IMG/VR virus record: IMGVR_UViG_3300045988_061617 | Span: 21,424-85,423 of that record | Source: a virus | Direction: 5' to 3' (one strand) | DNA: 64,000 bases | Shown here: one piece after another, positions 1 to 64,000 of the stretch | How the letters are laid out: each line of letters begins with the position of its first letter | Numbering within the stretch: position 1 is the first letter of the stretch | Position numbers and translations under genes: made by a program | Notes under the pieces: generated by a model | The model's input: the letters and a program-made list of their open reading frames with translations, nothing else | Database searches by the model: none | What the model was told of the DNA's origin: nothing

Positions 1-102
1 ACCCTTTGAACCAGTGTCGAATGAGAACTGGATTCTACTAAATACTCGACCTCGTTTGGAAACGTAATAACCAGGAAATCCTGGGATGTTATCTTTTTTC
101 AT
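1..102 (-). CDS. HNH_3 (I-HmuI-like) homing endonuclease, N-terminal fragment running off the left window edge
   Basis: The reverse complement of 1..102 reads MKKDNIPGFPGYYVSKRGRVFSRIQFSFDTGSKG. This closely matches the N-termini of the plus-strand HNH paralogs (MKDNIPGFMGYYVSKTGSVYS at 39225; MKKDNIPDYPNFYISKRGRVW at 46916). It is absent from the ORF track because no stop lies inside the window. Confidence 0.75.
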   Translation of the reverse strand, partial: MKKDNIPGFPGYYVSKRGRVFSRIQFSFDTGSKG

Positions 103-183
103 AGGTAATAATTTTGTATTTCAAAAGGAAATAGTACGAAGTCGTCTAAAGAGGTACCTAATCCAAGGTTACTAGTTTCAGCT

Positions 184-300
184 TTATATATAAAGTCTTA
201 TATATAAGTCCAAACACTGCCTTGAAATATATAGATATATAATATACTACGTATATATATCTATATATTTATCTGCGTATATATAGCTATTCATATATCA
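184..300. repeat. Cluster of (TA)n-core short direct repeats (iteron-like, AT-rich) in the divergent intergenic region
   Basis: Tandem TTATATATA(A)AGTC at 184-197 and 198-210. CGTATATATA at 250-259 and 276-285. Further TATATA blocks at 226-246, 262-268 and 292-297. At least seven (TA)3+ tracts fall within about 115 bp. Confidence 0.6.
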
Positions 301-312
301 TATCGTAAGTAG

Positions 313-320
313 TATATTTG
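313..320 (+). promoter_or_regulatory. Candidate Bacteroidota-type -7 promoter box TATATTTG upstream of the structural block
   Basis: GTATATTTGGATA at 312-324 matches TAnnTTTG. It shares GTATATTTG-(C/G)ATA with the boxes at 61910 (+) and 37642 (-). It lies about 97 nt upstream of the ATG at 417, implying a long leader. Confidence 0.35.
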
Positions 321-346
321 GATATTATCTCACTTCGTTCGATAAA

Positions 347-367
347 GGTAATCGCTTAGCGATTACC
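347..367 (+). promoter_or_regulatory. Perfect 9-bp stem / 3-nt loop hairpin in the putative leader
   Basis: GGTAATCGC tta GCGATTACC is a perfect inverted repeat. No T-tract follows, so it does not look like a classical terminator. Confidence 0.5.
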
Positions 368-416
368 GATTAGATAGTATCCTTAGCGTGTACGAACTTT
401 CCTAAAATTTTGAACC

Positions 417-1040
417 ATGAAGAATTTAAAGAATGCCTTGTTTATTGTACTTCTAGGATTTACTATTTACCTTTGCTTCAGGAATTACAAACTTTCTCGA
501 GAAGTTAATTCACTGGAACAAGCGATCAATGAAATCCCAGATACAGTTTACAAAGATAAACCTTTCATACCAGAGAAGAAATATTCTGAAGACATCGAAC
601 CAGGTAGGATCTTAATTTACAATAATAGGCAGTCAAACTTAAATGACACTCTCTTTTCCAATCCACTGTTAAGACAGCCAGTTATTAGTAAACAAGATTC
701 CCTGGTTCAGATGGTCTTAAAGAAGAATCAGTTAAACCTAAGTCTATTCAATCAACAGACTGGAACTTATTCCACTAGATTATTCAATATTGATCTAGAT
801 AAGTATAACTATAACTGGTATGAAGGTCAATTAACTCGGAAGAAAGTTGCAAGGTTATCACTTAAACCTTACGTTTACGGTAAGTACAGACCTTTCAATA
901 ATCTTTTCGATATGGGAGCTGGTCTTTCAATCAAGACTAAGAGATTTAATTACAAACTCGGAGTCAATACCTTTTACTATCCGAAGATAAAATCTGGGAT
1001 TGGTACTGACCTAGAATTTCAAATAACGTATAACTTTTAA
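417..1040 (+). CDS. Membrane-anchored or secreted protein with an outer-membrane beta-barrel-like C-terminus; function unknown
   Basis: N-terminal hydrophobic anchor ALFIVLLGFTIYLCF. The C-terminal third alternates hydrophobic and polar residues and ends in ...DLEFQITYNF, with a terminal aromatic as in OMP beta-signals. It sits where a small terminase would be expected but does not look like one. Confidence 0.35.
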   Translation: MKNLKNALFIVLLGFTIYLCFRNYKLSREVNSLEQAINEIPDTVYKDKPFIPEKKYSEDIEPGRILIYNNRQSNLNDTLFSNPLLRQPVISKQDSLVQMVLKKNQLNLSLFNQQTGTYSTRLFNIDLDKYNYNWYEGQLTRKKVARLSLKPYVYGKYRPFNNLFDMGAGLSIKTKRFNYKLGVNTFYYPKIKSGIGTDLEFQITYNF

Positions 1041-1042
1041 GT

Positions 1043-2545
1043 ATGGCAAAGACTATCTCAGAAACTAGAACTACTTTAACCAGAGAGGAATTAGCAAATC
1101 TTTCTCGAGTTTCAGTAGATGTTTTCTTTTTCAGTCTTTTCTGTAATGTGATACATCCGGTAAAAGGAAAAGTAAGATTCGAACTTTACCCATTTCAAAA
1201 ATCGGTTCTGTATAACTTTATTGCCCAACGTTTCAATATCATTCTTAAGTTTCGTCAGGCAGGTATTACAGAATTGATTTCTATGTACTGTCTTTGGTTG
1301 GCGATGTACCATCCCAACAAAAAGATAAACATTATCTCTATCAAAGACACCACCGCTAAAAAAGTACTAAAGAAGATCAAGTTTATGTACAAGAATCTTC
1401 CATGGTACCTTCAAACTCCCATAATAAACGGTAGAGTCGGTGAATACGGTTCTGCATCAATGATAGAATTCGATAATGGGTCTTTTATTGAATCAATTCC
1501 GACTTCCTCTGAAGCAGGTCGTTCGGAATCACTTTCCCTTTTGGTAATTGACGAAGCAGCAGTAGTTAGATGGGCAGCTCAAATCTGGGCAGCTGCTTTT
1601 CCTACTCTTTCCACTGGTGGAGCTGCCATCGTCAATTCCACTCCTTATGGAGTTGGTAATTTCTATCACTCAACCTGGGTAGATGCAATAGCTGGAGGCA
1701 ATCCCTTCAACCCCATTCGATTATATTGGCAGATGCACCCTGAACGAGATATACATTGGTATAATCAAATGTCTTCTGCACTGGGTGCAAAAAGAACAGC
1801 ACAAGAAATAGATGGTGACTTCTTGTCATCAGGTAATACAGTCTTCGACTTAGCTGATATTAAGGCTATCGAAGACTGCCTTAGTGATTATCCGGTTATA
1901 AAGAAAAGGTTTAATGGTCAATATAGGCAATTCTGTGAACCAGAACTGGATAAAGAATATTTTATTGGTGCTGACGTTGCAACTGGTAGAGCTTCTGACT
2001 ACTCATCATTTACTTGTATGGATAAGCAAGGAGAAGAACAATCAATATACAAAGGAAGAATGGCAGTAGGAGCTTATGCTAAACTACTTGGAGATACAGG
2101 TCAATTATATAATTGGGCTACTATAGCTCCAGAATCTAATGATGTTGGTTTGGCAGTAACTTCTAAGCTTCAAGATGAAGGATACCCAAAATTGTATTAC
2201 TACCAAAAGATGCTTAAGAAAAAGGGCAAGAGTAGACCAGAGATGGATCAATCACCAGGCTGGTTAACTACCCAAAAGAATCGTTCAGTGATAATAGAAA
2301 ACTTGGAAGAAGATATCAGAAATGATAATGTAATCATAAAGGACCCATTCTTCGTTCAGGAAGCTTATACTTTCATTTATGATGGTTTAGGTAGGCCTGT
2401 TGCAATGGGTAAGCATAGGGCAAATAACTCTGCCGTTGATGTAGACCTTGAAGGGGATGTTTATTCAGATGATGATATCTTTGGAAAAGCCATATGTAAT
2501 CACATAAGAAAAGGAAAAACTAATGTAATCGTACAACCAAGATGA
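1043..2545 (+). CDS. terL: Terminase large subunit
   Basis: Deviant Walker A KFRQAGIT (K-x4-G-x-T), Walker B LSLLVIDEAA, and a C-terminal RNase H-like nuclease region (IGADVATGRASDYSSF, IAPESNDVG). Stop/start overlap (ATGA) with the downstream portal gene. Confidence 0.85.
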   Translation: MAKTISETRTTLTREELANLSRVSVDVFFFSLFCNVIHPVKGKVRFELYPFQKSVLYNFIAQRFNIILKFRQAGITELISMYCLWLAMYHPNKKINIISIKDTTAKKVLKKIKFMYKNLPWYLQTPIINGRVGEYGSASMIEFDNGSFIESIPTSSEAGRSESLSLLVIDEAAVVRWAAQIWAAAFPTLSTGGAAIVNSTPYGVGNFYHSTWVDAIAGGNPFNPIRLYWQMHPERDIHWYNQMSSALGAKRTAQEIDGDFLSSGNTVFDLADIKAIEDCLSDYPVIKKRFNGQYRQFCEPELDKEYFIGADVATGRASDYSSFTCMDKQGEEQSIYKGRMAVGAYAKLLGDTGQLYNWATIAPESNDVGLAVTSKLQDEGYPKLYYYQKMLKKKGKSRPEMDQSPGWLTTQKNRSVIIENLEEDIRNDNVIIKDPFFVQEAYTFIYDGLGRPVAMGKHRANNSAVDVDLEGDVYSDDDIFGKAICNHIRKGKTNVIVQPR

Positions 2546-4032
2546 AAAAGTACTTTAATTTTAATTGGGTTTGGGGACGTAAGAAGGACCCTCCCAAAGA
2601 TGGTACCTCTTCTAATAAGGAGCCAAAACCTAATACTCCAATATCACCGGGTAGAGTTTCAGTTGACGATGATAGCACTAACTTTATCACATCATTACAA
2701 GGGTTAACTAAATTAGTTGAACCCTCTTTTCGTGTTGATGTAATACCTTTAATTCGAGATTTATACAAGGTAAATCCAGATATGGGGATTGCATTGCAGG
2801 ATATGTTTAAGTTAGCTAACACCAGTCATACTGTAACTTTCCCAAATAATACTGATGAAGAGGCTTCTAAGATGAGAGATCACCTTAAAAAAGCAACTAA
2901 GGGATGGACTAGATATACTGCTGGTATAGATGGTTTAGTTAATAAAATGATTGTTCAACTTCTTGTAAGTGGGGCAATATCTGTAGAAGGAGTCCCAAAT
3001 GATAAACTCAATGGTTTAGCTACTGTATTATTCCTTAAACCAGAATATATCAAGTTTAAACGGGAATTAAATGGGGTGTATTCCCCTTACCAAAAGAATA
3101 ATAATTACTTGGTTAAGAAACAAGATTACATCAAGCTTAACCCAGAAACTTATTTCTATGTTGGTATGTTTAATGATACAGATGAACCTTATGGAGTTCC
3201 TCCTTTTATGCCCGCCCTAGATTCTCTCAAAGGTCAAAATGATATGAAGATTAATTTCAAACATATCATGGAGATTTGTGGTATGGTGGGTTTCCTAGAA
3301 GCTAAGATGCAGAAATCACCTCAAAGGGCTAATGAAAGCATGGGTTCTTATGAATCTCGATTAAATAGAGAACTTAACCTTTTAAAACGAAATGTTAAGG
3401 AAGGTATGAAGGATGGAGTTGTTGCTGGTTATATTGATGACCATGAATTTAAACTCAATTCTACTACCAAGGAACTTGGTAATATCGAAAAGCCATGGAA
3501 TATGAATCAACAATCCGTAGCTAATGGCTTGGGAGTTAATGGTTCTATTATTGGGGTATCTGCTACTACTGGTGAAGGTGCAACGGGTATAATGTTATCT
3601 AAGATGATTAGCCAGTTAAAAAATATCCAAATGCTTGTAGCTTATGTATTAGACCGACTTTATTCTCTAGAACTGCGTCTGGCAGGCTTTAATAATAAGG
3701 GAATGAAGATTGATTGGGGAACTTCTACAGTTTCTGATGAAGTTAAAATCCAACAAGGTCTTCAATATAAGATACAAAATCTTGATTTACTTTATAAGGC
3801 TGGTATTATTAGCCAAGAACAGTATGCTTGGGCAATGGGCTATGATTCACCAGATGAAGATGAACCAAGAGTTTCACTTGAGGACCAATTTGCCAAGGGA
3901 GGTAATACCGATCTTCAGGAGGGAACTAAGAAGAAACAAAGGCAAGATGATAAAAACCAATCTGCCCGTAGGTCAAGAGATAAAGCAAATCCGGCTCCTT
4001 CTCGAGGAGACCAAAATACTAAAGCAAGATGA
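2542..4032 (+). CDS. Portal protein
   Basis: 496 aa, translationally coupled directly after terL, with a charged disordered C-terminal tail. The terminase-portal-protease/scaffold-capsid order is canonical. Confidence 0.7.
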   Translation: MKKYFNFNWVWGRKKDPPKDGTSSNKEPKPNTPISPGRVSVDDDSTNFITSLQGLTKLVEPSFRVDVIPLIRDLYKVNPDMGIALQDMFKLANTSHTVTFPNNTDEEASKMRDHLKKATKGWTRYTAGIDGLVNKMIVQLLVSGAISVEGVPNDKLNGLATVLFLKPEYIKFKRELNGVYSPYQKNNNYLVKKQDYIKLNPETYFYVGMFNDTDEPYGVPPFMPALDSLKGQNDMKINFKHIMEICGMVGFLEAKMQKSPQRANESMGSYESRLNRELNLLKRNVKEGMKDGVVAGYIDDHEFKLNSTTKELGNIEKPWNMNQQSVANGLGVNGSIIGVSATTGEGATGIMLSKMISQLKNIQMLVAYVLDRLYSLELRLAGFNNKGMKIDWGTSTVSDEVKIQQGLQYKIQNLDLLYKAGIISQEQYAWAMGYDSPDEDEPRVSLEDQFAKGGNTDLQEGTKKKQRQDDKNQSARRSRDKANPAPSRGDQNTKAR

Positions 4033-5540
4033 GTAAATTTACAAAGAAAAACAAAGAGCATCTTGATTCTATGGTGATAGGTCAAGGACATACCATTATG
4101 GCTGGGTATATCCCAGAAGCAGTGGGAGCCCAGACTTTCTCAGAGAATTATTATAAGTGGAAGAATCCTACACCGGATTCTATTGCTCAATTTGGATTTT
4201 GGGGAGGGGATATAGATTATAATACCTATTACCCTAACCTGGATAAATCTGAATTAACTCCTAAAGACGAGGAATTTATTGAGCCAATGTTTAGATTACT
4301 TTCGGAAACGATAGTATCTAAGAATTGGAATCCAACGGATTTTGGTCAAAATGGAGTATTAAAAGCATCTATGAGAATGTTACTTGGTCAAACAGTAAAT
4401 TGTGATCATGAAACAAACATAGGTAATGCTATTGGGGCTGTATCTCAGGTAATGTGGCAAGAATCCTATAAAGATGGTAGCTTTACTATACCTGCAGGTA
4501 TTAACGGTATTCTAAAGATTGATGGTAAAGCTAATCCTAGAATTGCTAGAGGTATCCTTATGGAACCACCTTCAATCCATAGTAATTCGGTTACTGTGCA
4601 ATTTAAGTGGGATAAATCTCATCCCCAAATGGAAGATAATGAATTCTATCAGAAACTTGGTACCTATGACTCTAAGGGAGTAATGGTACGTAGAATAGTT
4701 ACTGAAGTAGTTCGTTATTTGGAGACCTCATTGGTATCACATGGAGCTGATTCTTTTGCTCAAAAAATTGGTTCTGATGGTAAAATTATCAATCCGACTC
4801 TTGCTAAAAGGACTTGGGCATCATACGAAGAATATAGAGATGATAAATCTAAGCAATACTTTTTTACGGATTATAAATCTGACTTAACTTCATATCAAGA
4901 AAAGAACGATACTCAAAGTTCTTTTAATGATAATGATACCCAGGATAATCATTCAAACGAAAATAATATGAACGAATTAGAAAAATTTCTCGAAAGCCTT
5001 TTTGGGGATAATATGCTTGCCCTTGAGGAAGGTAAAGAAATGAATCAGGAAAATGTAATTGCCTGTATTCAAAATTTGGTATCATCCAGAAACGAGTTGC
5101 AAACTTCAGTAGATAATCTTACTACAGAGAAAAATTCTCTTACAGAACAGGTTACTAACTTGAATGCAGAAGTAGCTAATCTTAAAGAGATGGCAACTGT
5201 AGGAAAGAATCATATTGCTTCTCTCCGTGAAGATGCCGTAGCAACTTATAAAAAGTTGATGGGTGATAAAGCAGATGAAACCATTGTTACAATGCTTAAT
5301 GCAGAAACAACTGGTATTACTACTCTTGTTTCCTTGACTAAGGATTACCAAGTTCGCTTGGAAGAGAAGTTCCCTCTCACTTGCTCTAAGTGTGGTTCTA
5401 AGGATGTTAACCGTGCTTCTTCTCTTACTGAGGATTACAACCAAGATAGGGGTAGTAAAGGTACGGATACAAACCAAAACTCTGAATCATCGAGTACTAA
5501 GAATGTAATCGATAATCTCTATCGAAACAAAATCAAATAA
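4029..5540 (+). CDS. Putative prohead protease / scaffolding fusion protein
   Basis: Lies between portal and capsid. A globular N-terminal half is followed by a long heptad-like coiled coil (NELQTSVDNLTTEKNSLTEQVTNLNAEVANLKE), as in Mu gpI/gpZ-type protease-scaffold genes. No catalytic motif was verified. Confidence 0.4.
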   Translation: MSKFTKKNKEHLDSMVIGQGHTIMAGYIPEAVGAQTFSENYYKWKNPTPDSIAQFGFWGGDIDYNTYYPNLDKSELTPKDEEFIEPMFRLLSETIVSKNWNPTDFGQNGVLKASMRMLLGQTVNCDHETNIGNAIGAVSQVMWQESYKDGSFTIPAGINGILKIDGKANPRIARGILMEPPSIHSNSVTVQFKWDKSHPQMEDNEFYQKLGTYDSKGVMVRRIVTEVVRYLETSLVSHGADSFAQKIGSDGKIINPTLAKRTWASYEEYRDDKSKQYFFTDYKSDLTSYQEKNDTQSSFNDNDTQDNHSNENNMNELEKFLESLFGDNMLALEEGKEMNQENVIACIQNLVSSRNELQTSVDNLTTEKNSLTEQVTNLNAEVANLKEMATVGKNHIASLREDAVATYKKLMGDKADETIVTMLNAETTGITTLVSLTKDYQVRLEEKFPLTCSKCGSKDVNRASSLTEDYNQDRGSKGTDTNQNSESSSTKNVIDNLYRNKIK

Positions 5541-5565
5541 GTAATCATAATAAATAATCCGCATT

Positions 5566-6036
5566 ATGGAAACAACGAAAATCGTAAATGATCCTCAGCA
5601 ACTTACTCTCTTTGGAGAAAGAACTCCGAGAGCGGTGATTTACAAGAGTGAATCTCACAAATTGCATCAGGCTTTCAATGTTAAATCTGGAGAGAAAATT
5701 GTACAGGGTATGCCCGTAGCTTTGAATAAAGATGGTTTAATTTACCCCTGTACTGATACCACTACTCAAGTTTACTTGGGTGTAGCAGTAACAGACAATG
5801 TTAACCCTGCTTATCAGCCTCAAAGAGACTTCCCAGTAGAAGTAACAGTGGCCGTAGAAGGTTACATGATTTGTAACTGGGTATCTAACGGAACTATCGA
5901 AGCTGGATATGTAACTCCATCTGGAGATTTACTTAATGACCGTTTCGTTAAGGCTAACCAAGCTATTTCAACTCCGTTCATTGCCCTCAATCCTGCAGAA
6001 GAGGCAAATGAGGTAATTCAAGTACTCATTAAATAA
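5566..6036 (+). CDS. Small head protein (decoration / DUF2190-like position), function uncertain
   Basis: 156-aa ORF immediately upstream of the major capsid gene. The assignment is by position only. Confidence 0.25.
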   Translation: METTKIVNDPQQLTLFGERTPRAVIYKSESHKLHQAFNVKSGEKIVQGMPVALNKDGLIYPCTDTTTQVYLGVAVTDNVNPAYQPQRDFPVEVTVAVEGYMICNWVSNGTIEAGYVTPSGDLLNDRFVKANQAISTPFIALNPAEEANEVIQVLIK

Positions 6037-6050
6037 GAGAAAAAGAAATT

Positions 6051-7172
6051 ATGGAAAATAAAATTGATATTACAAAGTTGAAAGCTCAGGATTTTATGAA
6101 TGAGCTGCCGGAAATGGTAAGAAGCTTGGAAGCTGTTCGTTCCGGTTCACAGGACAAGAAGCCAGTAGAAGTAACCCTTGGAGAATTGGTTACAGGTAAA
6201 TGGGGTATTACAGAAGATGAACTGTTTGAAAAGATGGGTATCAATCCAAAAGTTGATACGATGCAGAATATCTTTACTATGCCTCAGCAGAATATCCGTT
6301 GGATTGTTCCGGAAATTATCCGTGCTGCTATTACTCTGGGCATGCGTCAGGCTCCATTCTATCCGAACATTATTGCATCTGACCAACCTATCAATGGTTT
6401 GCAAGCAATCATGCCGATGGTTAATATGTCGGATGCTGCTCCTGCTAAGGTTAACGAAGCAGAAACTATCCCGTTGGGAGATGTTAGCTTCGGACAAAAA
6501 TCGGTTAGCCTTTTCAAAATTGGAAAAGGTTTCAAACTTACTGATGAAGTTCGTAACTACGTTTCACTCGATGTCCTGGGAATTTACCTTCGTGATTTTG
6601 GTGTTCAGTTGGGCTATGCTTTGGATACTTTGGCTATGGACGTGGCTATTAATGGTAACAAGGCTGATGGATCCGAGTCTGCTCCAGTAATTGGTGTATA
6701 CGAAACATCCAATGGAATCACTTACAAAGATTTGCTTCATATTTGGGTTCGTGCTGCTCGTATGGGCCGTAGCTTTACTACTATGATCGGTGGTGAAGAT
6801 CAGTCTATCGAAATGCTTAATTTGCCAGAATTCAAAGACCGTCATTCCGGTACTACTGAAGCTACACTGAATGTGAAGTCTCCAGTACCTAAGAATGCAG
6901 ACTTCTACATCCATCCGGGTACCCCTGCACAACAGCTATTGTTGATTGATACTTCCGCTGCTTTGATTAAGCTGACTGCTAAACAGTTGATGTTGGAATC
7001 AGAAAGAATCGTTTCTAACCAAACAGAAGCTGTATATGCAAGCTTAACTACCGGCTTCTCTAAGATGTACCATGATGCTGCACTCTTGTTGGCTGCAGAT
7101 AAGAAGTTTACAGAATTCGGATTCCCCGATTTCATGAATGTAGACCCATATCTGATGGTTAACCTTGAATAA
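6051..7172 (+). CDS. Major capsid protein (HK97 fold expected)
   Basis: 373 aa at the canonical position after protease/scaffold, followed by a strong intrinsic terminator. Codon usage looks cleaner than its neighbours, consistent with a highly expressed gene. Confidence 0.75.
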   Translation: MENKIDITKLKAQDFMNELPEMVRSLEAVRSGSQDKKPVEVTLGELVTGKWGITEDELFEKMGINPKVDTMQNIFTMPQQNIRWIVPEIIRAAITLGMRQAPFYPNIIASDQPINGLQAIMPMVNMSDAAPAKVNEAETIPLGDVSFGQKSVSLFKIGKGFKLTDEVRNYVSLDVLGIYLRDFGVQLGYALDTLAMDVAINGNKADGSESAPVIGVYETSNGITYKDLLHIWVRAARMGRSFTTMIGGEDQSIEMLNLPEFKDRHSGTTEATLNVKSPVPKNADFYIHPGTPAQQLLLIDTSAALIKLTAKQLMLESERIVSNQTEAVYASLTTGFSKMYHDAALLLAADKKFTEFGFPDFMNVDPYLMVNLE

Positions 7173-7201
7173 TAAGGCGCCCGGTTATCTATATAATTCC
7201 A

Positions 7202-7239
7202 AGAGGTGGTTTAGGGATAAAAACCCTACCCCTCTTTTC
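7202..7239 (+). terminator. Rho-independent terminator after the capsid gene
   Basis: AGAGGTGGTTTAGGG ataaaaa CCCTACCCCTCT followed by TTTTC. The stem is about 11-13 bp and GC-rich, with small bulges. Confidence 0.7.
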
Positions 7240-7277
7240 ATTTAAAACCCTATTATTATTTTTAAATATTAGAAAAC

Positions 7278-7679
7278 ATGGCTAAAGAAAAATATATTGT
7301 AACAGTTGGGCCGAGAGCTTTTAGTTTTCATGACCAATCAACTGGTATTACCGTTTGCAAAGGAGAAGAAATAGAATTAACTCGTCGTCAATATCTTACT
7401 TCAAAAATACAGAAGTCACTTGCTTCAGGCCATCTTATTTTGGTGATGGACAAAACTCAGATAGAAAAGTACTCTGAGGCAGACATAGAAAAAATGGATA
7501 AGAGGCTTATGGCTCAGTTTAAAAAGGGTATGACTTTGGAAAAACTACAGAAGGCTTATTCTCTTGAAGAACTGAAGTTAATAGCTTCTGTTCATGAGAT
7601 AGTAGTAGAAAAAGAGGATACCCTTGAAACTATCTTGCAAGCTCTGTATGAAGATTTTGAAGAATCAAGCAAAGGGTAA
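7278..7679 (+). CDS. Hypothetical protein (head module)
   Basis: 133-aa ORF with no competing ORF. No motif recognised. Confidence 0.6.
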   Translation: MAKEKYIVTVGPRAFSFHDQSTGITVCKGEEIELTRRQYLTSKIQKSLASGHLILVMDKTQIEKYSEADIEKMDKRLMAQFKKGMTLEKLQKAYSLEELKLIASVHEIVVEKEDTLETILQALYEDFEESSKG

Positions 7680-7709
7680 CCAATGAAACTTATATAGAGA
7701 CATACTAAT

Positions 7710-8606
7710 ATGAAAAGCAATCTAGACTTTATATATGTTACGTCAGGTTTGCAAGTTTCATTTAGAGTTATATCCAAAGTCCCGGCCAAATCCATTTTTG
7801 ACTGGGACTTTGGCGATGATAATGGGGAGGTTTTCAATGGTGGAAGGCTTGTTTCCTATTCTTATGAAACTCCAGGTTTTTATACTGTAACCTTACATGT
7901 AACTAATTCTGAAGGTTTAGATATCAGTGTAGATAGAACTTTGGTTATTTGCGATTATGGGCATACTGTACTATCAGATTCCATTTATAACCTTATTGAT
8001 AGGTATATTCCCGAGGAAATATCTAAAGGTATGACCAGAGAGGATAAATCTATCTACATCACCAAATGGCAATATTATATTGGACCACTAGTAAATCATG
8101 TAATTCCCAAGGATAAATATACTGACGAATTATGGTATGAAGCACTAGAAAACCAATTAATAATGGAATTGGCTGCATGGGACTTTCTAAATGTGAAGAT
8201 ACTTAATTTATTAACGAGTACTTCTGAATACCTAAGTCAATTAACTTCTACAAAAGAACAAACTGGTGATGGTACTTCTAAACCTGAACTTGCCCGAGGT
8301 GATAGAATAAAACAGATCACTACTGGGCCTACTGAAGTTCAATATTATGACCAATTGGCAGATTCTGCAAGCTCACTATGGAAAACACTTTCTCAAGCGA
8401 TGCAACCTGGTGGTCTAATAGATGAATTAAGAAAGAACCTTTGTACATTAGCTTCAAGATTAGAGATCTACTTACCCTTCTGTGATGAAGTATTTAGAAC
8501 AGTAGTTCCAAGGGTAGTTAATAAAAGACAACCTGGAATATTGGATGGACCTAATCCAAGTGCACCTGTCAAAGGAGGTAATAGTAAACTTTTAATTAAA
8601 GAGTAA
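7710..8606 (+). CDS. PKD (Ig-like) domain-containing virion protein
   Basis: The N-terminal stretch FDWDFGDDNGEVFNGGRLVSYSYETPGFYTVTLHVTNSEG is the classic PKD signature (WDFGDG ... Y.Y...G.Y.V.L.V.N..G). Confidence 0.6.
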   Translation: MKSNLDFIYVTSGLQVSFRVISKVPAKSIFDWDFGDDNGEVFNGGRLVSYSYETPGFYTVTLHVTNSEGLDISVDRTLVICDYGHTVLSDSIYNLIDRYIPEEISKGMTREDKSIYITKWQYYIGPLVNHVIPKDKYTDELWYEALENQLIMELAAWDFLNVKILNLLTSTSEYLSQLTSTKEQTGDGTSKPELARGDRIKQITTGPTEVQYYDQLADSASSLWKTLSQAMQPGGLIDELRKNLCTLASRLEIYLPFCDEVFRTVVPRVVNKRQPGILDGPNPSAPVKGGNSKLLIKE

Positions 8607-9082
8607 TGACGAAAGAACCCTGGAGAATGGTTAAGAACCGCTCTTGGGATAGATACAAGAAAATTATCACTGATTTCTTAGATTGGGATGCCGGTAGACA
8701 AACCATAACTTGGGCTAAGCATGTTAATCAACTTCTTAGCCATGCAGAAGATAGTACTCCTAAATATTATAATATCCCCATAGAAGCTTTATGTTACTAC
8801 AATGCTTTCAGAAACTGGCCTATAAATAAGGCAACAGTTACTGGAGAATTAGATGATGAAAACTTATCAATACTAATTTCTAAATCATATATAGAAAACA
8901 TCGGTTATCTTACACCGGAAGGCTATTGGGATTTTAATTGGGAACAGGATAGATTTATAATCAATGGGATTACTTATAAACCATCTGGTGATACTCAAAC
9001 TGCTCAAGCTAAGGATGAGGCTTTAGTTTTCATGGTTATCCTAAAGAGAGACCGAGATACGAATGTAGAATTTGTAGAATAA
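8606..9082 (+). CDS. Hypothetical protein (possible head-tail connector component)
   Basis: 158-aa ORF, start overlapping the previous stop (TAATG). Assigned by position only. Confidence 0.5.
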   Translation: MTKEPWRMVKNRSWDRYKKIITDFLDWDAGRQTITWAKHVNQLLSHAEDSTPKYYNIPIEALCYYNAFRNWPINKATVTGELDDENLSILISKSYIENIGYLTPEGYWDFNWEQDRFIINGITYKPSGDTQTAQAKDEALVFMVILKRDRDTNVEFVE

Positions 9083-9093
9083 AAATTAAGTAT

Positions 9094-9525
9094 ATGGCAA
9101 AGATGTTAGTACTGAGGTGGACACCAGTTACTACAACCAGTGGGATTTGGTTTGATAGTAACATGATTATCCTTAATGGTACCTCTGGAGTTCATATTGA
9201 AATGAAAGGTAATGGCAATGATGTAACGGCATTTCAATCGATGACCGGTAACAAATTTGTCACCTGCTTTCAAGATTATTTCGGAGATATTTGGGATAAA
9301 ATAATACCTCATCCTGGTATAGGCCAGGTAATAAAATTCCGTGTAAATAGGCTCCCTGATTATGCTTGTATACGAGGAGATATAGAAGATGGAGGGGATA
9401 TTGATCCAGAAAACCCAGATGTACCAATGAATGCTTTCTGTGGTTCAGAAGGGGAACCTTTCAGAGACATCGATTCCGAATTCTTAATCGGAAGACAACG
9501 TGCAGTAATTAACCCTAAATATTAA
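9094..9525 (+). CDS. Hypothetical protein (structural module)
   Basis: 143-aa ORF. No motif recognised. Confidence 0.5.
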   Translation: MAKMLVLRWTPVTTTSGIWFDSNMIILNGTSGVHIEMKGNGNDVTAFQSMTGNKFVTCFQDYFGDIWDKIIPHPGIGQVIKFRVNRLPDYACIRGDIEDGGDIDPENPDVPMNAFCGSEGEPFRDIDSEFLIGRQRAVINPKY

Positions 9526-9530
9526 AATAT

Positions 9531-12500
9531 ATGTATGTAAGTAAGTATTATACCTGCGAAGAAATTGATCAGCGGTTATTACAAGGTTACTATGATGACT
9601 TTGTTCGTGCTGGCTTTGGAGGAACTATAAATGAGTTCTGGGCTTTCGTACTATCTATCAAAGATAAGGTAGATAAGAAAGAAGGCTATGGCTTATCCGA
9701 GAATGATTTCACTAATGAGCTTAAAGCTAAATTAGATGGAATCGAAGAACATGCTAATTACATCACTAAAGTTTCTCAGCTTGAGAATGATTTAAAATTC
9801 CAGACTGATGAAGATGTTAGGAAAGCAATCAGTGATTTGGTTGATGGTGCTGATGATGCACTTGATACTTTAAAAGAATTAGCAGAAGCTTTGGGTAATG
9901 ATCCCAACTTTGCTACTACCATTACTAATAAGTTAACAGAATTACGTACTGCTTTAACTGAAGAGATAAATCGTGCTAAAGAGGCAGAAGCTGCTTTAGG
10001 TGCAGCAGTTGCAGCAGTTGAGCAGGACTTAGAATATGCAATAGAACAGATTATCAATAAGATCGATACAGTTAAATCAGATTTAAAAGCTGAAATTGAC
10101 CGTGTAGAAAAAAAGGTTGATAAGAATGCTGAGGATATCAAAAACTTAGAGGATAAGGTAAATGAGAAGAATGATCAACTTGAAGATGAACTCAAAGGGC
10201 TCATTCAACAAGAGAAAGATGATAGAATTGCGGCAGACAATGAAATTAAAGAAAGTGTAAATGAACTCAAAACTTTACATATTAATGATAAAGCTGAGGT
10301 GCTTTCTAAAATTGCCGAAGAAGTTTCTAATCGTACAAACTCCGATACTATCTTAGATTCTAAGATTAATGAAGAAATTACCAATCGTCAAGCCGATACC
10401 CAATCTCTTCAAGGTAAAATCGACCAGGAAAAGGTAGACCGTCATTCGGAGGACCAAGTTCTTCACAATGAAGTTTCTAAAGAGGTAGCCGATCGTACAA
10501 ATGCAGATAACCTTCTTCAGAGTAACATTGATAAAGAAGCACAAGCTCGTACTTCTGCTGACCAGGTATTACAGAATAATATCGATTCAGAAGCAACTAC
10601 AAGAGCTGCTCAGGATTTAGTCCTTGATCATAAAATTGAGGATATAAAATTACAGGGCCAAGCAGATAAAGCCCAATTACTCGAGGCAATTGCTGCAGAG
10701 GCTATGGCTCGTGAAAATGCCGATATCGATCTCGATAATCAAAAGGTGGATAAACGAGAGGGTTATTCATTAACTAAGAATGACTTTACAGATATACTCA
10801 AAGCTAAGTTAGACGGTATTGAAGAACATGCCAACTATATTACCCATTTATCTCAGCTTATCAACGATTCAGGTTTCCAAACTGAGGACGAAGTAAAAGC
10901 AGCTATTCAAGAAATTGTAGGTGCTGCCCCTGAAGTACTTGATACTCTTAAGGAAATTGCCGATGCTTTGGGTAATGACCCAAATTTTGCTACAACTATT
11001 ACCAAGAAATTGGCGGCTATTACTGAACAGGTTAATCAGGAAATAGAAGACCGTATTGCTGGTGATGAAGCAAATAGTGCTGAAGTAGCTACAGAAACCC
11101 AAGCCCGTAAAGATGCAGACATTGCTCTTGAGGCTAAGTTAAAAGAATATATAGACAATAAGTCTGCAACTGGCGATGCTGCAATTGGAGTTGTAAGGGA
11201 TAATCTTAACAAGGAAATCCAAGACCGTAAAGATGCCGATGCAGCCATTCAAGCAAGTCTGGATAAGGAAATTGCCTATAGAAAGACTGCCGATGATGCT
11301 TACACGGTTAGTTTGAATAATGTTAACAGACGTGTTTCAGAACTGGCCTTAAGTATTCAAGATTCTATAAATACTTTACGTAATGAACTTACTGCTCAGG
11401 TAAATGCCAACACAACAGCTATTGCTACGAATGAACACAATATCGAAAGAAATTCAGAGGCAATCACAAACTTAACTAAGACTGTAGGTGATAACTACAA
11501 GGAAGTTAAGGATATGATTAACGAAGAGATTGTGGACCGTACCAATGCAGACAGTTCTTTAGGTTCTAGAATTGATACATTAAACATCAATTTGAATACT
11601 GAACGTACAGAAAGAATTGCCGCAGATCAAGTTCTCCAGGTTAATCTCGATAAAGAAGTAGCAGATCGTACCAATGCAGATACTGCCTTGAAAACCGAGA
11701 TGACTTCGAAATTGGATAATACCAAACAAGCTCTCGAATCAGAGATAGATAAACTTAATACTAAGCTCGATCAAGAGAAAACCGATAGAACTAATGCTGA
11801 TACAGCATTGGGGGCTCGTATTGATTCTCTAGAGGCTGGTAATACTACGGCTATTACTAAATTAGAAGAGAAGGTAAATGGTAATACCACTGCTATTAAT
11901 ACCGAAAAAGAAAGGGCTATTGCTAAAGAGAATTCTATCGAAGCTAAGGTTAATACTAACCTTCAGAACCATAAAGATGACATGGCTTCTGTTAATCAAG
12001 GGATGCTTACCGAGAAGAATGAGAGATTAGCAGGAGATACTTTACTTCAGAATAATATTGATAAAGAAGCAACCGAGAGAGCTAATCAGGATACTCTTAT
12101 CAATAATGCTTTAGCTCAAGAGAAAGCAGATCGCATAGCTGCAGATGAAGTTCTTGATGAAAAGAAAGTTGATAAGGTTGATGGTAAAGTACTGTCATCT
12201 AATGACTTTACTGATCTTCTTTATGCTAAGCTTAATGGGATTGAGGAAAAAGCAAACTACATTACCAAGGTATCCCAGTTGTTAAATGATTCAGATTATC
12301 AAACTGAAGAGGAAGTAAATGAGGCAATCCAAAGGGTTATTGGTTCTGCCCCAGAGGTACTGGATACTTTGGCTGAGATTGCTAAGGCATTGGGAGATGA
12401 TCCAAATTTCGCAGCAACTATGACTGCTAAGCTTACCGAGTTGGAGAATAAGCTCGAAGCTGAGAAGAATTTACGTGAACAGGGAGATAATACTCTACAA

Positions 12501-15215
12501 CAAACTTTTACTAACTTAAGTACTACTCTTACTACTACAGTAAATGAGTTGAGGACTTATGTAAGTGAGACCCGTACTGAGTTATTAACTTCTCTGAATG
12601 CTACGAATGCTCTGGTAACTCAGAATACGGCTAATATCCAACGTAACCTGGAATTAATCCAGGGTATTCAAGATAATATTAACGGTAACTATACGGCAAT
12701 TACTGATTTGCTGAATAATGAAATCGCTGCTCGTAAAGCTGAGGATATTAGATTAGAAGCAAAGATTGATCAAAATACTTCCAATCTCAACACCGAGAGA
12801 GAAGAAAGAAAGGCAGCTGATAAAGTTCTTCAAGATAATATCGATGCAGAGGAAGCTGCTCGTATTGCTGCAGATACTGCCTTGGGTAAACGTCTAGATA
12901 AAGAAATTCAAGACAGAACCGATGCAGATACCGCCTTGGATAATAAGTTTACTGGTGTTACAGATGATCATGAGGAAAGATTGGTAGCTGAGGAAGCAAC
13001 TTCGGAGGCTTTACCAGATACTATGGTTACTGATGTAAGTACCGTGAGTAGAACTGCTACTCAGCTATCCTTTAAGGTAAAGACTTCAACTAAAGATAAC
13101 TCAAATAATCAATATGGTGAAGAGGTAGAAGCTACCAAGAATATCCTTCAGGCAACTCAAACTCTTGCTGGAGTTATGTCTGCTACAGATAAAGTTAAGT
13201 TAGATGGTTTAGACCCAAATGCTTTAACCGATATCTCTGCAGTTTCAGATGCTAATAAGGTAACAGTAACAATAACTAAAGATAATGGTTTAAATGCAGA
13301 TACTATCGAAACTTTTGACTTGCCGCAAGTATCTGCAACTAATGCAGGTACCCTGTCTGCTAAAGATAAAGTAGAATTAGATAGAATTACTACTGCTAAT
13401 TTTGCTCTTGGGGATGTAACTCCAAATGAAACTTCAGTAGGCATTGCTGCTAGTAAAACCCTAATTGAAGATGGTACAGTAGAACAGAATCCAATTACTA
13501 TATCAGCTTCTACTGTAGAAAAAGCCGGTGTACAATCTGCTGCAGATAAGAAGTTATTTGATTCTATGCCTAAGGTATGGCTTACAGAACCCAGGAATAT
13601 TATTCCGGAATTAGATAAGGTGACTTTAGCCCAATCCATATCCAGAGTATCCTCAGAAAGCGGAACTTATGTGGCATCTGGTAATTTGTATACCGATTTA
13701 CCTGGAGCTACTAAAACTACTGCAGGAGTTATGACTGCAGCTGATAAGGTTAACTTAGATGAGACATTACCTAATACCATTTCCCAGGAATCCCAAGCTA
13801 GAGAAGATGCAGATACTGCTTTAGATAATAAGTTGCAAACAAACATTGATACTCTAGAATCTAAGCATGATGCCTTTGTAGCAATGAAAGGTAAAGCTAA
13901 TGGTTTTGCTCCACTTGATGAAAATGCACTAATCCCAGCTAATCACTTGCCTTCATATGTAGATGATGCAATTGAAGTATATGCTACTTATGATATAAGT
14001 CCTACTGGAGGTCTTACAAATATCCAATTATATTCCGATACAGACCATCAAACACCCATAGTAGGAGAATCAGGTAAGATATATATCAACATCACTGAGG
14101 ATGAACCTGCATATCAATTCCGTTGGTCAGGGGAAAGATTCGTAGATATTAATACTTCTTCCCTTATTATTGGGGAAATTGCGGGTACTGCTTTTGAAGG
14201 CAATAGAGGTAAAGTTTTAGAGGAAGTATCTAGTAGTTTGCCTTCTGTATTGGTATCCGGCTTAGAATCTTTTACATACACCCTGGACAAAGTTAATCTC
14301 ACTTATGTTAGAAGATCCAAAACTGATAGTAATAACGGTATTTATAAACCAGTAGAGAATATACTCAGGTCGATTAATGCAGTAACCAAAACTACTGCAG
14401 GAGTTATGACTGCTCAAGATAAGGTTAATCTTGATGAGACATTACCTCAGGCTATTGAGAATGAGGCAACTAATCGTACCAATGCTATTAATGATCTTCG
14501 TATAGAATTAAAAACTTACGTTGATGATTTGGTGGCAAATACTGATTCTGATTTAACTGCATTAGAGGCTGTAGTAAATACTCACCTTACAGATAGAGCT
14601 AATCCTCATTTAGTTACAAAAGTTCAAGTTGGATTGGGTAATGTCAATAATACTTCGGATGCAGATAAACCAGTATCTACTGCACAAGCTGCTTCTATTG
14701 CAGATGCTAAGGCTGCAGGTACTGCTGCTCAAAGTTCTATTGATACCCATGCTGGAAGAAAGGATAATCCTCATACCGTAACAAGAGGTCAGTTAGGATT
14801 GGATACTACCGACCAGGTAGTATTTGCTAAGACTACTGCCCCTTCTGGTTTCTGGAAAGAATCCTCAGATATTCGACTCAAATCTAATCTTAAAGATTTG
14901 AATCATACTCTGGAACAGATTTGCCAGATACCCACTAAATCATTCAATATGAATGGTAAGGAGGATGAGGGAACTATTGCTCAAAACCTTGAAGCATTGG
15001 GATTCGGTAAATACGTTGATGAGGCACCAGTAGAAAAATCCCAAGTTGATAACCCCGAGGATTTCGAAACTATAGAGATCAACGGGGAAGAATATGTACT
15101 CGTAAAACAAGTTAAATATCATAAGATGTCAACTTTGGCTATCGAAGGTATTAAACTTCTTTATGATGAGATTAAGACTTTGAAGGCAGAAATTCAAGAA
15201 CTTAAATCAGAATAA
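9531..15215 (+). CDS. Giant fibre protein (1894 aa) with a triplicated module, coiled-coil repeats, and a C-terminal S74-type intramolecular chaperone domain
   Basis: Three 93-aa modules (K.DK.EGY.L..NDFT..LKAKLDGIEE.ANYI ... LDTL.E.A.ALG.DPNFA). Many D.E..DRTNAD..LQ.NID heptad-type repeats. Repeated TAGVM(T/S)A.DKVNLD motifs and NPH.VT..Q(V/L)GL motifs. The C-terminal ESSDIRLKSNLKDL...ICQIP from about 14865 is typical of the endosialidase/tail-fibre autoproteolytic chaperone (peptidase S74). Confidence 0.8.
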   Translation: MYVSKYYTCEEIDQRLLQGYYDDFVRAGFGGTINEFWAFVLSIKDKVDKKEGYGLSENDFTNELKAKLDGIEEHANYITKVSQLENDLKFQTDEDVRKAISDLVDGADDALDTLKELAEALGNDPNFATTITNKLTELRTALTEEINRAKEAEAALGAAVAAVEQDLEYAIEQIINKIDTVKSDLKAEIDRVEKKVDKNAEDIKNLEDKVNEKNDQLEDELKGLIQQEKDDRIAADNEIKESVNELKTLHINDKAEVLSKIAEEVSNRTNSDTILDSKINEEITNRQADTQSLQGKIDQEKVDRHSEDQVLHNEVSKEVADRTNADNLLQSNIDKEAQARTSADQVLQNNIDSEATTRAAQDLVLDHKIEDIKLQGQADKAQLLEAIAAEAMARENADIDLDNQKVDKREGYSLTKNDFTDILKAKLDGIEEHANYITHLSQLINDSGFQTEDEVKAAIQEIVGAAPEVLDTLKEIADALGNDPNFATTITKKLAAITEQVNQEIEDRIAGDEANSAEVATETQARKDADIALEAKLKEYIDNKSATGDAAIGVVRDNLNKEIQDRKDADAAIQASLDKEIAYRKTADDAYTVSLNNVNRRVSELALSIQDSINTLRNELTAQVNANTTAIATNEHNIERNSEAITNLTKTVGDNYKEVKDMINEEIVDRTNADSSLGSRIDTLNINLNTERTERIAADQVLQVNLDKEVADRTNADTALKTEMTSKLDNTKQALESEIDKLNTKLDQEKTDRTNADTALGARIDSLEAGNTTAITKLEEKVNGNTTAINTEKERAIAKENSIEAKVNTNLQNHKDDMASVNQGMLTEKNERLAGDTLLQNNIDKEATERANQDTLINNALAQEKADRIAADEVLDEKKVDKVDGKVLSSNDFTDLLYAKLNGIEEKANYITKVSQLLNDSDYQTEEEVNEAIQRVIGSAPEVLDTLAEIAKALGDDPNFAATMTAKLTELENKLEAEKNLREQGDNTLQQTFTNLSTTLTTTVNELRTYVSETRTELLTSLNATNALVTQNTANIQRNLELIQGIQDNINGNYTAITDLLNNEIAARKAEDIRLEAKIDQNTSNLNTEREERKAADKVLQDNIDAEEAARIAADTALGKRLDKEIQDRTDADTALDNKFTGVTDDHEERLVAEEATSEALPDTMVTDVSTVSRTATQLSFKVKTSTKDNSNNQYGEEVEATKNILQATQTLAGVMSATDKVKLDGLDPNALTDISAVSDANKVTVTITKDNGLNADTIETFDLPQVSATNAGTLSAKDKVELDRITTANFALGDVTPNETSVGIAASKTLIEDGTVEQNPITISASTVEKAGVQSAADKKLFDSMPKVWLTEPRNIIPELDKVTLAQSISRVSSESGTYVASGNLYTDLPGATKTTAGVMTAADKVNLDETLPNTISQESQAREDADTALDNKLQTNIDTLESKHDAFVAMKGKANGFAPLDENALIPANHLPSYVDDAIEVYATYDISPTGGLTNIQLYSDTDHQTPIVGESGKIYINITEDEPAYQFRWSGERFVDINTSSLIIGEIAGTAFEGNRGKVLEEVSSSLPSVLVSGLESFTYTLDKVNLTYVRRSKTDSNNGIYKPVENILRSINAVTKTTAGVMTAQDKVNLDETLPQAIENEATNRTNAINDLRIELKTYVDDLVANTDSDLTALEAVVNTHLTDRANPHLVTKVQVGLGNVNNTSDADKPVSTAQAASIADAKAAGTAAQSSIDTHAGRKDNPHTVTRGQLGLDTTDQVVFAKTTAPSGFWKESSDIRLKSNLKDLNHTLEQICQIPTKSFNMNGKEDEGTIAQNLEALGFGKYVDEAPVEKSQVDNPEDFETIEINGEEYVLVKQVKYHKMSTLAIEGIKLLYDEIKTLKAEIQELKSE
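9666..9944 (+). repeat. Fibre gene internal module, copy 1 of 3 (279 nt / 93 aa)
   Basis: KVDKKEGYGLSENDFTNELKAKLDGIEEHANYITKVSQLENDLKFQTDEDVRKAISDLVDGADDALDTLKELAEALGNDPNFATTITNKLTEL. Confidence 0.85.
10743..11021 (+). repeat. Fibre gene internal module, copy 2 of 3
   Basis: KVDKREGYSLTKNDFTDILKAKLDGIEEHANYITHLSQLINDSGFQTEDEVKAAIQEIVGAAPEVLDTLKEIADALGNDPNFATTITKKLAAI. Same length and register as copy 1. Confidence 0.85.
12165..12443 (+). repeat. Fibre gene internal module, copy 3 of 3
   Basis: KVDKVDGKVLSSNDFTDLLYAKLNGIEEKANYITKVSQLLNDSDYQTEEEVNEAIQRVIGSAPEVLDTLAEIAKALGDDPNFAATMTAKLTEL. Confidence 0.85.
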
Positions 15216-15219
15216 TATT

Positions 15220-17013
15220 ATGGGAGAGATAGCAACTTGGAGTGCTGTCAAAACTAAAGTAGGCCTTGGTAGGGATGGTAATGACTGTCCTACCAAGGCT
15301 GAATTGTTAGCACTCTCTCCTACAGGAACGGGAGAAGATTATATTGGGTTGGAGCTATCCAATGCAAGTTCCTATGGTGATAATGAAACTGTACAGATAG
15401 AAGATGTTCATAAGGTAACTTATAAATATAATATTCATGTAATCAATCCGACTTTGAATTTCCCTGCTATCGGAGGGGTTGCTACACCGGCTTTCTTTAC
15501 AGTCAGCTCTAATAAACAAAAATACCTGGATGGTGTTAAAAGTGGGTCACCAATAGGTGTAAATCATACTTATAGCTTACCATCTTGGGTATCTCAACGC
15601 GACGAGGGTTACTATGCTACTGAGAATCTAGAACTTACTGGTAGATCGGATACCGTAACTTTTATTCAAGACGAATCGGGTAAAACTGCTACTGGTACTT
15701 TTGTTCAAGCAGCAGCAACTCAAAATTGGGAGTACAGATTTGACTCTAATCTATCAGAACTTTCCTTTACAAAAATGGGAGGCACTTTCAGTATCAGGGT
15801 ATCTTCATATAAGCAAGAATATAGAAATGGGCATACTTATGGTAGTACAATTAATATAAATTATACTAGAGGAAACTCTGGGGATGTTGATGGTACTGGT
15901 AATAATATACATATGAGTGAGAATAAATCTACTTCTGCCAGATATGGAACAGTTACATATACTCAGGCTGAGACTGGGAAGACATTAACCATATCTTGTA
16001 CTCAGGAAGCTGGGGTTATTACTTACGGTGATATCTCCATAACTTCTAATCCTAAAGTTTCCGATATACCAGCAAGTGGAGGTACAATTAGTTCTTATTC
16101 TACTTTACCAGGATATTCTCAAACTTGGGGATGGAATGGTAACGATATGGGTGGGGGAACCATTACTTCTGGAGGTACTATTAGTTATGGTTCTGCGGTT
16201 AGTGTTGGATCTTTGGGAACTACTGCGAAAAGTAGAACTCAGGTTGGTAGTTTAAGTGGTACCATCTCTTTAAACGGTAAATCTGTTAGTGTACCCTCGG
16301 TGGCAGTATATCAACAAGCTAACCAAGTAGAAAGAGTTACTAATGGTACCCCAGTTATAAGTTTATCAGCTGGTAAGTATACTTTTAGTAATAGGGGAGA
16401 TTCTACTTCTATTTATGCTAGTGTAAGTATACCAACTACTAATCATTGGACTTCAGGGGCTACTTCTACAGGCTCTAGTAGAAGTGATACACCAAGTTTA
16501 AGTATTAGTGGTTCTGGGTTTAGTTTAAGTGGTACCACCGTATCAGCTTCAGAGAACACCGGTTCAGCTAGAAGTTGTACTGTAACAGCCTCATATTCAG
16601 GTGCTACATCTAAGTCGATTACTATCGAACAAGGTGCCGTTGATATAACTTATAATTATTATTTCGAGATCTATGATAATTCTATATTGAGTACCTTTCC
16701 TGCATTGGGGGCAACTTATGAATTACCAATAACCTCTTATAAGAAAAAGGTAGTTAATGGTACAGAAACTTCTGATAATTATCCGGTGCCTATAAATACT
16801 ACAAACTTACCATCTTGGTTATCCATACCTACACCAACTTACAGTAGTTATGGGTATTATGTAATAAGAGCAACTGCTTCAGAGAATACATCGGAAAGTA
16901 GCCGTAGCCATACCTTCACTGTTGTTCAAACAGAATCAGGAAGACAACTAAATGTAGTAGCTCAACAAAATGCTGGAGTGGTTACATACAACTACGTATT
17001 CAGTATAGGATAA
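15220..17013 (+). CDS. Fibre / receptor-binding-type protein built from BACON-like (Ig-like) repeats
   Basis: About five repeats of the pattern LPSW(V/L)S ... EN.s...R..tvT..Q.EsGk...v...Q.AG. Examples are LPSWVSQRDEGYYATENLELTGRSDTVTFIQDESGKTATGTFVQAA and LPSWLSIPTP...ASENTSESSRSHTFTVVQTESGRQLNVVAQQNAG. Confidence 0.55.
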   Translation: MGEIATWSAVKTKVGLGRDGNDCPTKAELLALSPTGTGEDYIGLELSNASSYGDNETVQIEDVHKVTYKYNIHVINPTLNFPAIGGVATPAFFTVSSNKQKYLDGVKSGSPIGVNHTYSLPSWVSQRDEGYYATENLELTGRSDTVTFIQDESGKTATGTFVQAAATQNWEYRFDSNLSELSFTKMGGTFSIRVSSYKQEYRNGHTYGSTININYTRGNSGDVDGTGNNIHMSENKSTSARYGTVTYTQAETGKTLTISCTQEAGVITYGDISITSNPKVSDIPASGGTISSYSTLPGYSQTWGWNGNDMGGGTITSGGTISYGSAVSVGSLGTTAKSRTQVGSLSGTISLNGKSVSVPSVAVYQQANQVERVTNGTPVISLSAGKYTFSNRGDSTSIYASVSIPTTNHWTSGATSTGSSRSDTPSLSISGSGFSLSGTTVSASENTGSARSCTVTASYSGATSKSITIEQGAVDITYNYYFEIYDNSILSTFPALGATYELPITSYKKKVVNGTETSDNYPVPINTTNLPSWLSIPTPTYSSYGYYVIRATASENTSESSRSHTFTVVQTESGRQLNVVAQQNAGVVTYNYVFSIG

Positions 17014-17082
17014 TAAAGTACAACACTGCTTTATAGTTAATGTATAATTAACTCAAGTATTAATCTTTTAAAAACTAAGTCT

Positions 17083-17784
17083 ATGGGAGTAGAAGTTAAA
17101 AGCGGAGGTGAAGGTGTAATAGTAGCCGACCGCGGATGTAATGATGGTTGCTGTAATCATAACTCTGGTTGGGGTTCTGGTTGGGGAGCCGTTGGTGGTG
17201 CATTGGTAGGTGGTGGCTTTGGTGCTGCTGCAGTTTCTGTATTGGATAAAATCAATGATACTAAGGCCGATATCATGGGAGTAAACTCAACTGTAAAAGA
17301 TTCCCAGTATAATCTGGGAAGAGATATTGCTTCAGCATCAGGCGAGGTAATCTCTGCAGTTAATGGAGTAGGTGATAAGGTAGACGGTACTGCCCGAGAA
17401 GTTTTGAATAATCGTTTCGCAACAGAAAGAGGTCTCTGCGATTTGGGTTACAAAACTAATTCGGATATCCGGGATTCTCGTGACCAGATGGGAGCAGGAT
17501 TCAATCGTGTTATGGACCGCCTCTGCAATATGGAGCATTATCAACAGAATTGTTGCTGTGAAACCAAAGGTTTGATAAAAGAAGTAAAATCAGAACTGGC
17601 TCTTCAGTTGGAACGTTGCTGCTGTGATCTTAAGAATGGCCAACAGGAAATTAAGTGTCTCATAGAGAACACCGCTAAGGATCAAGAGATTGCCCGTCTT
17701 AACCGTGTAGTTGATGCTCAGAGAGATCAAAACATTATCAGCCAGGTAGTTGCTGCTTTGAAACCGACTACAACAACTGCTTAA
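17083..17784 (+). CDS. Orphan protein with a glycine-zipper hydrophobic segment and Cys triplets
   Basis: CNDGCCNH, then GWGSGWGAVGGALVGGGFGAAAVSVL (Gly-zipper, TM-like). Two CCC triplets sit in a helical C-terminal half (QQNCCCETKG ... LERCCCDLKNGQQEIKC). The gene is locally more GC-rich by eye and is followed by a terminator. Confidence 0.6.
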   Translation: MGVEVKSGGEGVIVADRGCNDGCCNHNSGWGSGWGAVGGALVGGGFGAAAVSVLDKINDTKADIMGVNSTVKDSQYNLGRDIASASGEVISAVNGVGDKVDGTAREVLNNRFATERGLCDLGYKTNSDIRDSRDQMGAGFNRVMDRLCNMEHYQQNCCCETKGLIKEVKSELALQLERCCCDLKNGQQEIKCLIENTAKDQEIARLNRVVDAQRDQNIISQVVAALKPTTTTA

Positions 17785-17808
17785 TCTTTTGAATTAAAAG
17801 TGATAGAA

Positions 17809-17842
17809 AGGAGTGCATCTATTTAGGGTGTACTCCTTTTTT
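17809..17842 (+). terminator. Rho-independent terminator
   Basis: AGGAGTGC atctatttaggg GTACTCCT (8-bp stem with one G-U wobble) followed by TTTTTTC. Confidence 0.7.
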
Positions 17843-17868
17843 CGTCTATACCGAAAAACTAAGGAATT

Positions 17869-18069
17869 ATGGAACAAGAAAAACTCACAGAATTCACTAT
17901 ACAAGTAGCTTTACCTGCTCCCAATGCAGAGATAGCAAAACAAGTAGCAAATAAAGCTCAGGTACTCATTGATCAGTTTGGATACTATCAATTCTTAAAA
18001 TTGGTAGACTTCATGGAAAAGAATCCTGGAGCAGTATCTTTTGGTTTAAACTTAATAAATAGGAAGTGA
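17869..18069 (+). CDS. Hypothetical protein
   Basis: 66-aa ORF directly after the terminator. No motif recognised. Confidence 0.45.
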   Translation: MEQEKLTEFTIQVALPAPNAEIAKQVANKAQVLIDQFGYYQFLKLVDFMEKNPGAVSFGLNLINRK

Positions 18070-18070
18070 C

Positions 18071-18589
18071 ATGGAAGAATTGATTTTTCAAAAAGTACAG
18101 AAAGGTGATATAATCTTCACCTTAGAGAAAGACCGTAGGTCTGGTTACCCAATCTTTGATCAAGCCAGAGTATTAAAAGTTGGTGAAAGTAAACCCATGG
18201 CCTCTAATGGCAAAGAGGGTTTTGTTAATAGTATCGAATTAGTAATCCAAGATTCAATATCTCAAGTTACCCTCTACTTACCAACAAATGTGAATGAGGG
18301 TATTTATAATGGTATATATTATACTACTAACCTTGAGAATATTATAAATGAGGTAGCTATGCAAAAGCAGAATGCCTTAAATATCTTAAATAATACATCG
18401 AAATTCGAGGCTATTGTTTCTGAATGTGATAATATTCTTGGTTCTATTAATCAACAGTTAGCTCCCAATAAACCAGCTCCTGAGTTTGAAGAGTTTAAGT
18501 TATCTATGGATGAAAGGTTAACTAATCAAGAAACTCTTTTATTGAGGATTGCTAAAGAATTGGGATTGGATAAACCTAAACAACAATAA
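18071..18589 (+). CDS. Hypothetical protein (structural module)
   Basis: 172-aa ORF starting 1 nt after the previous stop. Confidence 0.5.
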   Translation: MEELIFQKVQKGDIIFTLEKDRRSGYPIFDQARVLKVGESKPMASNGKEGFVNSIELVIQDSISQVTLYLPTNVNEGIYNGIYYTTNLENIINEVAMQKQNALNILNNTSKFEAIVSECDNILGSINQQLAPNKPAPEFEEFKLSMDERLTNQETLLLRIAKELGLDKPKQQ

Positions 18590-18594
18590 GAATT

Positions 18595-19149
18595 ATGCCA
18601 AGTAAGTCGGTTAATATTACACTATCGACTCCAATTGGTCCTCTAGAAATATACGTAGATAAACGAGAACAAGCTCGTGCAGCAAAGTTGATTGCTAAAA
18701 CCCCAAGTATCTTAAACAAAGGCTATGCGAAAGGTACCGAAAGGTTTGGCAATCAACTTCTTCGTATAGTAAGACGAAGTTTAAATACTGGTGTACCTCC
18801 AAGGGGTTCTAACGTATCTTGGCCACCCCATGCACCTGGGACCATTAGGAAATATGGTGATCATACTATGTTACACCTTACGGGTCAATATGCCAGATCA
18901 GTTACTTTGGTAAAAGGTAGAAAACGAACTTTTGTGGGATTACCAATTGGAATAAGGAAGATTACCTATACTGGTAAGACTTCTAGAAAAACCCTAAACC
19001 AGATAGCTATCATGTTAGAGTATGGTAGTAGAGATGGTAATTTACCTCCTCGTCCTTTATGGGGTCCTGCTTATAAAGCAGCTGGTGGAAAGAAAGGCCT
19101 TATGAAGGAAATACGTAATGCAGTTAGAAACGAAATAAGAAAAATATAA
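18595..19149 (+). CDS. Putative head-tail joining / tail completion protein (HK97 gp10-like)
   Basis: 184 aa. The C-terminal LPPRPLWGPAYKAAG resembles the RPF(L/W)..A motif of the HK97 gp10 family. The position upstream of the sheath fits. Confidence 0.35.
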   Translation: MPSKSVNITLSTPIGPLEIYVDKREQARAAKLIAKTPSILNKGYAKGTERFGNQLLRIVRRSLNTGVPPRGSNVSWPPHAPGTIRKYGDHTMLHLTGQYARSVTLVKGRKRTFVGLPIGIRKITYTGKTSRKTLNQIAIMLEYGSRDGNLPPRPLWGPAYKAAGGKKGLMKEIRNAVRNEIRKI

Positions 19150-20075
19150 TGGCAAAAGATTTTGATATATCTCCCTTATCTGGTATTGGCCCTGCTACAA
19201 TTACTGTAAAACCCAAATCGGTTAATGATTCGGAATCGATTAGGGACCAAGTAATAAAGGTAGTAGTTCAGGGAGTAGAAAGGGAGATTACTTTAGTACA
19301 AAAGGGTGCTCCGCCTTCTGTAGAAACTTGGAGGAGTTTTCTTCGTATCGAACCAACGAGTTTAGATCAATTTACTGGTTCTAAGAGAAATGAAACCAAA
19401 GAATTATCGGTATATAGTTATGAACAGAAATACGTAAATGATCAACCTCAAGAGGTATATCGTTCCATAAACTTTTCAGTTGAAGGTAATTCAGATTGGT
19501 TAGATATTACTACAGAAGTTGGCGATGGTAATAACCCTGGAAAGGTTATTTTCAAAACTCTTTCATATAACCCAACTTATAATCCATCAACTTATGTACC
19601 ATTATCCAGAGAAGTTCCAGTAAGGATAGTACAGAATTCTGGGGATAGACTATCCGTAGATCTAACCATAGTTCAAGGTCCTGGAGAACGAACGGAAGCC
19701 TATGGTTTCGAGCCCACTCCTCATGCAGGGCATGGCTTTGCCAATCAAAATGCTTCTAAACAAGTAACTGTTCAGGGTTATGAGTATATTAACATTAATG
19801 GTACTGAAGTATCTAAGTCTGTTAAACCCTTTAAAATACCTACCATAGCTGAACATAAGACTGGTAACTTTGGAATAATAGGTCAGGACCCTGTACAATG
19901 GGAAGCTTATATTACTGATTATCCCTCGAGTGTAGTAAACACTTTCATTAATCAAATGACTTGTGTAGTACACTTTAATAGTGCTATGGTTGGAACTATT
20001 AGTGTTACTTGGGATGCCTCTTTTAGTTCCAATGGGCAAACCAAAACTGGCAGGTTTATTTTGGTAAATACATAA
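19149..20075 (+). CDS. Virion protein with an N-terminal BACON-like/Ig-like domain
   Basis: FDISPLSGIGPATITVKPKSVNDSESIRDQVIKVVVQGVEREITLVQKGAP follows the same pattern as the repeats at 15220-17013. Confidence 0.4.
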   Translation: MAKDFDISPLSGIGPATITVKPKSVNDSESIRDQVIKVVVQGVEREITLVQKGAPPSVETWRSFLRIEPTSLDQFTGSKRNETKELSVYSYEQKYVNDQPQEVYRSINFSVEGNSDWLDITTEVGDGNNPGKVIFKTLSYNPTYNPSTYVPLSREVPVRIVQNSGDRLSVDLTIVQGPGERTEAYGFEPTPHAGHGFANQNASKQVTVQGYEYININGTEVSKSVKPFKIPTIAEHKTGNFGIIGQDPVQWEAYITDYPSSVVNTFINQMTCVVHFNSAMVGTISVTWDASFSSNGQTKTGRFILVNT

Positions 20076-20079
20076 CAAT

Positions 20080-20784
20080 ATGGTAAATTCAGAGGAAGTA
20101 GTTGAAAGAACTTTCTATATAAGTTTACTCAACGTATTATTGAAGAATGGTCTTACCTTAAATCCTGAAGATTATTTACCGCTCTCTCCACAGAATGAGA
20201 AAAGATTCCTTGAAGATATGAATGGTATGAAAAAGTTCATACCTCTTTGGGGAGTAAGTAATAATCAGGTAAAGGGTCCTAAGACACTCCCTCGTATAAC
20301 TCTGGAATTACAGGGGTATTACTCGGGAGATATTGGAATAGAAAAATACATTATCGGTGATAAGTTAGAAGACGGTAATTATCAGTCTTCAGAATTCCCT
20401 TATGAAACTAAGGATATCACTATTGATGTACACCTCGTTTCTCAAACGCAAGCAGATATGAGATTACTACATAATATATTATACACTGCTTTGCCATCGA
20501 GAGGATACATAAGACCCTATTTCAATGATTTAGAAGAATGGGAGGAGGGGAGAATTGCTCCAACTGGGAATCTATTTATTGAAATAGGTAACTACTATGA
20601 CCATCCAGATGTAGAACATGGGATATTAGAGAAAGTATACACTTATACTTGTAAGGATGGTATACTTCCAGAGAAAGCTTTGGAAGATGGTGCTCTTACA
20701 TCTATAAAAGATATTTCAGTTCTCATGGGTTTAGTAGAACAAAACGAAAAAGATCTGTTAGAATTAAAAGTACCTAATCAATAG
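20080..20784 (+). CDS. Hypothetical tail protein (tail terminator / sheath-completion position)
   Basis: 234-aa ORF immediately upstream of the sheath gene. Assigned by position only. Confidence 0.3.
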   Translation: MVNSEEVVERTFYISLLNVLLKNGLTLNPEDYLPLSPQNEKRFLEDMNGMKKFIPLWGVSNNQVKGPKTLPRITLELQGYYSGDIGIEKYIIGDKLEDGNYQSSEFPYETKDITIDVHLVSQTQADMRLLHNILYTALPSRGYIRPYFNDLEEWEEGRIAPTGNLFIEIGNYYDHPDVEHGILEKVYTYTCKDGILPEKALEDGALTSIKDISVLMGLVEQNEKDLLELKVPNQ

Positions 20785-20838
20785 GACGATACTCTAGGGT
20801 ATAAATTAAACAAGTAATAACTTTAATCATATAAGAAT

Positions 20839-22611
20839 ATGCCAACTTCACCTCATGTAGATTTTAAGTTTAAGAATAACAATGTTCTTCAAACTACTCC
20901 TATGTTAGGAGTTTCTTGTGTATTGGCTAGAACTACTAAGGGACCTTATGATGATCCTTCAGAAATTATTTCTACATTCTCTCAGTTCCAAAGAATATAC
21001 GGTTCTGAGATTGTACCAGATGGTTCTGTATCAAATATCGAAAAGGCTTTGCAAGGTGGTTCTAAGCTTCGTGTAATTCGGGTATTAGGGCAAGGTGCTA
21101 CCCAAGGTATCATCACGCAGACAGCAGATCAAAGAAAAGCTAAAACAGTTAAATCTGAAGAAGAGGGAATAGCTCCTACTTCTGCTGTACCAGAACCTGC
21201 TAAACCCGCAGCAATTATAACCATTACCTCTGGTGGAACTACTTATAGTTTGGGATTAGTAACTAAGGGTTATGGAGATCCTATTGGTACTGGGGCTACT
21301 TTCCAAGTAGGTTTTTATAAACAAGCTAATACCTTGTATTATAGAATCCATTCTGCTAATGGCCAGGTAATAGAGCAAGGACCAGTAATAACTTATAAAA
21401 CCTCAGATGCTAATAATAATACTTCGGTAGATTATCTTGCTCTTAGTGCTTTTGCTAAAAATTCCGAATATCTTAAGCCGGTAGTAGTTACGGGGTCTTC
21501 TTTCGAGAACCTTATCAAATGGCTTACAGATACCGTGGATGGTTCAACTAGTTCTATTACTGTAACAGTCGGTGGAGAACAACCATCCGATACAGAGAAA
21601 TTATTTAACGGTACCATTGGTAGTGCTGGTTCAGATCCTACTGCCGATGAATGGATTGCTTCACTGGACTTAGTAAAAGATTATACTGACTTCTACCAAT
21701 TATTCATTTCCCATATCTCTCAACACCTTACTTCAGACTCAGATGTACTGAAAGTGTATAAGGCTGCTGCAGATATGGCAAAAGAATTGATGGAATGGGT
21801 ACTTTATATTGAAGTTCCAAAGCATCTCACTCATTATACTGAAGGTACTCAAGCTAGGGATTATAAAGCTCAGGTAACTTGGGTACAGACTTGTATGGGT
21901 ACTGTTGGTAATTCTAAGTACATTGCCTATTTTGGGGGTGGACTTAAATATTACAATGAAAACGGTAATCTTCAAGATTCAGATGTAGTGGGAACTATTG
22001 TTGGTTTGGGAGATGCTTCTGCTACTCAATACGGTCCTTGGAAATCCTTTGCTGGTATGAACCGTGGAGTTATTCCGGATGCCATTGGCCCAGTATGTTC
22101 AAACTATGGTTCACCCTCTAGGTATAATGAACTGAATACACTTGCTCAGAATTATATCAATGAGATGGTAATTAAAGATACTCCGGATGCTGGTAAACAA
22201 ACTATGCTATGGCATTGCTTCTCATCTCAAGTAAAACAAGATTCAGAAAGATTCCTTTCAATAGTAAGGCTTAATCTTTATCTGAAGAAGTTCCTTCGCC
22301 CTGTACTTAATAAGTATATTGAAGAGCCTAACGTTTGGGGTACTTGGAAGAGAATTTGGTTGGAGGTTAAACCTACTCTAGATTCTTTGGTAGATGAAGA
22401 TGCCATGACCGAATATACCTGGATGGGTGACCAAGATGCAACTTCTTGGGATGACCTCTCGGTTAACAATGAGGCAGATGCTCGTCAAGGTAAATACCGT
22501 GCTATCCTTAAGTATAAGGACGTAGTTCCTATGCAAGAGGTAACTATGGAGATCGTAATTGAGGCGGCTTCTAAGTCTGTATCAATTGTAGAAACAAATA
22601 ATAACGCTTAA
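20839..22611 (+). CDS. Contractile tail sheath protein
   Basis: 590 aa, directly followed by a roughly 150-aa tube gene. The N-terminus (LGVSCVLARTTKGPYDDPSEIISTFSQFQRIYGS) resembles the conserved sheath N-terminal segment. Confidence 0.7.
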   Translation: MPTSPHVDFKFKNNNVLQTTPMLGVSCVLARTTKGPYDDPSEIISTFSQFQRIYGSEIVPDGSVSNIEKALQGGSKLRVIRVLGQGATQGIITQTADQRKAKTVKSEEEGIAPTSAVPEPAKPAAIITITSGGTTYSLGLVTKGYGDPIGTGATFQVGFYKQANTLYYRIHSANGQVIEQGPVITYKTSDANNNTSVDYLALSAFAKNSEYLKPVVVTGSSFENLIKWLTDTVDGSTSSITVTVGGEQPSDTEKLFNGTIGSAGSDPTADEWIASLDLVKDYTDFYQLFISHISQHLTSDSDVLKVYKAAADMAKELMEWVLYIEVPKHLTHYTEGTQARDYKAQVTWVQTCMGTVGNSKYIAYFGGGLKYYNENGNLQDSDVVGTIVGLGDASATQYGPWKSFAGMNRGVIPDAIGPVCSNYGSPSRYNELNTLAQNYINEMVIKDTPDAGKQTMLWHCFSSQVKQDSERFLSIVRLNLYLKKFLRPVLNKYIEEPNVWGTWKRIWLEVKPTLDSLVDEDAMTEYTWMGDQDATSWDDLSVNNEADARQGKYRAILKYKDVVPMQEVTMEIVIEAASKSVSIVETNNNA

Positions 22612-22624
22612 ACACTTATAAATA

Positions 22625-23089
22625 ATGGGAGCAAAAGTAAAAAATCCAAGAAAGAAGTTTCTTTGGAGTATTATGTTTCCTAAGCACCCTATCAATACAT
22701 ACCTCTTTCAAACTTGTACTTTGCCAGATGTAGAAATTGATCAGGTAGCTCATGGAGATATTAATAGAGACGTTAAGACTGCCGGTAGGGTAACAGTATC
22801 CAATTTGGTAGTAGAGAAACTTATGACTACTGCAGGTTCTGATACCTGGCTTCATGATTGGCTTTATTCTTGCCAAGACATGATAGTTGGTGGAGGATTG
22901 GTACCAAGCCAATACTGGGAAACTGCAATAGTAAACGAACTTGCCGAAGATGGAGTCTCCGTTCTTAATACCCACATCTATGAAGAAGTTTGGCCCTGTA
23001 AAATTACTGGCCTTGATTTGGATAGAATGGCTTCAGAGAATACCATTGAGTCTATTGAGTTCTCAGTTGGTACTGCAGACAAATATTAA
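22625..23089 (+). CDS. Tail tube protein
   Basis: 154 aa between the sheath and the chaperone/tape-measure genes. Followed by an intrinsic terminator. Confidence 0.6.
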   Translation: MGAKVKNPRKKFLWSIMFPKHPINTYLFQTCTLPDVEIDQVAHGDINRDVKTAGRVTVSNLVVEKLMTTAGSDTWLHDWLYSCQDMIVGGGLVPSQYWETAIVNELAEDGVSVLNTHIYEEVWPCKITGLDLDRMASENTIESIEFSVGTADKY

Positions 23090-23121
23090 TTCCTTAGTTA
23101 ATTTTTACTAAGATTCGGTGG

Positions 23122-23160
23122 AGGGGTGGGATTCCTGTGATAGGAGCTCACCCCTTTCTT
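23122..23160 (+). terminator. Rho-independent terminator after the tube gene
   Basis: AGGGGTGGG ... CTCACCCCT (9-bp stem with one wobble, extendable by 3 further pairs) followed by TTTCTTGTTG. Confidence 0.65.
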
Positions 23161-23210
23161 GTTGTTATAGGGAATACTATGAACATTTGTAATCAATTAA
23201 ATTTATTTAT

Positions 23211-23972
23211 ATGGAATTTAGAACATTTAGTTTTACCGGACCCTCTGGTTATCAATATGAGATCAGAGAACAAAATGGTGCTGATGAAGACATTCTTAGC
23301 AACCTTAGTGATATGAAAAATTTGATGAACATAACTAAGTTCATCTCTGCCATCGTAGTAAAAACCGATGTTACACCTACGGGTAAATTAACTGTGGAAG
23401 ATGCACTTAGTCTTCCAGTTAATGACAGATATTGTATTATATTTCAATCCCGTATTTTTTCTCTGGGTGAAGAAGTAGAATTTGAATATGATTGGGGTAA
23501 AGAGAATGGAGGTAAAGTAACTTATGGCCAAGATCTAAATGAATTCCTTTTCGACTTTAGTGATAGCCCCAATGAAGAAGAGATGGATAAGAAACCCGAT
23601 GCTATCCCATTCTATCCCTATGGCAAGAGACTTAAAGATCATGAAGTAACCCTTGATTCAGGTAAGCTAATCAAATTTGACTGTATGAACGGCCATGGAG
23701 AACAAAAATTAGTATCAATGCCCTTGGATAAGCAAACTAAAAATGCTCCTCTTTTATGTAGAAACCTCTGCTTAGAGGTAGATGGTAAATGGGAAGTAGT
23801 AGAAAACTTTGCTATCTTTACTGCTAAAGATATGGCTCAAATTAGAAAACAGGTTGCTTCTATAGACCCCATATTCAAAGGAGAATCTCATATTACTAAT
23901 CCAGTAACCGGAGAAGAAAGAACTTATCCTATTATATGGGCTCCAAGTTTTTTCTACCTGACGGAAGAGTAA
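23211..23972 (+). CDS. Tail assembly chaperone (G-like, zero-frame product)
   Basis: 253-aa acidic ORF between the tube and tape measure genes. It carries a canonical -1 slippery heptamer 18 nt before its stop. Confidence 0.6.
   Translation: MEFRTFSFTGPSGYQYEIREQNGADEDILSNLSDMKNLMNITKFISAIVVKTDVTPTGKLTVEDALSLPVNDRYCIIFQSRIFSLGEEVEFEYDWGKENGGKVTYGQDLNEFLFDFSDSPNEEEMDKKPDAIPFYPYGKRLKDHEVTLDSGKLIKFDCMNGHGEQKLVSMPLDKQTKNAPLLCRNLCLEVDGKWEVVENFAIFTAKDMAQIRKQVASIDPIFKGESHITNPVTGEERTYPIIWAPSFFYLTEE
23948..23954 (+). promoter_or_regulatory. Candidate programmed -1 ribosomal frameshift site T_TTT_TTC
   Basis: The zero frame reads AGT TTT TTC (S F F), an X_XXY_YYZ heptamer in the correct register. The -1 frame is open from here through 24115. 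Confidence 0.55.
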
Positions 23973-24115
23973 TGTTAGAGAGTGATTTTGTTTATATCAC
24001 TAGAGCCGAGATAGCCTTAGACTATTTCGGCTTTTTACGCCTTCCGTATCGAATTAGGAAAATCTTCAAGGAGATGGCTGAACAATATTATAAACAATTA
24101 AAGAAAAGAAAATAA
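23972..24115 (+). CDS. 47-codon ORF in the -1 frame (T-like extension of the chaperone; also has its own ATG in a TAATG overlap)
   Basis: MLESDFVYITRAEIALDYFGFLRLPYRIRKIFKEMAEQYYKQLKKRK. It falls below the ORF-track length cutoff and ends 3 nt before the tape measure ATG. A frameshift fusion would be 248 aa + LPDGRV + these 47 aa. Confidence 0.5.
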   Translation: MLESDFVYITRAEIALDYFGFLRLPYRIRKIFKEMAEQYYKQLKKRK

Positions 24116-24118
24116 ATT

Positions 24119-26050
24119 ATGAATACCAGTAGGAGTATAATAGAGGTCGGTGTTGCCATGGTATTAAAGGATCGATTCTCTCAAGAAGCTGGCAAGATAT
24201 CTGGATCATTCAGAACCATGATGAATGACATGAGTACTTGGAATAGAGGTATTCAGATGTCAGCTTCCAATACAATGGACTTCGGAATGCAGCTCGTAGG
24301 GGGGATGGCAAAGGCCTATAAGTACTCTGCGGGTGTTCAGAATGAAGTTTGGACAGCATCGAAGATTGCTGGTGCTACTATTGCAGAGCAAAGGGAAATG
24401 TTACAATTGGCCAAAGATGTCAATGAGATAACTCCTCTTACGGCTGCCGATGTGGCATCAGGACAAAGGTACCTAGCTATGGCAGGTAATAAGTTTAATG
24501 CCATTAAAGAAATGATTGGGCCAGCATCTAAGCTTGCTTCAATCTTTACTATGCCAGTAGGACAGAAAGGTGGTGTAGCTGACTTGATGACTAACATCAT
24601 GTCAATGTACCAAATACCAATGACTGATGCCGCTAGAGTAACCGATGATTTATTTACTGCTGTTACTAATGCAAATATATCTTTAACAGACTTAGCCCAG
24701 TCTATATCTTATGCAGGGGCAGATATGGCAACTGCTGGAGTAGACCTTCGACAAACGGCTGCTGCTATTGGCGTATTGGGAGATATGGGTATACAGGGTT
24801 CTATGGCAGGTACTTCACTTGCTAATATGATACGTTACTTACAACTATCCCTTGTTAACCAAAAACAAAAAGGCTATAACGCTTTAGCAGACTTAGGCTT
24901 AAGCCCCGATGAATTCTTTGATGCTCAGGGTAATCTTATAGACCTTTACACTATCTATCAAAAGTTTGCTAAGGCCGCAATAGATTTACCTTCACGAATC
25001 GAAACCCCAACCTTCTTCAATATCTTTGGAGTTCGTGGTAATAGAGGTATGCTTCCCGTACTTAGGGACATTGCTTCTGGTAGAGATAAGATGGGTAAAA
25101 TACTTGCAACCTATGATCAAAATATTGGGGCAGTAAATAGGCTCAATGAAGAAAGGCTTCAAACGGATGCCGGTGTAATAGATCAATGGGAATCTAGTTT
25201 AGAAAACTTAACCGTTACTGCAGGTGCTGCTTTGGGCAGAGTCTTTACACCCATCCTACAAGTTGGTCAAAAGATAGTGGGCGTAATAAACTCCATGGCT
25301 GAAACTTGGGGTGGAAGTTTTGCACTTAGAGTTGCTGCTACTGGAGTAGTAGTTGGTACCATTGTTGCAGGATTCAATACCGTAAGAGGTATCATAAGGT
25401 CTGTTGGTTATTTGCAAACAATTGCTACAGCTTCTACTGAGGGTATGTCTACAGCAGCTATTAAGACTAATACTCAGTTTGCTATTATGGAAACTCATAT
25501 GATAAGCATGGTGAATCATATGAGAACTCTGGTGCAATTACAAATGATGATGGGTGGGGTTAGTATGAATAAAGCTGGTAGGTTTTATAATACCAAAACT
25601 GGCCGGTATGTTAAAACTCCGAACCCAGGAATGCCACCAGCTACTTCACTTCTTGGTGGTGCAGTGGGTGGTACCATAGTTAACCAAGCAGGTAAACAAG
25701 CTGCTAAAACTGTTGCTACTAAAGGATTAGCCTCTATAGGAGGTAGATTATTGGGATTACTTGGAGGACCCTGGGGAGCAGCTATTACGGTAGGTTTGCC
25801 ATTATTAGTAGAAGTGGGTAGTAGACTTATAAGTTCTGTTGATAGGAATACTGATGCTCAAGGTAGAGATCAAGAAGATCCTACTACTATTCGGGCTCAG
25901 AATGAAGAGAGGTTTTTAAATGCTATGAGGTCAGCTATTAGGGATGGGTTAAAGGATGGTAAGATTAACATAAGTGTAGATGGAGAAATCTTAGGAGATT
26001 ACTCCTTAGGTTCCCAACAAGATTATACTGGTGTAGCATTAGGATTATAA
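24119..26050 (+). CDS. Tail tape measure protein
   Basis: 643 aa. Core TMP region ISYAGADMATAGVDLRQTAAAIGVLGDMGIQGSMAGTSLANMI, with Gly/Ala-rich hydrophobic segments in the C-terminal half. Position after the chaperone fits. Confidence 0.85.
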   Translation: MNTSRSIIEVGVAMVLKDRFSQEAGKISGSFRTMMNDMSTWNRGIQMSASNTMDFGMQLVGGMAKAYKYSAGVQNEVWTASKIAGATIAEQREMLQLAKDVNEITPLTAADVASGQRYLAMAGNKFNAIKEMIGPASKLASIFTMPVGQKGGVADLMTNIMSMYQIPMTDAARVTDDLFTAVTNANISLTDLAQSISYAGADMATAGVDLRQTAAAIGVLGDMGIQGSMAGTSLANMIRYLQLSLVNQKQKGYNALADLGLSPDEFFDAQGNLIDLYTIYQKFAKAAIDLPSRIETPTFFNIFGVRGNRGMLPVLRDIASGRDKMGKILATYDQNIGAVNRLNEERLQTDAGVIDQWESSLENLTVTAGAALGRVFTPILQVGQKIVGVINSMAETWGGSFALRVAATGVVVGTIVAGFNTVRGIIRSVGYLQTIATASTEGMSTAAIKTNTQFAIMETHMISMVNHMRTLVQLQMMMGGVSMNKAGRFYNTKTGRYVKTPNPGMPPATSLLGGAVGGTIVNQAGKQAAKTVATKGLASIGGRLLGLLGGPWGAAITVGLPLLVEVGSRLISSVDRNTDAQGRDQEDPTTIRAQNEERFLNAMRSAIRDGLKDGKINISVDGEILGDYSLGSQQDYTGVALGL

Positions 26051-26061
26051 ATATACATATC

Positions 26062-26979
26062 ATGGCTAGAGTATTAAATAAAGCAGCAGGTAAGGTTGTT
26101 GAAAAATATAATGACCTTACACGGGATACTTCAGGAGTTCTTACTGGACCCTTGAATAAACTATGGAGAGCAAGGATATTACTCAATAGAGCTACTTCAA
26201 TTCTACCAAAGGATGATGCTCCAAAGGGGAAACTCTATGACCCTAATGGTGTTTTTGGAGAAGCTCAGATATCTTCTAAAAACCCAACTCTGAATAAACA
26301 ACTCCAAGCGAAATGGAGGATGGAATTACAATTCCCCAGAATGGAAGAAGGAGAAGGAGTAGACCCAGCAAAAGGGAATAAGAATACTACTAATTACCGA
26401 AACTTTGAAGTAAAAACTGAGATTATATATCAGAATGAGATAAGGATATACAATATGTCAGTTAATCCTACTCAACATATTGTCTTACAAAATAGGCCAC
26501 CAGAATTGGACTTTAGGGGTGAAACTACCTGGGCAACCATTAAGTCTATGGGACGTAATGTACCTATGTACCACTATACTGGAGCTGAGGACATTATTCA
26601 GTTTAATGTATCTTGGTACTGTAATGACCCAGAGAATCCCGAAGAGGTAGTAAATAAATGTAGGCTATTAGAAGCATGGTCTAAATCCAATGGGTATCAG
26701 TCTGCTCCCCCAATCATCAAAATAGAATGGGGAAGTTCTGGCTTATTTGATGATCATCACTATATTATTACTTCAGCAACTTATACTCTGAAAAATTTTC
26801 AGAATGGCTATAGAATAAGAGTACCCGGTAAACCGGCAACTTTTGGTAATGGTAGGTTATTACCTGCAGCAGCTACTCAAGAATTAATTTTCAAGAGAGT
26901 AAGTGCATATAACTTATCCTATGGGGATTTTATAAATTCGGATTCACTTAAAAAGACGAAAGGTATTAAATATGATTGA
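26062..26979 (+). CDS. Baseplate/tail protein at the Mu gp43-like position
   Basis: 305-aa ORF immediately after the tape measure gene and before the LysM protein. Assigned by position only. Confidence 0.3.
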   Translation: MARVLNKAAGKVVEKYNDLTRDTSGVLTGPLNKLWRARILLNRATSILPKDDAPKGKLYDPNGVFGEAQISSKNPTLNKQLQAKWRMELQFPRMEEGEGVDPAKGNKNTTNYRNFEVKTEIIYQNEIRIYNMSVNPTQHIVLQNRPPELDFRGETTWATIKSMGRNVPMYHYTGAEDIIQFNVSWYCNDPENPEEVVNKCRLLEAWSKSNGYQSAPPIIKIEWGSSGLFDDHHYIITSATYTLKNFQNGYRIRVPGKPATFGNGRLLPAAATQELIFKRVSAYNLSYGDFINSDSLKKTKGIKYD

Positions 26980-27262
26980 TGTTAACCAATACTTAATAGG
27001 AGCAAGTCCTTATAACAGTGCCTATGCCATAAACTACGGTGATGGAGATTATTCTTTGGAATCACCAATAGTTTCAGTACCGTCTTCTTCCAATGATCTA
27101 CAACATACAGTTAAAGATGGCGAAACTTTACAGAATATTGCTTATAAGTATTTTAAAGATTCTGGTAAGTGGTATATCATTGCAGAAGCTAATGGTATCT
27201 TAAATCCCTTTAAAGAATTGGAAAGTGGAACCATAATAAGGATACCAACGTATGGCAGCTAA
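26972..27262 (+). CDS. LysM-domain tail protein (P2 gpX-like)
   Basis: HTVKDGETLQNIAYKYFKDSGKWYIIAEANGILNPFKELESGTIIRIP is a canonical LysM motif in a 96-aa protein, matching gpX in size and context. Confidence 0.8.
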   Translation: MIDVNQYLIGASPYNSAYAINYGDGDYSLESPIVSVPSSSNDLQHTVKDGETLQNIAYKYFKDSGKWYIIAEANGILNPFKELESGTIIRIPTYGS

Positions 27263-27743
27263 ACAGAAACCAATATTATATAATGGAATGGGCCAACCAT
27301 ATATGGCTCTATTCGATTTTAGAGGTATGCCCATAATGAATCCCATTACAGGTATACCTCTTGGAGCTTACATTAGTACTTGGAACTATAGGTACGATGA
27401 AGAAAAAGAGAACTTAGCTACGATTACTTTTGATACTGGAGATCCAGATACGGTAGATATTGAGGCTTTACAAGAGGGTAGTGTAATATGCCTACAATGG
27501 GGATATATTTATCCAGATGGCCAATTTGTATCGGGCCCAATTAAAACTATCAAAGTAAGGGATTTTAATGCCAAGTTTGATTCTACTGGTACTCATGTTA
27601 CGATTCAATGTATAGATTCTATTGGTGATTTGAGATATCAGCCTCCTTATAATTTTTCTGAGGCATCAGAAAATAGCTTATCTACTTATTTAGATAACGG
27701 GTGTAATAATGGGACAGGTGTAATCATAGAAATATTTCAGTAA
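27252..27743 (+). CDS. Baseplate hub protein, N-terminal gpD/Mu gp44-like segment (separate ORF)
   Basis: 163 aa. ITFDTGDPDTVDIEALQEGSVICLQWGY ... IKVRDFNAKFDSTGTHVTIQCID resembles the N-terminal part of gpD-like hub proteins. TAATG coupling to the next ORF. Confidence 0.35.
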   Translation: MAAKQKPILYNGMGQPYMALFDFRGMPIMNPITGIPLGAYISTWNYRYDEEKENLATITFDTGDPDTVDIEALQEGSVICLQWGYIYPDGQFVSGPIKTIKVRDFNAKFDSTGTHVTIQCIDSIGDLRYQPPYNFSEASENSLSTYLDNGCNNGTGVIIEIFQ

Positions 27744-29647
27744 TGGAACAACGGATAATAAGCAATAAAGTATATGAGTCACTACAGGTGCCTACAGAAA
27801 ATACTCGTACTACTACTGGAAAAGTACTTTATGCTAATAGATACAGTGGAGTAGCTCAAGTAAGTATGCCCGAAGATTTAAAGGCATTAATGGATAGTGA
27901 CTTTGGTTTAGTGGGTAAGAATATACTTATCCAACTGGAACAAAAAATGAAAGGCTATGGTAATGGTCCTTGGTATATAGATTCTAGGGATGATGTTATT
28001 TATATACACAATAGGAAATTTCATGAAGAACCGGTAAGAGTCTATACCTATCAGGGAGAAAATGGGGAAGTGATTAGTGTTAACTTTTCTACTCAAAAAG
28101 TGACAAAAAGGGTTAAGGCTACTTTATCTCCTACTATAAATCCTGAAAGTAAAGACTTAGATGTATTGAGTACTGGGATTGATGATACCGAAAAATTACC
28201 TGAAATAATGGCCAATGAAGCTAATGGGGTTTGGTATAAAAATTGGAAGACTTCTGTTGGTAAGTATGGTGCTGAGAATAATCCAGAGGATATAGCTACT
28301 ATCAGAGAGATGCAATTAAAACATACTCTTACTACTGATCCTAATATGAGGGCTGCTATTGAAGCTAGAAAACGTTTAGATAATAAATGGAATAAAGAAG
28401 TAGCAGAATACTCTGCTACTGATCCAGCTGAAGCTTATAATATGGGTAAAGAGAAATTTCTTAATGAGCTTAGCACTGATAAAGTAAGAGATATTATCAA
28501 TAAGACTATTAAGCAAGAGGAGTTTCCCTCAGATCGGAGAGCTGCTTTAAATGCTGCACTTAATAATGTGGTTAATGGTAAAACTTTAAGTGAGGATCTA
28601 TACAACATTCTTAAGGATTGTAAGTACTTATTTGAAGGTGAAGACCAAATGGAATACATGACCATAGAGGATGTAGACCCAAGAGATTATGATCCAGAGC
28701 ATGCTCCTAAAGGTGGGGCTACTGCTTGGGGAGTAGAGGATGAAGAAAGTATCTATAGAGGTATAGCGGCTTTAAAACAAGGCCCTTATACAACCGTTAT
28801 AGATGATACACCAGTTATAAAATACAAAAACCCTTTAAACCCAAGCTTAGGTATCTTTAGTATTACTGTAAAAGTTCAGCATTGGAAAAAAGCCAATGTT
28901 GAGATACCCCTATATAAACTTTATCACAACTTATTCAGTAGATATGGGGGAGTTGATAAGTGGGCTTGGGCAGCTAATGCTAATGCTAATGGCGGTTTAA
29001 AATATACAGAGAGCAAACTAATTTGTCAGATGCAAGTAGTTGGAAGACCTCTATTGGCTTCTTCTCAGATATTAGTATTAGAGAATGTGGGCAAACGATG
29101 GTCTGGGCCTTGGTATATAAAACAATGTACTCATTCTATGGATGCTGGTCAGGGATACATAACTAGTTTAGAATTAGTAAGAAATTCAAGTAAGGCAGGT
29201 TCTACTACATCCAAAGTGGGATTATCCACTCAAAGTGTAGTAGCTAATGATGCTCAAGCTAATGCCGTAACTTCTAAGGGTCAGAATAAGAAAGCTTTGA
29301 GTAATTCTAAACAATTAGATTTGAGTTGGACCTATAATGAGGTAGCTTACTTTATTGAATCGGGTATTATGGATAAAGAGGGAAAAGTATTAGATAGTAA
29401 ACGTAAGGATGAGTTACTTAGGAAAAAGGCTTATTATACTGAGGTATTGGCTAAGACCCCAATAGAAAAAGCCGAGGGTATAGCAGTAACCTCTGGTAGT
29501 TTAACTACTTCCTCTGGTAAAGTATTCCCTGGAAAGATAACCATAAAAGATATTCAAGTACCCGACGACTATTGGGTTAAATTTGATTATATGGAGATAG
29601 CTACAAGAAGGTTTCAAGAATATATTAAAAATAAGGAAGTGAGGTAG
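27743..29647 (+). CDS. Baseplate hub protein (gpD / Mu gp44 / T4 gp27-like C-terminal core with large extra regions)
   Basis: QMQVVGRPLLASSQILVLENVGKRWSGPWYIKQCTHSMDAGQGYITSLELVRN resembles the conserved gpD-family core. The position just upstream of the gpV-like spike fits. Confidence 0.5.
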   Translation: MEQRIISNKVYESLQVPTENTRTTTGKVLYANRYSGVAQVSMPEDLKALMDSDFGLVGKNILIQLEQKMKGYGNGPWYIDSRDDVIYIHNRKFHEEPVRVYTYQGENGEVISVNFSTQKVTKRVKATLSPTINPESKDLDVLSTGIDDTEKLPEIMANEANGVWYKNWKTSVGKYGAENNPEDIATIREMQLKHTLTTDPNMRAAIEARKRLDNKWNKEVAEYSATDPAEAYNMGKEKFLNELSTDKVRDIINKTIKQEEFPSDRRAALNAALNNVVNGKTLSEDLYNILKDCKYLFEGEDQMEYMTIEDVDPRDYDPEHAPKGGATAWGVEDEESIYRGIAALKQGPYTTVIDDTPVIKYKNPLNPSLGIFSITVKVQHWKKANVEIPLYKLYHNLFSRYGGVDKWAWAANANANGGLKYTESKLICQMQVVGRPLLASSQILVLENVGKRWSGPWYIKQCTHSMDAGQGYITSLELVRNSSKAGSTTSKVGLSTQSVVANDAQANAVTSKGQNKKALSNSKQLDLSWTYNEVAYFIESGIMDKEGKVLDSKRKDELLRKKAYYTEVLAKTPIEKAEGIAVTSGSLTTSSGKVFPGKITIKDIQVPDDYWVKFDYMEIATRRFQEYIKNKEVR

Positions 29648-29649
29648 TT

Positions 29650-30372
29650 ATGGGGTATGAAACTGCAAAGATAATAACTGAAGATGGCATAGAGGGCCTT
29701 GGTAGATATTATTCGATATATAGAGGTATAGTTGTTGATAATAATGATACCGAAAAGAAAATGAATAGAGTAAAAGTATGTATACCTGAAGTAATGGGTG
29801 GTACTTTTGCTTGGGCTTTACCAAAAGGACAACATGGTTCTATAAGTAATGGCTTTAAATTCCTGAGTCCTAAAGTTGGAGATATAGTATTCATTACTTT
29901 TGAATTTGGTGATCCAACTAAACCTCTTTGGGAATACCATGGTTGGGGCATGAATCAAATTCCTCAACCTTTAGATGGTCCTAATAAAATGGGTATAGTT
30001 ACACCAGAAGGTAATCTATTGGTGATAGATGATGATAAAGGTACTCTAAATCTTTACTTTAACGGAAACATCTCTGTTTATTCAGAATCTAATGTGATAG
30101 TGTCATCCAAGAAAGATATTAATGTAGCTTCTGGGGATTCACTGATATTAAATACCGGAGAGAATGGTGGAATGATCAATATCTCTCAGTTAACAGAAAA
30201 GTTAAATAGTTTAGTATTAGAGCTAGAACAACTTCGAAGTATGTTTAATTCTCATGTACACTCAGGTGTAACTACTGGACCAGGTTCATCTGGTCCTACT
30301 GTAACTCAAGTAACTAAACCTTTCTCACAATTTGTCGTAGACGATTATGAGGATAAAACCTGTATACACTAA
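29650..30372 (+). CDS. Baseplate central spike protein (gpV / Mu gp45 / gp5 OB-fold type)
   Basis: YRGIVVDNNDTEKKMNRVKVCIPEVMGGTFAWALPKG...SPKVGDIVFITFEFGDPTKPLW is the Phage_base_V signature. Confidence 0.85.
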   Translation: MGYETAKIITEDGIEGLGRYYSIYRGIVVDNNDTEKKMNRVKVCIPEVMGGTFAWALPKGQHGSISNGFKFLSPKVGDIVFITFEFGDPTKPLWEYHGWGMNQIPQPLDGPNKMGIVTPEGNLLVIDDDKGTLNLYFNGNISVYSESNVIVSSKKDINVASGDSLILNTGENGGMINISQLTEKLNSLVLELEQLRSMFNSHVHSGVTTGPGSSGPTVTQVTKPFSQFVVDDYEDKTCIH

Positions 30373-30797
30373 TGGAAAAGAATTACTTTACAGACTTAGT
30401 TGGTATAGGAGTAACTTATCCTATTCAACTTACTACTAATGAAAATGGGGGAAGAGGTTGGTACCCAGTCAATGGGGATTTTAAACTTATCAGAGATAAT
30501 ATAAGTTCTATCTTATATTACATGATAGGCCAAAGATTCAGACAAGAAGAATTTGGTAGTAAACTTTGGCAATGTATTGAGGAACCAAACTCACAAGCCC
30601 TAAGTTTTATAATTAAAGAGTTTTTAAAACAAGCAATAGGTGCATGGGAACAAAGGATAACCTTCCAAAGTATTACCGTTACTAGAGTTGATGCAAAAAT
30701 ACACATAGAAGTAGCTTATGTAGTAAATGGAACAAATTCTAGTCAGTACCTTGATATCACCTATGATCGTTCTGATAATTCATTAAATACACAATAA
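30372..30797 (+). CDS. Baseplate wedge protein gpW / T4 gp25-like
   Basis: IRDNISSILYYMIGQRFRQEEFGSKLWQCIEEPNS matches the GPW/gp25 motif (i..si..iL.T..GeR....fGs.l......p). 141 aa. Confidence 0.85.
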   Translation: MEKNYFTDLVGIGVTYPIQLTTNENGGRGWYPVNGDFKLIRDNISSILYYMIGQRFRQEEFGSKLWQCIEEPNSQALSFIIKEFLKQAIGAWEQRITFQSITVTRVDAKIHIEVAYVVNGTNSSQYLDITYDRSDNSLNTQ

Positions 30798-30798
30798 T

Positions 30799-32520
30799 AT
30801 GGGAATCACAAATAAATGGCTTAACCCATACCAGAGGTCTTATCAACAGATTAAGGCTAAGCTGGTGGAATCCCTTATGGGACTTAAGGATCCTCAGGGT
30901 CAGAAACTCATAACGGATTATTCAGAGGGGAATATACTAATTATCATCCTCTCTTTGTTTGCGGCAATTGCCGAAGTACTTCATTATTACATAGATAACA
31001 TGGCAAGGGAAACCTTCCTATCTACGGCAAGGAGATATGATTCGGTAGTTAAACATGGGGCTCTGGTGGACTATCATGCTAGATCAGCAATAGCTGCTAC
31101 TGTAGATGTTACATTATCCAGAAGTATTACTGGTAATTCCATTGGAGCAAAGTTAACCATTCCTCAAGGAACTCTATTTACTGACTCTAATGGCAATTCA
31201 TGGTTATCCGCTAGGGATGTAATATGGTATTCAAATGTAACCACTTGTAAAGTACCACTTATACAACATGAAAAATATACTGCCAGTGCTATTAATAATA
31301 TGGTAATACCTACTGGGGATAGGATTATTATAAACCTTGGTACTTTGCCCAATGGTAAGTATTATGAACAGGGGACCATGTCTTTACTAATAGGCGGAGA
31401 ATCTTGGGTATTGGTAGATACTTTTGCAAAATCTAAGCCTACAGATAAACACTTTATGGTTTCTGTAGATGAAGCCTTAAACCCATATATTCATTTCGGT
31501 GATGGGACTTTTGGTAAGAAACCAGTAGCAGGTGCAAAGATTACTAATGTAGTATTTTACTTAACCAACGGTTCTCAGGGTAATATAAAAAGTAATACTT
31601 TAACTTCTGTACCTTCAGTAATATCCTCTTCTATTAACGATGCTACTGCAAGTAATGCCTACGATGCCGGAGGAGGTTCAAATTATGAGAACTTTACTAT
31701 GTTAAAGGAACATATACCTTTAAGTGTAAAAACCTTGGGAGTAGCAATTACCAAAGAGGATTTTGAAAGTTTGGCAATGCTGGTAGATGGGATAAACAAA
31801 GCAAAAGCTGACTATGAATGTGGTAGGAAACTTACCGTATATATAAGCCCTGATGGAGGTGCAGTTGCTTCTTCTGAATTAATCAGTAGAGTTTATACTT
31901 TACTTTCTCAGAGATCACCAATGACTACTTGGTTAAAAGTAAGGTCAGCAGGTAAAGTACAAATTATATTAGAGATGGATGTAACTGGTAAAAGATCCTA
32001 TAAGACTGCCGAAATCCAATCTCAAATACTTACGGCTCTATATAATGCTTATTCTGCAGAACAAGCAGAGATTGGAGGTAGTGTAAGGGTATCAGATATA
32101 TATGCTCTCATAGATAACTTATCCATGGTAGATTATCTACACCTTACTAAGTTTTATATTAAACCATGGCCTACTACTATCTATGGCAATAAAGAGTTAG
32201 CATTGGGTCAGTTTAAATTGAATAATGCTACTGGGTCAATGACCTATTATATAACATTCAATTCTTCTACTAATTTCACGGTTCGTTCAGTAGCTAATGT
32301 GTATGTAACTACTGGTACTGTAGGCGGTTCACTTCAAATAATCGATAAAGCTAATGGTTTTGATTTTTCACTTGATGTTCAGAACAATAGCTATCAATCT
32401 GGTTATAGGTATTCTATTACGGTATCAGAACCAAATCATGACTATGAAGATCCCGGTTTTAACTTACCGGTATTCGAAGATGCTTCACAATTAACATTAA
32501 CCGTTAACGAAATAGTTTAA
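30799..32520 (+). CDS. Baseplate wedge protein gpJ / T4 gp6-like
   Basis: 573 aa following gpW. The N-terminal region (DYSEGNILIIILSLFAAIAEVLHYYIDNMARETFLSTARRYDSVVKHGALVDY) is typical of the Baseplate_J family. Confidence 0.75.
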   Translation: MGITNKWLNPYQRSYQQIKAKLVESLMGLKDPQGQKLITDYSEGNILIIILSLFAAIAEVLHYYIDNMARETFLSTARRYDSVVKHGALVDYHARSAIAATVDVTLSRSITGNSIGAKLTIPQGTLFTDSNGNSWLSARDVIWYSNVTTCKVPLIQHEKYTASAINNMVIPTGDRIIINLGTLPNGKYYEQGTMSLLIGGESWVLVDTFAKSKPTDKHFMVSVDEALNPYIHFGDGTFGKKPVAGAKITNVVFYLTNGSQGNIKSNTLTSVPSVISSSINDATASNAYDAGGGSNYENFTMLKEHIPLSVKTLGVAITKEDFESLAMLVDGINKAKADYECGRKLTVYISPDGGAVASSELISRVYTLLSQRSPMTTWLKVRSAGKVQIILEMDVTGKRSYKTAEIQSQILTALYNAYSAEQAEIGGSVRVSDIYALIDNLSMVDYLHLTKFYIKPWPTTIYGNKELALGQFKLNNATGSMTYYITFNSSTNFTVRSVANVYVTTGTVGGSLQIIDKANGFDFSLDVQNNSYQSGYRYSITVSEPNHDYEDPGFNLPVFEDASQLTLTVNEIV

Positions 32521-32521
32521 T

Positions 32522-34984
32522 ATGATAAACCTCAAAAACCTAATCGATTTTTTACCTTTCGAGTATAAAGATCAAGATACTTATAAGGTAAACGGTAAAG
32601 GCATTCTTGAGAGGTTTCTAGAGATTTGCGGAGAGCATTTTGAAGATTATATTACTAAGGATATAGATAATATTCTGGATATTATTGATATAGATAAAAC
32701 TCCAGATATGTATCTTAATTTTCTTTGGCAATTTCTCGGAGAAATGCCCTTTGCTTACGGGAACACCATAGATGCTACCAAATGGGCAGAGTATTTCAAT
32801 GGATTTTACTCTGATAGTAAACTACAAGAATTGTCAAAGCTTTGGATAGTACCCAAGGAGGGACCTTTTACTTTGACCAGTACTCAAGTAAGAAATATCC
32901 TAAAGTATTCGGTATCTTTATTTAAGATACGAGGTACCACTGAATTTTTTGAGATAATGTTAAGACTGTACGGTTTAACCTGTACAGTATCTGATCCTTC
33001 TAAATCCGATGCTTATGATGGATGGATAAAAGGACACCCATATTTTGATGAAGAAAGTTACTTATACGATGATAGTAATTACGATAATACCTTTAATTGT
33101 TCTCAGTGTATCCCAGTAACTTTTAATATATCCGGTCATGGGTATACCTCTAATTCTGATGATTTTAAAAAGTTTAGGGAAGCCATAGAAAGTTTCTTCA
33201 AAAGATTTATACCTTATCATGTATCTTTTAATCTACAGTATGGGTTTACAGTTGATGATGGGTATTCTATTAAAGCTGAGTTAGTAAATCCAGATAAACC
33301 GAATTTGGTAGTTTCTGAAGTATATGAGGTACCAGTAGTTGTAACCGTTAGCTCTAATTGGGGTAAGGCAGATTTAAGATACCAAATCTCTAGTGATCAG
33401 GTTAATTGGGGATATACTAAACATCCAAGTGGTTCTGTATTTAATATACCTAGAGCTGGTACTTATTATTTCCGAAGCGTTGGAGATAATACTAAAGTAA
33501 CTTCTATAACTGTAGGTCACGAGTTTTATAATAAGGTTTATTCTATATCATGTGACCCAATTGTAGATCAGATTACTCCAGGGAATCTTAGAGTATATAC
33601 TACCGTGATCGCTAACCTTCATTATAAAAACCGAGTAACTTCTTGTAGAGTTAGACTTAGTGGTACAGATCAAATAAAAGATTCAGGTAGGGTCTGGGAA
33701 TTTACTGAGCCGGGTACTTATACCTTTGAGATAGTAGAGTTTCCAGTAAAGCAAACTAATTTCATAGTAAGTAGAACTCCTATAACTTATAGGGTAATAT
33801 GTACTCCTCCAGAATTTAGAATAGGGGATAATCAAACTATTCGCGATGCTTCTACATTATTAACAGTAGAATCTAACTACCCCAGTTCAGTAGTAGGTGA
33901 TCTATATTGTAGATTACTTAATGATACTAAGATATTCAAAAGTGGTGAAAGGTTTATTGCAAGTAGCCTTGGTACTTATAAATTCAAGTGTACTCTTGAT
34001 ACTCGAGAATCCGATGAGGGAGTTGGTATTTTTGAGGTAGTTTCAGGTAGAACTACTATTTATAGAGTAACTACTGACCCAGATATTTCTACACTGTATG
34101 ATGATTCAGCAAAGACTACTGTATTTATTCAAAGGATTTCCGGTAATGGTACTGATTACCGAGTTAGGGTAGTAGAAACAGGAGAAGAATTCCAAGCTTT
34201 AAATGGTTATGTGTATACCACTAAAAAAGCTGGGACTTATACTTTTCAATCAGTAGCTTATCCTTCTGCTAGTAGTATATGGGTAGTAAGAAATGCTCCA
34301 GTAGTATATAAGAATAAGTTGAGAATTGTACCAAAAGATAGTACAGACCCAAGTTGGTTAGAGCCAGATTGGAGTTTACCAGAGGACCAGATAGATGACA
34401 TCTATGCAGTATATGCTTTATTAGATTCTACCTCTGCCTGTAAGTTTTCACTTGAAGAATTAAAAGATGGAGGTATTATGAAGGGTTCTGTAACTTGTTC
34501 AGAAACTGGCCAATCTTATAATCTGAATAGTGATATAGTTTTAACTAAAGCTGGTACTTATACCTTTATTGCTGATGATGGGTCATTCTTACAATGTCAA
34601 GTCATCCTTAAAGATTACCCAACAATCATAGAGTTAACCATTACTCCAGACTATGCAGAATTAAAGGGTAGTATAAAGCAAGCTTCTTGTATTATTAAGT
34701 GTGAATCTAACAAGCCAGATTTTGATAGTAGAATCAGGGAAGTGGGTAAACAAATTACTTATGATGCAGGTGGGGCAGGATATCAATTTGTAACTTCACA
34801 AGCTGGAGAATATACTTTTGAATCTGTAGCCGATACCTCTAAAAGAAAAACTTTCTTAGTGGTAGATGCCGATTTATTAAGTGTAAATCCCCATAGGTTA
34901 GAATGGGAACATGATGACCTATCAGAAAAGACTTTTAGTATAAACACTTATAGTAATCAAGATTGGACAATAGAGGAAGTATGA
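32522..34984 (+). CDS. Baseplate protein gpI-like N-terminal domain fused to about six Ig-like repeats
   Basis: The N-terminus (LPFEYKD ... LWQFLGEMPF ... ILKYSVSLFKIRGTTEFFEIMLRLYGL) resembles P2 protein I-family tail proteins. Six repeats are marked by (A/P)GTY(T/Y/K)F (AGTYYFRSVGD, PGTYTFEIVEF, LGTYKFKCTL, AGTYTFQSVAY, AGTYTFIADDG, AGEYTFESVAD). Confidence 0.6.
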   Translation: MINLKNLIDFLPFEYKDQDTYKVNGKGILERFLEICGEHFEDYITKDIDNILDIIDIDKTPDMYLNFLWQFLGEMPFAYGNTIDATKWAEYFNGFYSDSKLQELSKLWIVPKEGPFTLTSTQVRNILKYSVSLFKIRGTTEFFEIMLRLYGLTCTVSDPSKSDAYDGWIKGHPYFDEESYLYDDSNYDNTFNCSQCIPVTFNISGHGYTSNSDDFKKFREAIESFFKRFIPYHVSFNLQYGFTVDDGYSIKAELVNPDKPNLVVSEVYEVPVVVTVSSNWGKADLRYQISSDQVNWGYTKHPSGSVFNIPRAGTYYFRSVGDNTKVTSITVGHEFYNKVYSISCDPIVDQITPGNLRVYTTVIANLHYKNRVTSCRVRLSGTDQIKDSGRVWEFTEPGTYTFEIVEFPVKQTNFIVSRTPITYRVICTPPEFRIGDNQTIRDASTLLTVESNYPSSVVGDLYCRLLNDTKIFKSGERFIASSLGTYKFKCTLDTRESDEGVGIFEVVSGRTTIYRVTTDPDISTLYDDSAKTTVFIQRISGNGTDYRVRVVETGEEFQALNGYVYTTKKAGTYTFQSVAYPSASSIWVVRNAPVVYKNKLRIVPKDSTDPSWLEPDWSLPEDQIDDIYAVYALLDSTSACKFSLEELKDGGIMKGSVTCSETGQSYNLNSDIVLTKAGTYTFIADDGSFLQCQVILKDYPTIIELTITPDYAELKGSIKQASCIIKCESNKPDFDSRIREVGKQITYDAGGAGYQFVTSQAGEYTFESVADTSKRKTFLVVDADLLSVNPHRLEWEHDDLSEKTFSINTYSNQDWTIEEV

Positions 34985-35508
34985 TAAACAGTATAGATAA
35001 AATTACAGAAACAACATCCCAGTCTTTATTTAAGACTTTTACAGTGGGACTACTCGGAGAATGTACTCAAATTTTATATGACTTGAGATGGATGATACTA
35101 CTTGCCATTATCTTAATATTATCAGATTTATGGTTTGGTATATCTGTAAGTAGAGTTCATAGTATAGAAATTAGAAAATCTAGGGCAGGAAGAAGAACTC
35201 TAAATAAGTTAGTAGATTATATATGTTATATACTATTGGGTGCTGTACTTGGAAAAGCATTAGGTGAACCTTATGGGATAGATCCAATAGTTGTATCAAT
35301 AACAGTAATGGTACTATGTTACTGTTTCGAAATTGATAGTATATATGGTCATATATGTGAAATACATGGTATTAAAAAACGGTATAGTGTATGGAAGATT
35401 CTCTTCAAATTAATTACCTTTAAGTTCAAAGATTTAGGAGAAGCTTTCAAGGATATGGTAGAACAGAAAAATAACTCTAAAACTAAGGATAATGAAAACT
35501 TATTTTAA
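34981..35508 (+). CDS. Multi-pass membrane protein, holin-like
   Basis: Three or four hydrophobic helices (WMILLAIILILSDLWFGISV, VDYICYILLGAVLG, PIVVSITVMVLCYCF) and a charged C-terminal tail. The ATG at 34981 (ATGA overlap with the upstream stop) is preferred over the ORF-track start at 34963. Confidence 0.45.
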   Translation: MINSIDKITETTSQSLFKTFTVGLLGECTQILYDLRWMILLAIILILSDLWFGISVSRVHSIEIRKSRAGRRTLNKLVDYICYILLGAVLGKALGEPYGIDPIVVSITVMVLCYCFEIDSIYGHICEIHGIKKRYSVWKILFKLITFKFKDLGEAFKDMVEQKNNSKTKDNENLF

Positions 35509-36850
35509 ATACGAAGGCATTATTAAATCTAAGGAGGCAGCAGAGGCAATTGCTGCTCCTTCTGGTTTAGGACCATTCTGTGGCTTTGGTTCAGCAAATA
35601 TAAACGGTAACCAATTAGTGATCTCTCCTCAAGGCTCTACAAGTAATAAGTATGCTAATGTAATTAAGGATAAGATTCTTGCAAGGTACATGACTAAAGT
35701 TGCTGAAGATGGGGAATTACCTGATATAAACTTTGGATGTATCTCAAGGGATGGGTATGTATTTATATCTGATGAATCTTCTATGACAATAGAAAATATC
35801 CTTGGTACTCAAGGGTCTACTGAAGAAGTATTATTATTTGCAGTACATACTGTCATCTCAGAGCCAGTAGATAATCCAGTAGAGTTTGTAGCCTATTGGA
35901 ATGAATCATCACAAAGTTTCTATGATTTGTATAAGAAATCTGTAGATGTATATTACCCTATCGCAGATGAGAAACGTACTCCAAGTATAATGGACGATGT
36001 ATATCAGAATCCAGATATTTCATTAAACAATCTGCTTTTAGTAGTAGAAACTGCTTGCCCCTATTATAAAAACAATAAAAGAACCTCGGTATTAATAGGT
36101 ATCTATGGTAATGGTACTGATGCAATGACTAAAAGAAATGAGAATTTTGCCATTGTACCCTACCAAGGCAAGTTCCAAGAACTACCCTTTACTACAGCTA
36201 CCTATAGTTCTATAAAGGAATCAATTAAGAGAACCGAACAAATTAATACAGGTTTTCCAATAACTGGTACTGATGGGACTAGACAAAATATTAAGCAATA
36301 CATAGATGCCGAAATAGAGAAGGTTCGAAAAGAATTCGCTAATTCTCTTAGTACTGCAAATCTCCCTATCGGTTCGATTATATTATGGGAATCAGATGTT
36401 ATCCCAGATGGATGGGCAGAATATACCAAAGCTTCAGGTAGAATGGTATTAGGTTATCAAGCTGGAGGTATTCAAGTTGGAGATGATACTTTACTGCAGA
36501 ATGTCGGTGATTTCTATACGCCTACCAGTGGAGGGTACTTGATTAAGATAAAAGGCGATGATTTACCGAAACACAGGCATTCAGTTGGTTTGGGAAGGTT
36601 TATGTATGATAATGATTCTGAAGCTAAAGGGTGTACAGTCAGAAATTATAATTTGAGAGATACCAGTTTAAATGGGCAAGTTGGTCAATATGGAAATAAT
36701 GCTCCTGGTCAAGTAGCTCAAAATGGTGCAGTAGAAACTAGCTGGAACCTTATTGGGGAATCCTATACTACAGAAGTAACCAAGGATACCTTATCACTAG
36801 AAAAATTGCCCCCGACTATAACATTACGTTATATACAAAAAATATCTTAA
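35492..36850 (+). CDS. Tail fibre protein with a C-terminal tail-collar domain
   Basis: LPIGSIILWESDVIPDGWAEY and GDDLPKHRHS are the phage Tail_Collar signatures (P.G.I..w....iP.GW; LP.H.H). Confidence 0.75.
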   Translation: MKTYFKYEGIIKSKEAAEAIAAPSGLGPFCGFGSANINGNQLVISPQGSTSNKYANVIKDKILARYMTKVAEDGELPDINFGCISRDGYVFISDESSMTIENILGTQGSTEEVLLFAVHTVISEPVDNPVEFVAYWNESSQSFYDLYKKSVDVYYPIADEKRTPSIMDDVYQNPDISLNNLLLVVETACPYYKNNKRTSVLIGIYGNGTDAMTKRNENFAIVPYQGKFQELPFTTATYSSIKESIKRTEQINTGFPITGTDGTRQNIKQYIDAEIEKVRKEFANSLSTANLPIGSIILWESDVIPDGWAEYTKASGRMVLGYQAGGIQVGDDTLLQNVGDFYTPTSGGYLIKIKGDDLPKHRHSVGLGRFMYDNDSEAKGCTVRNYNLRDTSLNGQVGQYGNNAPGQVAQNGAVETSWNLIGESYTTEVTKDTLSLEKLPPTITLRYIQKIS

Positions 36851-36927
36851 ATACTACTTGTGTTATTTATTTAATTTGTTTTGTTATTAGTATTATTTGT
36901 GCATAGAATATTCAATTGTTTGTCGGG

Positions 36928-36957
36928 AAGGGACGTTGGGAAACGTCCCTTTTCTTT
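36928..36957. terminator. Intrinsic terminator shared by convergent genes
   Basis: AAGGGACGTT ggga AACGTCCCTT (perfect 10-bp stem) followed by TTCTTTG on the + strand. It lies between the + strand fibre stop (36850) and the - strand gene stop (36961). Confidence 0.75.
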
Positions 36958-36960
36958 GTG

Positions 36961-37614
36961 TTAATACTTAAGTTCTTCTTTAGCTCTATCTTCCCAATAT
37001 TGTATATCTTGTCTAAGTTCTGAGATATATCTCATGGACTCATTAGTCTTAGGCATTTCAAAAAATTCTACAAGCATAATATTGGTAATTCGAGTACTAT
37101 TACCAAGTCTCTCTTTAATGAAAGGTGGAGGAGTAATCAATACTTCAAATAAGAGATAGGCATCTGGAGAAAGCTTATCCTTCATATAGGTATACATTAT
37201 ATCAAGCATTTCTGATTTAGCTTTCTCTTCTTCGGTATCATCCTCTAATTCTTTATCATTATCGAATAAATCATCCAGTTTAAAGAGGCTTTGATTATAC
37301 TCTGCTTGTTCTCCGTATGCAGAACGAAGCAATTTATTCTTAAATGTACTCAAGGAAGCAAGAATCCTTGCTTTGAGATGTTCTTCAGTACATTCACCAT
37401 AGTATTTATTAAAAACAAATAACATCTTGTCCCAGAAATAAGACTGAATTATATCTGGTGTAAGATTAAACCTTTTATAATCAATCTGTCTGGTAAGATT
37501 CCTAATCACTGGCTTACAGACTTTATAAAGTCTATTGAAAGTAGCTTCATCATATTCTTGCATAGGTTTTAATCGATGAAGCTCTGAGCCATTATTTCCT
37601 TTACTTTTTCCCAT
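36961..37614 (-). CDS. Putative phage sigma factor (sigma-70 region 2 / region 4-like)
   Basis: FNRLYKVCKPVIRNLTRQI...DIIQSYFWDKMLFVFNKY...FKNKLLRSAY resembles ECF-type region 2. An acidic linker follows, and the C-terminal ITNIMLVEFFEMPKTNESMRYISELRQDI resembles a region-4 HTH. It is the only complete minus-strand gene. Confidence 0.45.
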   Translation of the reverse strand: MGKSKGNNGSELHRLKPMQEYDEATFNRLYKVCKPVIRNLTRQIDYKRFNLTPDIIQSYFWDKMLFVFNKYYGECTEEHLKARILASLSTFKNKLLRSAYGEQAEYNQSLFKLDDLFDNDKELEDDTEEEKAKSEMLDIMYTYMKDKLSPDAYLLFEVLITPPPFIKERLGNSTRITNIMLVEFFEMPKTNESMRYISELRQDIQYWEDRAKEELKY

Positions 37615-37624
37615 GTTTTTAAAT

Positions 37625-37642
37625 ATTCGTTATGCAAATATA
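37625..37642 (-). promoter_or_regulatory. Promoter box TATATTTGCATAACGAAT (minus strand) upstream of the sigma-like gene
   Basis: The reverse complement of 37625-37642 is TATATTTGCATAACGAAT. It contains TAnnTTTG and is identical over 18 nt to 61910-61927 (+). The G of TTTG lies 21 nt upstream of the ATG at 37614. Confidence 0.55.
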
Positions 37643-37788
37643 AGTATTTTTTCTTATATAAAATAATAATATTAAATATTCGGGAGCTTAAGGTAGTGGA
37701 TTAGTAGTTTCTAGTTAGTTGTCAACATACTCAGAACTATCTCGGTACTATCAAAATCTATTGGTTTATATAATATTGCAATATAGAT

Positions 37789-39225
37789 ATGAAAAAGTTT
37801 AAAGACAACATCAAGTTTAGTTTTTCTCCTGAGTTTCAGTTTGAGATACTCAGGTTTGTTTTAAAAGATAAGGAAGGAGGATTAGTTCTTAAAAGGATTA
37901 AATCCAATTACCTGGTTCTCATAGAACACTCCCTTATCTTCGAGGGTATATCAAAATATTTTAAGAAGCAAGGCAGAATGCCCTCTGAGAATATTCTAAA
38001 AGAAGTATTAAAAGAATTGCTAGAATCAAAAGCATATATTGATTTGGTAACTAAGGATGACACCCCTAATATCAATAAGTTAATAAGCAATTTATATCAC
38101 ATTCCCTTATCGGATGCAGATTATATCAAGGAAAAAATTTACCAGTTCTCTACCTATGTTGAAATGAAGAACCTGAATGACTCTTTTGATTTAGATAACT
38201 TCGAACAATATGAAGAGTATTCAAGGAAGATTGAGAAAGTACTTCAGAAAAGTAAACCAAAGAAAGAGGACGAACCTATATACATGATTCGAGATATTAC
38301 AGAGAGACAGTTTAAAAGACAATCAGAACCCTCGGTAATACCCTGTCCCTTTAGGCAATTAAATGACCTTACTAATGCAGGAGGTTATCCCGAACATTCT
38401 ATTAATGTAATATTGGATAAACCTAAAGCAAAGAAAACTTTCTTCATGGTAAACCTTGCCCGAGGTTATCTTCGAATGAAGAAATCCGTATTATACGTAG
38501 ATACCGAGAATGGTAAAGACCAAATCATGGACAGATTTATTCAATCTAGTATCAATAAAACCAAAAAGGAATTATACTCAGGTGAGTATGATAAACTTGA
38601 AGCTAAACATTTAAGAAAGCTTGCAAGATTTGGGGTTGAATTGGTGGTTGAGAGGGTACCAGCAATGATTACTAATACCACTTATATAAGGGAAAAGATA
38701 ATTCAACTTCGTAATCAAGGAATCGATATTAAAGTTCTTATGGTTGACTACGCTGGTAAGCTTGCATCAATAGCGGGTGATAGAGAAGATTTCGAAAGGA
38801 TATCTAATGTATATATAGACTTGAGTAACTTAGCCGAAGAAATGAAACTTGATATAATCTGGACTGCACATCATATTACTAGAGAGGGTAAAAAACATAG
38901 AAAAACCAGATATGATGAAAATGATATATCTGGTTCTATAGCCATAGTAAGAAATGCTCAAGTAATTATGGGGTTAAATGCTACAGAACAAGAAGAAAGG
39001 GATGATATATTAAGGGCCGAGATAGTGGTTCAAAGGGATGGTCTACCATCAGGTAGAGCTCTTTTTAAATGCTCTACAGAAACTCAACGGTGTACCGAAT
39101 TTACTAGAGAACAACGAAAAGAATATGACAGGGTATATGGAGAACAACTAGATAATTCTCTAAAAAGTTCTAGTAACCCAGATGCTAATATAGAGAAATA
39201 TAACAAAAAGCAAGGAGATATATAA
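37789..39225 (+). CDS. DnaB-like replicative DNA helicase
   Basis: The C-terminal RecA-type domain is colinear with DnaB motifs: FRQLNDLTNAGG, ILDKPKAKKTFFMVNLA (H1), VLMVDYAGKL (H2), ISNVYIDLSNLAEEMKLDIIWTAHHITREG, DISGSIAIVRNAQVIMGL, AEIVVQRDG. Confidence 0.75.
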   Translation: MKKFKDNIKFSFSPEFQFEILRFVLKDKEGGLVLKRIKSNYLVLIEHSLIFEGISKYFKKQGRMPSENILKEVLKELLESKAYIDLVTKDDTPNINKLISNLYHIPLSDADYIKEKIYQFSTYVEMKNLNDSFDLDNFEQYEEYSRKIEKVLQKSKPKKEDEPIYMIRDITERQFKRQSEPSVIPCPFRQLNDLTNAGGYPEHSINVILDKPKAKKTFFMVNLARGYLRMKKSVLYVDTENGKDQIMDRFIQSSINKTKKELYSGEYDKLEAKHLRKLARFGVELVVERVPAMITNTTYIREKIIQLRNQGIDIKVLMVDYAGKLASIAGDREDFERISNVYIDLSNLAEEMKLDIIWTAHHITREGKKHRKTRYDENDISGSIAIVRNAQVIMGLNATEQEERDDILRAEIVVQRDGLPSGRALFKCSTETQRCTEFTREQRKEYDRVYGEQLDNSLKSSSNPDANIEKYNKKQGDI

Positions 39226-39806
39226 TGAAAGATAATATACCAGGATTTATGGGATACTACGTTTCTAAAACTGGGAGCGTATATTCAAGATATGTCCGAG
39301 GAAGTAGGGGTAAATTAAGTAATGAGTTTACCCCACTAATACCAAAGAAACGTCCCAAATACTATAGTGTATCCCTTTATAGGGATGGTAAGTCTACAAA
39401 GATTTTTGTTCACAGATTAGTAGCTACTGTTTATGTACCTAACCCCAATAATTTACCTGTAGTAATGCACTTAGATAACGATATTTATAATAATTATTAT
39501 AAGAATCTAAAATGGGGTACCCAGAAAGAAAATGTATACCAATCTATCAGGGATGGTAATAATCTGATTTCAGTAATGGGTAAGGATAATATACATCGTA
39601 AATTAAACTTAAATGATATACCTAAAGTAAAAGCTTATTATAATACATTACTATCTGAACTAATCCAATTAGGGTTTACTAAATGGAAAGTAAACAAAAC
39701 TTTATTAAGGGTTCTAGGAAAGAGATTTGGAGTTGGTGATAGGGTAATTCGTAATATATTAAATAACAGTTATGAAAACAAAGAAAGTAGAGGTAGTAAA
39801 AGATAG
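39225..39806 (+). CDS. HNH_3 homing endonuclease (paralog 1)
   Basis: VHRLVATVYVPNPNNLPVVMHLDNDIYNNYYKNLKWGTQKEN (HNH_3 motif) plus a C-terminal HTH (LGKRFGVGDRVIRNILNN). Free-standing between the helicase and primase genes. Confidence 0.85.
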   Translation: MKDNIPGFMGYYVSKTGSVYSRYVRGSRGKLSNEFTPLIPKKRPKYYSVSLYRDGKSTKIFVHRLVATVYVPNPNNLPVVMHLDNDIYNNYYKNLKWGTQKENVYQSIRDGNNLISVMGKDNIHRKLNLNDIPKVKAYYNTLLSELIQLGFTKWKVNKTLLRVLGKRFGVGDRVIRNILNNSYENKESRGSKR

Positions 39807-39951
39807 ATGGTCTGATGGGGTAGCTTTAGAAATATCTCATAATGGTTGGCAAACAACTTGTATCAATGATTTAGATTTAGAGGATTTAAAGAAACTTCGA
39901 AAAGTAATTAGGAAAGCTATAAGAGAATATGAAAATAACCAATCAGTTTAA
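39772..39951 (+). CDS. Possible unannotated 59-aa ORF
   Basis: MKTKKVEVVKDRWSDGVALEISHNGWQTTCINDLDLEDLKKLRKVIRKAIREYENNQSV. It is just under the ORF-track cutoff and fills the 39807-39928 gap, but overlaps both neighbours (35 nt and 23 nt). Confidence 0.3.
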   Translation: MKTKKVEVVKDRWSDGVALEISHNGWQTTCINDLDLEDLKKLRKVIRKAIREYENNQSV

Positions 39952-40879
39952 ATCTAGACTAAGGACATACTTTATTAAACGATTGGGAGGTTACGATTAC
40001 CGGCATGGCTGGATGCGTATACCAACTTGCCCCTATTGTGGGAGAGAACATAAGTTGGGAGTTAACCTTTCTATGTATAGAACCAATTGTTTTAGATGTA
40101 ATGCCCATCCTTCTCCTGCTCAACTAATAATGGATATAGAAGGATTTACTGAGTACCATGAACTAATTAATTTTTTGAACAATGGCCAATTTGATGAACT
40201 ACAGTTTAAGGAAGAGAAAATCGAACTTGCCGAAAGTAAGCCAGTATATCTCCCTGAGGGATTTAGAAACATTTCGCTCGGGGATAGCCAACTTGCAAAA
40301 AGCATTCGGGGATATATCAAGAAACGCGGATTTAGCCTCGAGAAGTTTTCAAGATACGGTATCGGCTATGGAACAAGCGGCTCAACGTATGGGTACCTCA
40401 TTATACCCTTTTATTACAAAGGCCAACTTAGATATTACAATGCTCGAAATGTTATTGGCAAAGGACCCAGATATAATAACCCAGACAAAGACATCACCGG
40501 TTTGGGAAAACAATTTATCATCTTTAATCATGATGCGTTGGAGATGTATCGGTCGGTATTCATTTGCGAAGGGGCACTTAATGCTCTCACAATTGGGGAT
40601 AGAGCAATTGCCACAATGGGCAAAGCTGTATCTAAATATCAGCTAAACGAATTAATAAAAGCTCCTTGTCAAAGGTATATAATCCTATTAGACTTTGATG
40701 CTCAAAAGTATGCTATAGAATTAGCCTTGAAACTTATACAATACAAGAAAGTAAAATTAGTTCTTTTTGATGATAATCGGGATGTAAATGATTTGGGTAG
40801 GAAAGCAGTTCTTAAAAAGGTTTATAAGACCAGATATACTACCTATCAAGGATTAATCAAACTTAAAAACTCACTATGA
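39929..40879 (+). CDS. DNA primase (zinc-ribbon + TOPRIM)
   Basis: CPYCGREHK...CFRCNAH (CxxC..CxxC zinc ribbon). TOPRIM Glu in VFICEGALNALT and DxD in ILLDFDAQ. The start could be downstream (M at 40013) if the small ORF at 39772 is real. Confidence 0.8.
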   Translation: MKITNQFKSRLRTYFIKRLGGYDYRHGWMRIPTCPYCGREHKLGVNLSMYRTNCFRCNAHPSPAQLIMDIEGFTEYHELINFLNNGQFDELQFKEEKIELAESKPVYLPEGFRNISLGDSQLAKSIRGYIKKRGFSLEKFSRYGIGYGTSGSTYGYLIIPFYYKGQLRYYNARNVIGKGPRYNNPDKDITGLGKQFIIFNHDALEMYRSVFICEGALNALTIGDRAIATMGKAVSKYQLNELIKAPCQRYIILLDFDAQKYAIELALKLIQYKKVKLVLFDDNRDVNDLGRKAVLKKVYKTRYTTYQGLIKLKNSL

Positions 40880-41406
40880 TGAAAGATAACGTACCAGGTT
40901 TTATAGGTTACCACATTACTAAATATGGAGAACTGTATTCAAGACGAGTAGAGAAATCTCCTTATAAGTTTGGTAAATGGCGTAAATTAAAACTTTCGAA
41001 AAAGCGTAGAGTTAAGGTAAAACTTTATAGGGGTCAGGTTGGTTATAATTTGAGTATAAGTAGGTTAGTAGCTTTAGTTTATGTGTATAATCCTAATCCC
41101 TATAAGTTTAATGAAGTAATGCACTTAGATAATAACCCATTAAATAATTACTATAAGAATCTTCAATGGGGTACACATAGTATGAATATACAACAGATGA
41201 TTTTTGAACAGAGGAGAAGATCTTTCAAAACTACTCAAAACCCAAACTGGGAGAATTTTAAAATTTCTGATAGAAAACAGAGAAGATTAAGAAGGCTAAT
41301 TGATTTAGGTAAAAGTAGGGTATATATTAGTAGAAGGTTAAGGGTGTCACGTAAAACGCTCTATAATTTTATTCATAGAATCCAAATCCGAAACTCTTTG
41401 GAGTGA
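40876..41406 (+). CDS. HNH_3 homing endonuclease (paralog 2)
   Basis: ISRLVALVYVYNPNPYKFNEVMHLDNNPLNNYYKNLQWGTHSMN plus a C-terminal HTH (RRLRVSRKTLYNFIHR). It shares the exact 18-mer AGTAATGCACTTAGATAA with paralog 1. Confidence 0.85.
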   Translation: MMKDNVPGFIGYHITKYGELYSRRVEKSPYKFGKWRKLKLSKKRRVKVKLYRGQVGYNLSISRLVALVYVYNPNPYKFNEVMHLDNNPLNNYYKNLQWGTHSMNIQQMIFEQRRRSFKTTQNPNWENFKISDRKQRRLRRLIDLGKSRVYISRRLRVSRKTLYNFIHRIQIRNSLE

Positions 41407-41447
41407 GGATTTCCTATTATATTATATAACTTAAAAGAAAAGAGGGT

Positions 41448-41651
41448 ATGAAACAATTTATCAAGGAATGGATTATAAATATGGCTATATGCTTAGTCAT
41501 AGTAGGGTATATTGGTATTTTCTTTTTAGGGTGTTATCTTTTAGATGATAGTACACTAAAGGGGGCAGTATACATAACTCTATGGGCAATATTTTATGCA
41601 GTAACTACAATAACGTATTATGTAAGATATTGTAATAGAAAGAAGAAATGA
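41448..41651 (+). CDS. Small two-pass membrane protein
   Basis: 67 aa with two hydrophobic helices (WIINMAICLVIVGYIGIFFLGCYLL; AVYITLWAIFYAVTTITYYV) and a basic C-terminus. Confidence 0.5.
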   Translation: MKQFIKEWIINMAICLVIVGYIGIFFLGCYLLDDSTLKGAVYITLWAIFYAVTTITYYVRYCNRKKK

Positions 41652-42472
41652 GAGAACCCAGTATTCATATAACTAAGTCTCAATTTGAGGAAATACTAAA
41701 TACCTTAGAGGTAGATAACTTCCCAGTTGAGGCTTTTTTTGTTATTGCTCGGAAAGAGGCAATAAATCATAGAGCAGTCTTAGTTTCTAATAATAATAAG
41801 AATACTAAGCGAGTTAATAACATATTACTAGCATCTAAGGGAGATGCTGCCCTTGTTGCTGATATTTTGTATGCAATCCGTATAAAATTAAAACATAGAG
41901 GAGTTCGGAAAATAAACGAAAGTAATTCCCGAGAATGGGCAAATTGTAAAAAGCTTGCAGAGATATGTAATACCTTTTGTGAGGATTTCAAATTTGATAC
42001 CCGGGAAGGTTTTATTAAATATATTGAGACTGGGTTAAAGAGGATGACCGACTATCGGAATGTTATGCAAAGGTTAATATCTATGCAGGACAACATCACT
42101 AATCAAATAGATGCCGAGATAGAGTTACAAAATTCAGATTTAAAACTTACCAAAGAGATACATGATTACTTTATAGGTAAGATTGCTAAGGCAACTGGTA
42201 TATATGAGTCTTATGAAAATCAACCCGAGAAGTATGTACACTTTGCAAAGGTAGGTGAATTCCTAAAAGAGGAGGGCTGGAATTATAAGACCTTCATCGA
42301 TGCTCAGTTTGAATCTCTTGCATGGTGCAATGGGTTACCGGATATTGCACAAATGTATACGGATAAAGCAATTGAAAGATACAATAAGTATTTATATAAA
42401 TATAAGAATAAACAACTACTTGAAGGTGAACCAGAAGTTGAAGGTTCCCTTTGGGATAAAATAAGAAAATGA
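41648..42472 (+). CDS. Hypothetical protein
   Basis: 274-aa ORF with an ATGA overlap to the previous gene. No motif recognised. Confidence 0.55.
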   Translation: MREPSIHITKSQFEEILNTLEVDNFPVEAFFVIARKEAINHRAVLVSNNNKNTKRVNNILLASKGDAALVADILYAIRIKLKHRGVRKINESNSREWANCKKLAEICNTFCEDFKFDTREGFIKYIETGLKRMTDYRNVMQRLISMQDNITNQIDAEIELQNSDLKLTKEIHDYFIGKIAKATGIYESYENQPEKYVHFAKVGEFLKEEGWNYKTFIDAQFESLAWCNGLPDIAQMYTDKAIERYNKYLYKYKNKQLLEGEPEVEGSLWDKIRK

Positions 42473-42473
42473 T

Positions 42474-43061
42474 ATGAAAGGTTTACAATTTTTCGGAAAC
42501 AGAGTAGAGGATGCAGCTAATGCTTTTATAGATGTCCTCAAGTATTCAGACCAATCCGTGGATTATCCAGATTTTAAGGATATCGAACCATGGCCTGATG
42601 AGATAATTAATATGTTCTATGTGATTTGGAAGAATGCCAAGTTCTCAGAACTAAGTGCCATCATTATGTATACCCAACAGTCTTCTAGATTTGAAGAAAT
42701 ATCAGAATTGATGTTGGGTATTGGTTTGGTAGAGATGAGACACCTTGATAAGATATCGGACTTTTTACAAAAGGCAGATCCCTATGAGGATTACTCTACC
42801 ATGAATATTAATCCTACGATTGAGATTGGTTCTACTTGGGAACAAGCTTTAAAGATTGCTTTGAATTCCGAGATAGAAACTATTGGTCACTACAAGAAAA
42901 TTCAAAGAGCAATTGCTCAATACGAAGAACGCCCAGATTACGATGACGTGAATTATTTCCTTGAGAAATTGATTGCGGATGAGGAGCATCATATTAAACT
43001 TCTCAAGGAAGCAATGGGTATGGATAAATCTACTAAGGGTGTAACGGTAATTATCAAATGA
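42474..43061 (+). CDS. Ferritin-like di-metal carboxylate protein (Mn-catalase / CotJC-like)
   Basis: Four-helix E / ExxH / E / ExxH ligand pattern: FSELSAIIMYTQQS, GLVEMRHLD, SEIETIGHY, ADEEHHIKLL. Confidence 0.5.
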   Translation: MKGLQFFGNRVEDAANAFIDVLKYSDQSVDYPDFKDIEPWPDEIINMFYVIWKNAKFSELSAIIMYTQQSSRFEEISELMLGIGLVEMRHLDKISDFLQKADPYEDYSTMNINPTIEIGSTWEQALKIALNSEIETIGHYKKIQRAIAQYEERPDYDDVNYFLEKLIADEEHHIKLLKEAMGMDKSTKGVTVIIK

Positions 43062-44545
43062 GTAGGATAATCATACAGAATGGGAATATGTGCGAACTCG
43101 ACTTACCTCTTAAGTTCGCACAAAAACTTTATAATGAGTTCGCTATTCGACATCCAAATGCTTTCTACTTACGTACAAGGCAAAGAGGTATGCAGAATTG
43201 GGACGGTAAGATTCATTACATCACCAAGACTGGGCAATTTAAAATAGGTTTACTTCCCAAAGTATACGATATGTGTATTGAGATGGGGATTAAACCTAAA
43301 GTTGTAGATATGAGACAACCTTTACCTAAAGTCAGTAAAGTAGTTACGAATATAGGCAAATATAAATTAAGACCAGAGCAAGAGAAAGCTGTTAAGGCAG
43401 TTATCAATAATAAGATAGGGAATACACCTTTTCATATTGGCGTATTAGATTACACTGTTAATGCAGGTAAAACACTTATCATGTCGTCTTTATATTTATC
43501 CTATAAGAAGCAGTTAAAGACTTTGCTAATAACTAATGATTCGGATTGGTTAAATCAAGCTAGAGAAGAATTTAAGCAATATCTTCCCGGAGAAGATATC
43601 ACTTTTGTTCAAGGCAAGGTTTTAAACTGGAGTAACTTTACTATAGGTATGGTTCAATCTATTTCGAGAAATATGAGATTCTATCAAAAGGAATTATCTC
43701 AAATAGATATGGTACTTATAGATGAGGCTGACCAAGGAGGTAGTAAGCAATATCAGAATGTAATCACTCGGTTATTTAATACCAGAATTCGTATAGGATT
43801 ATCTGGTACGATTTATATGAGTAAGCTTGCTAAGGATAGGGTTAAGAATATGAATCTTGAATGTTTCTTTGGTAAGGTAATCGCTGAGTTTAAACTTAAA
43901 GATTCTATTAAGAAAGGTTACTCAACTAAAACTATCGTAAAGATAGTACCTGGTAAACCCTGGTATGGTAATTGGGAATCAGATTGTATATCTTATAAGG
44001 AAATATACGATGATTCTATTACCGATAATAATACTGCCTGGACTATGGCTTGGGATAGGTTAAGGTGGAATCTAAGGCAAGGTAGATTTCCTGCACTTGT
44101 AGTATGCAAGCATATTGCACATTGTGAAAATCTATATGAGTTCTTTAAAAATAGACTGGGTGATGCCTATAATATTGCTTATGTGCATGTTAATACTCCT
44201 ACTAAGTTAAGACAACAAATAATGAAAGATTTTAGAGAAGGCAAGATTGATATCTTGGTATCAACTACTATCATTGCTCGAGGTAAAAACTTTCCTAAGC
44301 TAAGATATTTATTAAATACTGCCTCAATGGATAGCCAAGAAAAATCTATTCAGTTCCTTGGTCGTTTGGTGAGAACTGATGAATCAAAAAAGAAAGTGTA
44401 CCTTGATGATCTTCATTATCCTGGTAATTATTTAGATAGGCATGGTAAACATAGGAAGCAATATTATCAAAGACAAGAATTGAAAGTAATACTGTTAGAT
44501 AAGCTTTGGAAGAATCATCCTAACCATAGCCTTAATCAGAGTTAA
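43058..44545 (+). CDS. Superfamily 2 DEAD/DEAH-box helicase (UvsW/ResIII-like)
   Basis: Walker A VNAGKTLIM, DEAD box VLIDEADQ, motif III LSGT, motif VI QFLGRLVRT. Confidence 0.85.
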   Translation: MSRIIIQNGNMCELDLPLKFAQKLYNEFAIRHPNAFYLRTRQRGMQNWDGKIHYITKTGQFKIGLLPKVYDMCIEMGIKPKVVDMRQPLPKVSKVVTNIGKYKLRPEQEKAVKAVINNKIGNTPFHIGVLDYTVNAGKTLIMSSLYLSYKKQLKTLLITNDSDWLNQAREEFKQYLPGEDITFVQGKVLNWSNFTIGMVQSISRNMRFYQKELSQIDMVLIDEADQGGSKQYQNVITRLFNTRIRIGLSGTIYMSKLAKDRVKNMNLECFFGKVIAEFKLKDSIKKGYSTKTIVKIVPGKPWYGNWESDCISYKEIYDDSITDNNTAWTMAWDRLRWNLRQGRFPALVVCKHIAHCENLYEFFKNRLGDAYNIAYVHVNTPTKLRQQIMKDFREGKIDILVSTTIIARGKNFPKLRYLLNTASMDSQEKSIQFLGRLVRTDESKKKVYLDDLHYPGNYLDRHGKHRKQYYQRQELKVILLDKLWKNHPNHSLNQS

Positions 44546-44560
44546 CTAGAAGTACTATGA

Positions 44561-44595
44561 GTAATTACTTTTCTCCGTAGGGAGGAAATAATTAC
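44561..44595 (+). terminator. Long imperfect hairpin after the SF2 helicase gene (possible terminator or RNA element)
   Basis: GTAATTACTTTTCTCC gtag GGAGGAAATAATTAC gives about 14 bp with one bulge and one mismatch. No T-tract follows. Confidence 0.3.
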
Positions 44596-44618
44596 ATCCT
44601 AATAAGCATATAGGCATT

Positions 44619-44963
44619 ATGAAGAAATTAATAAATCTACTATCATCATTATCGAAAAAGAAAGAAGAAGAATTACCCCCAACTAATCACATATTCAATT
44701 GTAAAGACTTGGCATGGATAACTTCTATCAAACATTGGAGATATACTCCGGATATGTATACTCATTCATTTAGTTTATATTGGTCATCGGGATTCGAAGT
44801 TAGAGTACAACAAGATACTACTGACCCAGAATCTTGCCCAGATTTATCTAAACTCAGGGAACTATTTATTAATAACATCGGTTATTCATATGTAAATCTA
44901 GATGTTAACAGTAATATATACATCTATCATAAACCCGAAAAAATGATATTACAAAATGGCTAA
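44619..44963 (+). CDS. Hypothetical protein
   Basis: 114-aa ORF. No motif recognised. Confidence 0.5.
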   Translation: MKKLINLLSSLSKKKEEELPPTNHIFNCKDLAWITSIKHWRYTPDMYTHSFSLYWSSGFEVRVQQDTTDPESCPDLSKLRELFINNIGYSYVNLDVNSNIYIYHKPEKMILQNG

Positions 44964-45345
44964 GAAGAAAAAAGAACTTCCAGACTTATCAAAACATGAT
45001 GTGCTTACTCCCTTAGATGTAAGCACACTTGGTACTAATGGTGACCCCTGTTTTGGTATTGGGTATGATTTATCAACCAAAGAATGTAAATTATGCGGAG
45101 ACTCAGAACTGTGTGCATTCAAGATGTCCCAGAACTTGAACATTACAAGGAAAGAATTAGAACAGAAGAATCAATACAAAGATTTGGATGTATTAGAAGA
45201 CACGGTTGGTATCAAGAAATACATTCGAGGCTTGATTCGGAAAGGGAGAGACAGAAAAGAAATTATCTCAAAAACAGTTGAGAAATTCGAAGTACCCAAG
45301 AAACGTATTAGAGAACTTTATAGAGAATGCAATGCAAAAAATTGA
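44956..45345 (+). CDS. Hypothetical Cys-cluster protein
   Basis: 129 aa. GDPCFGIGYDLSTKECKLCGDSELC (C-x12-C-x2-C-x5-C) followed by a basic helical C-terminus. Possibly metal- or DNA-binding. Confidence 0.5.
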   Translation: MAKKKKELPDLSKHDVLTPLDVSTLGTNGDPCFGIGYDLSTKECKLCGDSELCAFKMSQNLNITRKELEQKNQYKDLDVLEDTVGIKKYIRGLIRKGRDRKEIISKTVEKFEVPKKRIRELYRECNAKN

Positions 45346-45538
45346 TATGATATGGGCTATGTTCAAGGTATATTTGAATAACCCCAATTATTTAGTAAAG
45401 CAAGAGGATGTTCTTGCTGATTTATGTATGGAAGGCTCGGTAAATGTATTAAGAATGTGTAATTCATTAGGAGTATATGTTTCCAGACCCGATAAATTAA
45501 CCTTTGGACAACTTTTAAAAAAATGTAACATATTATGA
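45278..45538 (+). CDS. Hypothetical protein (true start probably the internal ATG at 45332 or 45347)
   Basis: The ORF-track start overlaps the upstream gene by 68 nt. The ATG at 45347 lies 1 nt after the upstream stop. Confidence 0.4.
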   Translation: MRNSKYPRNVLENFIENAMQKIDMIWAMFKVYLNNPNYLVKQEDVLADLCMEGSVNVLRMCNSLGVYVSRPDKLTFGQLLKKCNIL

Positions 45539-46074
45539 ACAGATTTAGATTTATCAAAGTAAGGGAGGTAATATCTCCAAACAGAGCAAACCCCAATGAT
45601 GCTGGGTTAGATTTTTATGTACCAACTGATTTATACCCAGAGCATATTCATTCTAAAAATGAATTCGACTCAGAAGGCTATGATTTAGATGTTCCTTTTG
45701 GTGAAGCCTTTGTAAGGCATATAGCTTTAAAACCTGGACATCGTATACTTATACCATCTGGTATTAGGGGATTGCTTGAACCACCTGCATCTATGTTAAT
45801 GGCTGCTAATAAGTCTGGTATAGCTACTAAGCAAGGTTTACTTTTTACAGCTGAGATAGTAGATTCACCTTATGTAGGAGAGATACACATTGGAATATAT
45901 AATGCTTCTGATAAGAATCAAGTTATCGAATGTGGTAAGAAGCTGGTACAGTTTATACATCTCCCTATCTATATCACAGAACCAGAGGAGATTCAACAAG
46001 AGGAATTCTATACTGAGTCTCAAATATGGGGAAGTAGAGGAGATAAGGGATTTGGTTCATCTCAAAATAAGTAA
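45535..46074 (+). CDS. dut: Trimeric dUTP pyrophosphatase (dUTPase)
   Basis: All five canonical motifs are present: NPNDAGLDFY, GHRILIPSGI, NKSGIATKQGL, VDSPYVGEIHIGIYN, RGDKGFGSS. Confidence 0.9.
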   Translation: MNRFRFIKVREVISPNRANPNDAGLDFYVPTDLYPEHIHSKNEFDSEGYDLDVPFGEAFVRHIALKPGHRILIPSGIRGLLEPPASMLMAANKSGIATKQGLLFTAEIVDSPYVGEIHIGIYNASDKNQVIECGKKLVQFIHLPIYITEPEEIQQEEFYTESQIWGSRGDKGFGSSQNK

Positions 46075-46077
46075 GCC

Positions 46078-46914
46078 GTGGACATAAGAAATATAAGAGA
46101 AGAAGTACCTCAAATAAAAGATACTGAGGTACTTTCAAATATGTATATATTGGGTATAGAACAATTAAATGGGTATAGGGAAATAGAATCATTACCTGAA
46201 TATCCTTTCGATGTTAATAGCCCAAAGAATCAGGTAGTATTAAAAGATTTTATAGGTAGAGTAATAGAAGAACTTACCGAGGGTTTTGAATCTACAGATG
46301 AAGTATTCGAACTTTGCAGTAAGCAGGGATGGAATATTGAGATGCTTAATGAAGAAGAGTACCAATCTATATTGAATTCTCTTTCTAATGCAAATGAAGA
46401 ACAAGCTGATGCTTTAGGTTTTTTCTTTACTCTTCTAGTATATTCAAATATACTCCCAGAAGATATACTAAAATATCATAAAGTTAATAACTTATTCGAA
46501 GTAATGGCTACTGGAGTTAAAGAATTGGTTATTAAATACCCAGATTATCAGAACTTACTAAAATTCGATATTATATGTGAAGAGGATTTTTATGAAGATA
46601 AAGATAAATGGGAACATATAAAATCTTACACTCCAGGCTTCCATCAGATGAATGAATTATCTCATGAAGCCGATAAGTTATATTTATGGGAAGTAATCTA
46701 TGAACTTAATAAAGCCAGGAATTTCCTTAAATGCAGGCCTTGGAAACAAACTCAAGTAATGACTAAGGAAATAGATTTTCAAGAATCCTTAGTAAAGGCT
46801 TTCTATCTCTATATGGGATTCTTAGCAATGAACGGATTTACTCCTCTTGGTTTATTTAGTTTATTCTTTAAAAAACAACGCCTTAATTTATGGCGTCAAA
46901 CTTCAAATTATTAA
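46078..46914 (+). CDS. All-alpha NTP pyrophosphohydrolase-like protein (dimeric dUTPase / MazG / T4 gp56 superfamily), putative
   Basis: GTG start. Acidic helix motifs VIEELTEGFES and ANEEQADALGFFF, then CRPWKQTQ and a C-terminal KKQRLNLWRQTSNY. These resemble the dimeric dUTPase-family pattern (E..E, E..D, WK, K..LN.(F/W)RQ..(G/N)Y). Confidence 0.35.
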   Translation: MDIRNIREEVPQIKDTEVLSNMYILGIEQLNGYREIESLPEYPFDVNSPKNQVVLKDFIGRVIEELTEGFESTDEVFELCSKQGWNIEMLNEEEYQSILNSLSNANEEQADALGFFFTLLVYSNILPEDILKYHKVNNLFEVMATGVKELVIKYPDYQNLLKFDIICEEDFYEDKDKWEHIKSYTPGFHQMNELSHEADKLYLWEVIYELNKARNFLKCRPWKQTQVMTKEIDFQESLVKAFYLYMGFLAMNGFTPLGLFSLFFKKQRLNLWRQTSNY

Positions 46915-46915
46915 C

Positions 46916-47404
46916 ATGAAGAAAGACAATATACCAGATTACCCAAACTTCTATATTTCTAAAAGAGGTAGAGTTTGGAAAAGGATAAGAGATGGTACTT
47001 GGAAAGAATTACCATATATTAAAAATCCTACTAGAGGTTATTTATATGTTAGTTTAAGTAAGGGAAAGAAATTTAGGTTGAATAGGTTAGTTGCCATGAT
47101 TCATATACCTAATCCAAATAACCTACCCATTGTAATGCACCTTGATAATAACATTTACAATAACCATTATAAGAATCTTAAGTGGGGTACTTATAAGGAG
47201 AATACTCAACAAATGATGAGAGAAGGTAGGAATAATGGTCAGTTTAAGTCTACCATTACTAAACAACAGATTAGTTTAATACTAGAGAAATATACTACGG
47301 GTAAATATTCTCAGATTCAATTAGCTAAGTTGGTGGGACTTAAGAGTCAGGGTAGAATAAGTAGAATTATAAATAAGTATCAACGTGTCAGGATGGAACC
47401 ATAA
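46916..47404 (+). CDS. HNH_3 homing endonuclease (paralog 3)
   Basis: MKKDNIPDYPNFYISKRG...LNRLVAMIHIPNPNNLPIVMHLDNNIYNNHYKNLKWGTYKEN plus an HTH (LAKLVGLKSQGRISRIINKY). The ATG at 46916 lies 1 nt after the upstream stop and is preferred to the ORF-track start at 46847. Confidence 0.85.
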   Translation: MKKDNIPDYPNFYISKRGRVWKRIRDGTWKELPYIKNPTRGYLYVSLSKGKKFRLNRLVAMIHIPNPNNLPIVMHLDNNIYNNHYKNLKWGTYKENTQQMMREGRNNGQFKSTITKQQISLILEKYTTGKYSQIQLAKLVGLKSQGRISRIINKYQRVRMEP

Positions 47405-48296
47405 ATTAGAGGGACTTCAGCTTAATGCAGAGGAGTCCCTCCATTCGTTAGAATTTGCTACTTCACAAGAAGCTTGGGAAAAACTCAATGAGGGTTTTCT
47501 AAGATTAGAGCCAATCCTATTCGAGAAAGGAGCTATGGCTAATAGTGGGGTAGCAGTAGTGTATAACGTATTTATAAAAATACGTAAAGCATGGGTAGAC
47601 CCAGAATTTGATTATGGGAGATGTTTCAATTACAAAGAAACTAAGTGGACTAGCTTATTGAATAATTACATAGATTTTAATAAGCTTGACTTATTGCGTA
47701 GTAAACTGAGAGTACTAAGAAATAAGTATAATCAGAATTATAATATAACTTATATGTTTAATAATCATCATGATAATGGTAAACAATGTTTAATAGCTGC
47801 TACATTCTCCAAACGATTTGGGGAAGATATACCTGTTATTACAATGGTAATCAGGGCATCCGAGATAACAAAAAGGTTAATCTTCGACTTCTTACTAATA
47901 CAACGAATGGCGGAATATGTGTACGGACCAGAACAATCAGTACAAATCAATTTATTTGCCACTCAAATGTATGGGAATGTAGAAACACTTCTGATGTATC
48001 ATACCTATAAACCTTTGAAGAAGGTATTAAAAGGGGCAGAAGAAAATTCATGGAATAAGAGAGTGAAGGAAATATGGAAGAAATTCCAAAACGGTACAGA
48101 GAAAGAATTCTCTTCATTCAAGGTATTCTTTAGAAGTTTTAAAGTGCTCAGACCAGATTTATATGAGGAAACATATAAATCAATGAAAGCAAAAGAATTA
48201 CTTCTTGAATATGAGGATATTGAATATCCAGAGAATGTAATCTCTTACTCTCAACGTAAAGCTTATAAAAAGAAACTTTTAAAACAGAAGAAATGA
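47385..48296 (+). CDS. Thymidylate-synthase-fold protein, divergent paralog 1
   Basis: GTG start. GKQCLIAATFSKRFGEDIPVITMVIRASEITKRLIFDFLLIQRMAEYV is colinear with the PC(H)..QF ... QRSxD ... PFN.ASYALL core of ThyA and with the downstream paralog. Cys and Arg are retained, but the GD.H.Y motif is not (FATQMY). Confidence 0.45.
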   Translation: MSGWNHKLEGLQLNAEESLHSLEFATSQEAWEKLNEGFLRLEPILFEKGAMANSGVAVVYNVFIKIRKAWVDPEFDYGRCFNYKETKWTSLLNNYIDFNKLDLLRSKLRVLRNKYNQNYNITYMFNNHHDNGKQCLIAATFSKRFGEDIPVITMVIRASEITKRLIFDFLLIQRMAEYVYGPEQSVQINLFATQMYGNVETLLMYHTYKPLKKVLKGAEENSWNKRVKEIWKKFQNGTEKEFSSFKVFFRSFKVLRPDLYEETYKSMKAKELLLEYEDIEYPENVISYSQRKAYKKKLLKQKK

Positions 48297-49063
48297 GGAT
48301 ATATTCTAACAGCTTTGAGTTAATGTCAGAACTTGGCAGAGAACTCAACAGTTATGGTCAAACTGTAAAACCAAAGACCTATCAGAATAAGGTAATTGAA
48401 GGTAATGAGGATTTTATAACAAAGGAACTCATTTGCCAACAATATTGCTTAACTTCACTCGGAGACCCAGTATGGTTATTTGTATTTTCTCATTCAAAAG
48501 AATGGGCAGATGCCGAGTTTGAGGAAAGAATTGGTTGGTACGAATTAAATCCTGGTAAAGCTTGGGAACTGAGAAAAGATTTATGGGAACAGTTTTTAGT
48601 TAATGGTAAATTTGATTATACCTATCCAGAACGTATTTGGAATCAATTATATCTGTATGGTAGTACATCATTTAATTGTGATTCTGCCATGCAATCGGTT
48701 ATCGAACTCCTTAAAAGGGATAATGATACTCGTAAGGCAGTACTCCCTATATTTCATGGTACAGACCTAAGATTCCTTGATGGAAGTAAACGTATTCCTT
48801 GTTCTATGTATTATGATTTCCTTATTCGTCAAAATGGTAAAGGAGAGAAGGTACTACATATCTGCTATCACCAAAGAAGTTCTGACTTTGTTACTCACTT
48901 TGGTAATGATGTATACCTTGCATGGAGGCTTATGGAATATGTTGCAAAAGAAGTTGGGGTTAAACCTGGTTACTTATACCATACGATTGATTCTCTTCAT
49001 GCTTATAAGAAAGATTGGTTAGCATTAGCATCTAACCTGGAAGACTTACAAGAGAAATACTAA
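48293..49063 (+). CDS. Thymidylate-synthase-family enzyme, paralog 2 (candidate deoxypyrimidylate hydroxymethylase or methylase)
   Basis: RIPCSMYYDFLIRQ...LHICYHQRSSDFVTHFGNDVYLAWRLMEYVA...HTIDSLHAY matches the ThyA catalytic Cys, QRSxD and D..H.Y motifs. A gapless hand alignment from the Arg places Asp where ThyA has Asn177. Confidence 0.65.
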   Translation: MRIYSNSFELMSELGRELNSYGQTVKPKTYQNKVIEGNEDFITKELICQQYCLTSLGDPVWLFVFSHSKEWADAEFEERIGWYELNPGKAWELRKDLWEQFLVNGKFDYTYPERIWNQLYLYGSTSFNCDSAMQSVIELLKRDNDTRKAVLPIFHGTDLRFLDGSKRIPCSMYYDFLIRQNGKGEKVLHICYHQRSSDFVTHFGNDVYLAWRLMEYVAKEVGVKPGYLYHTIDSLHAYKKDWLALASNLEDLQEKY

Positions 49064-49068
49064 TAATG

Positions 49069-49106
49069 AGGGATGTATCTACTACTGGTAGGTATGTCCC
49101 TTTTTC
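49069..49106 (+). terminator. Rho-independent terminator between the TS-like gene and the DNA polymerase gene
   Basis: AGGGATGTATCTAC tactg GTAGGTATGTCCCT (14-bp stem, 3 of them G-U wobbles) followed by TTTTTCTATTTT. Confidence 0.7.
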
Positions 49107-49117
49107 TATTTTAAAAT

Positions 49118-51400
49118 ATGGAGACACGGTATACAATAATAAAAAACAAGAAAGAGCTTAAAAAACTTATTGCTTGTTGTAAAGCTACTGGTTATGCTTG
49201 TTGTGACTACGAAACAAATGCAGAACCAATATACAACAAAAGTTTTAAGCCAACTATACTTTCAGTATCCTGGATGCCAGGGTTTGGTGCTTCTATCCCT
49301 CTAGACCATTTCGAAACAAAAGATTATACATCTCCAGGGTGGAATTGGAAAAAGATGCTAAGGAAATTTGGGGAAGAGGTAATTGAGAATTATGAGATAA
49401 CCAAGGTTGCATGGAACTGGAAATTTGATGACCAGATAAACCAGAAATATCAAATATTCTATAGAGGTACTTGTTTAGATGGTATGCTTGCAAAATATCT
49501 ACTAAACGAGGAAAAACCTAATGATTTAAAATCAATGGTAAGAAGGTATTTACCAGAGTATGGTAATTATGAGAAGCAAGATGCTTTCGATAAAATACCT
49601 TGGGATAAAAAAGAGTTAGACCCACTTTGCCATTATGGATGTCAAGATACGGATTATACTCTTAGGTTAATGGTATTCTTTGAAAAGAAGCTGATTGACC
49701 TTGGTTTGTACAGTACCTTCAGGAATTTAATTATGTCTGCATCAAGGGTACTCACTTCAGTAGAGAAGAATGGTTTGTATCTAGATAGAGAGTTCAATAA
49801 TCAACTACTGGAAACATATAAACCAAAAATAGATGCGGCTAGACAAGCTATATATGATTTGCCAAGAGTAAAGAAATTCGAAAAGAAGTATAACCAAGAA
49901 AAGATTGATAAATATATTCAATCTATCGAAGCTGAACTTGAGGAGCTAGATTATAATGATCCAAAAGATAAACGAAAGATTGTATCAAGGGAACAGAAAA
50001 TCTCAAATATCAAGGCTGGTATATTCACAACTAAAAAGGAACAAGAATTGATAAGACCTATCAATTTGGGTAGTCCAGTTGATTTACCTGCATTGATGTA
50101 TTCGGAAGAAGGTTTTCATTTTGAGGTAATTAAGAATAATGAATCCGGTAAACCAAGTACAGATGAAGAGACTCTTACTAATCTAAGGTTAACCGTTAAA
50201 AAACCAGATTCACCTAAGGCAATTTTCCTTGATAGGCTTCTTGAATTACGAGGTTTAGAGAAGATGTATAAAACCTATATAGAGGGTTGGAATGAAAAAG
50301 TTCAAGATGATGATAGATTACATGGAAGATTTCTTATTCATGGGACTACAAGTGGAAGATTATCCTCTGCAGAACCCAATGCTCAACAAATTCCCAAGAC
50401 ATCCGTAGACCCCAATATTAAATTACAATTAAAAGCTCCTAAAGGAACCTTATATATTGCTAGTGATTTTAGCCAGGCAGAATTAAGAATTATGGCTCAT
50501 CTATCTGGAGATGAAACTTATCTTAATGCTTTTAACTCTGGTCAGGACCCTCACTTAGCAATTGCTGCTACTAAATATCATATACCCTATGAAGAAGCTC
50601 TTAAGATATATGAGGATGAAAATCATCCAGAACATAAGATATGGAAGGTGAGAAGAAAGCAAGCTAAACAAATTGCTTTTGGACTTATTTATGGAATTGG
50701 TGCAAAATTACTAGCAGTAAAACTATCTGACCCAAAATCTGGTATTATAGTTACACCAGAAGAAGCCCAAAAGGAAATGGACATATTCTTTGGTCAACAC
50801 CCCAAGTTGAAGACCTTCTTGAAGAAACAAGAGAAATTCCTTAGAAAGAATGGGCATCTGGTATCATTATTTGGGAGGAAAAGAAGATTACCCCAAATAT
50901 ATTCAAATGATAAGGGAGAAGAAGCTTATGCTTTGAGATTAGCATTAAATTTCCCATGTCAATCAGCAGCATCTGATATGTGTCTATTTGGAAGTATTCT
51001 CATATACTACTTAATGAGACAAGGTAAATTACCCTCTACTAAGTCTGTATGTTTGGTACATGATGCTAATTATCAGATTACTAAACCAGAGAATATTAAT
51101 ATTTGGAGTATATATGAGATGTGGCAAATTTATAGGAACCCATTAACTAAGCCATACTTCGGCTTTCAGATAGATGACCTAGATATGGAAATGGACTTTG
51201 TCATAGGTAGATCTATGGCAGAAGAACTACCATTTATTCCTGGGTATGATTATAGGAAAATGCTTGAACCAGATTTTTCAGTAGAAAAATACATGGAAGA
51301 GCATAAGAAATATAAGCATATAAAAATAAAAGAATACCCTAAGATATTCAAGAAAGAGATAGAAAGATATAAAGAGGATTATGAAAAGAAAATACACTAG
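49118..51400 (+). CDS. Family A DNA polymerase with a 3'-5' exonuclease domain
   Basis: Exo I CCDYETN, Exo II WNWKFDDQ, Exo III YGCQDTDYT. Pol motif A IASDFSQAELRIMAHLSGDE, motif B RRKQAKQIAFGLIYG, motif C CLVHDANY. Confidence 0.9.
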   Translation: METRYTIIKNKKELKKLIACCKATGYACCDYETNAEPIYNKSFKPTILSVSWMPGFGASIPLDHFETKDYTSPGWNWKKMLRKFGEEVIENYEITKVAWNWKFDDQINQKYQIFYRGTCLDGMLAKYLLNEEKPNDLKSMVRRYLPEYGNYEKQDAFDKIPWDKKELDPLCHYGCQDTDYTLRLMVFFEKKLIDLGLYSTFRNLIMSASRVLTSVEKNGLYLDREFNNQLLETYKPKIDAARQAIYDLPRVKKFEKKYNQEKIDKYIQSIEAELEELDYNDPKDKRKIVSREQKISNIKAGIFTTKKEQELIRPINLGSPVDLPALMYSEEGFHFEVIKNNESGKPSTDEETLTNLRLTVKKPDSPKAIFLDRLLELRGLEKMYKTYIEGWNEKVQDDDRLHGRFLIHGTTSGRLSSAEPNAQQIPKTSVDPNIKLQLKAPKGTLYIASDFSQAELRIMAHLSGDETYLNAFNSGQDPHLAIAATKYHIPYEEALKIYEDENHPEHKIWKVRRKQAKQIAFGLIYGIGAKLLAVKLSDPKSGIIVTPEEAQKEMDIFFGQHPKLKTFLKKQEKFLRKNGHLVSLFGRKRRLPQIYSNDKGEEAYALRLALNFPCQSAASDMCLFGSILIYYLMRQGKLPSTKSVCLVHDANYQITKPENINIWSIYEMWQIYRNPLTKPYFGFQIDDLDMEMDFVIGRSMAEELPFIPGYDYRKMLEPDFSVEKYMEEHKKYKHIKIKEYPKIFKKEIERYKEDYEKKIH

Positions 51401-51404
51401 TAAT

Positions 51405-51872
51405 ATGCCCATCGAGGGATTCTCTAAATATCATATTTGTAAGAATGGTAGATTATATTCTATTCACAGTGGTACTTGGAGATTGATAAAACCAGTACCA
51501 AAGAATACTGGGTATATATCTAATAACTTGATATCTGATTCTGGTAAAAGAGTTAACTTTTATCGACATAGATTAGTTGCAGAAGTTTATTTACCTAAGA
51601 ATGATGATACTTTAGTAGTATGCCATAAAGATAACAATCCTCGGAATAACAGGGTTAGTAATTTATATTGGGGAACTCCCAGAGAGAATACTCAACAGTG
51701 TATAAGGGATGGTAGATTCCCATTTCGTAAGAAGAAAATAATAGATGAAAATAAGCTGATACATCAATACAATCTAGGAATACCTAGAAAAGCTATACTA
51801 GAAGAGTTTCAGATATCTATTAAACCATTTTATAGGATTCTAAGAAAATATAATGTTAAACTACGAAAATAA
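51405..51872 (+). CDS. HNH_3 homing endonuclease (paralog 4)
   Basis: YRHRLVAEVYLPKNDDTLVVCHKDNNPRNNRVSNLYWGTPREN plus an HTH (ILEEFQISIKPFYRILRKY). The ATG at 51405 lies just after the polymerase stop. The ORF-track start at 51381 overlaps the polymerase gene by 20 nt. Confidence 0.8.
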   Translation: MPIEGFSKYHICKNGRLYSIHSGTWRLIKPVPKNTGYISNNLISDSGKRVNFYRHRLVAEVYLPKNDDTLVVCHKDNNPRNNRVSNLYWGTPRENTQQCIRDGRFPFRKKKIIDENKLIHQYNLGIPRKAILEEFQISIKPFYRILRKYNVKLRK

Positions 51873-52093
51873 TGAAGAAGATTTTAAACGGACCCACGGT
51901 ATGGAGAGCTAAATGCCCAGTATGTGATTGTGAATTTGAATATGATGTAAGTGAAACTATAAAGGTTTATGATAAAACTACTCTGGATGTTTTTAGGATA
52001 ATATCATGCCCAGGTTGTAAAACCAATATAAAGCATTCAGATTCAGTATCTACCACTACAGAAACGAGAAAAGAGGATACTATGACAACATAA
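51872..52093 (+). CDS. Small zinc-ribbon protein
   Basis: 73 aa with CPVCDC ... CPGCKT (two CxxC knuckles). Confidence 0.5.
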   Translation: MKKILNGPTVWRAKCPVCDCEFEYDVSETIKVYDKTTLDVFRIISCPGCKTNIKHSDSVSTTTETRKEDTMTT

Positions 52094-52112
52094 CTAATTA
52101 AAATTTTAGATT

Positions 52113-52619
52113 ATGGAAAATGACACATTAAAGAAAGAGGCTGACAAGGTAATCAATGTAACTTACATGTTATCTGGAGTATTAGAACAATCATTCCAAG
52201 AAATGGATGAAATTTTGGATAGATTACACAAAAGACTTCACCATGAAGACCGAAGGTTAATCAACTCTATCCGAAAACATATAAAATTTCTCAATTCAAA
52301 CATAGAATCACTCAGAACTCATTCACTTTCTAAGATGGATGAAGAAACAGTAGAATGCTTTGATGATACTACTCTTAGATTTTATGTAATCTTCATGAAA
52401 TTACTTGAAGTTGCTGGTATAGATTACCTTTGCGATTTACGATTATACTCTCTGTATAATCTGTTAGACAAATATCAATCCCTTACTAGTTATCCCAAAT
52501 TAGATTCTAGGGCTAAGATTGCTTTCCTACAAGTTAAGAGAGATATCGAAAATGGTCAGTATTCTGCAGAAGATATGAAAAACGTTTTTAAGTTGAAAGA
52601 TGAAAACCGAGATAAATAA
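52113..52619 (+). CDS. Hypothetical protein
   Basis: 168-aa helical-looking ORF. No motif recognised. Confidence 0.5.
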   Translation: MENDTLKKEADKVINVTYMLSGVLEQSFQEMDEILDRLHKRLHHEDRRLINSIRKHIKFLNSNIESLRTHSLSKMDEETVECFDDTTLRFYVIFMKLLEVAGIDYLCDLRLYSLYNLLDKYQSLTSYPKLDSRAKIAFLQVKRDIENGQYSAEDMKNVFKLKDENRDK

Positions 52620-53016
52620 ACTTAAGGTAGTATTTGAGGGTAGAACCTTAGAAATAGATATTCAAAAGGAATTATCTATTAATGAAAATATCATTAATTC
52701 TCAGCTACGAGAATCTCCATCTAGTTATTATATACTTTGTTCTATTAGAGATAAGTATATAAAAGAAAGGGATGCACTAGCAAGAGAAAAAGACGAAGCC
52801 TATTCTAATGCTTGGGTATATTATAAGGATGCCAATGAGAGATGGAATAACGATTATGTTTCTCATAAGGCAAACCTTAATAAGAAGTATTCTTCAATAT
52901 ATGAAAGGTATTTAAAATCTGTTGAAAAGGCAAATAAGTTTATAACTATCTGTAAAGCTTATGAGTCTCGGGAAAATATCTTAAGAACTATTAATGCAAA
53001 CCTAAGAAAGGGTTAA
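52600..53016 (+). CDS. Hypothetical protein
   Basis: 138-aa ORF. No motif recognised. Confidence 0.5.
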   Translation: MKTEINKLKVVFEGRTLEIDIQKELSINENIINSQLRESPSSYYILCSIRDKYIKERDALAREKDEAYSNAWVYYKDANERWNNDYVSHKANLNKKYSSIYERYLKSVEKANKFITICKAYESRENILRTINANLRKG

Positions 53017-53062
53017 TCTATTGAACTATAAACAATTACTAACTTTTAAAATATAAGAGAAT

Positions 53063-53455
53063 ATGAATTATTCGATGACTTTTATCTCAACTTATGTAGC
53101 TGAGAAACTAAATCAGAGTTTACCTGGTACTCCAACTGAAAACCGGGTACTTATTGTATCTCCAAAAGATGTAAACACAACTAAAGCGGGTATCATTATT
53201 CCTGGGCAAGTAAAAGAGGGAGTTCCTCGAAAAGGGGTAATTATTAAATCTGGAGAAATTACTGAAGAGTATAAAACTTATAGAGATCTTTGTCAAATAG
53301 GTAGAATTGTTACCTATGGTATGTATGCTGGTAAAGAACTAGAGTTTGATACTTCTCTATTACCAGAGGCTTTATCAAAAATAATGGAGAACAATGAAAT
53401 CACGGTTCTATCCATGAACGAAATTATTTATTCAGAACCCAATAACGTAGACTAA
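53063..53455 (+). CDS. GroES/Cpn10-like co-chaperonin (T4 gp31 analogue)
   Basis: NRVLIVSPKDVNTTKAGIIIPGQVKEGVPRKGVIIKSGE...GRIVTYGMYAGKELEFD is colinear with GroES (DRVlV...e.kT.gGIvlp......k...G.VvavG ... vGD.V....y.G.e). Confidence 0.6.
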   Translation: MNYSMTFISTYVAEKLNQSLPGTPTENRVLIVSPKDVNTTKAGIIIPGQVKEGVPRKGVIIKSGEITEEYKTYRDLCQIGRIVTYGMYAGKELEFDTSLLPEALSKIMENNEITVLSMNEIIYSEPNNVD

Positions 53456-53456
53456 T

Positions 53457-54263
53457 ATGGTGACGGATAAAAAGAAAAAGAAAGTTTCTTCAGAAGGACT
53501 TTCAACAAAAGAAAAGATGCTTGCCAGAAAAAAGCAACTGGAATCAAAAGGTAATGGGAGTGGATTAGTATACCCAAAAGAGGGTACATTACGAATGAGA
53601 ATTAAATCCCCTGGCGATGACCAGGAATTGGGTATAGAAATTATTCAATTCTATTTGGGAGGTAATCTTGGTGGAGTAATATCTCCTGCTACTTTTGATG
53701 AACCATGCCCATTTATGGAAAAGTACCAGGAATTGAAAAATTCTAAAGATGATGATGATAAAGAGTTAGCTAAAAACCTGGTACCAAGAAGAAGATATGT
53801 TATTGGTGGTTTAATATACACAGACGAAAAAGGTAGTAAAGTAGATTACGATGGTAAAGATAAGGGAGTTTTAGTCCCTCGCTCGGTATATCAAGATATT
53901 ATTGATCTTTATCTTGATGAAGATGAAGCTGGTGATATGACTGATCCTAAGACTGGTTATGATATAAAGGTAATCCGTTCTGGTTCTGGTAAACTAGATA
54001 CTACCTATTCTGCCCGTGCTTGTAAACCAACAAAATTGGACAAGAAATATCAAGGTACAGTGGATTTGGAAGGTATAGTTCGTTCTCAAATAAAATCTTA
54101 CGATGAACTCGAAGATTTACTTTCACAGTACCTAAACGAAGATCATGGGGATGACGAGGACGACACATCAAAGAAGAAAAAAAAGAAAGGTATTCATAAA
54201 GACCATTATATGGAAGATGAAGAACCTAAGAAAAAGAAGAAAAAATACAGATCGGATATTTAA
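53457..54263 (+). CDS. Putative ssDNA-binding / recombination accessory protein with Lys-rich and acidic tails
   Basis: Lies immediately upstream of the RecA-like gene. K-rich N-terminus and a DEDDTSKKKKKKG...EEPKKKKKKY C-terminus. No OB-fold motif was verified, so the assignment is by position and composition only. Confidence 0.25.
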   Translation: MVTDKKKKKVSSEGLSTKEKMLARKKQLESKGNGSGLVYPKEGTLRMRIKSPGDDQELGIEIIQFYLGGNLGGVISPATFDEPCPFMEKYQELKNSKDDDDKELAKNLVPRRRYVIGGLIYTDEKGSKVDYDGKDKGVLVPRSVYQDIIDLYLDEDEAGDMTDPKTGYDIKVIRSGSGKLDTTYSARACKPTKLDKKYQGTVDLEGIVRSQIKSYDELEDLLSQYLNEDHGDDEDDTSKKKKKKGIHKDHYMEDEEPKKKKKKYRSDI

Positions 54264-54290
54264 GGGTTAGTAAATTATATGGTTTCATTC

Positions 54291-54333
54291 GAAGGAGGTA
54301 ATTAGATTCGTTCAGTTATCTCCTTCTTTAGTT
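54291..54333 (+). terminator. Rho-independent terminator
   Basis: GAAGGAGGTAATT agattcgttc AGTTATCTCCTTC (7 perfect GC-rich bp plus an AT/wobble extension) followed by TTTAGTTT. Confidence 0.6.
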
Positions 54334-54348
54334 TAAATACATTACATT

Positions 54349-55497
54349 ATGGCAAAGAAATCTAAAGTGGGTTTAAAGGTACCCACAAAGAATGAAATAT
54401 TAAAAAAATATGGGAGTATGATGAGATTAGCATCAGAAACTGTGGAATCAAATCTATGGTTGCCATCAACATTTTTTGCTCTTAATTATACTTTCGGTGG
54501 TGGTATACCCTTTGGTAAAATTTTGGAAGTAGCAGGAGAAGAATCTTCAGGTAAATCTCTAATAGCTTATAACTTTGCATATACATGTCAACAACTCGGT
54601 GGACACGTTATATGGGTAGATGCTGAACAATCATGGATGAATTCATGGGCCGAGATCAATGGTGTAGATCCCGAAAAAGTTACAGTATTGAATGATACAC
54701 GTATAGAGTATATTTCTGATGCAGTAGCAGACTTAGCGATTTACCTACGTTCTCAATTAACCAATAATGAACCGATACTCTTAGTGATAGATTCTATTGC
54801 TGCTATGGACTGTGCAGATAATATAGATTCCAAAATGGTAGAGGGCAAAGCAGAGATGGGAGGTAGAGCAAAAGCTCTTTATAAATACTTCCGTATCAGA
54901 AGTGAATTATTTTATAGATTGGGAGTTACACAGATTTACATTAATCAATTAAGAACTGCTCTAAATGTCGGATTCGGAAAAGATAACACAACTACTACGG
55001 GAGGTGCAGCACTTAAGTTCTACGCTTCAATCAGAGCTGCCTTTTACTCAGGCAGGTCTATCACTATTAAACAGAAAGGTAAAGAACGGAAGGCTGGTAA
55101 ATTGGTCACAATCAGACTTATTAAAAATAAAGTTGCTCCTCCAAGACCTACAATCAGTAAATGCCCGGTTTACTTCAATCCTAAGTTCCATGAAGTAGGT
55201 TTCGATAGATGCTATGCTCTTGAGGATGTATTAGTAGAAAATGACATTATCGAAAAATCTTCAGGAGGCGTATATAAGTTTAAGGGGAAAACACTTGCAA
55301 GAGGGGAAGAGAAATTTCAAAAACTTTTAGAGGAAGATGATGAACTTCGTCGCAAGCTCCTTCGTAAAGCCGATATAAATACTATTGGTACAACTAGAAA
55401 ACGGATGGAAGCATTGACTACTAATTTATATCCAGTAGATGGAGTAGAATATGAATCATTTAACGAATCAGAAGACGAGGAGGAAGAGGATGAGTAA
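54349..55497 (+). CDS. RecA/UvsX-like recombinase
   Basis: Walker A VAGEESSGKSLIA, Walker B ILLVIDSIAAM, RecA-like L1/L2 region (QLRTALNVGFGKDNTTTTGGAALKFYAS), acidic tail SEDEEEEDE. Confidence 0.85.
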   Translation: MAKKSKVGLKVPTKNEILKKYGSMMRLASETVESNLWLPSTFFALNYTFGGGIPFGKILEVAGEESSGKSLIAYNFAYTCQQLGGHVIWVDAEQSWMNSWAEINGVDPEKVTVLNDTRIEYISDAVADLAIYLRSQLTNNEPILLVIDSIAAMDCADNIDSKMVEGKAEMGGRAKALYKYFRIRSELFYRLGVTQIYINQLRTALNVGFGKDNTTTTGGAALKFYASIRAAFYSGRSITIKQKGKERKAGKLVTIRLIKNKVAPPRPTISKCPVYFNPKFHEVGFDRCYALEDVLVENDIIEKSSGGVYKFKGKTLARGEEKFQKLLEEDDELRRKLLRKADINTIGTTRKRMEALTTNLYPVDGVEYESFNESEDEEEEDE

Positions 55498-56362
55498 GAA
55501 AACAATATTACTGATTGATGGGGAGAACATTCTCCATCAATCTTTTCATAAGTTCGAAAAACTTAAATCTACCGATGGAAAACCCAGTGGGGCAATATTC
55601 GGATTTTTTAAATCCTTACATATGTATCTCACAAGGTTTGAACCAGACGAGGTTTATATAACTTTTGATAATGGTCACTCTCCAGTGAGGACAAAATTAT
55701 TACCCAATTATAAGGGACATCGGAAGAATATATCTATAGATTATGAGTCATTGCAGAATCAAAAGGCAATGATAATGAAAATGCTTGGTATGCTAAGAAT
55801 TAACTATATATTCGATAAAAAGAAATCCACAGTATACGAAGGAGATGATTTCTTAGCATACCTTGCAATTAAAAAATTCCAATCCGAGAAGATGATATTA
55901 ATATCTTCGGACAAGGATTTTAATCAGTTGCTTTCGAATAATCTAAGGATATATAATCCGAGAAAAGACGAAATGATAAGGATGGATAATTGCAAAGAGT
56001 TATTTGGCTATCATTCCCATGAAACAGTAGAATACCTTGCAATGGTTGGGGATACTTCAGATGATATTACTGGGTTCCCAGGTATTGGTCCAGTAAAAGC
56101 CAGGAAGATTCTTGATGATGGTAGAATTGAAAAGTTCATTGCTCAAAGTAAGAATAAAGAGTATCTTCAAATATGGAGAAGAAATGAACAATTGATTGAC
56201 CTTTTTTGGTTTGTAAGACATAACCCTTTAAAAGAGTTACCAGTAAAGTCAAAAAGACAGTTTAAATATGAGAAATTCAAGAAAGTATGTATCGAATACT
56301 CTTTAGCATCCTTCTTAACAAATGAATTTATAAAACCCTTTAAAGAATTACACCATGAGTAA
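55490..56362 (+). CDS. 5'-3' exonuclease / flap endonuclease (T4 RNase H-like)
   Basis: ILLIDGENILHQSFH, ITFDNGHSPVR...YKGHRK, YEGDDFLAY, ISSDKDFNQLL and the H3TH motif MVGDTSDDITGFPGIGPVKARKIL. The ATG at 55490 (ATGAGTAA overlap with the recA-like stop) is preferred to 55451. Confidence 0.9.
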   Translation: MSKKTILLIDGENILHQSFHKFEKLKSTDGKPSGAIFGFFKSLHMYLTRFEPDEVYITFDNGHSPVRTKLLPNYKGHRKNISIDYESLQNQKAMIMKMLGMLRINYIFDKKKSTVYEGDDFLAYLAIKKFQSEKMILISSDKDFNQLLSNNLRIYNPRKDEMIRMDNCKELFGYHSHETVEYLAMVGDTSDDITGFPGIGPVKARKILDDGRIEKFIAQSKNKEYLQIWRRNEQLIDLFWFVRHNPLKELPVKSKRQFKYEKFKKVCIEYSLASFLTNEFIKPFKELHHE

Positions 56363-56942
56363 ACGAATAATGTTTGTAGGTCCCTCTGGTATAGGAAAAA
56401 CCACTTTAGCTAAATATGTAGCTAAGAAAGAAGATATACCTTTTATCTCTGGTAGTATGTCGGATTTATTGCCTGCTACTAAAGATGTATCACATAGTGA
56501 GATATTATCTCTTGGTTCGGAGGCAATGTATAAATCAGACTTTCAACTTCTGAACTTGAGAAATAGGTTATTCAAAGATAAAGAATATTTCGTAACAGAT
56601 AGAAGTTATGCAGACTTAGCTGCTTATTTCTGGTACAAACAATCAAAAAGTATACCTGAATGTGAAATAGAACATTTTATTTGTCAATGTAGGACTTTGA
56701 TGGAAGGTCAATGTGATGTAGCTATATTTTTACCATTATCCCTAAGTACTTATAAGAATTGGTCAATGGAAGACAATGGTAAAAGAATACTCAATAGATT
56801 CTTTCAAGTTCAGATCTCTTCTCTTATGAGTGAACTACTTGCAAATTGGGAAATACCTACCATTTGTATTTCGGATTTGAATTTAGAAATGAGAATAGGA
56901 CAAATAGATTATCATCTAAGTAGAATATGGGAAAAGAAGTAA
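56355..56942 (+). CDS. P-loop deoxynucleotide/deoxynucleoside kinase-like protein
   Basis: Walker A FVGPSGIGKTTLAKY. VTDRSYADLAAYF resembles the (E/D)RS motif of dNK-family kinases. 195 aa. Confidence 0.55.
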   Translation: MSKRIMFVGPSGIGKTTLAKYVAKKEDIPFISGSMSDLLPATKDVSHSEILSLGSEAMYKSDFQLLNLRNRLFKDKEYFVTDRSYADLAAYFWYKQSKSIPECEIEHFICQCRTLMEGQCDVAIFLPLSLSTYKNWSMEDNGKRILNRFFQVQISSLMSELLANWEIPTICISDLNLEMRIGQIDYHLSRIWEKK

Positions 56943-57901
56943 TAGCAATAGCCTTTTCGGATTTGCATATTAATATATGGGGTAAATTCAATAATAATAA
57001 TCATAGAACCTTGAATAGTTTCAGGGTTTTGTCGATTATACAAAAGCAATGTAAGAAATATAATTGTCCGGCTTTATTTTGTGGAGACTTATTTCATAAA
57101 GCAGAAACCATGGACCAAGAACTTGATGAGATATGCTACAAAGAATTTAATAAGTACAATGATTATGACCCTCTATGGATATATGCTATATCCGGGAACC
57201 ATGATATAAAGAAGATAAGTAAAGTGGGTATGCCCCCATACAGTTGGCTTTATAGAGTAGAAAGGTATGGTATTTATATATTAGACTATAGTTCAACTAT
57301 CCTATCTTCTAACCATCGGAATATAAAAGTATATGGTGTTCCCTATATTGATAATAATGTCGGTTTAAGCGAATATCTTAAGAACTTGGAATTAGATAAG
57401 AATCTTAAGAATATTCTTCTACTACATACCGATTATCCAGGAGCAAAGGATACAGACGGTAGGGAAATAGATTCTGTAGAAAATCTTAATGTTAATCTTC
57501 TTAATAAGTTCGATTTAATATTATGTGGCCATATTCATAAACCTCAAAGGCTTTCGAAAAAGGTCTATATGATTGGGGCAACTAACCATCAAAGAAGAAC
57601 CGATAGAGATTGTGAATTGGGGTATTGGAAAATATATGAAGACCTATCTATGAAGTTTATCCACTTAAAAGAGTTTCCTAAATTTATTGATGTAGAATCT
57701 GAGGAAGATATTAAGGATGATGGCAATTATTATACGGTAATACCCAAAAAAGCTAGTACTCCAGTTAATAACAAACATAAGATTACTAAGCAACTTTCTA
57801 AGAAAACTCTAGCAAAAAGATACTTAAAAGAGAAAGGTATAAAAGATGAGGTTAAAACCAATCTTTTAATAGAAACACTTAAAAAAGCTGAATCATGTTA
57901 A
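56927..57901 (+). CDS. SbcD/Mre11-like nuclease (T4 gp47 analogue)
   Basis: Calcineurin-like phosphoesterase motifs FSDLH, CGDLFH, SGNHD, LLLHTD, CGHIH. Confidence 0.85.
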   Translation: MGKEVIAIAFSDLHINIWGKFNNNNHRTLNSFRVLSIIQKQCKKYNCPALFCGDLFHKAETMDQELDEICYKEFNKYNDYDPLWIYAISGNHDIKKISKVGMPPYSWLYRVERYGIYILDYSSTILSSNHRNIKVYGVPYIDNNVGLSEYLKNLELDKNLKNILLLHTDYPGAKDTDGREIDSVENLNVNLLNKFDLILCGHIHKPQRLSKKVYMIGATNHQRRTDRDCELGYWKIYEDLSMKFIHLKEFPKFIDVESEEDIKDDGNYYTVIPKKASTPVNNKHKITKQLSKKTLAKRYLKEKGIKDEVKTNLLIETLKKAESC

Positions 57902-59607
57902 CATTTCTAAGTATGGACGCAGAGGGATTTTGTTCAATAGAATCCCTACATTTGTTATTGAATACTCAATGTACCATACTAATCAAAGCTTCGAATGGCA
58001 AAGGGAAATCCACTATCCTTTCAGCTTTGGTATGGGCAATATATGGGAAAAACTTAAAAGGAGTTTCTGAGGTAAATACCTGGAAACAAGTAAGACCTAA
58101 AGATTACAAAGGTACTAGAGTTCAAGTATACTTTCAGAAAGATTCACATACTTATAAGATAATAAGATGTCAAAAATATGAGGAAGTACTTGATGATGGA
58201 GCTAAAGGTAAAGACCGACTTATATTTATCAAGGATGGCGATGTCATTGATATAAAAGGGAAGGGTAAGATACAAGATGCCATAAACAGAGAAATAGGTT
58301 TGTCATATACTCTGTTCATGAATTCAATTATGTTTGGCCAGGGAATAAGGAGGCTTATACAAGAGTCTAATTCAGATAAGAAAAAGATATTCGAAGAAGT
58401 ATTTGATTTAGAGTTTTTAAACCTTGCTAAGGGCATTGCATTGCAAGATAAGAATAACCTTATATCTCAGATAAACGAAGTAGAGCATGAGTCTCAAATG
58501 CTGAAGAAAGAATTAGAGGCTAACAAGGAGGCTTACTTTGATATGAGAGATAGGGAAAAATCATTCAAACAAAAGATTAGGGAAGAGAGGAAAGAACTAA
58601 AACAAGATAGGGAGAAGCTAACTAAGTTACTGATTGAAAAACAAAAACAGATTAAGGATGAGGTGGATGCTTCACTTCATATAAAGATTAAGAAACAGAA
58701 TAAACTAATCCTTGATTTAAGGGGTAAGATAAAAGATGCTAAGAGTTTATCTAATGTACCTCTCAAGACGGTAATTAAGGAATTAGTAATACAGTTAGAG
58801 GCAGGTCACTACAAACGTGCATTACGTGATGCTAAATCAATATATAAAGCGTTTTCTGACCTTGATAAATATGATAAGGAATATCAAGAGGCTTTAGAGA
58901 GATTAGAGGAACTTGGTAGTGTAAATGATAAGTATAGGAAATTAAAGTCTGATTGTGATGATATTGCTTCTGATATTGCTTCTGTTGATGAAGATTTGGC
59001 TAAACTCAAACAGGAAAAACTTAAAGTCATGTCTCCCAAGTATAAACAAAAACTTAAGGAGATTAGGAAAAAATTACGTAAGGTTGATGAAGATTTTCAC
59101 AACAAAGAATTAGAGCTTGAAAATTATAATTGGTTAATCAATGACCCATTGGGAAATAATGGTATTAAAGCTTACTTATTCGATTCCTCTCTTGAGTTCT
59201 TGAATAAATGTTTAGAAAAGTATTCAGAAGTATTAGGATTTAGGATTGAGTTTAATATTGATTTGGGAACTGCTAGAAAAGAATTTGTTACTCTTATAGA
59301 AAGAGATGGGATGATTATAGATTATGATGAACTATCAGGAGGAGAAAAACAATTGGTTTGTGTAGCAATGGCATTTGCAATGAACGAAGCTTTAACTGCT
59401 TCTAAAGGTATCAACTTAGCATTTCTCGATGAGGTATTCGAATCTTTAAGCTCTGATAATGTTGAGATAGTTACATCACTAATACGTCACATATTCAAAG
59501 AAAAAACATTGTTCTTGATAACCCATTTAGATTCACTTCCGTTAGGTAATACCAAAATCCTGCAAGTGGAAAAGGATAATGGCCTAAGTAGGTACCAACT
59601 ACTATAA
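57895..59607 (+). CDS. SbcC/Rad50-like ATPase (T4 gp46 analogue)
   Basis: Walker A ASNGKGKSTIL, a long central coiled coil, ABC signature LSGGEKQ, Walker B LAFLDEVFESL. Confidence 0.85.
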   Translation: MLTFLSMDAEGFCSIESLHLLLNTQCTILIKASNGKGKSTILSALVWAIYGKNLKGVSEVNTWKQVRPKDYKGTRVQVYFQKDSHTYKIIRCQKYEEVLDDGAKGKDRLIFIKDGDVIDIKGKGKIQDAINREIGLSYTLFMNSIMFGQGIRRLIQESNSDKKKIFEEVFDLEFLNLAKGIALQDKNNLISQINEVEHESQMLKKELEANKEAYFDMRDREKSFKQKIREERKELKQDREKLTKLLIEKQKQIKDEVDASLHIKIKKQNKLILDLRGKIKDAKSLSNVPLKTVIKELVIQLEAGHYKRALRDAKSIYKAFSDLDKYDKEYQEALERLEELGSVNDKYRKLKSDCDDIASDIASVDEDLAKLKQEKLKVMSPKYKQKLKEIRKKLRKVDEDFHNKELELENYNWLINDPLGNNGIKAYLFDSSLEFLNKCLEKYSEVLGFRIEFNIDLGTARKEFVTLIERDGMIIDYDELSGGEKQLVCVAMAFAMNEALTASKGINLAFLDEVFESLSSDNVEIVTSLIRHIFKEKTLFLITHLDSLPLGNTKILQVEKDNGLSRYQLL

Positions 59608-59627
59608 TGTTATAATTAATTATAACA
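59608..59627. repeat. Perfect 20-bp palindrome
   Basis: TGTTATAATTAATTATAACA is its own reverse complement. It starts 1 nt after the SbcC-like stop and ends 10 nt before the next ATG. Confidence 0.9.
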
Positions 59628-59637
59628 AGACAGGATT

Positions 59638-60171
59638 ATGGCAAACTCAAAAAAGAAGGGGAATCGTTTTGAGCTAAAGATATCAAAATGGTTCACTCAA
59701 TGGACTACATATAAATTTGGAAGAACACCCTACTCTGGAGCAAATCATCAGAGTAGGGATTTGGCTTCAGATATCATGTGTCAAGATGAAAGACATGCTC
59801 ATAGGTGTAAGATATCAGTAGAATGCAAAAACTATAAGGATATCAAATTTGAACATATCCTTCTCGGCAATAAAAACTGTGATATATTAAAATTCTGGGA
59901 ACAAGCAAGTAAAGATGCTGAAAGAGCAAATAAAGTTCCCATTCTCTGTATGAGGTATAACTCAATGCCTTCCGAAGAATTTTTCTTTGTAGTAGGTAAG
60001 AAACTTGCTCCAGTATTTTATAGGCCTCTATTTAACAAATGTAATATCATGGTAATAGATGTACCTAAAATAGATGAGATTCTTTATGTATTCATGGCTA
60101 GTAATATATTAGAGAATGTAAACTATAAGTTAGTACATAAACAAGCAAAGTCAATTCTTAAAAACCCATAA
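59638..60171 (+). CDS. PD-(D/E)xK nuclease, Holliday-junction-resolvase-like
   Basis: N-terminal KKGNRFELKISKWF, then D ... ECK (ASDIMCQD...KISVECKNYKD), as in archaeal Hjc-related phage endonucleases. Confidence 0.5.
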   Translation: MANSKKKGNRFELKISKWFTQWTTYKFGRTPYSGANHQSRDLASDIMCQDERHAHRCKISVECKNYKDIKFEHILLGNKNCDILKFWEQASKDAERANKVPILCMRYNSMPSEEFFFVVGKKLAPVFYRPLFNKCNIMVIDVPKIDEILYVFMASNILENVNYKLVHKQAKSILKNP

Positions 60172-60175
60172 ACTC

Positions 60176-60892
60176 ATGAAAAAGCATACCCCATATAAAT
60201 ACTGTATATTCTATATAGAAAGGAAATACTACGATCGAATTAACAAAGAACTTAAGGAAAAGGGGTATGATAAAATAAAAGCCATCATACCTACAGTAAG
60301 TATATTAAAAAAGACCACTAAAGGTAAAATGGTATTTGAGGATGTACCGGTATTATTTAATTATGGGTTTATGAGAATACCTACAGAATTGGCATACTCA
60401 AGGCCATTTTTAAATAAACTAAAAAGAAGTATATCTGGTATACGTACTTGGTTAAGAGATACAGAAACTCTTCATCCAAGAAAGAAAAAAGCCCGTATAG
60501 ATAATGCAGAAGACTTTGATGATTTTTCTTTAGTTGCTACTTGTAGTAGAAAAGATGTAAGGAGATTCATTAGAATATCAAAAGATAACAAAAGATTTTC
60601 TGTTGAGGATTTAGTCAATGTAGAAATTGGCGATTACATAGTACTTAGAGGATATCCCTATGAAGGGATAGATGCTACCGTATTAGAAGTAGATCACCTA
60701 TGTAAACGGGTAAAAGTACTTATTTATCCAGAAATGGGTAAAATGGAAGTATGGTTACCCTTCGATAATGTAATTTATAGTGTATATCAAAATTATGACC
60801 CTGATAAGTTATTTGCTAATCAAGGAGATTTTGACCCAAATCAGATTACCAGTGAAGCAATAGATAATATTATGAATATAAGAAAAGGATAG
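60176..60892 (+). CDS. NusG/RfaH/UpxY-like transcription elongation factor (NGN + KOW)
   Basis: NGN-like KYCIFYIERKYYDRINKELKEKGYDKIKAIIPTVSILKKTTKGKMVFEDVPVLFNYGFMRIP. KOW-like VEIGDYIVLRGYPYEGIDATVLEVDHLCKRVKVLIYPEMGKMEVWLPFDNV. Confidence 0.65.
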   Translation: MKKHTPYKYCIFYIERKYYDRINKELKEKGYDKIKAIIPTVSILKKTTKGKMVFEDVPVLFNYGFMRIPTELAYSRPFLNKLKRSISGIRTWLRDTETLHPRKKKARIDNAEDFDDFSLVATCSRKDVRRFIRISKDNKRFSVEDLVNVEIGDYIVLRGYPYEGIDATVLEVDHLCKRVKVLIYPEMGKMEVWLPFDNVIYSVYQNYDPDKLFANQGDFDPNQITSEAIDNIMNIRKG

Positions 60893-60894
60893 TT

Positions 60895-61878
60895 ATGATG
60901 AATGAGGCTCAGAAAAAAGCATGGGATTGTTTAATAGATAGGGAACAACAATCTTTATTCCTCCAATTATCTGAAAACAAGTCTTCGTGGGAAGCTGGTG
61001 AAATTTTAAAGTTATCTCATTATAAGTATCTTGAAATCCGAGAAAGGTCAGAAAAATTCTTTAGGCTATTCTCGGATTTTTTTGAGAAACACACTTCTAT
61101 TTTTCGACCAGATTGTCCATGTGAAAGAAATTTTCAAGATTATATTGAGGGTTGTTTAGAGAAAAGGCTAACAAGGAAACAAGCCAGTTTATACACTGGA
61201 GATTCTGCTCAAATACTTTCTAAAGTAAATTCTAAAAATATAGACAGGAATATCAAAAGGATGAAAGAATCCGATAATGAGTGGGATAAGGATACTCTAA
61301 GACTAATTTTTGAATTTGATAGGTGGAATAACTTTAGAATACTTCCAAGAATGCTACAACAGCCTTCTGCATTTAAGAGAAGGTCGAATAAGAAAGATAA
61401 GATATACATCAAATATCTTCTTAATAGAATTCCAGAATGGATGCACACTAAACTAAAGGAAAGGTTTAGATATAAAGTAAAACCTGGGAAGAAAAAGTAT
61501 TGGGTATGCTTAATATCAGAAGACTTATATACGGATGGTTATCTATTAATGCCAGTAAGACCCTTGGAAGAAGTGGTAAATGAGTTTAGTAGATTTTATA
61601 TGTATGTTTTTGAGAAAAAAGACGATGCCGATACTTTTGGTTTTATGGTATCTAAGTTTATGATTAAAACTGGTACAGTAAAACTTGGACAAAAATTCTG
61701 GCCTGAGTACCGTTGCTGTGTGGAAAAAGCAGTAAACTATAATCAAGTAAACAACATAGAATTCAACGTAAAGAAATTAGATATGGCTTATAATATCCAT
61801 ACACACAGAAAACCGAAAAAACCTAAGTCTACTGCTGTAGAACGGGCAAAAACCTCGGATTTTTATAAAAATAAATAG
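60895..61878 (+). CDS. Hypothetical protein with an N-terminal sigma region-4-like HTH
   Basis: LIDREQQSLFLQLSENKSSWEAGEILKLSHYKYLEIRERSEKFF resembles an L..re..v..L......s..EiA..l.iS..tV pattern. The rest is basic and unassigned. Confidence 0.3.
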   Translation: MMNEAQKKAWDCLIDREQQSLFLQLSENKSSWEAGEILKLSHYKYLEIRERSEKFFRLFSDFFEKHTSIFRPDCPCERNFQDYIEGCLEKRLTRKQASLYTGDSAQILSKVNSKNIDRNIKRMKESDNEWDKDTLRLIFEFDRWNNFRILPRMLQQPSAFKRRSNKKDKIYIKYLLNRIPEWMHTKLKERFRYKVKPGKKKYWVCLISEDLYTDGYLLMPVRPLEEVVNEFSRFYMYVFEKKDDADTFGFMVSKFMIKTGTVKLGQKFWPEYRCCVEKAVNYNQVNNIEFNVKKLDMAYNIHTHRKPKKPKSTAVERAKTSDFYKNK

Positions 61879-61909
61879 AGAAATAAGATATAATTAAATA
61901 TATTATTCG

Positions 61910-61927
61910 TATATTTGCATAACGAAT
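61910..61927 (+). promoter_or_regulatory. Promoter box TATATTTGCATAACGAAT upstream of the 61954 gene cluster
   Basis: Contains TAnnTTTG and is 18/18 identical to the minus-strand box at 37625-37642. It sits in a 75-nt AT-rich gap, with the G of TTTG 37 nt upstream of the ATG. In this copy it is flanked by the inverted pentamers ATTCG ... CGAAT (61905-61927). Confidence 0.55.
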
Positions 61928-61953
61928 TAATGAATACTTAAAATATTAACTTT

Positions 61954-62532
61954 ATGGCTAAGAGGGATAAAAAAGAAAAGAAAGCTCCATCCAGGGAAAA
62001 GTCAAATTTCCTTGGTGCATCTGGGAGAAACATGACCTATAAAGATTTAAAGAGAAAAGCTATAATCTTAGGTATGCCCTTCCCGGACGCTTGTTCTGCT
62101 GGAGTATTTGATTTATTAGGGTATATCAATAACTCCGAAGAAAAACCAGATAAATCTTTAATAGATAAATATGACGATTGGATGGATAAACAATTGGAGA
62201 ACATAGGCTATTCAAAAGATAATCCATTAAGAAGTTCCAGATTAAGGCTTGGGTTTCTTGGAGAAGAAGGGGAGAATGGGCAAAGAAAGATAAAACGAGT
62301 ACCTGGGATTAAGAAACCCAGAGAGAAGAAACCTCCCAGAGAAAGGGATGAGTTTAATCTTATCAAGGGTACTAAGAAATCTTATGTATGGGAATTAACT
62401 TCTAAGGGTTATGATATAGATAGGGTGATAAGAAGGATGAAAAAGAAATTCCCTGAAGCTAATGAGAAATCAATTAATCTTTGGTATAGAATGGCAAAGA
62501 GAACGATAAATGGTAAAACTAAAGGAAAATAG
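61954..62532 (+). CDS. Hypothetical basic protein
   Basis: 192-aa Lys/Arg-rich ORF downstream of the promoter box. No motif recognised. Confidence 0.5.
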   Translation: MAKRDKKEKKAPSREKSNFLGASGRNMTYKDLKRKAIILGMPFPDACSAGVFDLLGYINNSEEKPDKSLIDKYDDWMDKQLENIGYSKDNPLRSSRLRLGFLGEEGENGQRKIKRVPGIKKPREKKPPRERDEFNLIKGTKKSYVWELTSKGYDIDRVIRRMKKKFPEANEKSINLWYRMAKRTINGKTKGK

Positions 62533-63073
62533 CAAAGAACCAATAAAACCAGATAGATATTATATTTGGACTTGGAGACCAGATACTACTAATAAGTATA
62601 TTACTGAAAAAAGTCTTTATAGGAAACATCTTACTGGTATCCCCTATTTCACAAGGTATCAAGTAAAATTAACTCTGGTTCATATGTATGGGGTTGATGT
62701 TCTTCAATATATACATATAATTTCAGGGAGAAAGCTTTTAAGGAAAGGTATAAAAGAACTTTCAGATATGAATGGACTAAGACTTAAATCGGGTTCTACA
62801 AAATTTTGGTTTAAGGGGAAATTAGTTAAGGCAAGGAAGTTTGTAATACCGGATGAATATAGGATTAATAAACATAGGAGGAGAAGATTTATGGTGCAAA
62901 TGCACCGAGTTTTTAAATCTAAGGGAAAAAAAGAATTCAATGAAAGGTACTCAATTAAACTTTATGGACAGCGCCAAGGCATCGACCCCAAGTATATCCA
63001 CAAAAAGAGACTACAGATGCGTGCTATTATCCTACAGAATTTACAACAGGCTGCCTCAAGAGGAGAAACATAA
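62510..63073 (+). CDS. Hypothetical basic protein
   Basis: 187-aa ORF. Its 3' 220 nt are also open in another frame (see findings). Confidence 0.45.
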   Translation: MVKLKENSKEPIKPDRYYIWTWRPDTTNKYITEKSLYRKHLTGIPYFTRYQVKLTLVHMYGVDVLQYIHIISGRKLLRKGIKELSDMNGLRLKSGSTKFWFKGKLVKARKFVIPDEYRINKHRRRRFMVQMHRVFKSKGKKEFNERYSIKLYGQRQGIDPKYIHKKRLQMRAIILQNLQQAASRGET

Positions 63074-63152
63074 ATTCAATGGATTATTTTTGCAGTATCC
63101 TCCATTAGTTAGTTCTTTGGCTTTATATTTAAGGAAGAAACTAAATATACCA

Positions 63153-63491
63153 ATGCAGAAGATACTATTTATCAAAGCACAAAGGGATATGGTAGATGTA
63201 TTCGATGAAGCCTCAATTAAATTCATGGGATACCTTCCAAAAGAAAGGTTTATTAAGAAATCTCTCCTATTTCAATGTTTTGTTCCTTTAGAGTATATAA
63301 AAATTAGAAAGTCCTATGCTTATATAATGACCAATAGGATGATAGAAAATAAGATATGGGTATACCCAGTTAGGTTATCCGATAACTATAGAATAATGAA
63401 AAAGGGGAAATATAAATCTTATACCGAAGTATTCGGAAAGGTTGGTATTCCTGGTATAACTAAAATTAGATATAGCGATGAAAGATACTAA
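63153..63491 (+). CDS. Hypothetical protein (conservative start; the ORF is open from 62853)
   Basis: The ORF-track start at 62853 overlaps the upstream gene by 220 nt. 63153 is the first ATG after the upstream stop, and in-frame ATGs also occur at 62940 and 62964. Confidence 0.4.
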   Translation: MQKILFIKAQRDMVDVFDEASIKFMGYLPKERFIKKSLLFQCFVPLEYIKIRKSYAYIMTNRMIENKIWVYPVRLSDNYRIMKKGKYKSYTEVFGKVGIPGITKIRYSDERY

Positions 63492-63717
63492 ATTAATTAC
63501 TCATCAACCAATTAACCCATTTATAGGTAAGTCATTCAAGATAGTTACCTATCAGGGTGATAAAGAACTTGCCTCAGAGGCAATAGAAATTGAATCTCAA
63601 TCAGAATTGAAAACAATTCTAGATGGGATAAAACAATTCAATAATACTCAAGAGGAATTATTAAAATCTGGATATTCCCCGAAATCCGTACTTATAAAGA
63701 GACTTATAACAGAGTGA
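63478..63717 (+). CDS. Hypothetical protein
   Basis: 79-aa ORF. No motif recognised. Confidence 0.45.
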   Translation: MKDTKLITHQPINPFIGKSFKIVTYQGDKELASEAIEIESQSELKTILDGIKQFNNTQEELLKSGYSPKSVLIKRLITE

Positions 63718-63755
63718 AATAAGATTATTAATTAACCAACTTAAACATTACGAAA

Positions 63756-64000
63756 ATGGCTAAGAAGAAAAAAGAAGTGGAACTGAAAGAAGTTTCCAGA
63801 ACAGAAATCAATGGTGCAATTATCATTAAGTATGAAGATGGCTCAGTAAAAATCATTCCGGCTCCTATCTCCTTAACTGCTGAGGAAGCTGAAGACCTCT
63901 TTGGTGCTGAATCAGAAGAGGAAGAAGAGGAAGAAGAGGAAGAAGAGGAAGAAGAGGAAGAAGAGGAAGAAGAGGAAGAAGAGGAAGAAGAGGAAGAAGA
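63756..64000 (+). CDS. Hypothetical protein with a poly-Glu tract, 3' end beyond the window
   Basis: MAKKKKEVELKEVSRTEINGAIIIKYEDGSVKIIPAPISLTAEEAEDLFGAESEEEEEE... It is open to the window edge, so it is not in the ORF track. Confidence 0.55.
   Translation, partial: MAKKKKEVELKEVSRTEINGAIIIKYEDGSVKIIPAPISLTAEEAEDLFGAESEEEEEEEEEEEEEEEEEEEEEEEEEEEE
63915..64000 (+). repeat. Tandem 9-bp repeat (GAAGAAGAG)n encoding poly-Glu, truncated by the window edge
   Basis: GAAGAG followed by at least 8 perfect copies of GAAGAAGAG, continuing to position 64000. Confidence 0.9.

Follow-up and report, generated by a model that had tools for sequence, protein, structure and literature searches.

The hm-dC pathway of phage T4 consists of the dCTPase/dUTPase gp56, the dCMP hydroxymethylase gp42 and the dNMP kinase gp1. 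The 5-methyl-dCMP synthase cassette of phages Xp12 and PaMx74 comprises a pyrophosphatase, a thymidylate synthase (TS) homolog with Asp at position 177, a dCMP/dCTP deaminase and a DHFR. The Xp12 TS has been tested and makes 5mdC, and 5mC-selective deaminases encoded next to the Asp177 TS genes of Xp12-like phages have been proposed as a source of dTTP from 5mdCTP. According to published work, the N177D change switches TS specificity to dCMP, and experimental selection of phage contigs for modified cytosine enriches Asp177 TS genes, which in those contigs adjoin all-alpha pyrophosphatase, deaminase and PolA genes. Two further groups are related by fold: the flavin-dependent 5-hydroxy-dCMP synthases RB69 gp48, DLP3 gp80 and HY126 AfhB (PDB 9iqu/9iqc), which are short, lid-less, dCMP-specific TS-fold proteins with Asp177, and MilA, the CMP 5-hydroxymethylase of mildiomycin biosynthesis.

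The window analyzed here is a stretch of 64,000 nucleotides from a phage that is abundant in the human gut. On the basis of observed folds, residues, gene order and conservation, we lean towards the view that three of its genes, ORFs B, D and E (Table 1), form a pre-replicative cytosine-replacement cassette making a modified cytosine for phage DNA, in the absence of chemical evidence from any carrier.

Table 1. Cassette genes, neighboring genes and candidate kinase, with positions in the window.
Feature	Coordinates	Strand	Evidence
ORF A, trimeric dUTPase	45535..46074	+	PF00692 E=1.2e-13; phrog_135 3e-20
ORF B, all-alpha NTP pyrophosphohydrolase (dimeric-dUTPase / T4 gp56 family)	46078..46914	+	PF08761, phrog_12184
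HNH homing endonuclease	46916..47404	+	phrog_59 1.2e-35
ORF D, highly divergent TS-fold protein	47385..48296	+	AlphaFold2 model, Foldseek, invariant residues
ORF E, dCMP-type TS homolog	48293..49063	+	PF00303 E=1.8e-13
Family A DNA polymerase (PolA)	49118..51400	+	invariant downstream neighbor of cassette, ~160 loci
ORF F, P-loop nucleoside/nucleotide-kinase-like protein	56355..56942	+	PF13521 27.8 bits (cut-off 27); phrog_2107

The preliminary description of this DNA had reported a cluster of four nucleotide-metabolism genes interrupted by a homing endonuclease. All the reading frames that it located are present, and its trimeric dUTPase is borne out by the family matches of ORF A and by motifs readable in the sequence (AGLDF, VDSPYVGE, RGDKGFGSS), but this gene lies outside the conserved core. 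The conserved unit is B-D-E-PolA, found in the same order in ~160 metagenomic loci, optionally preceded by A, and also in Clostridium perfringens phage P21; the order is kept around the most distant D members whose flanking DNA could be recovered, and B is directly upstream of D in all loci examined. ORF A is missing in loci L001, L087-L096, L110 and L119/120, where B-D-E are still there, and is an accessory gene that only some cassette carriers have. The homing endonuclease does lie within the cluster, its gene probably starting at ATG 46916, one base past the B stop codon. It is a mobile insertion outside the pathway: in relatives, HNH genes occur at the A/B, B/D, D/E or E/PolA junctions, or not at all.

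Cultured carriers of the cassette include phages of C. perfringens, Serratia, Gordonia and Brevundimonas. Serratia phage Serbin, Gordonia phage GTE2 and Brevundimonas phage Polewnik encode, close to PolA, a kinase, a PF08761 pyrophosphatase, a D-like gene and a TS with Arg at position -3 from the catalytic Cys (Arg-type TS), followed in the first two by a deaminase. Each of the five short-tailed TS genes of the Arg type that were examined has a D gene upstream, and none accompanies the long-tailed 5mC-type TS of the two phages examined, Xp12 and PaMx74. ORF D is no loose oddity: this widespread cassette has it as an obligatory, conserved component, and its family is undescribed.

The TS fold and the Asp residue at the Asn177-equivalent position had both been claimed for ORFs D and E, the latter from a hand alignment. 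For ORF E, the fold follows from the Pfam TS family match, and a MAFFT alignment with E. coli ThyA and T4 gp42 places D206 under N177/D179. The Asp-bearing stretches of the two paralogs, RSSDFVTHFGND and RASEITKRLIFD, were both found in the sequence. Key residues of E are C170, R195-S-S-D198, N205-D206, H236 and Y238; among its relatives, Asp occupies the N177 position in 116 of 117 and the D169 equivalent is kept in all. At -3 from the catalytic Cys, E carries Arg167; the residue there is Leu143 in ThyA, Asp in T4 gp42 and Asn in the Xp12 5-methyl-dCMP synthase. E has neither the Ser of hydroxymethylases nor the C-terminal lid of ThyA, and 9iqu/9iqc and MilA head its sequence matches in PDB. 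The AlphaFold model of this protein is poor (pLDDT 55), so the residue roles rest on sequence alignment. On these alignments, no characterized enzyme or published product signature shares the residues of E that determine the product.

ORF D has no Pfam, NCBIfam or PDB match by sequence or profile; profile searches, recommended earlier for both paralogs, thus placed only E. In the structure prediction recommended at the same time, the AlphaFold2 model of D is confident (pLDDT 90.5, pTM 0.87), and nearly all significant Foldseek matches in PDB and BFVD belong to the TS superfamily; one designed protein stands at rank 35. The matches include MilA (7.7e-6), the HY126 dCMP hydroxylase 9iqu (3.4e-5) and T4 dCMP hydroxymethylase (1e-4), at low TM-scores (0.37-0.55). 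BLASTP of D against E (E=0.004) pairs D residues C135, R157, E160 and D168 with Cys146, Arg166, Asp169 and Asn177; the same pairing is returned by hhalign between the D and E families and between D and a ThyA-containing profile, and the strand-strand-helix register predicted for D agrees with it. The hhalign probabilities are individually weak (13-19%), and the assignment is accepted because the alignments agree, the fold matches and the four residues are invariant in all 96 D-family sequences and remain so in the remotest members (23% identity). The family is small, with only 138 clusters (50% identity) among 1.8 billion proteins. The conserved N-terminus, MSGWN, bears out the GTG start of ORF D. 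Asp at the specificity position is thus retained in both paralogs upon proper alignment, and neither of the computational outcomes that would have refuted a cytosine-directed TS-fold reading, an alignment with Asn at this position or a fold other than TS, was obtained.

The ORF B protein itself scores 20.9 bits against PF08761, just below the cut-off of 22.9, and 2.7e-18 against phrog_12184. Its family members reach 25-45 bits and T4 gp56 25.4 bits over the same C-terminal region, where hhalign aligns B with gp56 over 53 aa at a probability of 74%. Its E64-E65-x-x-E68 and E107-E108-x-x-D111 are invariant. The all-alpha NTP pyrophosphatase assignment made initially is supported by the relatives and by the C-terminal signature common to gp56, and B is a candidate dCTPase supplying dCMP. 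The kinase assignment of ORF F, also made initially, is weaker: the P-loop kinase class is plausible, but PF13521 is barely over its cut-off, the PHROG match is weak (phrog_2107 'thymidylate kinase', 1.6e-7) and the PDB matches span the P-loop only. Relatives of F are named 'deoxynucleoside kinase' by some sources, and its position after a FEN gene is the same in relatives. F may tentatively be considered a candidate kinase for modified dCMP; neither its substrate nor the dCTP specificity of B can be predicted from sequence. The preliminary description had suggested that a conventional dTMP synthase may be absent, and scanning the ORFs turned up neither ThyX nor a canonical ThyA. Two observations count against cytosine replacement, besides the lack of chemical evidence. 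No glycosyltransferase or recognizable post-replicative modification gene was detected among the window ORFs scanned, nor in 10 kb downstream in one relative, and a DNA cytosine methyltransferase is named in the GenBank title of one relative, an enzyme that would be needless if all C were already replaced.

The route that we propose, dCTP to dCMP to C5-modified dCMP before replication, is inferred as to its substrates, its product and the incorporation of the latter into DNA. B, D and E are probably expressed together with the PolA gene directly downstream. B would hydrolyze dCTP (possibly dUTP) to the monophosphate, both removing canonical dCTP and supplying dCMP. E would act as a folate-type TS homolog: Asp206 would confer selectivity for cytosine, Cys170 would be the nucleophile at C6 of dCMP, and C5 would receive the one-carbon unit of methylene-tetrahydrofolate. 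The phage kinase, for which F is the candidate, and the host NDP kinase would yield the triphosphate, to be incorporated by the phage PolA. D is viewed as a second cytosine-directed TS-fold protein functionally tied to E, which may either complete the lid-less E as a subunit or carry out a second enzymatic step on the nucleotide that E modifies. The exact product of E remains undetermined because E has neither the water-activating Asp/Glu and the Ser of hydroxymethylases nor the Leu143 and lid of the methyl-forming ThyA; T4-like hm-dC, in the absence of the published hydroxymethylase signature, is only one of several possible products.

D might instead be a non-catalytic pseudoenzyme that pairs with E in a heterodimer with a single active site, where its role would be structural or regulatory, for instance in making up for the missing lid; we regard this as unlikely while keeping it in consideration. 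TS enzymes are obligate dimers and engineered heterodimers with one working site are established. Such a role would suit the translational coupling of D and E (the ATG of E overlaps the D stop codon as ATGA), the strict co-occurrence of D with lid-less Arg-type TS, and the loss from D of the phosphate- and 3'-OH-binding residues (equivalents of Arg126/127, His207 and Tyr209). The invariance of Cys135, Arg157, Glu160 and Asp168 down to 23% identity would however be unexpected in a dead site. Arg147, which in TS dimers is contributed by one subunit to the active site of the other, is kept in 117/117 E sequences, which fits an active E homodimer; moreover, a single E in MT121964 is accompanied by two D copies, and one D-like gene preceded by B is followed by a metallophosphatase and no TS.

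An improbable reading dispenses with DNA modification: E would methylate dCMP and the 5-methyl-dC nucleotide would be deaminated to the dT nucleotide, meeting the dTTP demand of a 33% GC genome (the module region has ~32-35% GC) without a dUMP-dependent synthase. The deaminases proposed for Xp12-like phages offer a precedent, and Serbin and GTE2 have a deaminase directly after the Arg-type TS; none was found among the window ORFs scanned, where D is nonetheless kept. As a covalent Cys-C6 adduct promotes C4 deamination, D might deaminate or otherwise process the nucleotide where no zinc deaminase is encoded, and in locus L086 a D-like gene adjoins a canonical ThyA. Against this, D coexists with a zinc deaminase in Serbin and GTE2 and so does not merely stand in for one, we know of no TS-fold deaminase, and E is without the lid and adjacent DHFR of the Xp12 and PaMx74 TS. 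The same pathway also gives fully 5mC DNA in Xp12, and a thymidylate route therefore does not exclude modification. A reading of E as an ordinary thymidylate synthase whose active site is unusual, and of D as a decaying duplicate, in a cluster boosting dTTP and excluding uracil from DNA, is hardly tenable. It would agree with the adjacent dUTPase and with the database annotation of E relatives as 'thymidylate synthase', but not with the near-universal Asp at position 177, the score of E against NCBIfam (50 bits, equivalog cut-offs 108-427), the missing lid and Leu143, or the strong purifying selection on the catalytic-type residues of D, whose conservation extends to phages of four bacterial phyla.

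The cytosine-replacement cassette proposed here can be set against each known system. MilA is the top Foldseek match of D and is similar to it in length (~320 aa) and in the Asp at the specificity position. It is nevertheless recognized by PF00303 and keeps the phosphate-binding arginines and an Asp at -3, all of which fail for D, and it superposes on the D model with a TM-score of only ~0.39 and an rmsd >13 A. The 5-hydroxy-dCMP synthases give E its best sequence match in PDB and rank high among the fold matches of D, but their diagnostic D169N is absent, the position being Asp198 in E and Glu160 in D and conserved in all family members. The T4 analogy drawn in the preliminary description holds at the level of parts: B belongs to the Pfam family of gp56, E resembles gp42 in its 'ND' at 176/177, Cys, R-S-x-D, H-x-Y and lack of lid, and a small P-loop kinase is encoded nearby. 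It does not extend to the hydroxymethylase signature, as E has Arg and not Asp/Glu at -3 (the T4 D145N mutant is inactive), and its residue at -2 from the catalytic Tyr is Tyr and not Ser/Thr. Beside gp42, T4 lacks a second TS-fold gene of the D kind, no glucosyltransferase was found among the window ORFs scanned, and the phage backbone, with PolA, DnaB and SbcCD, is unrelated to that of T4. The TS of Xp12 and PaMx74 have Asn at -3, Pro at +1, 61 residues past the Tyr209 equivalent, an adjacent DHFR and no D, whereas the window-type TS have Arg at -3, 7-18 residues past this Tyr, no DHFR and always a D gene. Common to both are a pyrophosphatase directly upstream of an Asp177 TS homolog near PolA, a deaminase in the window-cassette relatives Serbin and GTE2, a nucleotide-level pathway and full C replacement, the last two being inferred for the window phage.

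All the ORFs named in the preliminary description are present in the sequence, within the replication module of a phage that has a GC content of about 33% and nearly all its genes on the plus strand. ORF A, the trimeric dUTPase, scores 51.4 bits against PF00692 (cut-off 22) and its translation shows the conserved dUTPase motifs, among them RGxxGFGS at the C-terminus; its scores remain under the NCBIfam equivalog cut-offs. The HNH gene located between ORF B, the all-alpha pyrophosphatase, and ORF D, the divergent protein with a thymidylate synthase (TS) fold, has its likely start at ATG 46916, 1 base past the stop codon of ORF B. The GTG start of ORF D is backed by an N-terminus (MSGWN) conserved among relatives, and the stop codon of this gene overlaps the ATG of ORF E, the TS homolog, as ATGA. 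ORF F displays a P-loop and reaches 27.8 bits against PF13521 (cut-off 27) and 1.6e-7 against phrog_2107 over residues 2-162; its PDB matches are confined to the P-loop, and the profile is that of a small nucleoside/nucleotide kinase, nothing more specific. The ORFs scanned in the window, and 10 kb of downstream sequence from one relative, include nothing recognisable as a glycosyltransferase, DHFR, ThyX, zinc deaminase or other modification gene. Also tabulated are a ferritin/rubrerythrin-like ORF, directly upstream of an SF2 helicase and kept in two related loci (L155 and L164), a GroES-like ORF lying amid replication genes beside a single-strand DNA-binding protein gene, and the sole sizeable minus-strand ORF, which encodes 217 aa without family match at the boundary of the structural and replication modules.

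Features of the window and the matches on which their assignment rests
Feature	Position	Strand	Evidence
ORF without family match	36961-37614	-	
HNH homing endonuclease	39225-39806		phrog_59
HNH homing endonuclease	40876-41406		phrog_59
Ferritin/rubrerythrin-like ORF	42474-43061		PF02915 6.6e-7; PF00210 7.7e-7
ORF A, trimeric dUTPase	45535-46074	+	PF00692 1.2e-13; phrog_135 3e-20
ORF B, all-alpha pyrophosphatase	46078-46914	+	PF08761 20.9 bits
HNH homing endonuclease	46916-47404	+	phrog_59
ORF D, divergent TS-fold protein	47385-48296	+	GTG start; predicted structure and Foldseek
ORF E, TS homolog	48293-49063	+	PF00303 1.8e-13
Family A DNA polymerase (PolA)	from 49118	+	downstream of ORF E
HNH homing endonuclease	51381-51872		phrog_59
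GroES-like co-chaperonin	53063-53455		phrog_3188 1.1e-6
ORF F, P-loop kinase-like	56355-56942	+	PF13521; phrog_2107

The residues of ORF E were mapped using MAFFT with E. coli ThyA, the T4 dCMP hydroxymethylase gp42 and the Xp12 enzyme, and residue counts were made on 117 relatives extracted from related loci. C170 corresponds to the catalytic Cys146 of ThyA, R195-S196-S197-D198 to R166-S167-C168-D169, H236 and Y238 to H207 and Y209, and D206 to Asn177 (Asp179 in gp42), the preceding residue being Asn in both ORF E and gp42. All the relatives retain C170, R195, S196 and D198; D206 is found in 116/117, as is an Arg three residues before the catalytic Cys (position -3, Arg167 in ORF E), and H236 and Y238 vary little or not at all. 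The position of gp42 Ser94 is occupied by a Tyr (Tyr109), invariant in an alignment of 30 E homologs and 10 relatives. The closest PDB sequence matches are two enzymes with cytosine nucleotides as substrates, the dCMP hydroxylase of phage HY126 (9iqu/9iqc) and the CMP hydroxymethylase MilA, and the NCBIfam score does not exceed 50 bits, versus 108-427 for the cut-offs of true thymidylate synthase equivalogs. The AlphaFold model of ORF E is poor (pLDDT 55, from a shallow alignment with 76-94% identity) and the residue roles proposed here therefore rest on sequence alignment; this model nevertheless retrieved TS-family structures only.

According to the published product code, replacement of Asn177 by Asp switches the TS substrate to dCMP, a hydrophobic Leu143 at -3 accompanies methyl products while Asp or Glu accompanies hydroxymethyl products, and replacement of Asp169 by Asn is the mark of the flavin-dependent 5-hydroxy-dCMP synthases (PMC13326640). 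From the ternary complex of T4 gp42, an enzyme without C-terminal lid whose D145N mutant is inactive, Asp145 at -3 and Ser94, which lies two positions ahead of the catalytic Tyr, were jointly proposed as the hydroxymethylase signature (PMC6400193). ORF E possesses the PF00303 fold and the equivalents of ThyA Cys146, Arg166-Ser167, Asp169, His207 and Tyr209, but lacks Asn177 (Asp206 instead), Leu143 (Arg167 instead), an equivalog-level score and the C-terminal lid, only 18 residues following Tyr238 versus 28 after the equivalent Tyr in gp42 and about 55 in ThyA. The Asp at the Asn177 position and the short C-terminus are features of the gp42 type; the corresponding signature is absent, with neither Asp/Glu at -3 nor Ser/Thr two residues before the catalytic Tyr. 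Among the Xp12-type features, which were observed in two members (Xp12 and PaMx74) and do not constitute a curated definition, Asp177 alone is shared: ORF E has no Asn at -3, no Pro at +1 and no long C-terminus, and the scanned ORFs of the window include no recognisable DHFR. With 9iqu as best PDB match, ORF E was also considered as a flavin-dependent 5-hydroxy-dCMP synthase, and this was ruled out since Asp169 is retained; the D169N exchange is absent from both families (D198 in 117/117 E sequences, E160 in 96/96 D sequences). As judged by these alignments, ORF E falls outside the ThyA, gp42, 5-hydroxy-dCMP synthase and Xp12 types, and its activity is inferred to be that of a dCMP-directed enzyme of the folate type. 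The Arg-type, lid-less class that it represents is not covered by the published product code, and the prediction of TS-homolog products from residues has a gap at this point.

ORF D and its family profiles gave no match in Pfam, NCBIfam or PDB sequences, and none of 50 family members (0/50) matched PF00303 or any other Pfam entry; its fold is seen solely through structure prediction and Foldseek. HMMER, run exhaustively on 1.8 billion cluster representatives, recovered just 138 relatives, and an alignment of 54 of them yielded a confident AlphaFold2 model (pLDDT 90.5, pTM 0.87). Almost all PDB matches of this model belong to the TS superfamily (Foldseek probability 1.0), including MilA (7.7e-6), the HY126 dCMP hydroxylase (3.4e-5) and the T4 dCMP hydroxymethylase (about 1e-4), with ordinary thymidylate synthases ranking lower. 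The TM-scores are just 0.37-0.55, meaning that roughly the core alone superposes. The same picture was obtained with BFVD. An uncharacterised protein in that database, A0A2I6PI74 of Pseudomonas phage PMBT14, matches the ORF D model (E=2.5e-8, TM 0.59/0.67) better than any annotated TS, and the D-like fold may therefore occur in further cultured phages.

Three independent alignments of ORF D (BLASTP versus ORF E, E=0.004; hhalign of the D family versus the E family; hhalign versus a ThyA-headed profile) all pair C135 with Cys146, R157 with Arg166, E160 with Asp169 and D168 with Asn177. The predicted secondary structure agrees with this register, placing C135 before strand 136-143, R157 in the next strand (151-160) and D168 within the first turn of the helix that comes next (164-180). 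These four residues, as well as Y83, K87, W88 and Y95, are invariant in 96/96 D-family sequences, also in members at 23% identity. Alignments, fold match and invariance thus confirm the earlier observation that both D and E are TS-fold proteins with an Asp at the specificity position. Other parts of the active site are missing from ORF D, for which hhalign displays a gap at S-R-R (no equivalents of Arg126 and Arg127), Ala158 at the Ser167 position and no H-x-Y motif. In TS, His207 and Tyr209 are ligands of the deoxyribose 3'-OH, and Arg126', Arg127' and Ser167 are among the ligands of the nucleotide phosphate. Pfam scans of the longer D-family proteins revealed no informative fusions, the C-terminal extension of one D-like member (P0295) consisting of low-complexity P/Q-rich sequence. 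The D family is a whole protein family left "hypothetical" by annotation pipelines despite its predicted TS fold and its invariant catalytic-type residues.

Taken alone, ORF B of the window is a weak match to PF08761, below the cut-off of 22.9 bits; its orthologues in the same cassette are over threshold (25.1-45.2 bits). The same C-terminal region of T4 gp56, which acts as dCTPase/dUTPase in the hm-dC pathway, gives 25.4 bits with this profile. The last 53 residues of B were aligned by hhalign to the C-terminus of gp56 (probability 74%), confidence being limited to the C-terminal third, and both proteins share the ending K-x-x-x-N-x-x-R-x-x-x-x-Y. Residues E64, E65, E68, E107, E108 and D111, which make up E-E-x-x-E and E-E-x-x-D motifs, are invariant among 14 diverse members. 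Paired acidic motifs of this kind (E-E-x-x-E, E-x-x-D) are metal ligands in the MazG/HisE/dimeric dUTPase superfamily.

Profile searches covered about 160 related loci, taken from both IMG/VR and GenBank, and the gene order (A)-B-D-E-PolA is invariant across them. Of the D members whose flanks could be recovered, the most distant (P0350 and P0365, 23-24% identity) still follow a B-like gene and precede an E-like gene, and the incomplete flanks of several distant members known from 1-2 kb contigs match the B and E profiles; one contig, with the order B, D, metallophosphatase, is an exception. The trimeric dUTPase, first counted as a member of the cassette, is optional: several clades lack ORF A, as does C. 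perfringens phage P21. In the relatives, HNH genes occupy the A/B, B/D, D/E or E/PolA junction, or are absent, and this variable position identifies the HNH gene of the window as a mobile insertion. All four HNH ORFs of the window replication module belong to phrog_59, and PolA is split into two ORFs or much longer in several relatives (e.g. loci L090, L091, L094, L096, L097 and L087). The shifting HNH junctions and the split or long PolA genes suggest active homing or intein-like insertions.

Some individual loci depart from the common arrangement. In L155 (3911-4576, 4588-5307) and L164 (5803-6357, 6367-7086), a second, weaker dUTPase-like ORF lies right after the first one, before B. Human-gut phage MT121964 (L002), whose GenBank title refers to a DNA cytosine methyltransferase at another place in the genome, carries two tandem D copies (4000-4989 and 4982-5767) before one E gene, both retaining the Cys, Arg, Glu and Asp. 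L086, the ENA contig that contains P0295, displays a canonical ThyA-type gene (2-658; Leu143, His147, Asn177 and C-terminal tail) overlapped by a D-like gene directly downstream (655-2106, 483 aa). It is the only case seen of D paired with an ordinary TS, and the contig ends just after the D gene.

A relative of ORF D is encoded by 425 IMG/VR stretches, the best 80 at 96-98% identity, and the lineage carrying the cassette is one of the more abundant phage lineages in IMG/VR. Matching of ORF E by tblastn returned 70 Gordonia records, and the weaker matches led to three cultured phages, Serbin (Serratia), GTE2 (Gordonia) and Polewnik (Brevundimonas), so that the cultured carriers span several bacterial phyla. 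In each of them, an unannotated gene of 269-297 codons is found directly upstream of "thymidylate synthase", preceded by a gene for a pyrophosphatase (in Serbin and GTE2 recognised as PF08761 or "dCTP pyrophosphatase", in Polewnik unannotated) and a kinase/P-loop gene, with PolA nearby; a cytidine or dCMP deaminase is present in two of the three loci. The D-family profile matches gp51 of Serbin at 1.7e-11 and gp77 of Polewnik at 2e-4, the value for orf39 of GTE2 (0.045) being not significant; the pattern Cys ... R-x-x-[E/Y]-x7-D occurs in all three proteins. A search of 185,579 bacterial and archaeal species genomes gave a single D-family match, in a Romboutsia MAG bin (L250, CALFLM010000093.1), and the 82 kb size of this sequence points to phage DNA that was binned with a bacterium; the match offers no hint of the host. 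The family seems to be all but restricted to virulent phages. The literature searched on the cassette, C. perfringens phages, Serbin, GTE2 and AfhB/HY126 consisted of genome announcements or contained nothing relevant, and no DNA modification was described there for any carrier of the cassette.

A pre-replicative cytosine-modification pathway is the best-supported interpretation of the cassette, its chemistry being inferred and not assayed. Cytosine modification, as put forward in the preliminary description, is supported in a refined form, in which the dUTPase is optional, the HNH gene is mobile and the product is not fixed as T4-like. In such a pathway, B would remove dCTP and supply dCMP (dCTP as its substrate is itself inferred), E would place a one-carbon group at C5, kinases would return the modified nucleotide to the triphosphate pool, and PolA would use it in the synthesis of phage DNA. 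A 5-methyl or a 5-hydroxymethyl product is possible, as is a different one: the missing lid of ORF E and the absence of a DHFR gene argue mildly against reductive methylation, and the lack of Asp145 and Ser94 equivalents argues against T4-style water addition.

D is functionally tied to E by its strict association with TS enzymes of the lid-less Arg type. Arg147, the residue that each TS subunit donates to the active site of its partner, is kept in 117/117 E sequences, suggesting an active E homodimer. This conservation and the invariance of the catalytic-type residues of D make us lean towards D as a second catalytic component and not a dead partner, a D:E heteromer being not excluded. In a bolder reading, which we regard as rather unlikely, D-E would be an unrecognised two-component TS-fold system, and the C5-substituted cytosine nucleotide that it makes would be distinct from 5-methyl-, 5-hydroxymethyl- and 5-hydroxy-dCMP. 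E would then form an exocyclic-methylene dCMP intermediate, its Arg replacing the water-activating Asp of the hydroxymethylases in the absence of a lid, and D would set the outcome as a new TS-fold enzyme class endowed with the Cys/Asp cytosine machinery and devoid of a canonical phosphate/sugar site. If true, an undescribed DNA base would exist in very abundant human-gut phages and in cultured C. perfringens, Serratia, Gordonia and Brevundimonas phages. For the pre-replicative cytosine-modification pathway in general, the base content of the cassette phages is directly testable in existing isolates from these four hosts. Replacement of cytosine at the nucleotide level determines how phages withstand restriction enzymes and CRISPR, introduces bias into sequencing and into the quantification of viromes, and has in the past been a source of enzymes for epigenetic sequencing.

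The novelty resides in a widespread cassette with two paired TS-fold genes, of which neither the product nor the second component has been characterised. Among known systems, the Xp12 TS homolog was shown to make 5mdC, and metagenomic selection for modified cytosine enriches contigs that combine an Asp177 TS, an all-alpha pyrophosphatase, a deaminase and PolA (bioRxiv 10.1101/2024.12.05.627091).

Comparison of ORF E and its counterparts in cultured phages with known enzymes (-3 and +1 counted from the catalytic Cys)
Enzyme	-3	+1	177	Residues after Tyr209 or equivalent	Gene context
E. coli ThyA	Leu	His	Asn	55	
T4 gp42	Asp	Thr	Asp	28	
Xp12, PaMx74	Asn	Pro	Asp	61	DHFR adjacent, no D gene
Window ORF E, P21, Serbin, GTE2, Polewnik	Arg	Ser/Thr	Asp	7-18	no DHFR, D gene always

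The cassette of the window is a variant of this published modified-cytosine neighbourhood.

Follow-up and report, generated by a model that had tools for sequence, protein, structure and literature searches.

A gene for a NusG-like protein and the gene for its partner lie side by side on the plus strand of the 64,000-nt stretch of DNA that was analysed (the window), and a Bacteroides-type promoter box follows them directly (Table 1). The window comes from a gut phage of the 'Flandersviridae' type, with a contractile tail and a genome of about 85 kb, and its genome layout agrees with the published description of this group (PMC8008677). The host is probably Bacteroides or Parabacteroides. Promoter boxes of the form TAnnTTTG are found in the window, the regions upstream of the ORFs are A-rich, and the Shine-Dalgarno signal does not exceed background (7 of 57 ORFs versus 14%). 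Assigning the host from species genomes was tried and rejected, as the six matches are contigs that had been wrongly binned into MAGs from unrelated taxa, and the GenBank phage set contains no cultured relative.

Table 1. Features of the window discussed in the text (dG, hairpin stability; MT121964, a related phage)
Feature	Position	Strand	Details
-7 box	313..320	+	TATATTTG; upstream of structural (terminase-to-tail) gene string
Perfect 9-bp leader hairpin	347..367	+	GGTAATCGC-TTA-GCGATTACC
Terminator-like hairpin and T-tract	7202..7234	+	dG -14.4; after gene 6051-7172; counterpart at same position in MT121964
Terminator-like hairpin and T6	17809..17836	+	dG -17.0; inside structural gene string
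Terminator-like hairpin	23122..23154	+	dG -21.6; MT121964 counterpart 23335-23361, unrelated sequence
Terminator-like hairpin and T5	24004..24031	+	dG -14.6; MT121964 counterpart 24329-24358
Strong bidirectional terminator	36925..36954		between last structural gene (+) and lone minus-strand gene; MT121964 37611-37645
Lone minus-strand gene	36961-37614	-	driven by -7 box at 37635..37642
-7 box	37635..37642	-	17-mer TATATTTGCATAACGAA
Strong terminator	49069..49100	+	dG -19.1; T-tract ends ~15 nt before polA start codon (49118)
Terminator-like hairpin	54291..54326	+	dG -17.7; between gp32-like and RecA-like genes; ~22 nt from next ATG; MT121964 counterpart 56545-56575
NusG-like gene	60176..60892	+	238 aa
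NGN of NusG-like protein	aa 7-94 (60194-60457)	+	AF2 model
Family-specific basic/acidic insert and linker helix	aa 95-145 (60458-60610)	+	RKKKARIDNAEDFDDFS
KOW of NusG-like protein	aa 146-201 (60611-60778)	+	AF2 model and family profiles
C-terminal tail of NusG-like protein	aa 202-238	+	conserved
Partner gene	60895..61878	+	327 aa
Sigma-region-4-like HTH of partner	N-terminal ~60-65 aa (60895-61089)	+	predicted fold only
Bacteroides-type -7 promoter box	61910..61917	+	TATATTTG(CA); directly 3' of gene pair

The first gene of the pair encodes a divergent, phage-specific specialised NusG paralogue. When the window protein was the sole query, it had no Pfam match (E<=1) and no PHROG match, and a PDB sequence search returned nothing useful. 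Its AF2 model (mean pLDDT 69, with 85-93 in the NGN part) consists of a beta-alpha-beta NGN followed by a five-strand KOW, the strands of which span residues 154-201. All 31 Foldseek matches in the PDB with E<=1e-3 are NusG, RfaH or Spt5 (best 2.3e-9), and the NGN matches the corresponding domains of these proteins with E values from 2e-9 to 1e-3. The KOW beta-barrel is further supported by the family profiles A3, which matches NusG KOW chains (E=3e-5 to 1e-3), and A1, which matches Spt5/NusG KOW (E=0.007-0.03, Spt5 being the best at 0.0067). In hhalign, the family aligns with E. coli RfaH collinearly through NGN and KOW (E=0.0016), and its hallmark motif P-LFNYGF lines up with RfaH PLFPNYLFV. 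Within a diverse set of 52 relatives, 34 match the NCBIfam UpxY model (NF033644; best E=1e-10), 24 NCBIfam NusG, 20 LoaP, 18 RfaH and 13 Pfam NusG (PF02357; top E=4.8e-6). All of these matches are far under the curated cut-offs: the top relative reaches 37.4 bits of the 100 bits set for UpxY, to which the window protein has no match at E<=1, and relatives reach at most about 21 of the 135.7 bits set for TIGR00922. The NGN-like and KOW-like segments that an earlier note had read in this ORF are thus confirmed by profile as well as structure comparison, with UpxY, LoaP and RfaH as the nearest models.

The NusG-like and partner genes adjoin in every relative examined (MT121964, L167, L169, L172, L173, L253 and L255), even at identities as low as about 22%, and their ends overlap or nearly abut, the exception being L253/L254 with a gap of 115 nt. 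The 327-aa protein can be regarded as the obligate partner of the NusG-like factor. In all relatives examined, the pair forms the last genes of the gp32-RecA-SbcCD-PDDEXK replication/recombination block. Scans of viral contigs with two distant members of the NusG-like family gave no matches, and the gene context of these two was obtained by exact look-up. The Bacteroides-type promoter box TATATTTGCA after the pair is kept in seven relatives, and at 61910 it opens a promoter-dense block of small unknown ORFs, which are probably early genes. Intergenic promoter boxes number five in the 9 kb that follow the pair, one or two in the 37-kb structural block and one in the 24-kb replication block, and the 17-mer TATATTTGCATAACGAA is present with the same letters at 61910 and at the minus-strand box at 37635.

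The AF model of the partner has a pLDDT of 79. Foldseek aligns it with region 4 of ECF and primary sigma factors (SigD, SigH, SigR and SigA) over about 51-67 columns, with TM scores of 0.65-0.78 (normalised to target) and probabilities up to 0.99, but with E values of about 1-4. SHYKY is an invariant recognition-helix motif of the sigma-4-like HTH, and the part beyond the N-terminal domain, which matches nothing, contains the invariant motif EFDRWNNFRILP..LQQPSAFKRR. Profile searches against PDB and Pfam and hhalign comparisons detected no sequence-level similarity to sigma factors; the alignment of the partner family to E. coli RpoE covers 20 columns, is not significant and contains no sigma-4 alignment. 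Profile matches in PDB and Pfam consisted of designed repeat proteins and one weak match to UPF0203, and were judged spurious. Furthermore, sigma region 2, responsible for core binding and -10 recognition, was found neither by structure nor by sequence. The earlier description of this ORF as starting with a sigma region-4-like HTH therefore holds for the predicted fold, but sequence-level support did not emerge.

A sigma-4-like fold could also mean that the pair acts at initiation, as a late-gene activator like T4 gp55/gp33 or MotA/AsiA, in which the partner would redirect the polymerase to phage promoters with the NusG-like protein as co-activator. The HTH with its invariant SHYKY fits such a role, as do the position of the pair at the close of the replication genes, which are presumed to form the middle gene string, and the candidate phage-specific promoter CCCCCCTATAATCCCCCC that sister clades carry upstream of the first structural gene. 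However, the C-rich TATAAT motif of the sister clades is missing from the window, which has a host-type box at 313 instead, the partner lacks both a detectable region 2 and sequence likeness to sigma factors, and we know of no NusG-family protein that acts at initiation. An initiation switch is considered unlikely.

A hairpin followed by a T-tract was read directly at each of the seven terminator positions in Table 1. All seven fall between genes and are oriented with the coding strand; the opposite strand has 13 comparable hairpins, every one of them inside a gene. Judged by where it lies and how long it is, the gene that precedes the terminator at 7202 is taken to encode the major capsid protein. 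In MT121964, a phage of about 50% identity, the position is kept for five of the seven, with unrelated sequences, and one stem position at 54291 is A-T, T-A or C-G among relatives, which represents compensatory change. A hairpin at 55513 was rejected as an eighth terminator; it falls within the coding sequence of the 5'-3' exonuclease (LLIDGENILHQSFH) and is not kept in relatives. The terminators that had been reported inside co-directional gene strings are thus genuine, intergenic, positionally conserved and in one case covarying, but the one at 36925 is not internal, as it ends the structural block and is convergent with the minus-strand gene. Because the 15-22 nt that follow 49069 and 54291 leave no room for a promoter, the genes downstream of these two terminators need read-through.

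Specialised NusG paralogues had been invoked in the earlier note as factors recruited in 5' leaders, and the same note listed a possible promoter at 313 followed by a leader with a perfect hairpin. The promoter box and the hairpin are present, but a role of the hairpin in recruitment is not borne out, as some phages encode a 100% identical NusG-like protein and have no leader hairpin. Of 80 close relatives, 49 have the hairpin, which is missing from the 'type B' relatives. The identical protein is found with unrelated leaders, and the sequence ahead of the first structural gene varies greatly through the family. Neither known consensus points to a recruitment element in the window: the RfaH ops consensus GGCGGTAGnnTG has 12 matches at two mismatches (14.5 expected), none in a leader, and the Bacteroides opsX consensus YGCGNAGCR has 0 matches, the hairpin core GCTTAGC merely resembling it. 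Two further candidates were rejected. CTTAGCG occurs twice in the leader as an ops-like motif, but its four copies in the window are not significant against 2.4 expected; GGTAAT...ATTACC has five matches against 0.27 expected, but its hexamers are each common, with 68 and 38 copies, and internal pairing is absent from the four matches outside the leader hairpin. The overall stability of the leader RNA is not unusual (z=-1.26), and Rfam has no match in the window.

The missing recruitment motif and the occurrence of the same protein with unrelated leaders would also be in line with a general NusG decoy, which loads on all elongation complexes independently of site, displaces host NusG and blocks NusG-assisted Rho termination, and with it the silencing of foreign DNA, and does not act on intrinsic terminators. 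RfaH-like paralogues exclude NusG and Rho (PMC7819879), and with a divergent KOW and a family-specific C-terminal tail the phage protein would not have to retain the contacts that NusG makes with host partners. Nevertheless, a decoy leaves the obligate sigma-4-like partner unexplained, and the conservation of the hairpin terminators points to intrinsic termination as the barrier that matters, so that this reading appears rather improbable.

Antitermination by the NusG-like factor is plausible, and read-through of terminators by this factor on host RNA polymerase offers the best explanation as a whole, one to which we would give an even chance of being correct. By analogy with NusG, RfaH and UpxY, the NGN would bind the clamp helices of the elongating host enzyme, and the same analogy suggests that the polymerase carrying the factor would gain processivity and would pause and terminate less readily. 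Transcription could then continue past the intrinsic terminators that interrupt the long strings of co-directional phage genes. The partner would most likely either target the factor, by contacting DNA or a promoter, or bind RNA polymerase at a second point. Because the pair stands last in the replication/recombination string, its products would be made after the promoter-dense small-ORF block, a timing read from gene order only, and the gene strings chiefly affected would be the structural and replication ones, which contain the terminators. Other points weigh against this explanation. Both 49069 and 54291 precede the NusG-like gene, which can therefore be expressed only if they are read through without the factor, and terminators inside phage operons can be constitutive attenuators or stabilisers of mRNA 3' ends that require no dedicated factor.

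The beta-flap tip of RNA polymerase is the site for both sigma region 4 and NusA. A more specific arrangement can be imagined, in which the NGN would sit on the beta' clamp helices and the sigma-4-like domain of the partner on the beta-flap tip, excluding NusA and hindering the terminator hairpin at the RNA exit channel. Such a two-point clamp would make the pair a heterodimeric phage-encoded processive antiterminator and possibly also a late-gene switch, in a phage family that ranks among the most prevalent of the human gut, but in this detailed form the proposal is quite doubtful.

The protection of long cellular operons by specialised NusG paralogues (RfaH, UpxY, LoaP) is well studied. A phage that carries its own copy, tied to a novel partner, would illustrate how viruses can take over the one transcription factor that is universally conserved. 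The NusG-like family is a core feature of the Flanders-like phages, whose reported prevalence in the human gut is about that of crAss-like phages, and which have approximately 20 kb of 'unknown' genes. Since recombinant Bacteroides fragilis RNA polymerase and assays of pausing and termination are already available (PMC11685472), the prediction can be tested directly and needs no phage in culture.

Among the closest known systems are the UpxY proteins, the NusG paralogues of Bacteroides capsule operons, which supply the best-scoring model for the phage family and have the NGN+KOW layout in common with it. They belong to the same probable host phylum, are likewise encoded beside a conserved partner gene, and are thought to keep the polymerase going over long gene strings. 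In contrast to UpxY, the phage protein carries a basic/acidic insert of about 20 aa and a C-terminal tail of about 37 aa. Its gene is located at the 3' end of the replication module, whereas upxY is the first gene of its target operon and is followed by upxZ; the phage partner is not UpxZ but the 327-aa sigma-4-like protein, after which comes a promoter. The opsX element (a pause hairpin and a YGCGNAGCR non-template hairpin) was not found in the phage window.

Bacteroides capsule type controls phage susceptibility, and UpxY is the best-matching cellular model, which raises the question of whether the phage protein competes with host UpxY or NusG and reprogrammes or shuts off host transcription, for example of capsule operons, with no action on phage transcripts. 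UpxY and UpxZ act as adjacent gene pairs (PMC11685472), and interference of this kind needs no opsX-like site, but it has no direct support. The similarity to UpxY is remote (<=37 bits), the partner differs from UpxZ in size and fold, and the pair are strictly conserved core genes of an apparently lytic phage, beside its replication genes, all of which makes host interference very improbable.

RfaH is a further point of comparison for the proposed read-through factor. The Foldseek matches of the phage model include RfaH on paused complexes (8phk, 5ond), and the collinear hhalign match contains the PLFPNYLFV-type clamp-helix motif. Neither gene is the first of its target operon, which implies that the phage factor would act in trans. 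The ops element, however, was not found in the phage window, and the phage KOW is predicted to be a beta-barrel, whereas that of RfaH is an autoinhibitory alpha-hairpin; a single AF2 prediction at pLDDT 65-83 nevertheless leaves room for fold switching. In addition, the RfaH positions K10, H20, R23 and Q24, which we take to contact ops, align to other residues in hhalign, such as a nearly invariant E15 at K10.

LoaP of Firmicutes and the NusG-like proteins of phages or plasmids, ActX among them, are likewise specialised NusG paralogues, carried by mobile or accessory DNA, and set a precedent for NusG-like factors of phages at the level of annotation. The obligate sigma-4-like partner has no described counterpart. 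The 'transcription antiterminator' family phrog_6386 (PHROG 6386) is matched by 25 of the 52 relatives, in contrast to the window protein itself, UniProt contains phage proteins named RfaH or NusG (A0A6J5MAV8 and A0A6J5PZH6), and JGI names the family of the window protein NusG; to call the strategy unusual for a phage, as had been done, was thus an overstatement. A characterised phage-encoded NusG homologue was not found in the literature searched, and the Flandersviridae paper makes no mention of one (PMC8008677). Finally, the classical phage antiterminators (lambda N and Q, HK022 put RNA, Xp10 p7 and P23-45 gp39) achieve the outcome proposed here, a host polymerase made resistant to terminators for long phage operons. 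Their folds are unrelated to that of the NusG-like protein, and while they use host NusG or none, this phage brings a NusG-family protein of its own.

ORF 60176-60892 encodes a genuine but divergent NusG-family member. Its own sequence matches no Pfam or PHROG family; a profile of 26 family sequences aligns with Spt5/NusG KOW domains at E=0.007-0.03, and a more diverse one of 52 sequences reaches 3e-5. The AlphaFold model from the family alignment (mean pLDDT 69, N-terminal domain 85-93) has a beta-alpha-beta NGN-type domain (aa 7-94), followed by a helical linker region and, at the C-terminus, a domain of five strands; all 31 PDB matches at E<=1e-3 are NusG, RfaH or Spt5, including RfaH in the ops-paused complex. 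Furthermore, the hhalign alignment with E. coli RfaH (E=0.0016) is collinear over both domains and places the invariant family motif P-LFNYGF opposite PLFPNYLFV. Profiles, model and structure comparison thus confirm the NGN+KOW protein that an earlier note had read from the sequence.

Scanned singly, 52 diverse family members gave matches to NCBIfam UpxY (34/52, best E 1e-10), PHROG 6386 'transcription antiterminator' (25/52, 1.6e-10), NCBIfam NusG (TIGR00922; 24/52, 6.1e-07), LoaP (20/52, 9.1e-07) and RfaH (NF006534; 18/52, 4.7e-06), and Pfam NusG (13/52, 4.8e-06). All these scores fall far short of the curated cut-offs, and the nearest models are those of the specialised antiterminator paralogues. 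A rival reading is that the protein interferes with capsule regulation or UpxY of the host. The family stands by itself and does not run into cellular NusG: only 197 clusters, all of ~200-270 aa, turned up when 1.8 billion representative proteins were searched exhaustively. Two conserved features are specific to it, a basic/acidic insert (RKKKARIDNAEDFDDFS) that separates the last NGN strand from the linker helix, and a tail of ~37 aa at the C-terminus. A 79%-identical homologue (BFVD entry A0A8S5LRJ5) bears the UniProt name 'DNA-directed RNA polymerase subunit alpha', very likely in error.

The partner gene starts 2 nt past the NusG-like stop codon, and its product has 567 unannotated homologues. 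The model is mostly helical (pLDDT 79), and its sole consistent structural matches are region 4 of ECF and primary sigma factors over 51-67 aligned columns (target-normalised TM 0.65-0.78, probability <=0.99), the E of about 1-4 being due to the shortness of the domain. The sigma region-4-like HTH claimed for its start is a predicted fold; sequence searches gave no sigma support, and region 2 shows no sign in the protein. Almost no variation is seen in the putative recognition helix, SHYKYLEIRER, or in a motif further along, EFDRWNNFRILP..LQQPSAFKRR. The order gp32-RecA-exonuclease-SbcD-SbcC-PDDEXK-NusG-like-partner is conserved in seven relatives (MT121964, a phage ~50% identical, and loci L167, L169, L172, L173, L253 and L255), whose NusG-like proteins range from 60% to ~22% identity to that of the window. 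The two genes overlap or lie almost end to end; only L253/L254 have a gap between them, of 115 nt. The NusG-like protein and its sigma-4-like partner thus form an obligate pair at a fixed genomic place. Within the partner coding sequence (aa 47-62, IRERSEKFFRLFSDFF), 140 nt 3' of the NusG-like gene, lies a strong, terminator-like hairpin followed by T7-T8 (dG about -16.5 to -20), which is kept in close relatives through wobble or synonymous changes and gone at 60% identity; since 82/2000 synonymous-codon shuffles match its stability, the evidence for selection is marginal.

Features of the window and of related genomes (window positions unless a genome is named)
Feature	Position	Strand	Remark
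Terminator-like hairpin	64-93
TA-rich palindromes	184-207; 227-267		long; within AT-rich 184-267
Promoter box TATATTTG	313-320		good host-type -7 box
Leader hairpin	347-367		perfect 9-bp stem
Structural block	417 to 36850
Large terminase	1043-2545		inside structural block
Strong bidirectional terminator, then single minus-strand gene			between structural and replication blocks
Minus-strand gene	36961-37614	-	217 aa; no family match
TATATTTGCATAACGAA (identical 17-mer)	37626-37642	-	promoter of the minus-strand gene
TATATTTGCATAACGAA (identical 17-mer)	61910-61926	+	promoter
Replication/recombination block	37789 to 60171
Paralogous ORFs	39225-39806; 40876-41406; 46847-47404		replication module
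Rubrerythrin/ferritin-like gene	42474-43061		replication module
Cpn10 (GroES-like) gene	53063-53455		replication module
Hairpin in PDDEXK nuclease gene	59728-59759		poor T-tract
NusG-like gene	60176-60892	+	directly 3' of replication block, with partner
Partner gene	60895-61878	+
Hairpin in partner gene	61036-61084
Small unknown ORFs			3' of the pair
tRNA genes	MT121964 49129-49460		Met-CAT, Pro-TGG, Leu-TAA
Match to paralogous ORFs	MT121964 2205-2684	-	one stretch, all three ORFs
CCCCCCTATAATCCCCCC motif	L175 1157-1172; L190 1159-1174; L233 1123-1138; L245 1124-1139		41 more loci

The window (G+C 31-41%) carries every long ORF except one on the plus strand. Its replication/recombination block encodes a DnaB-like helicase, SF2 helicase, dUTPase, thymidylate synthase, PolA, Cpn10, gp32, RecA, 5'-3' exonuclease, SbcD, SbcC and a PDDEXK nuclease, and the identical NusG-like protein is encoded on contigs of up to 86 kb. 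In block order and size the genome agrees with what has been published on the candidate family 'Flandersviridae', whose hosts by CRISPR spacers are Bacteroides and Parabacteroides (PMC8008677); that paper makes no mention of a NusG-like gene. A Shine-Dalgarno-like core precedes only 7 of 57 ORFs (random background 14%), A makes up 49% of ORF upstream regions, and the Bacteroides -7 box TAnnTTTG is present in intergenic regions; the scarce Shine-Dalgarno cores with A-rich upstream regions, and these boxes, are consistent with a Bacteroidota host. Only two GenBank phage records hold homologues, both metagenomic and unannotated. The rubrerythrin/ferritin-like gene is in line with reports of oxidative-stress genes in gut Bacteroidota phages. 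The three paralogous ORFs look like mobile homing endonucleases between replication genes; Pfam HNH_3 is found in ORFs of relatives (L081-L083), one at a site without a window counterpart. In addition, many ~85-kb IMG/VR family contigs (L014, L021, L025, L038, L054, L055, L060, L072, L075) stop 3.05-3.17 kb past the NusG-like gene, at window ~64.0 kb, so that a variable region, a genome terminus or a recurring assembly break may lie there.

All seven terminator sites proposed earlier are stable hairpins with T-rich tracts in intergenic gaps. A uniform finder (dG<=-12 plus T-tract) placed 9/13 plus-strand calls (8 distinct hairpins, 36925 and 36929 being nested) in such gaps (about 6% of the sequence) and 13/13 opposite-strand calls within genes. 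One of the other plus-strand calls, 55513, was dropped as it proved to be coding sequence. MT121964, with proteins about 26-74% identical, has terminator-like hairpins of unrelated sequence at matching positions: after the orthologue of 6051-7172 (the presumed capsid gene), after those of 22625-23089 and 23211-23972, at the structural block end, and between gp32 and RecA. The place of 49069 is held there by three tRNA genes upstream of polA; the window has none. At 54291, one stem position is A-T, T-A or C-G among close relatives, a direct sign that pairing is under selection. About 15 nt separate the end of the 49069 T-tract from the polA start codon, and about 22 nt that of 54291 from the recA start codon, so that polA, recA and the downstream NusG-like gene can be expressed only by read-through. 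The internal terminators are thus genuine, as claimed, and must be read through; 36925, by contrast, terminates the structural block at its end and is not internal. They could alternatively be constitutive attenuators working independently of the NusG-like protein. The hairpin in the PDDEXK nuclease gene (dG -20.2 vs a synonymous-shuffle mean of -11.6) is matched in stability by 11/2000 shuffles.

The promoter box at 313 and the perfect leader hairpin are both present, as the earlier note had it; the window holds six perfect hairpins of like quality vs about 2.6 expected, and the whole leader RNA is not unusually stable (z=-1.26). The hairpin occurs in 49/80 close relatives, with only the loop varying, and relatives lacking it (type B) have an unrelated upstream region. 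Since _014485 (type B) and _046922 (type A, with the hairpin) encode 100% identical NusG-like proteins, the hairpin cannot be the obligatory loading site of this conserved protein. Both the ops consensus of RfaH and the opsX consensus of Bacteroides are absent from the window, and no alternative loading site was found. A site-independent NusG decoy that blocks Rho is a rival reading. Further clades have still other upstream sequences, one with a conspicuous CCCCCCTATAATCCCCCC motif, which occurs in sister clades in exactly one copy, 35-75 nt 5' of the first structural gene, and is absent from the window and MT121964. It may be a phage-specific, possibly late, promoter, and a late-gene switch at the level of initiation is a further rival. 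The AT-rich region, between the terminator-like hairpin and the promoter box, is conserved in type A relatives and could be an origin, packaging site or promoter cluster.

A TAnnTTTG box, mostly TATATTTGCA, lies in the intergenic region right after the partner; it is present in the window and in each of the seven relatives but L253, which ends before this region. Five such intergenic boxes lie within the next 9 kb (on a contig reaching beyond the window), vs one or two in the 37-kb structural block and one in the 24-kb replication block. The 17-mer TATATTTGCATAACGAA marks two promoters, one just past the pair and one ahead of the minus-strand gene; at 61910, ATTCGT/ACGAAT flanks the -7 box as an inverted repeat and could serve as operator. 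Promoter density and gene order suggest that the small-ORF block is an early region read by unmodified host polymerase and that the pair comes last in the replication (middle) gene string.

By analogy with NusG, RfaH, UpxY and LoaP (PMC7819879, PMC11685472), the NusG-like protein would bind host polymerase and render transcription of phage DNA processive and termination-resistant, and the partner may provide targeting or a second polymerase contact. No characterised phage-encoded NusG homologue was found in the literature searched. The suggestion that this strategy is unusual for a phage goes too far, given the annotation-level precedent: JGI labels the family NusG, PHROGs already includes an 'antiterminator' family, phage proteins appear in UniProt under the names RfaH or NusG, and prophage rfaH-like genes were noted earlier (PMC7593976). 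What is new here is the obligate partner, the place of the gene in the genome of a lytic-type phage and the two family-specific elements (insert and tail), which make this phage-encoded NusG-family protein a variant within a known kind and not a categorically new one.
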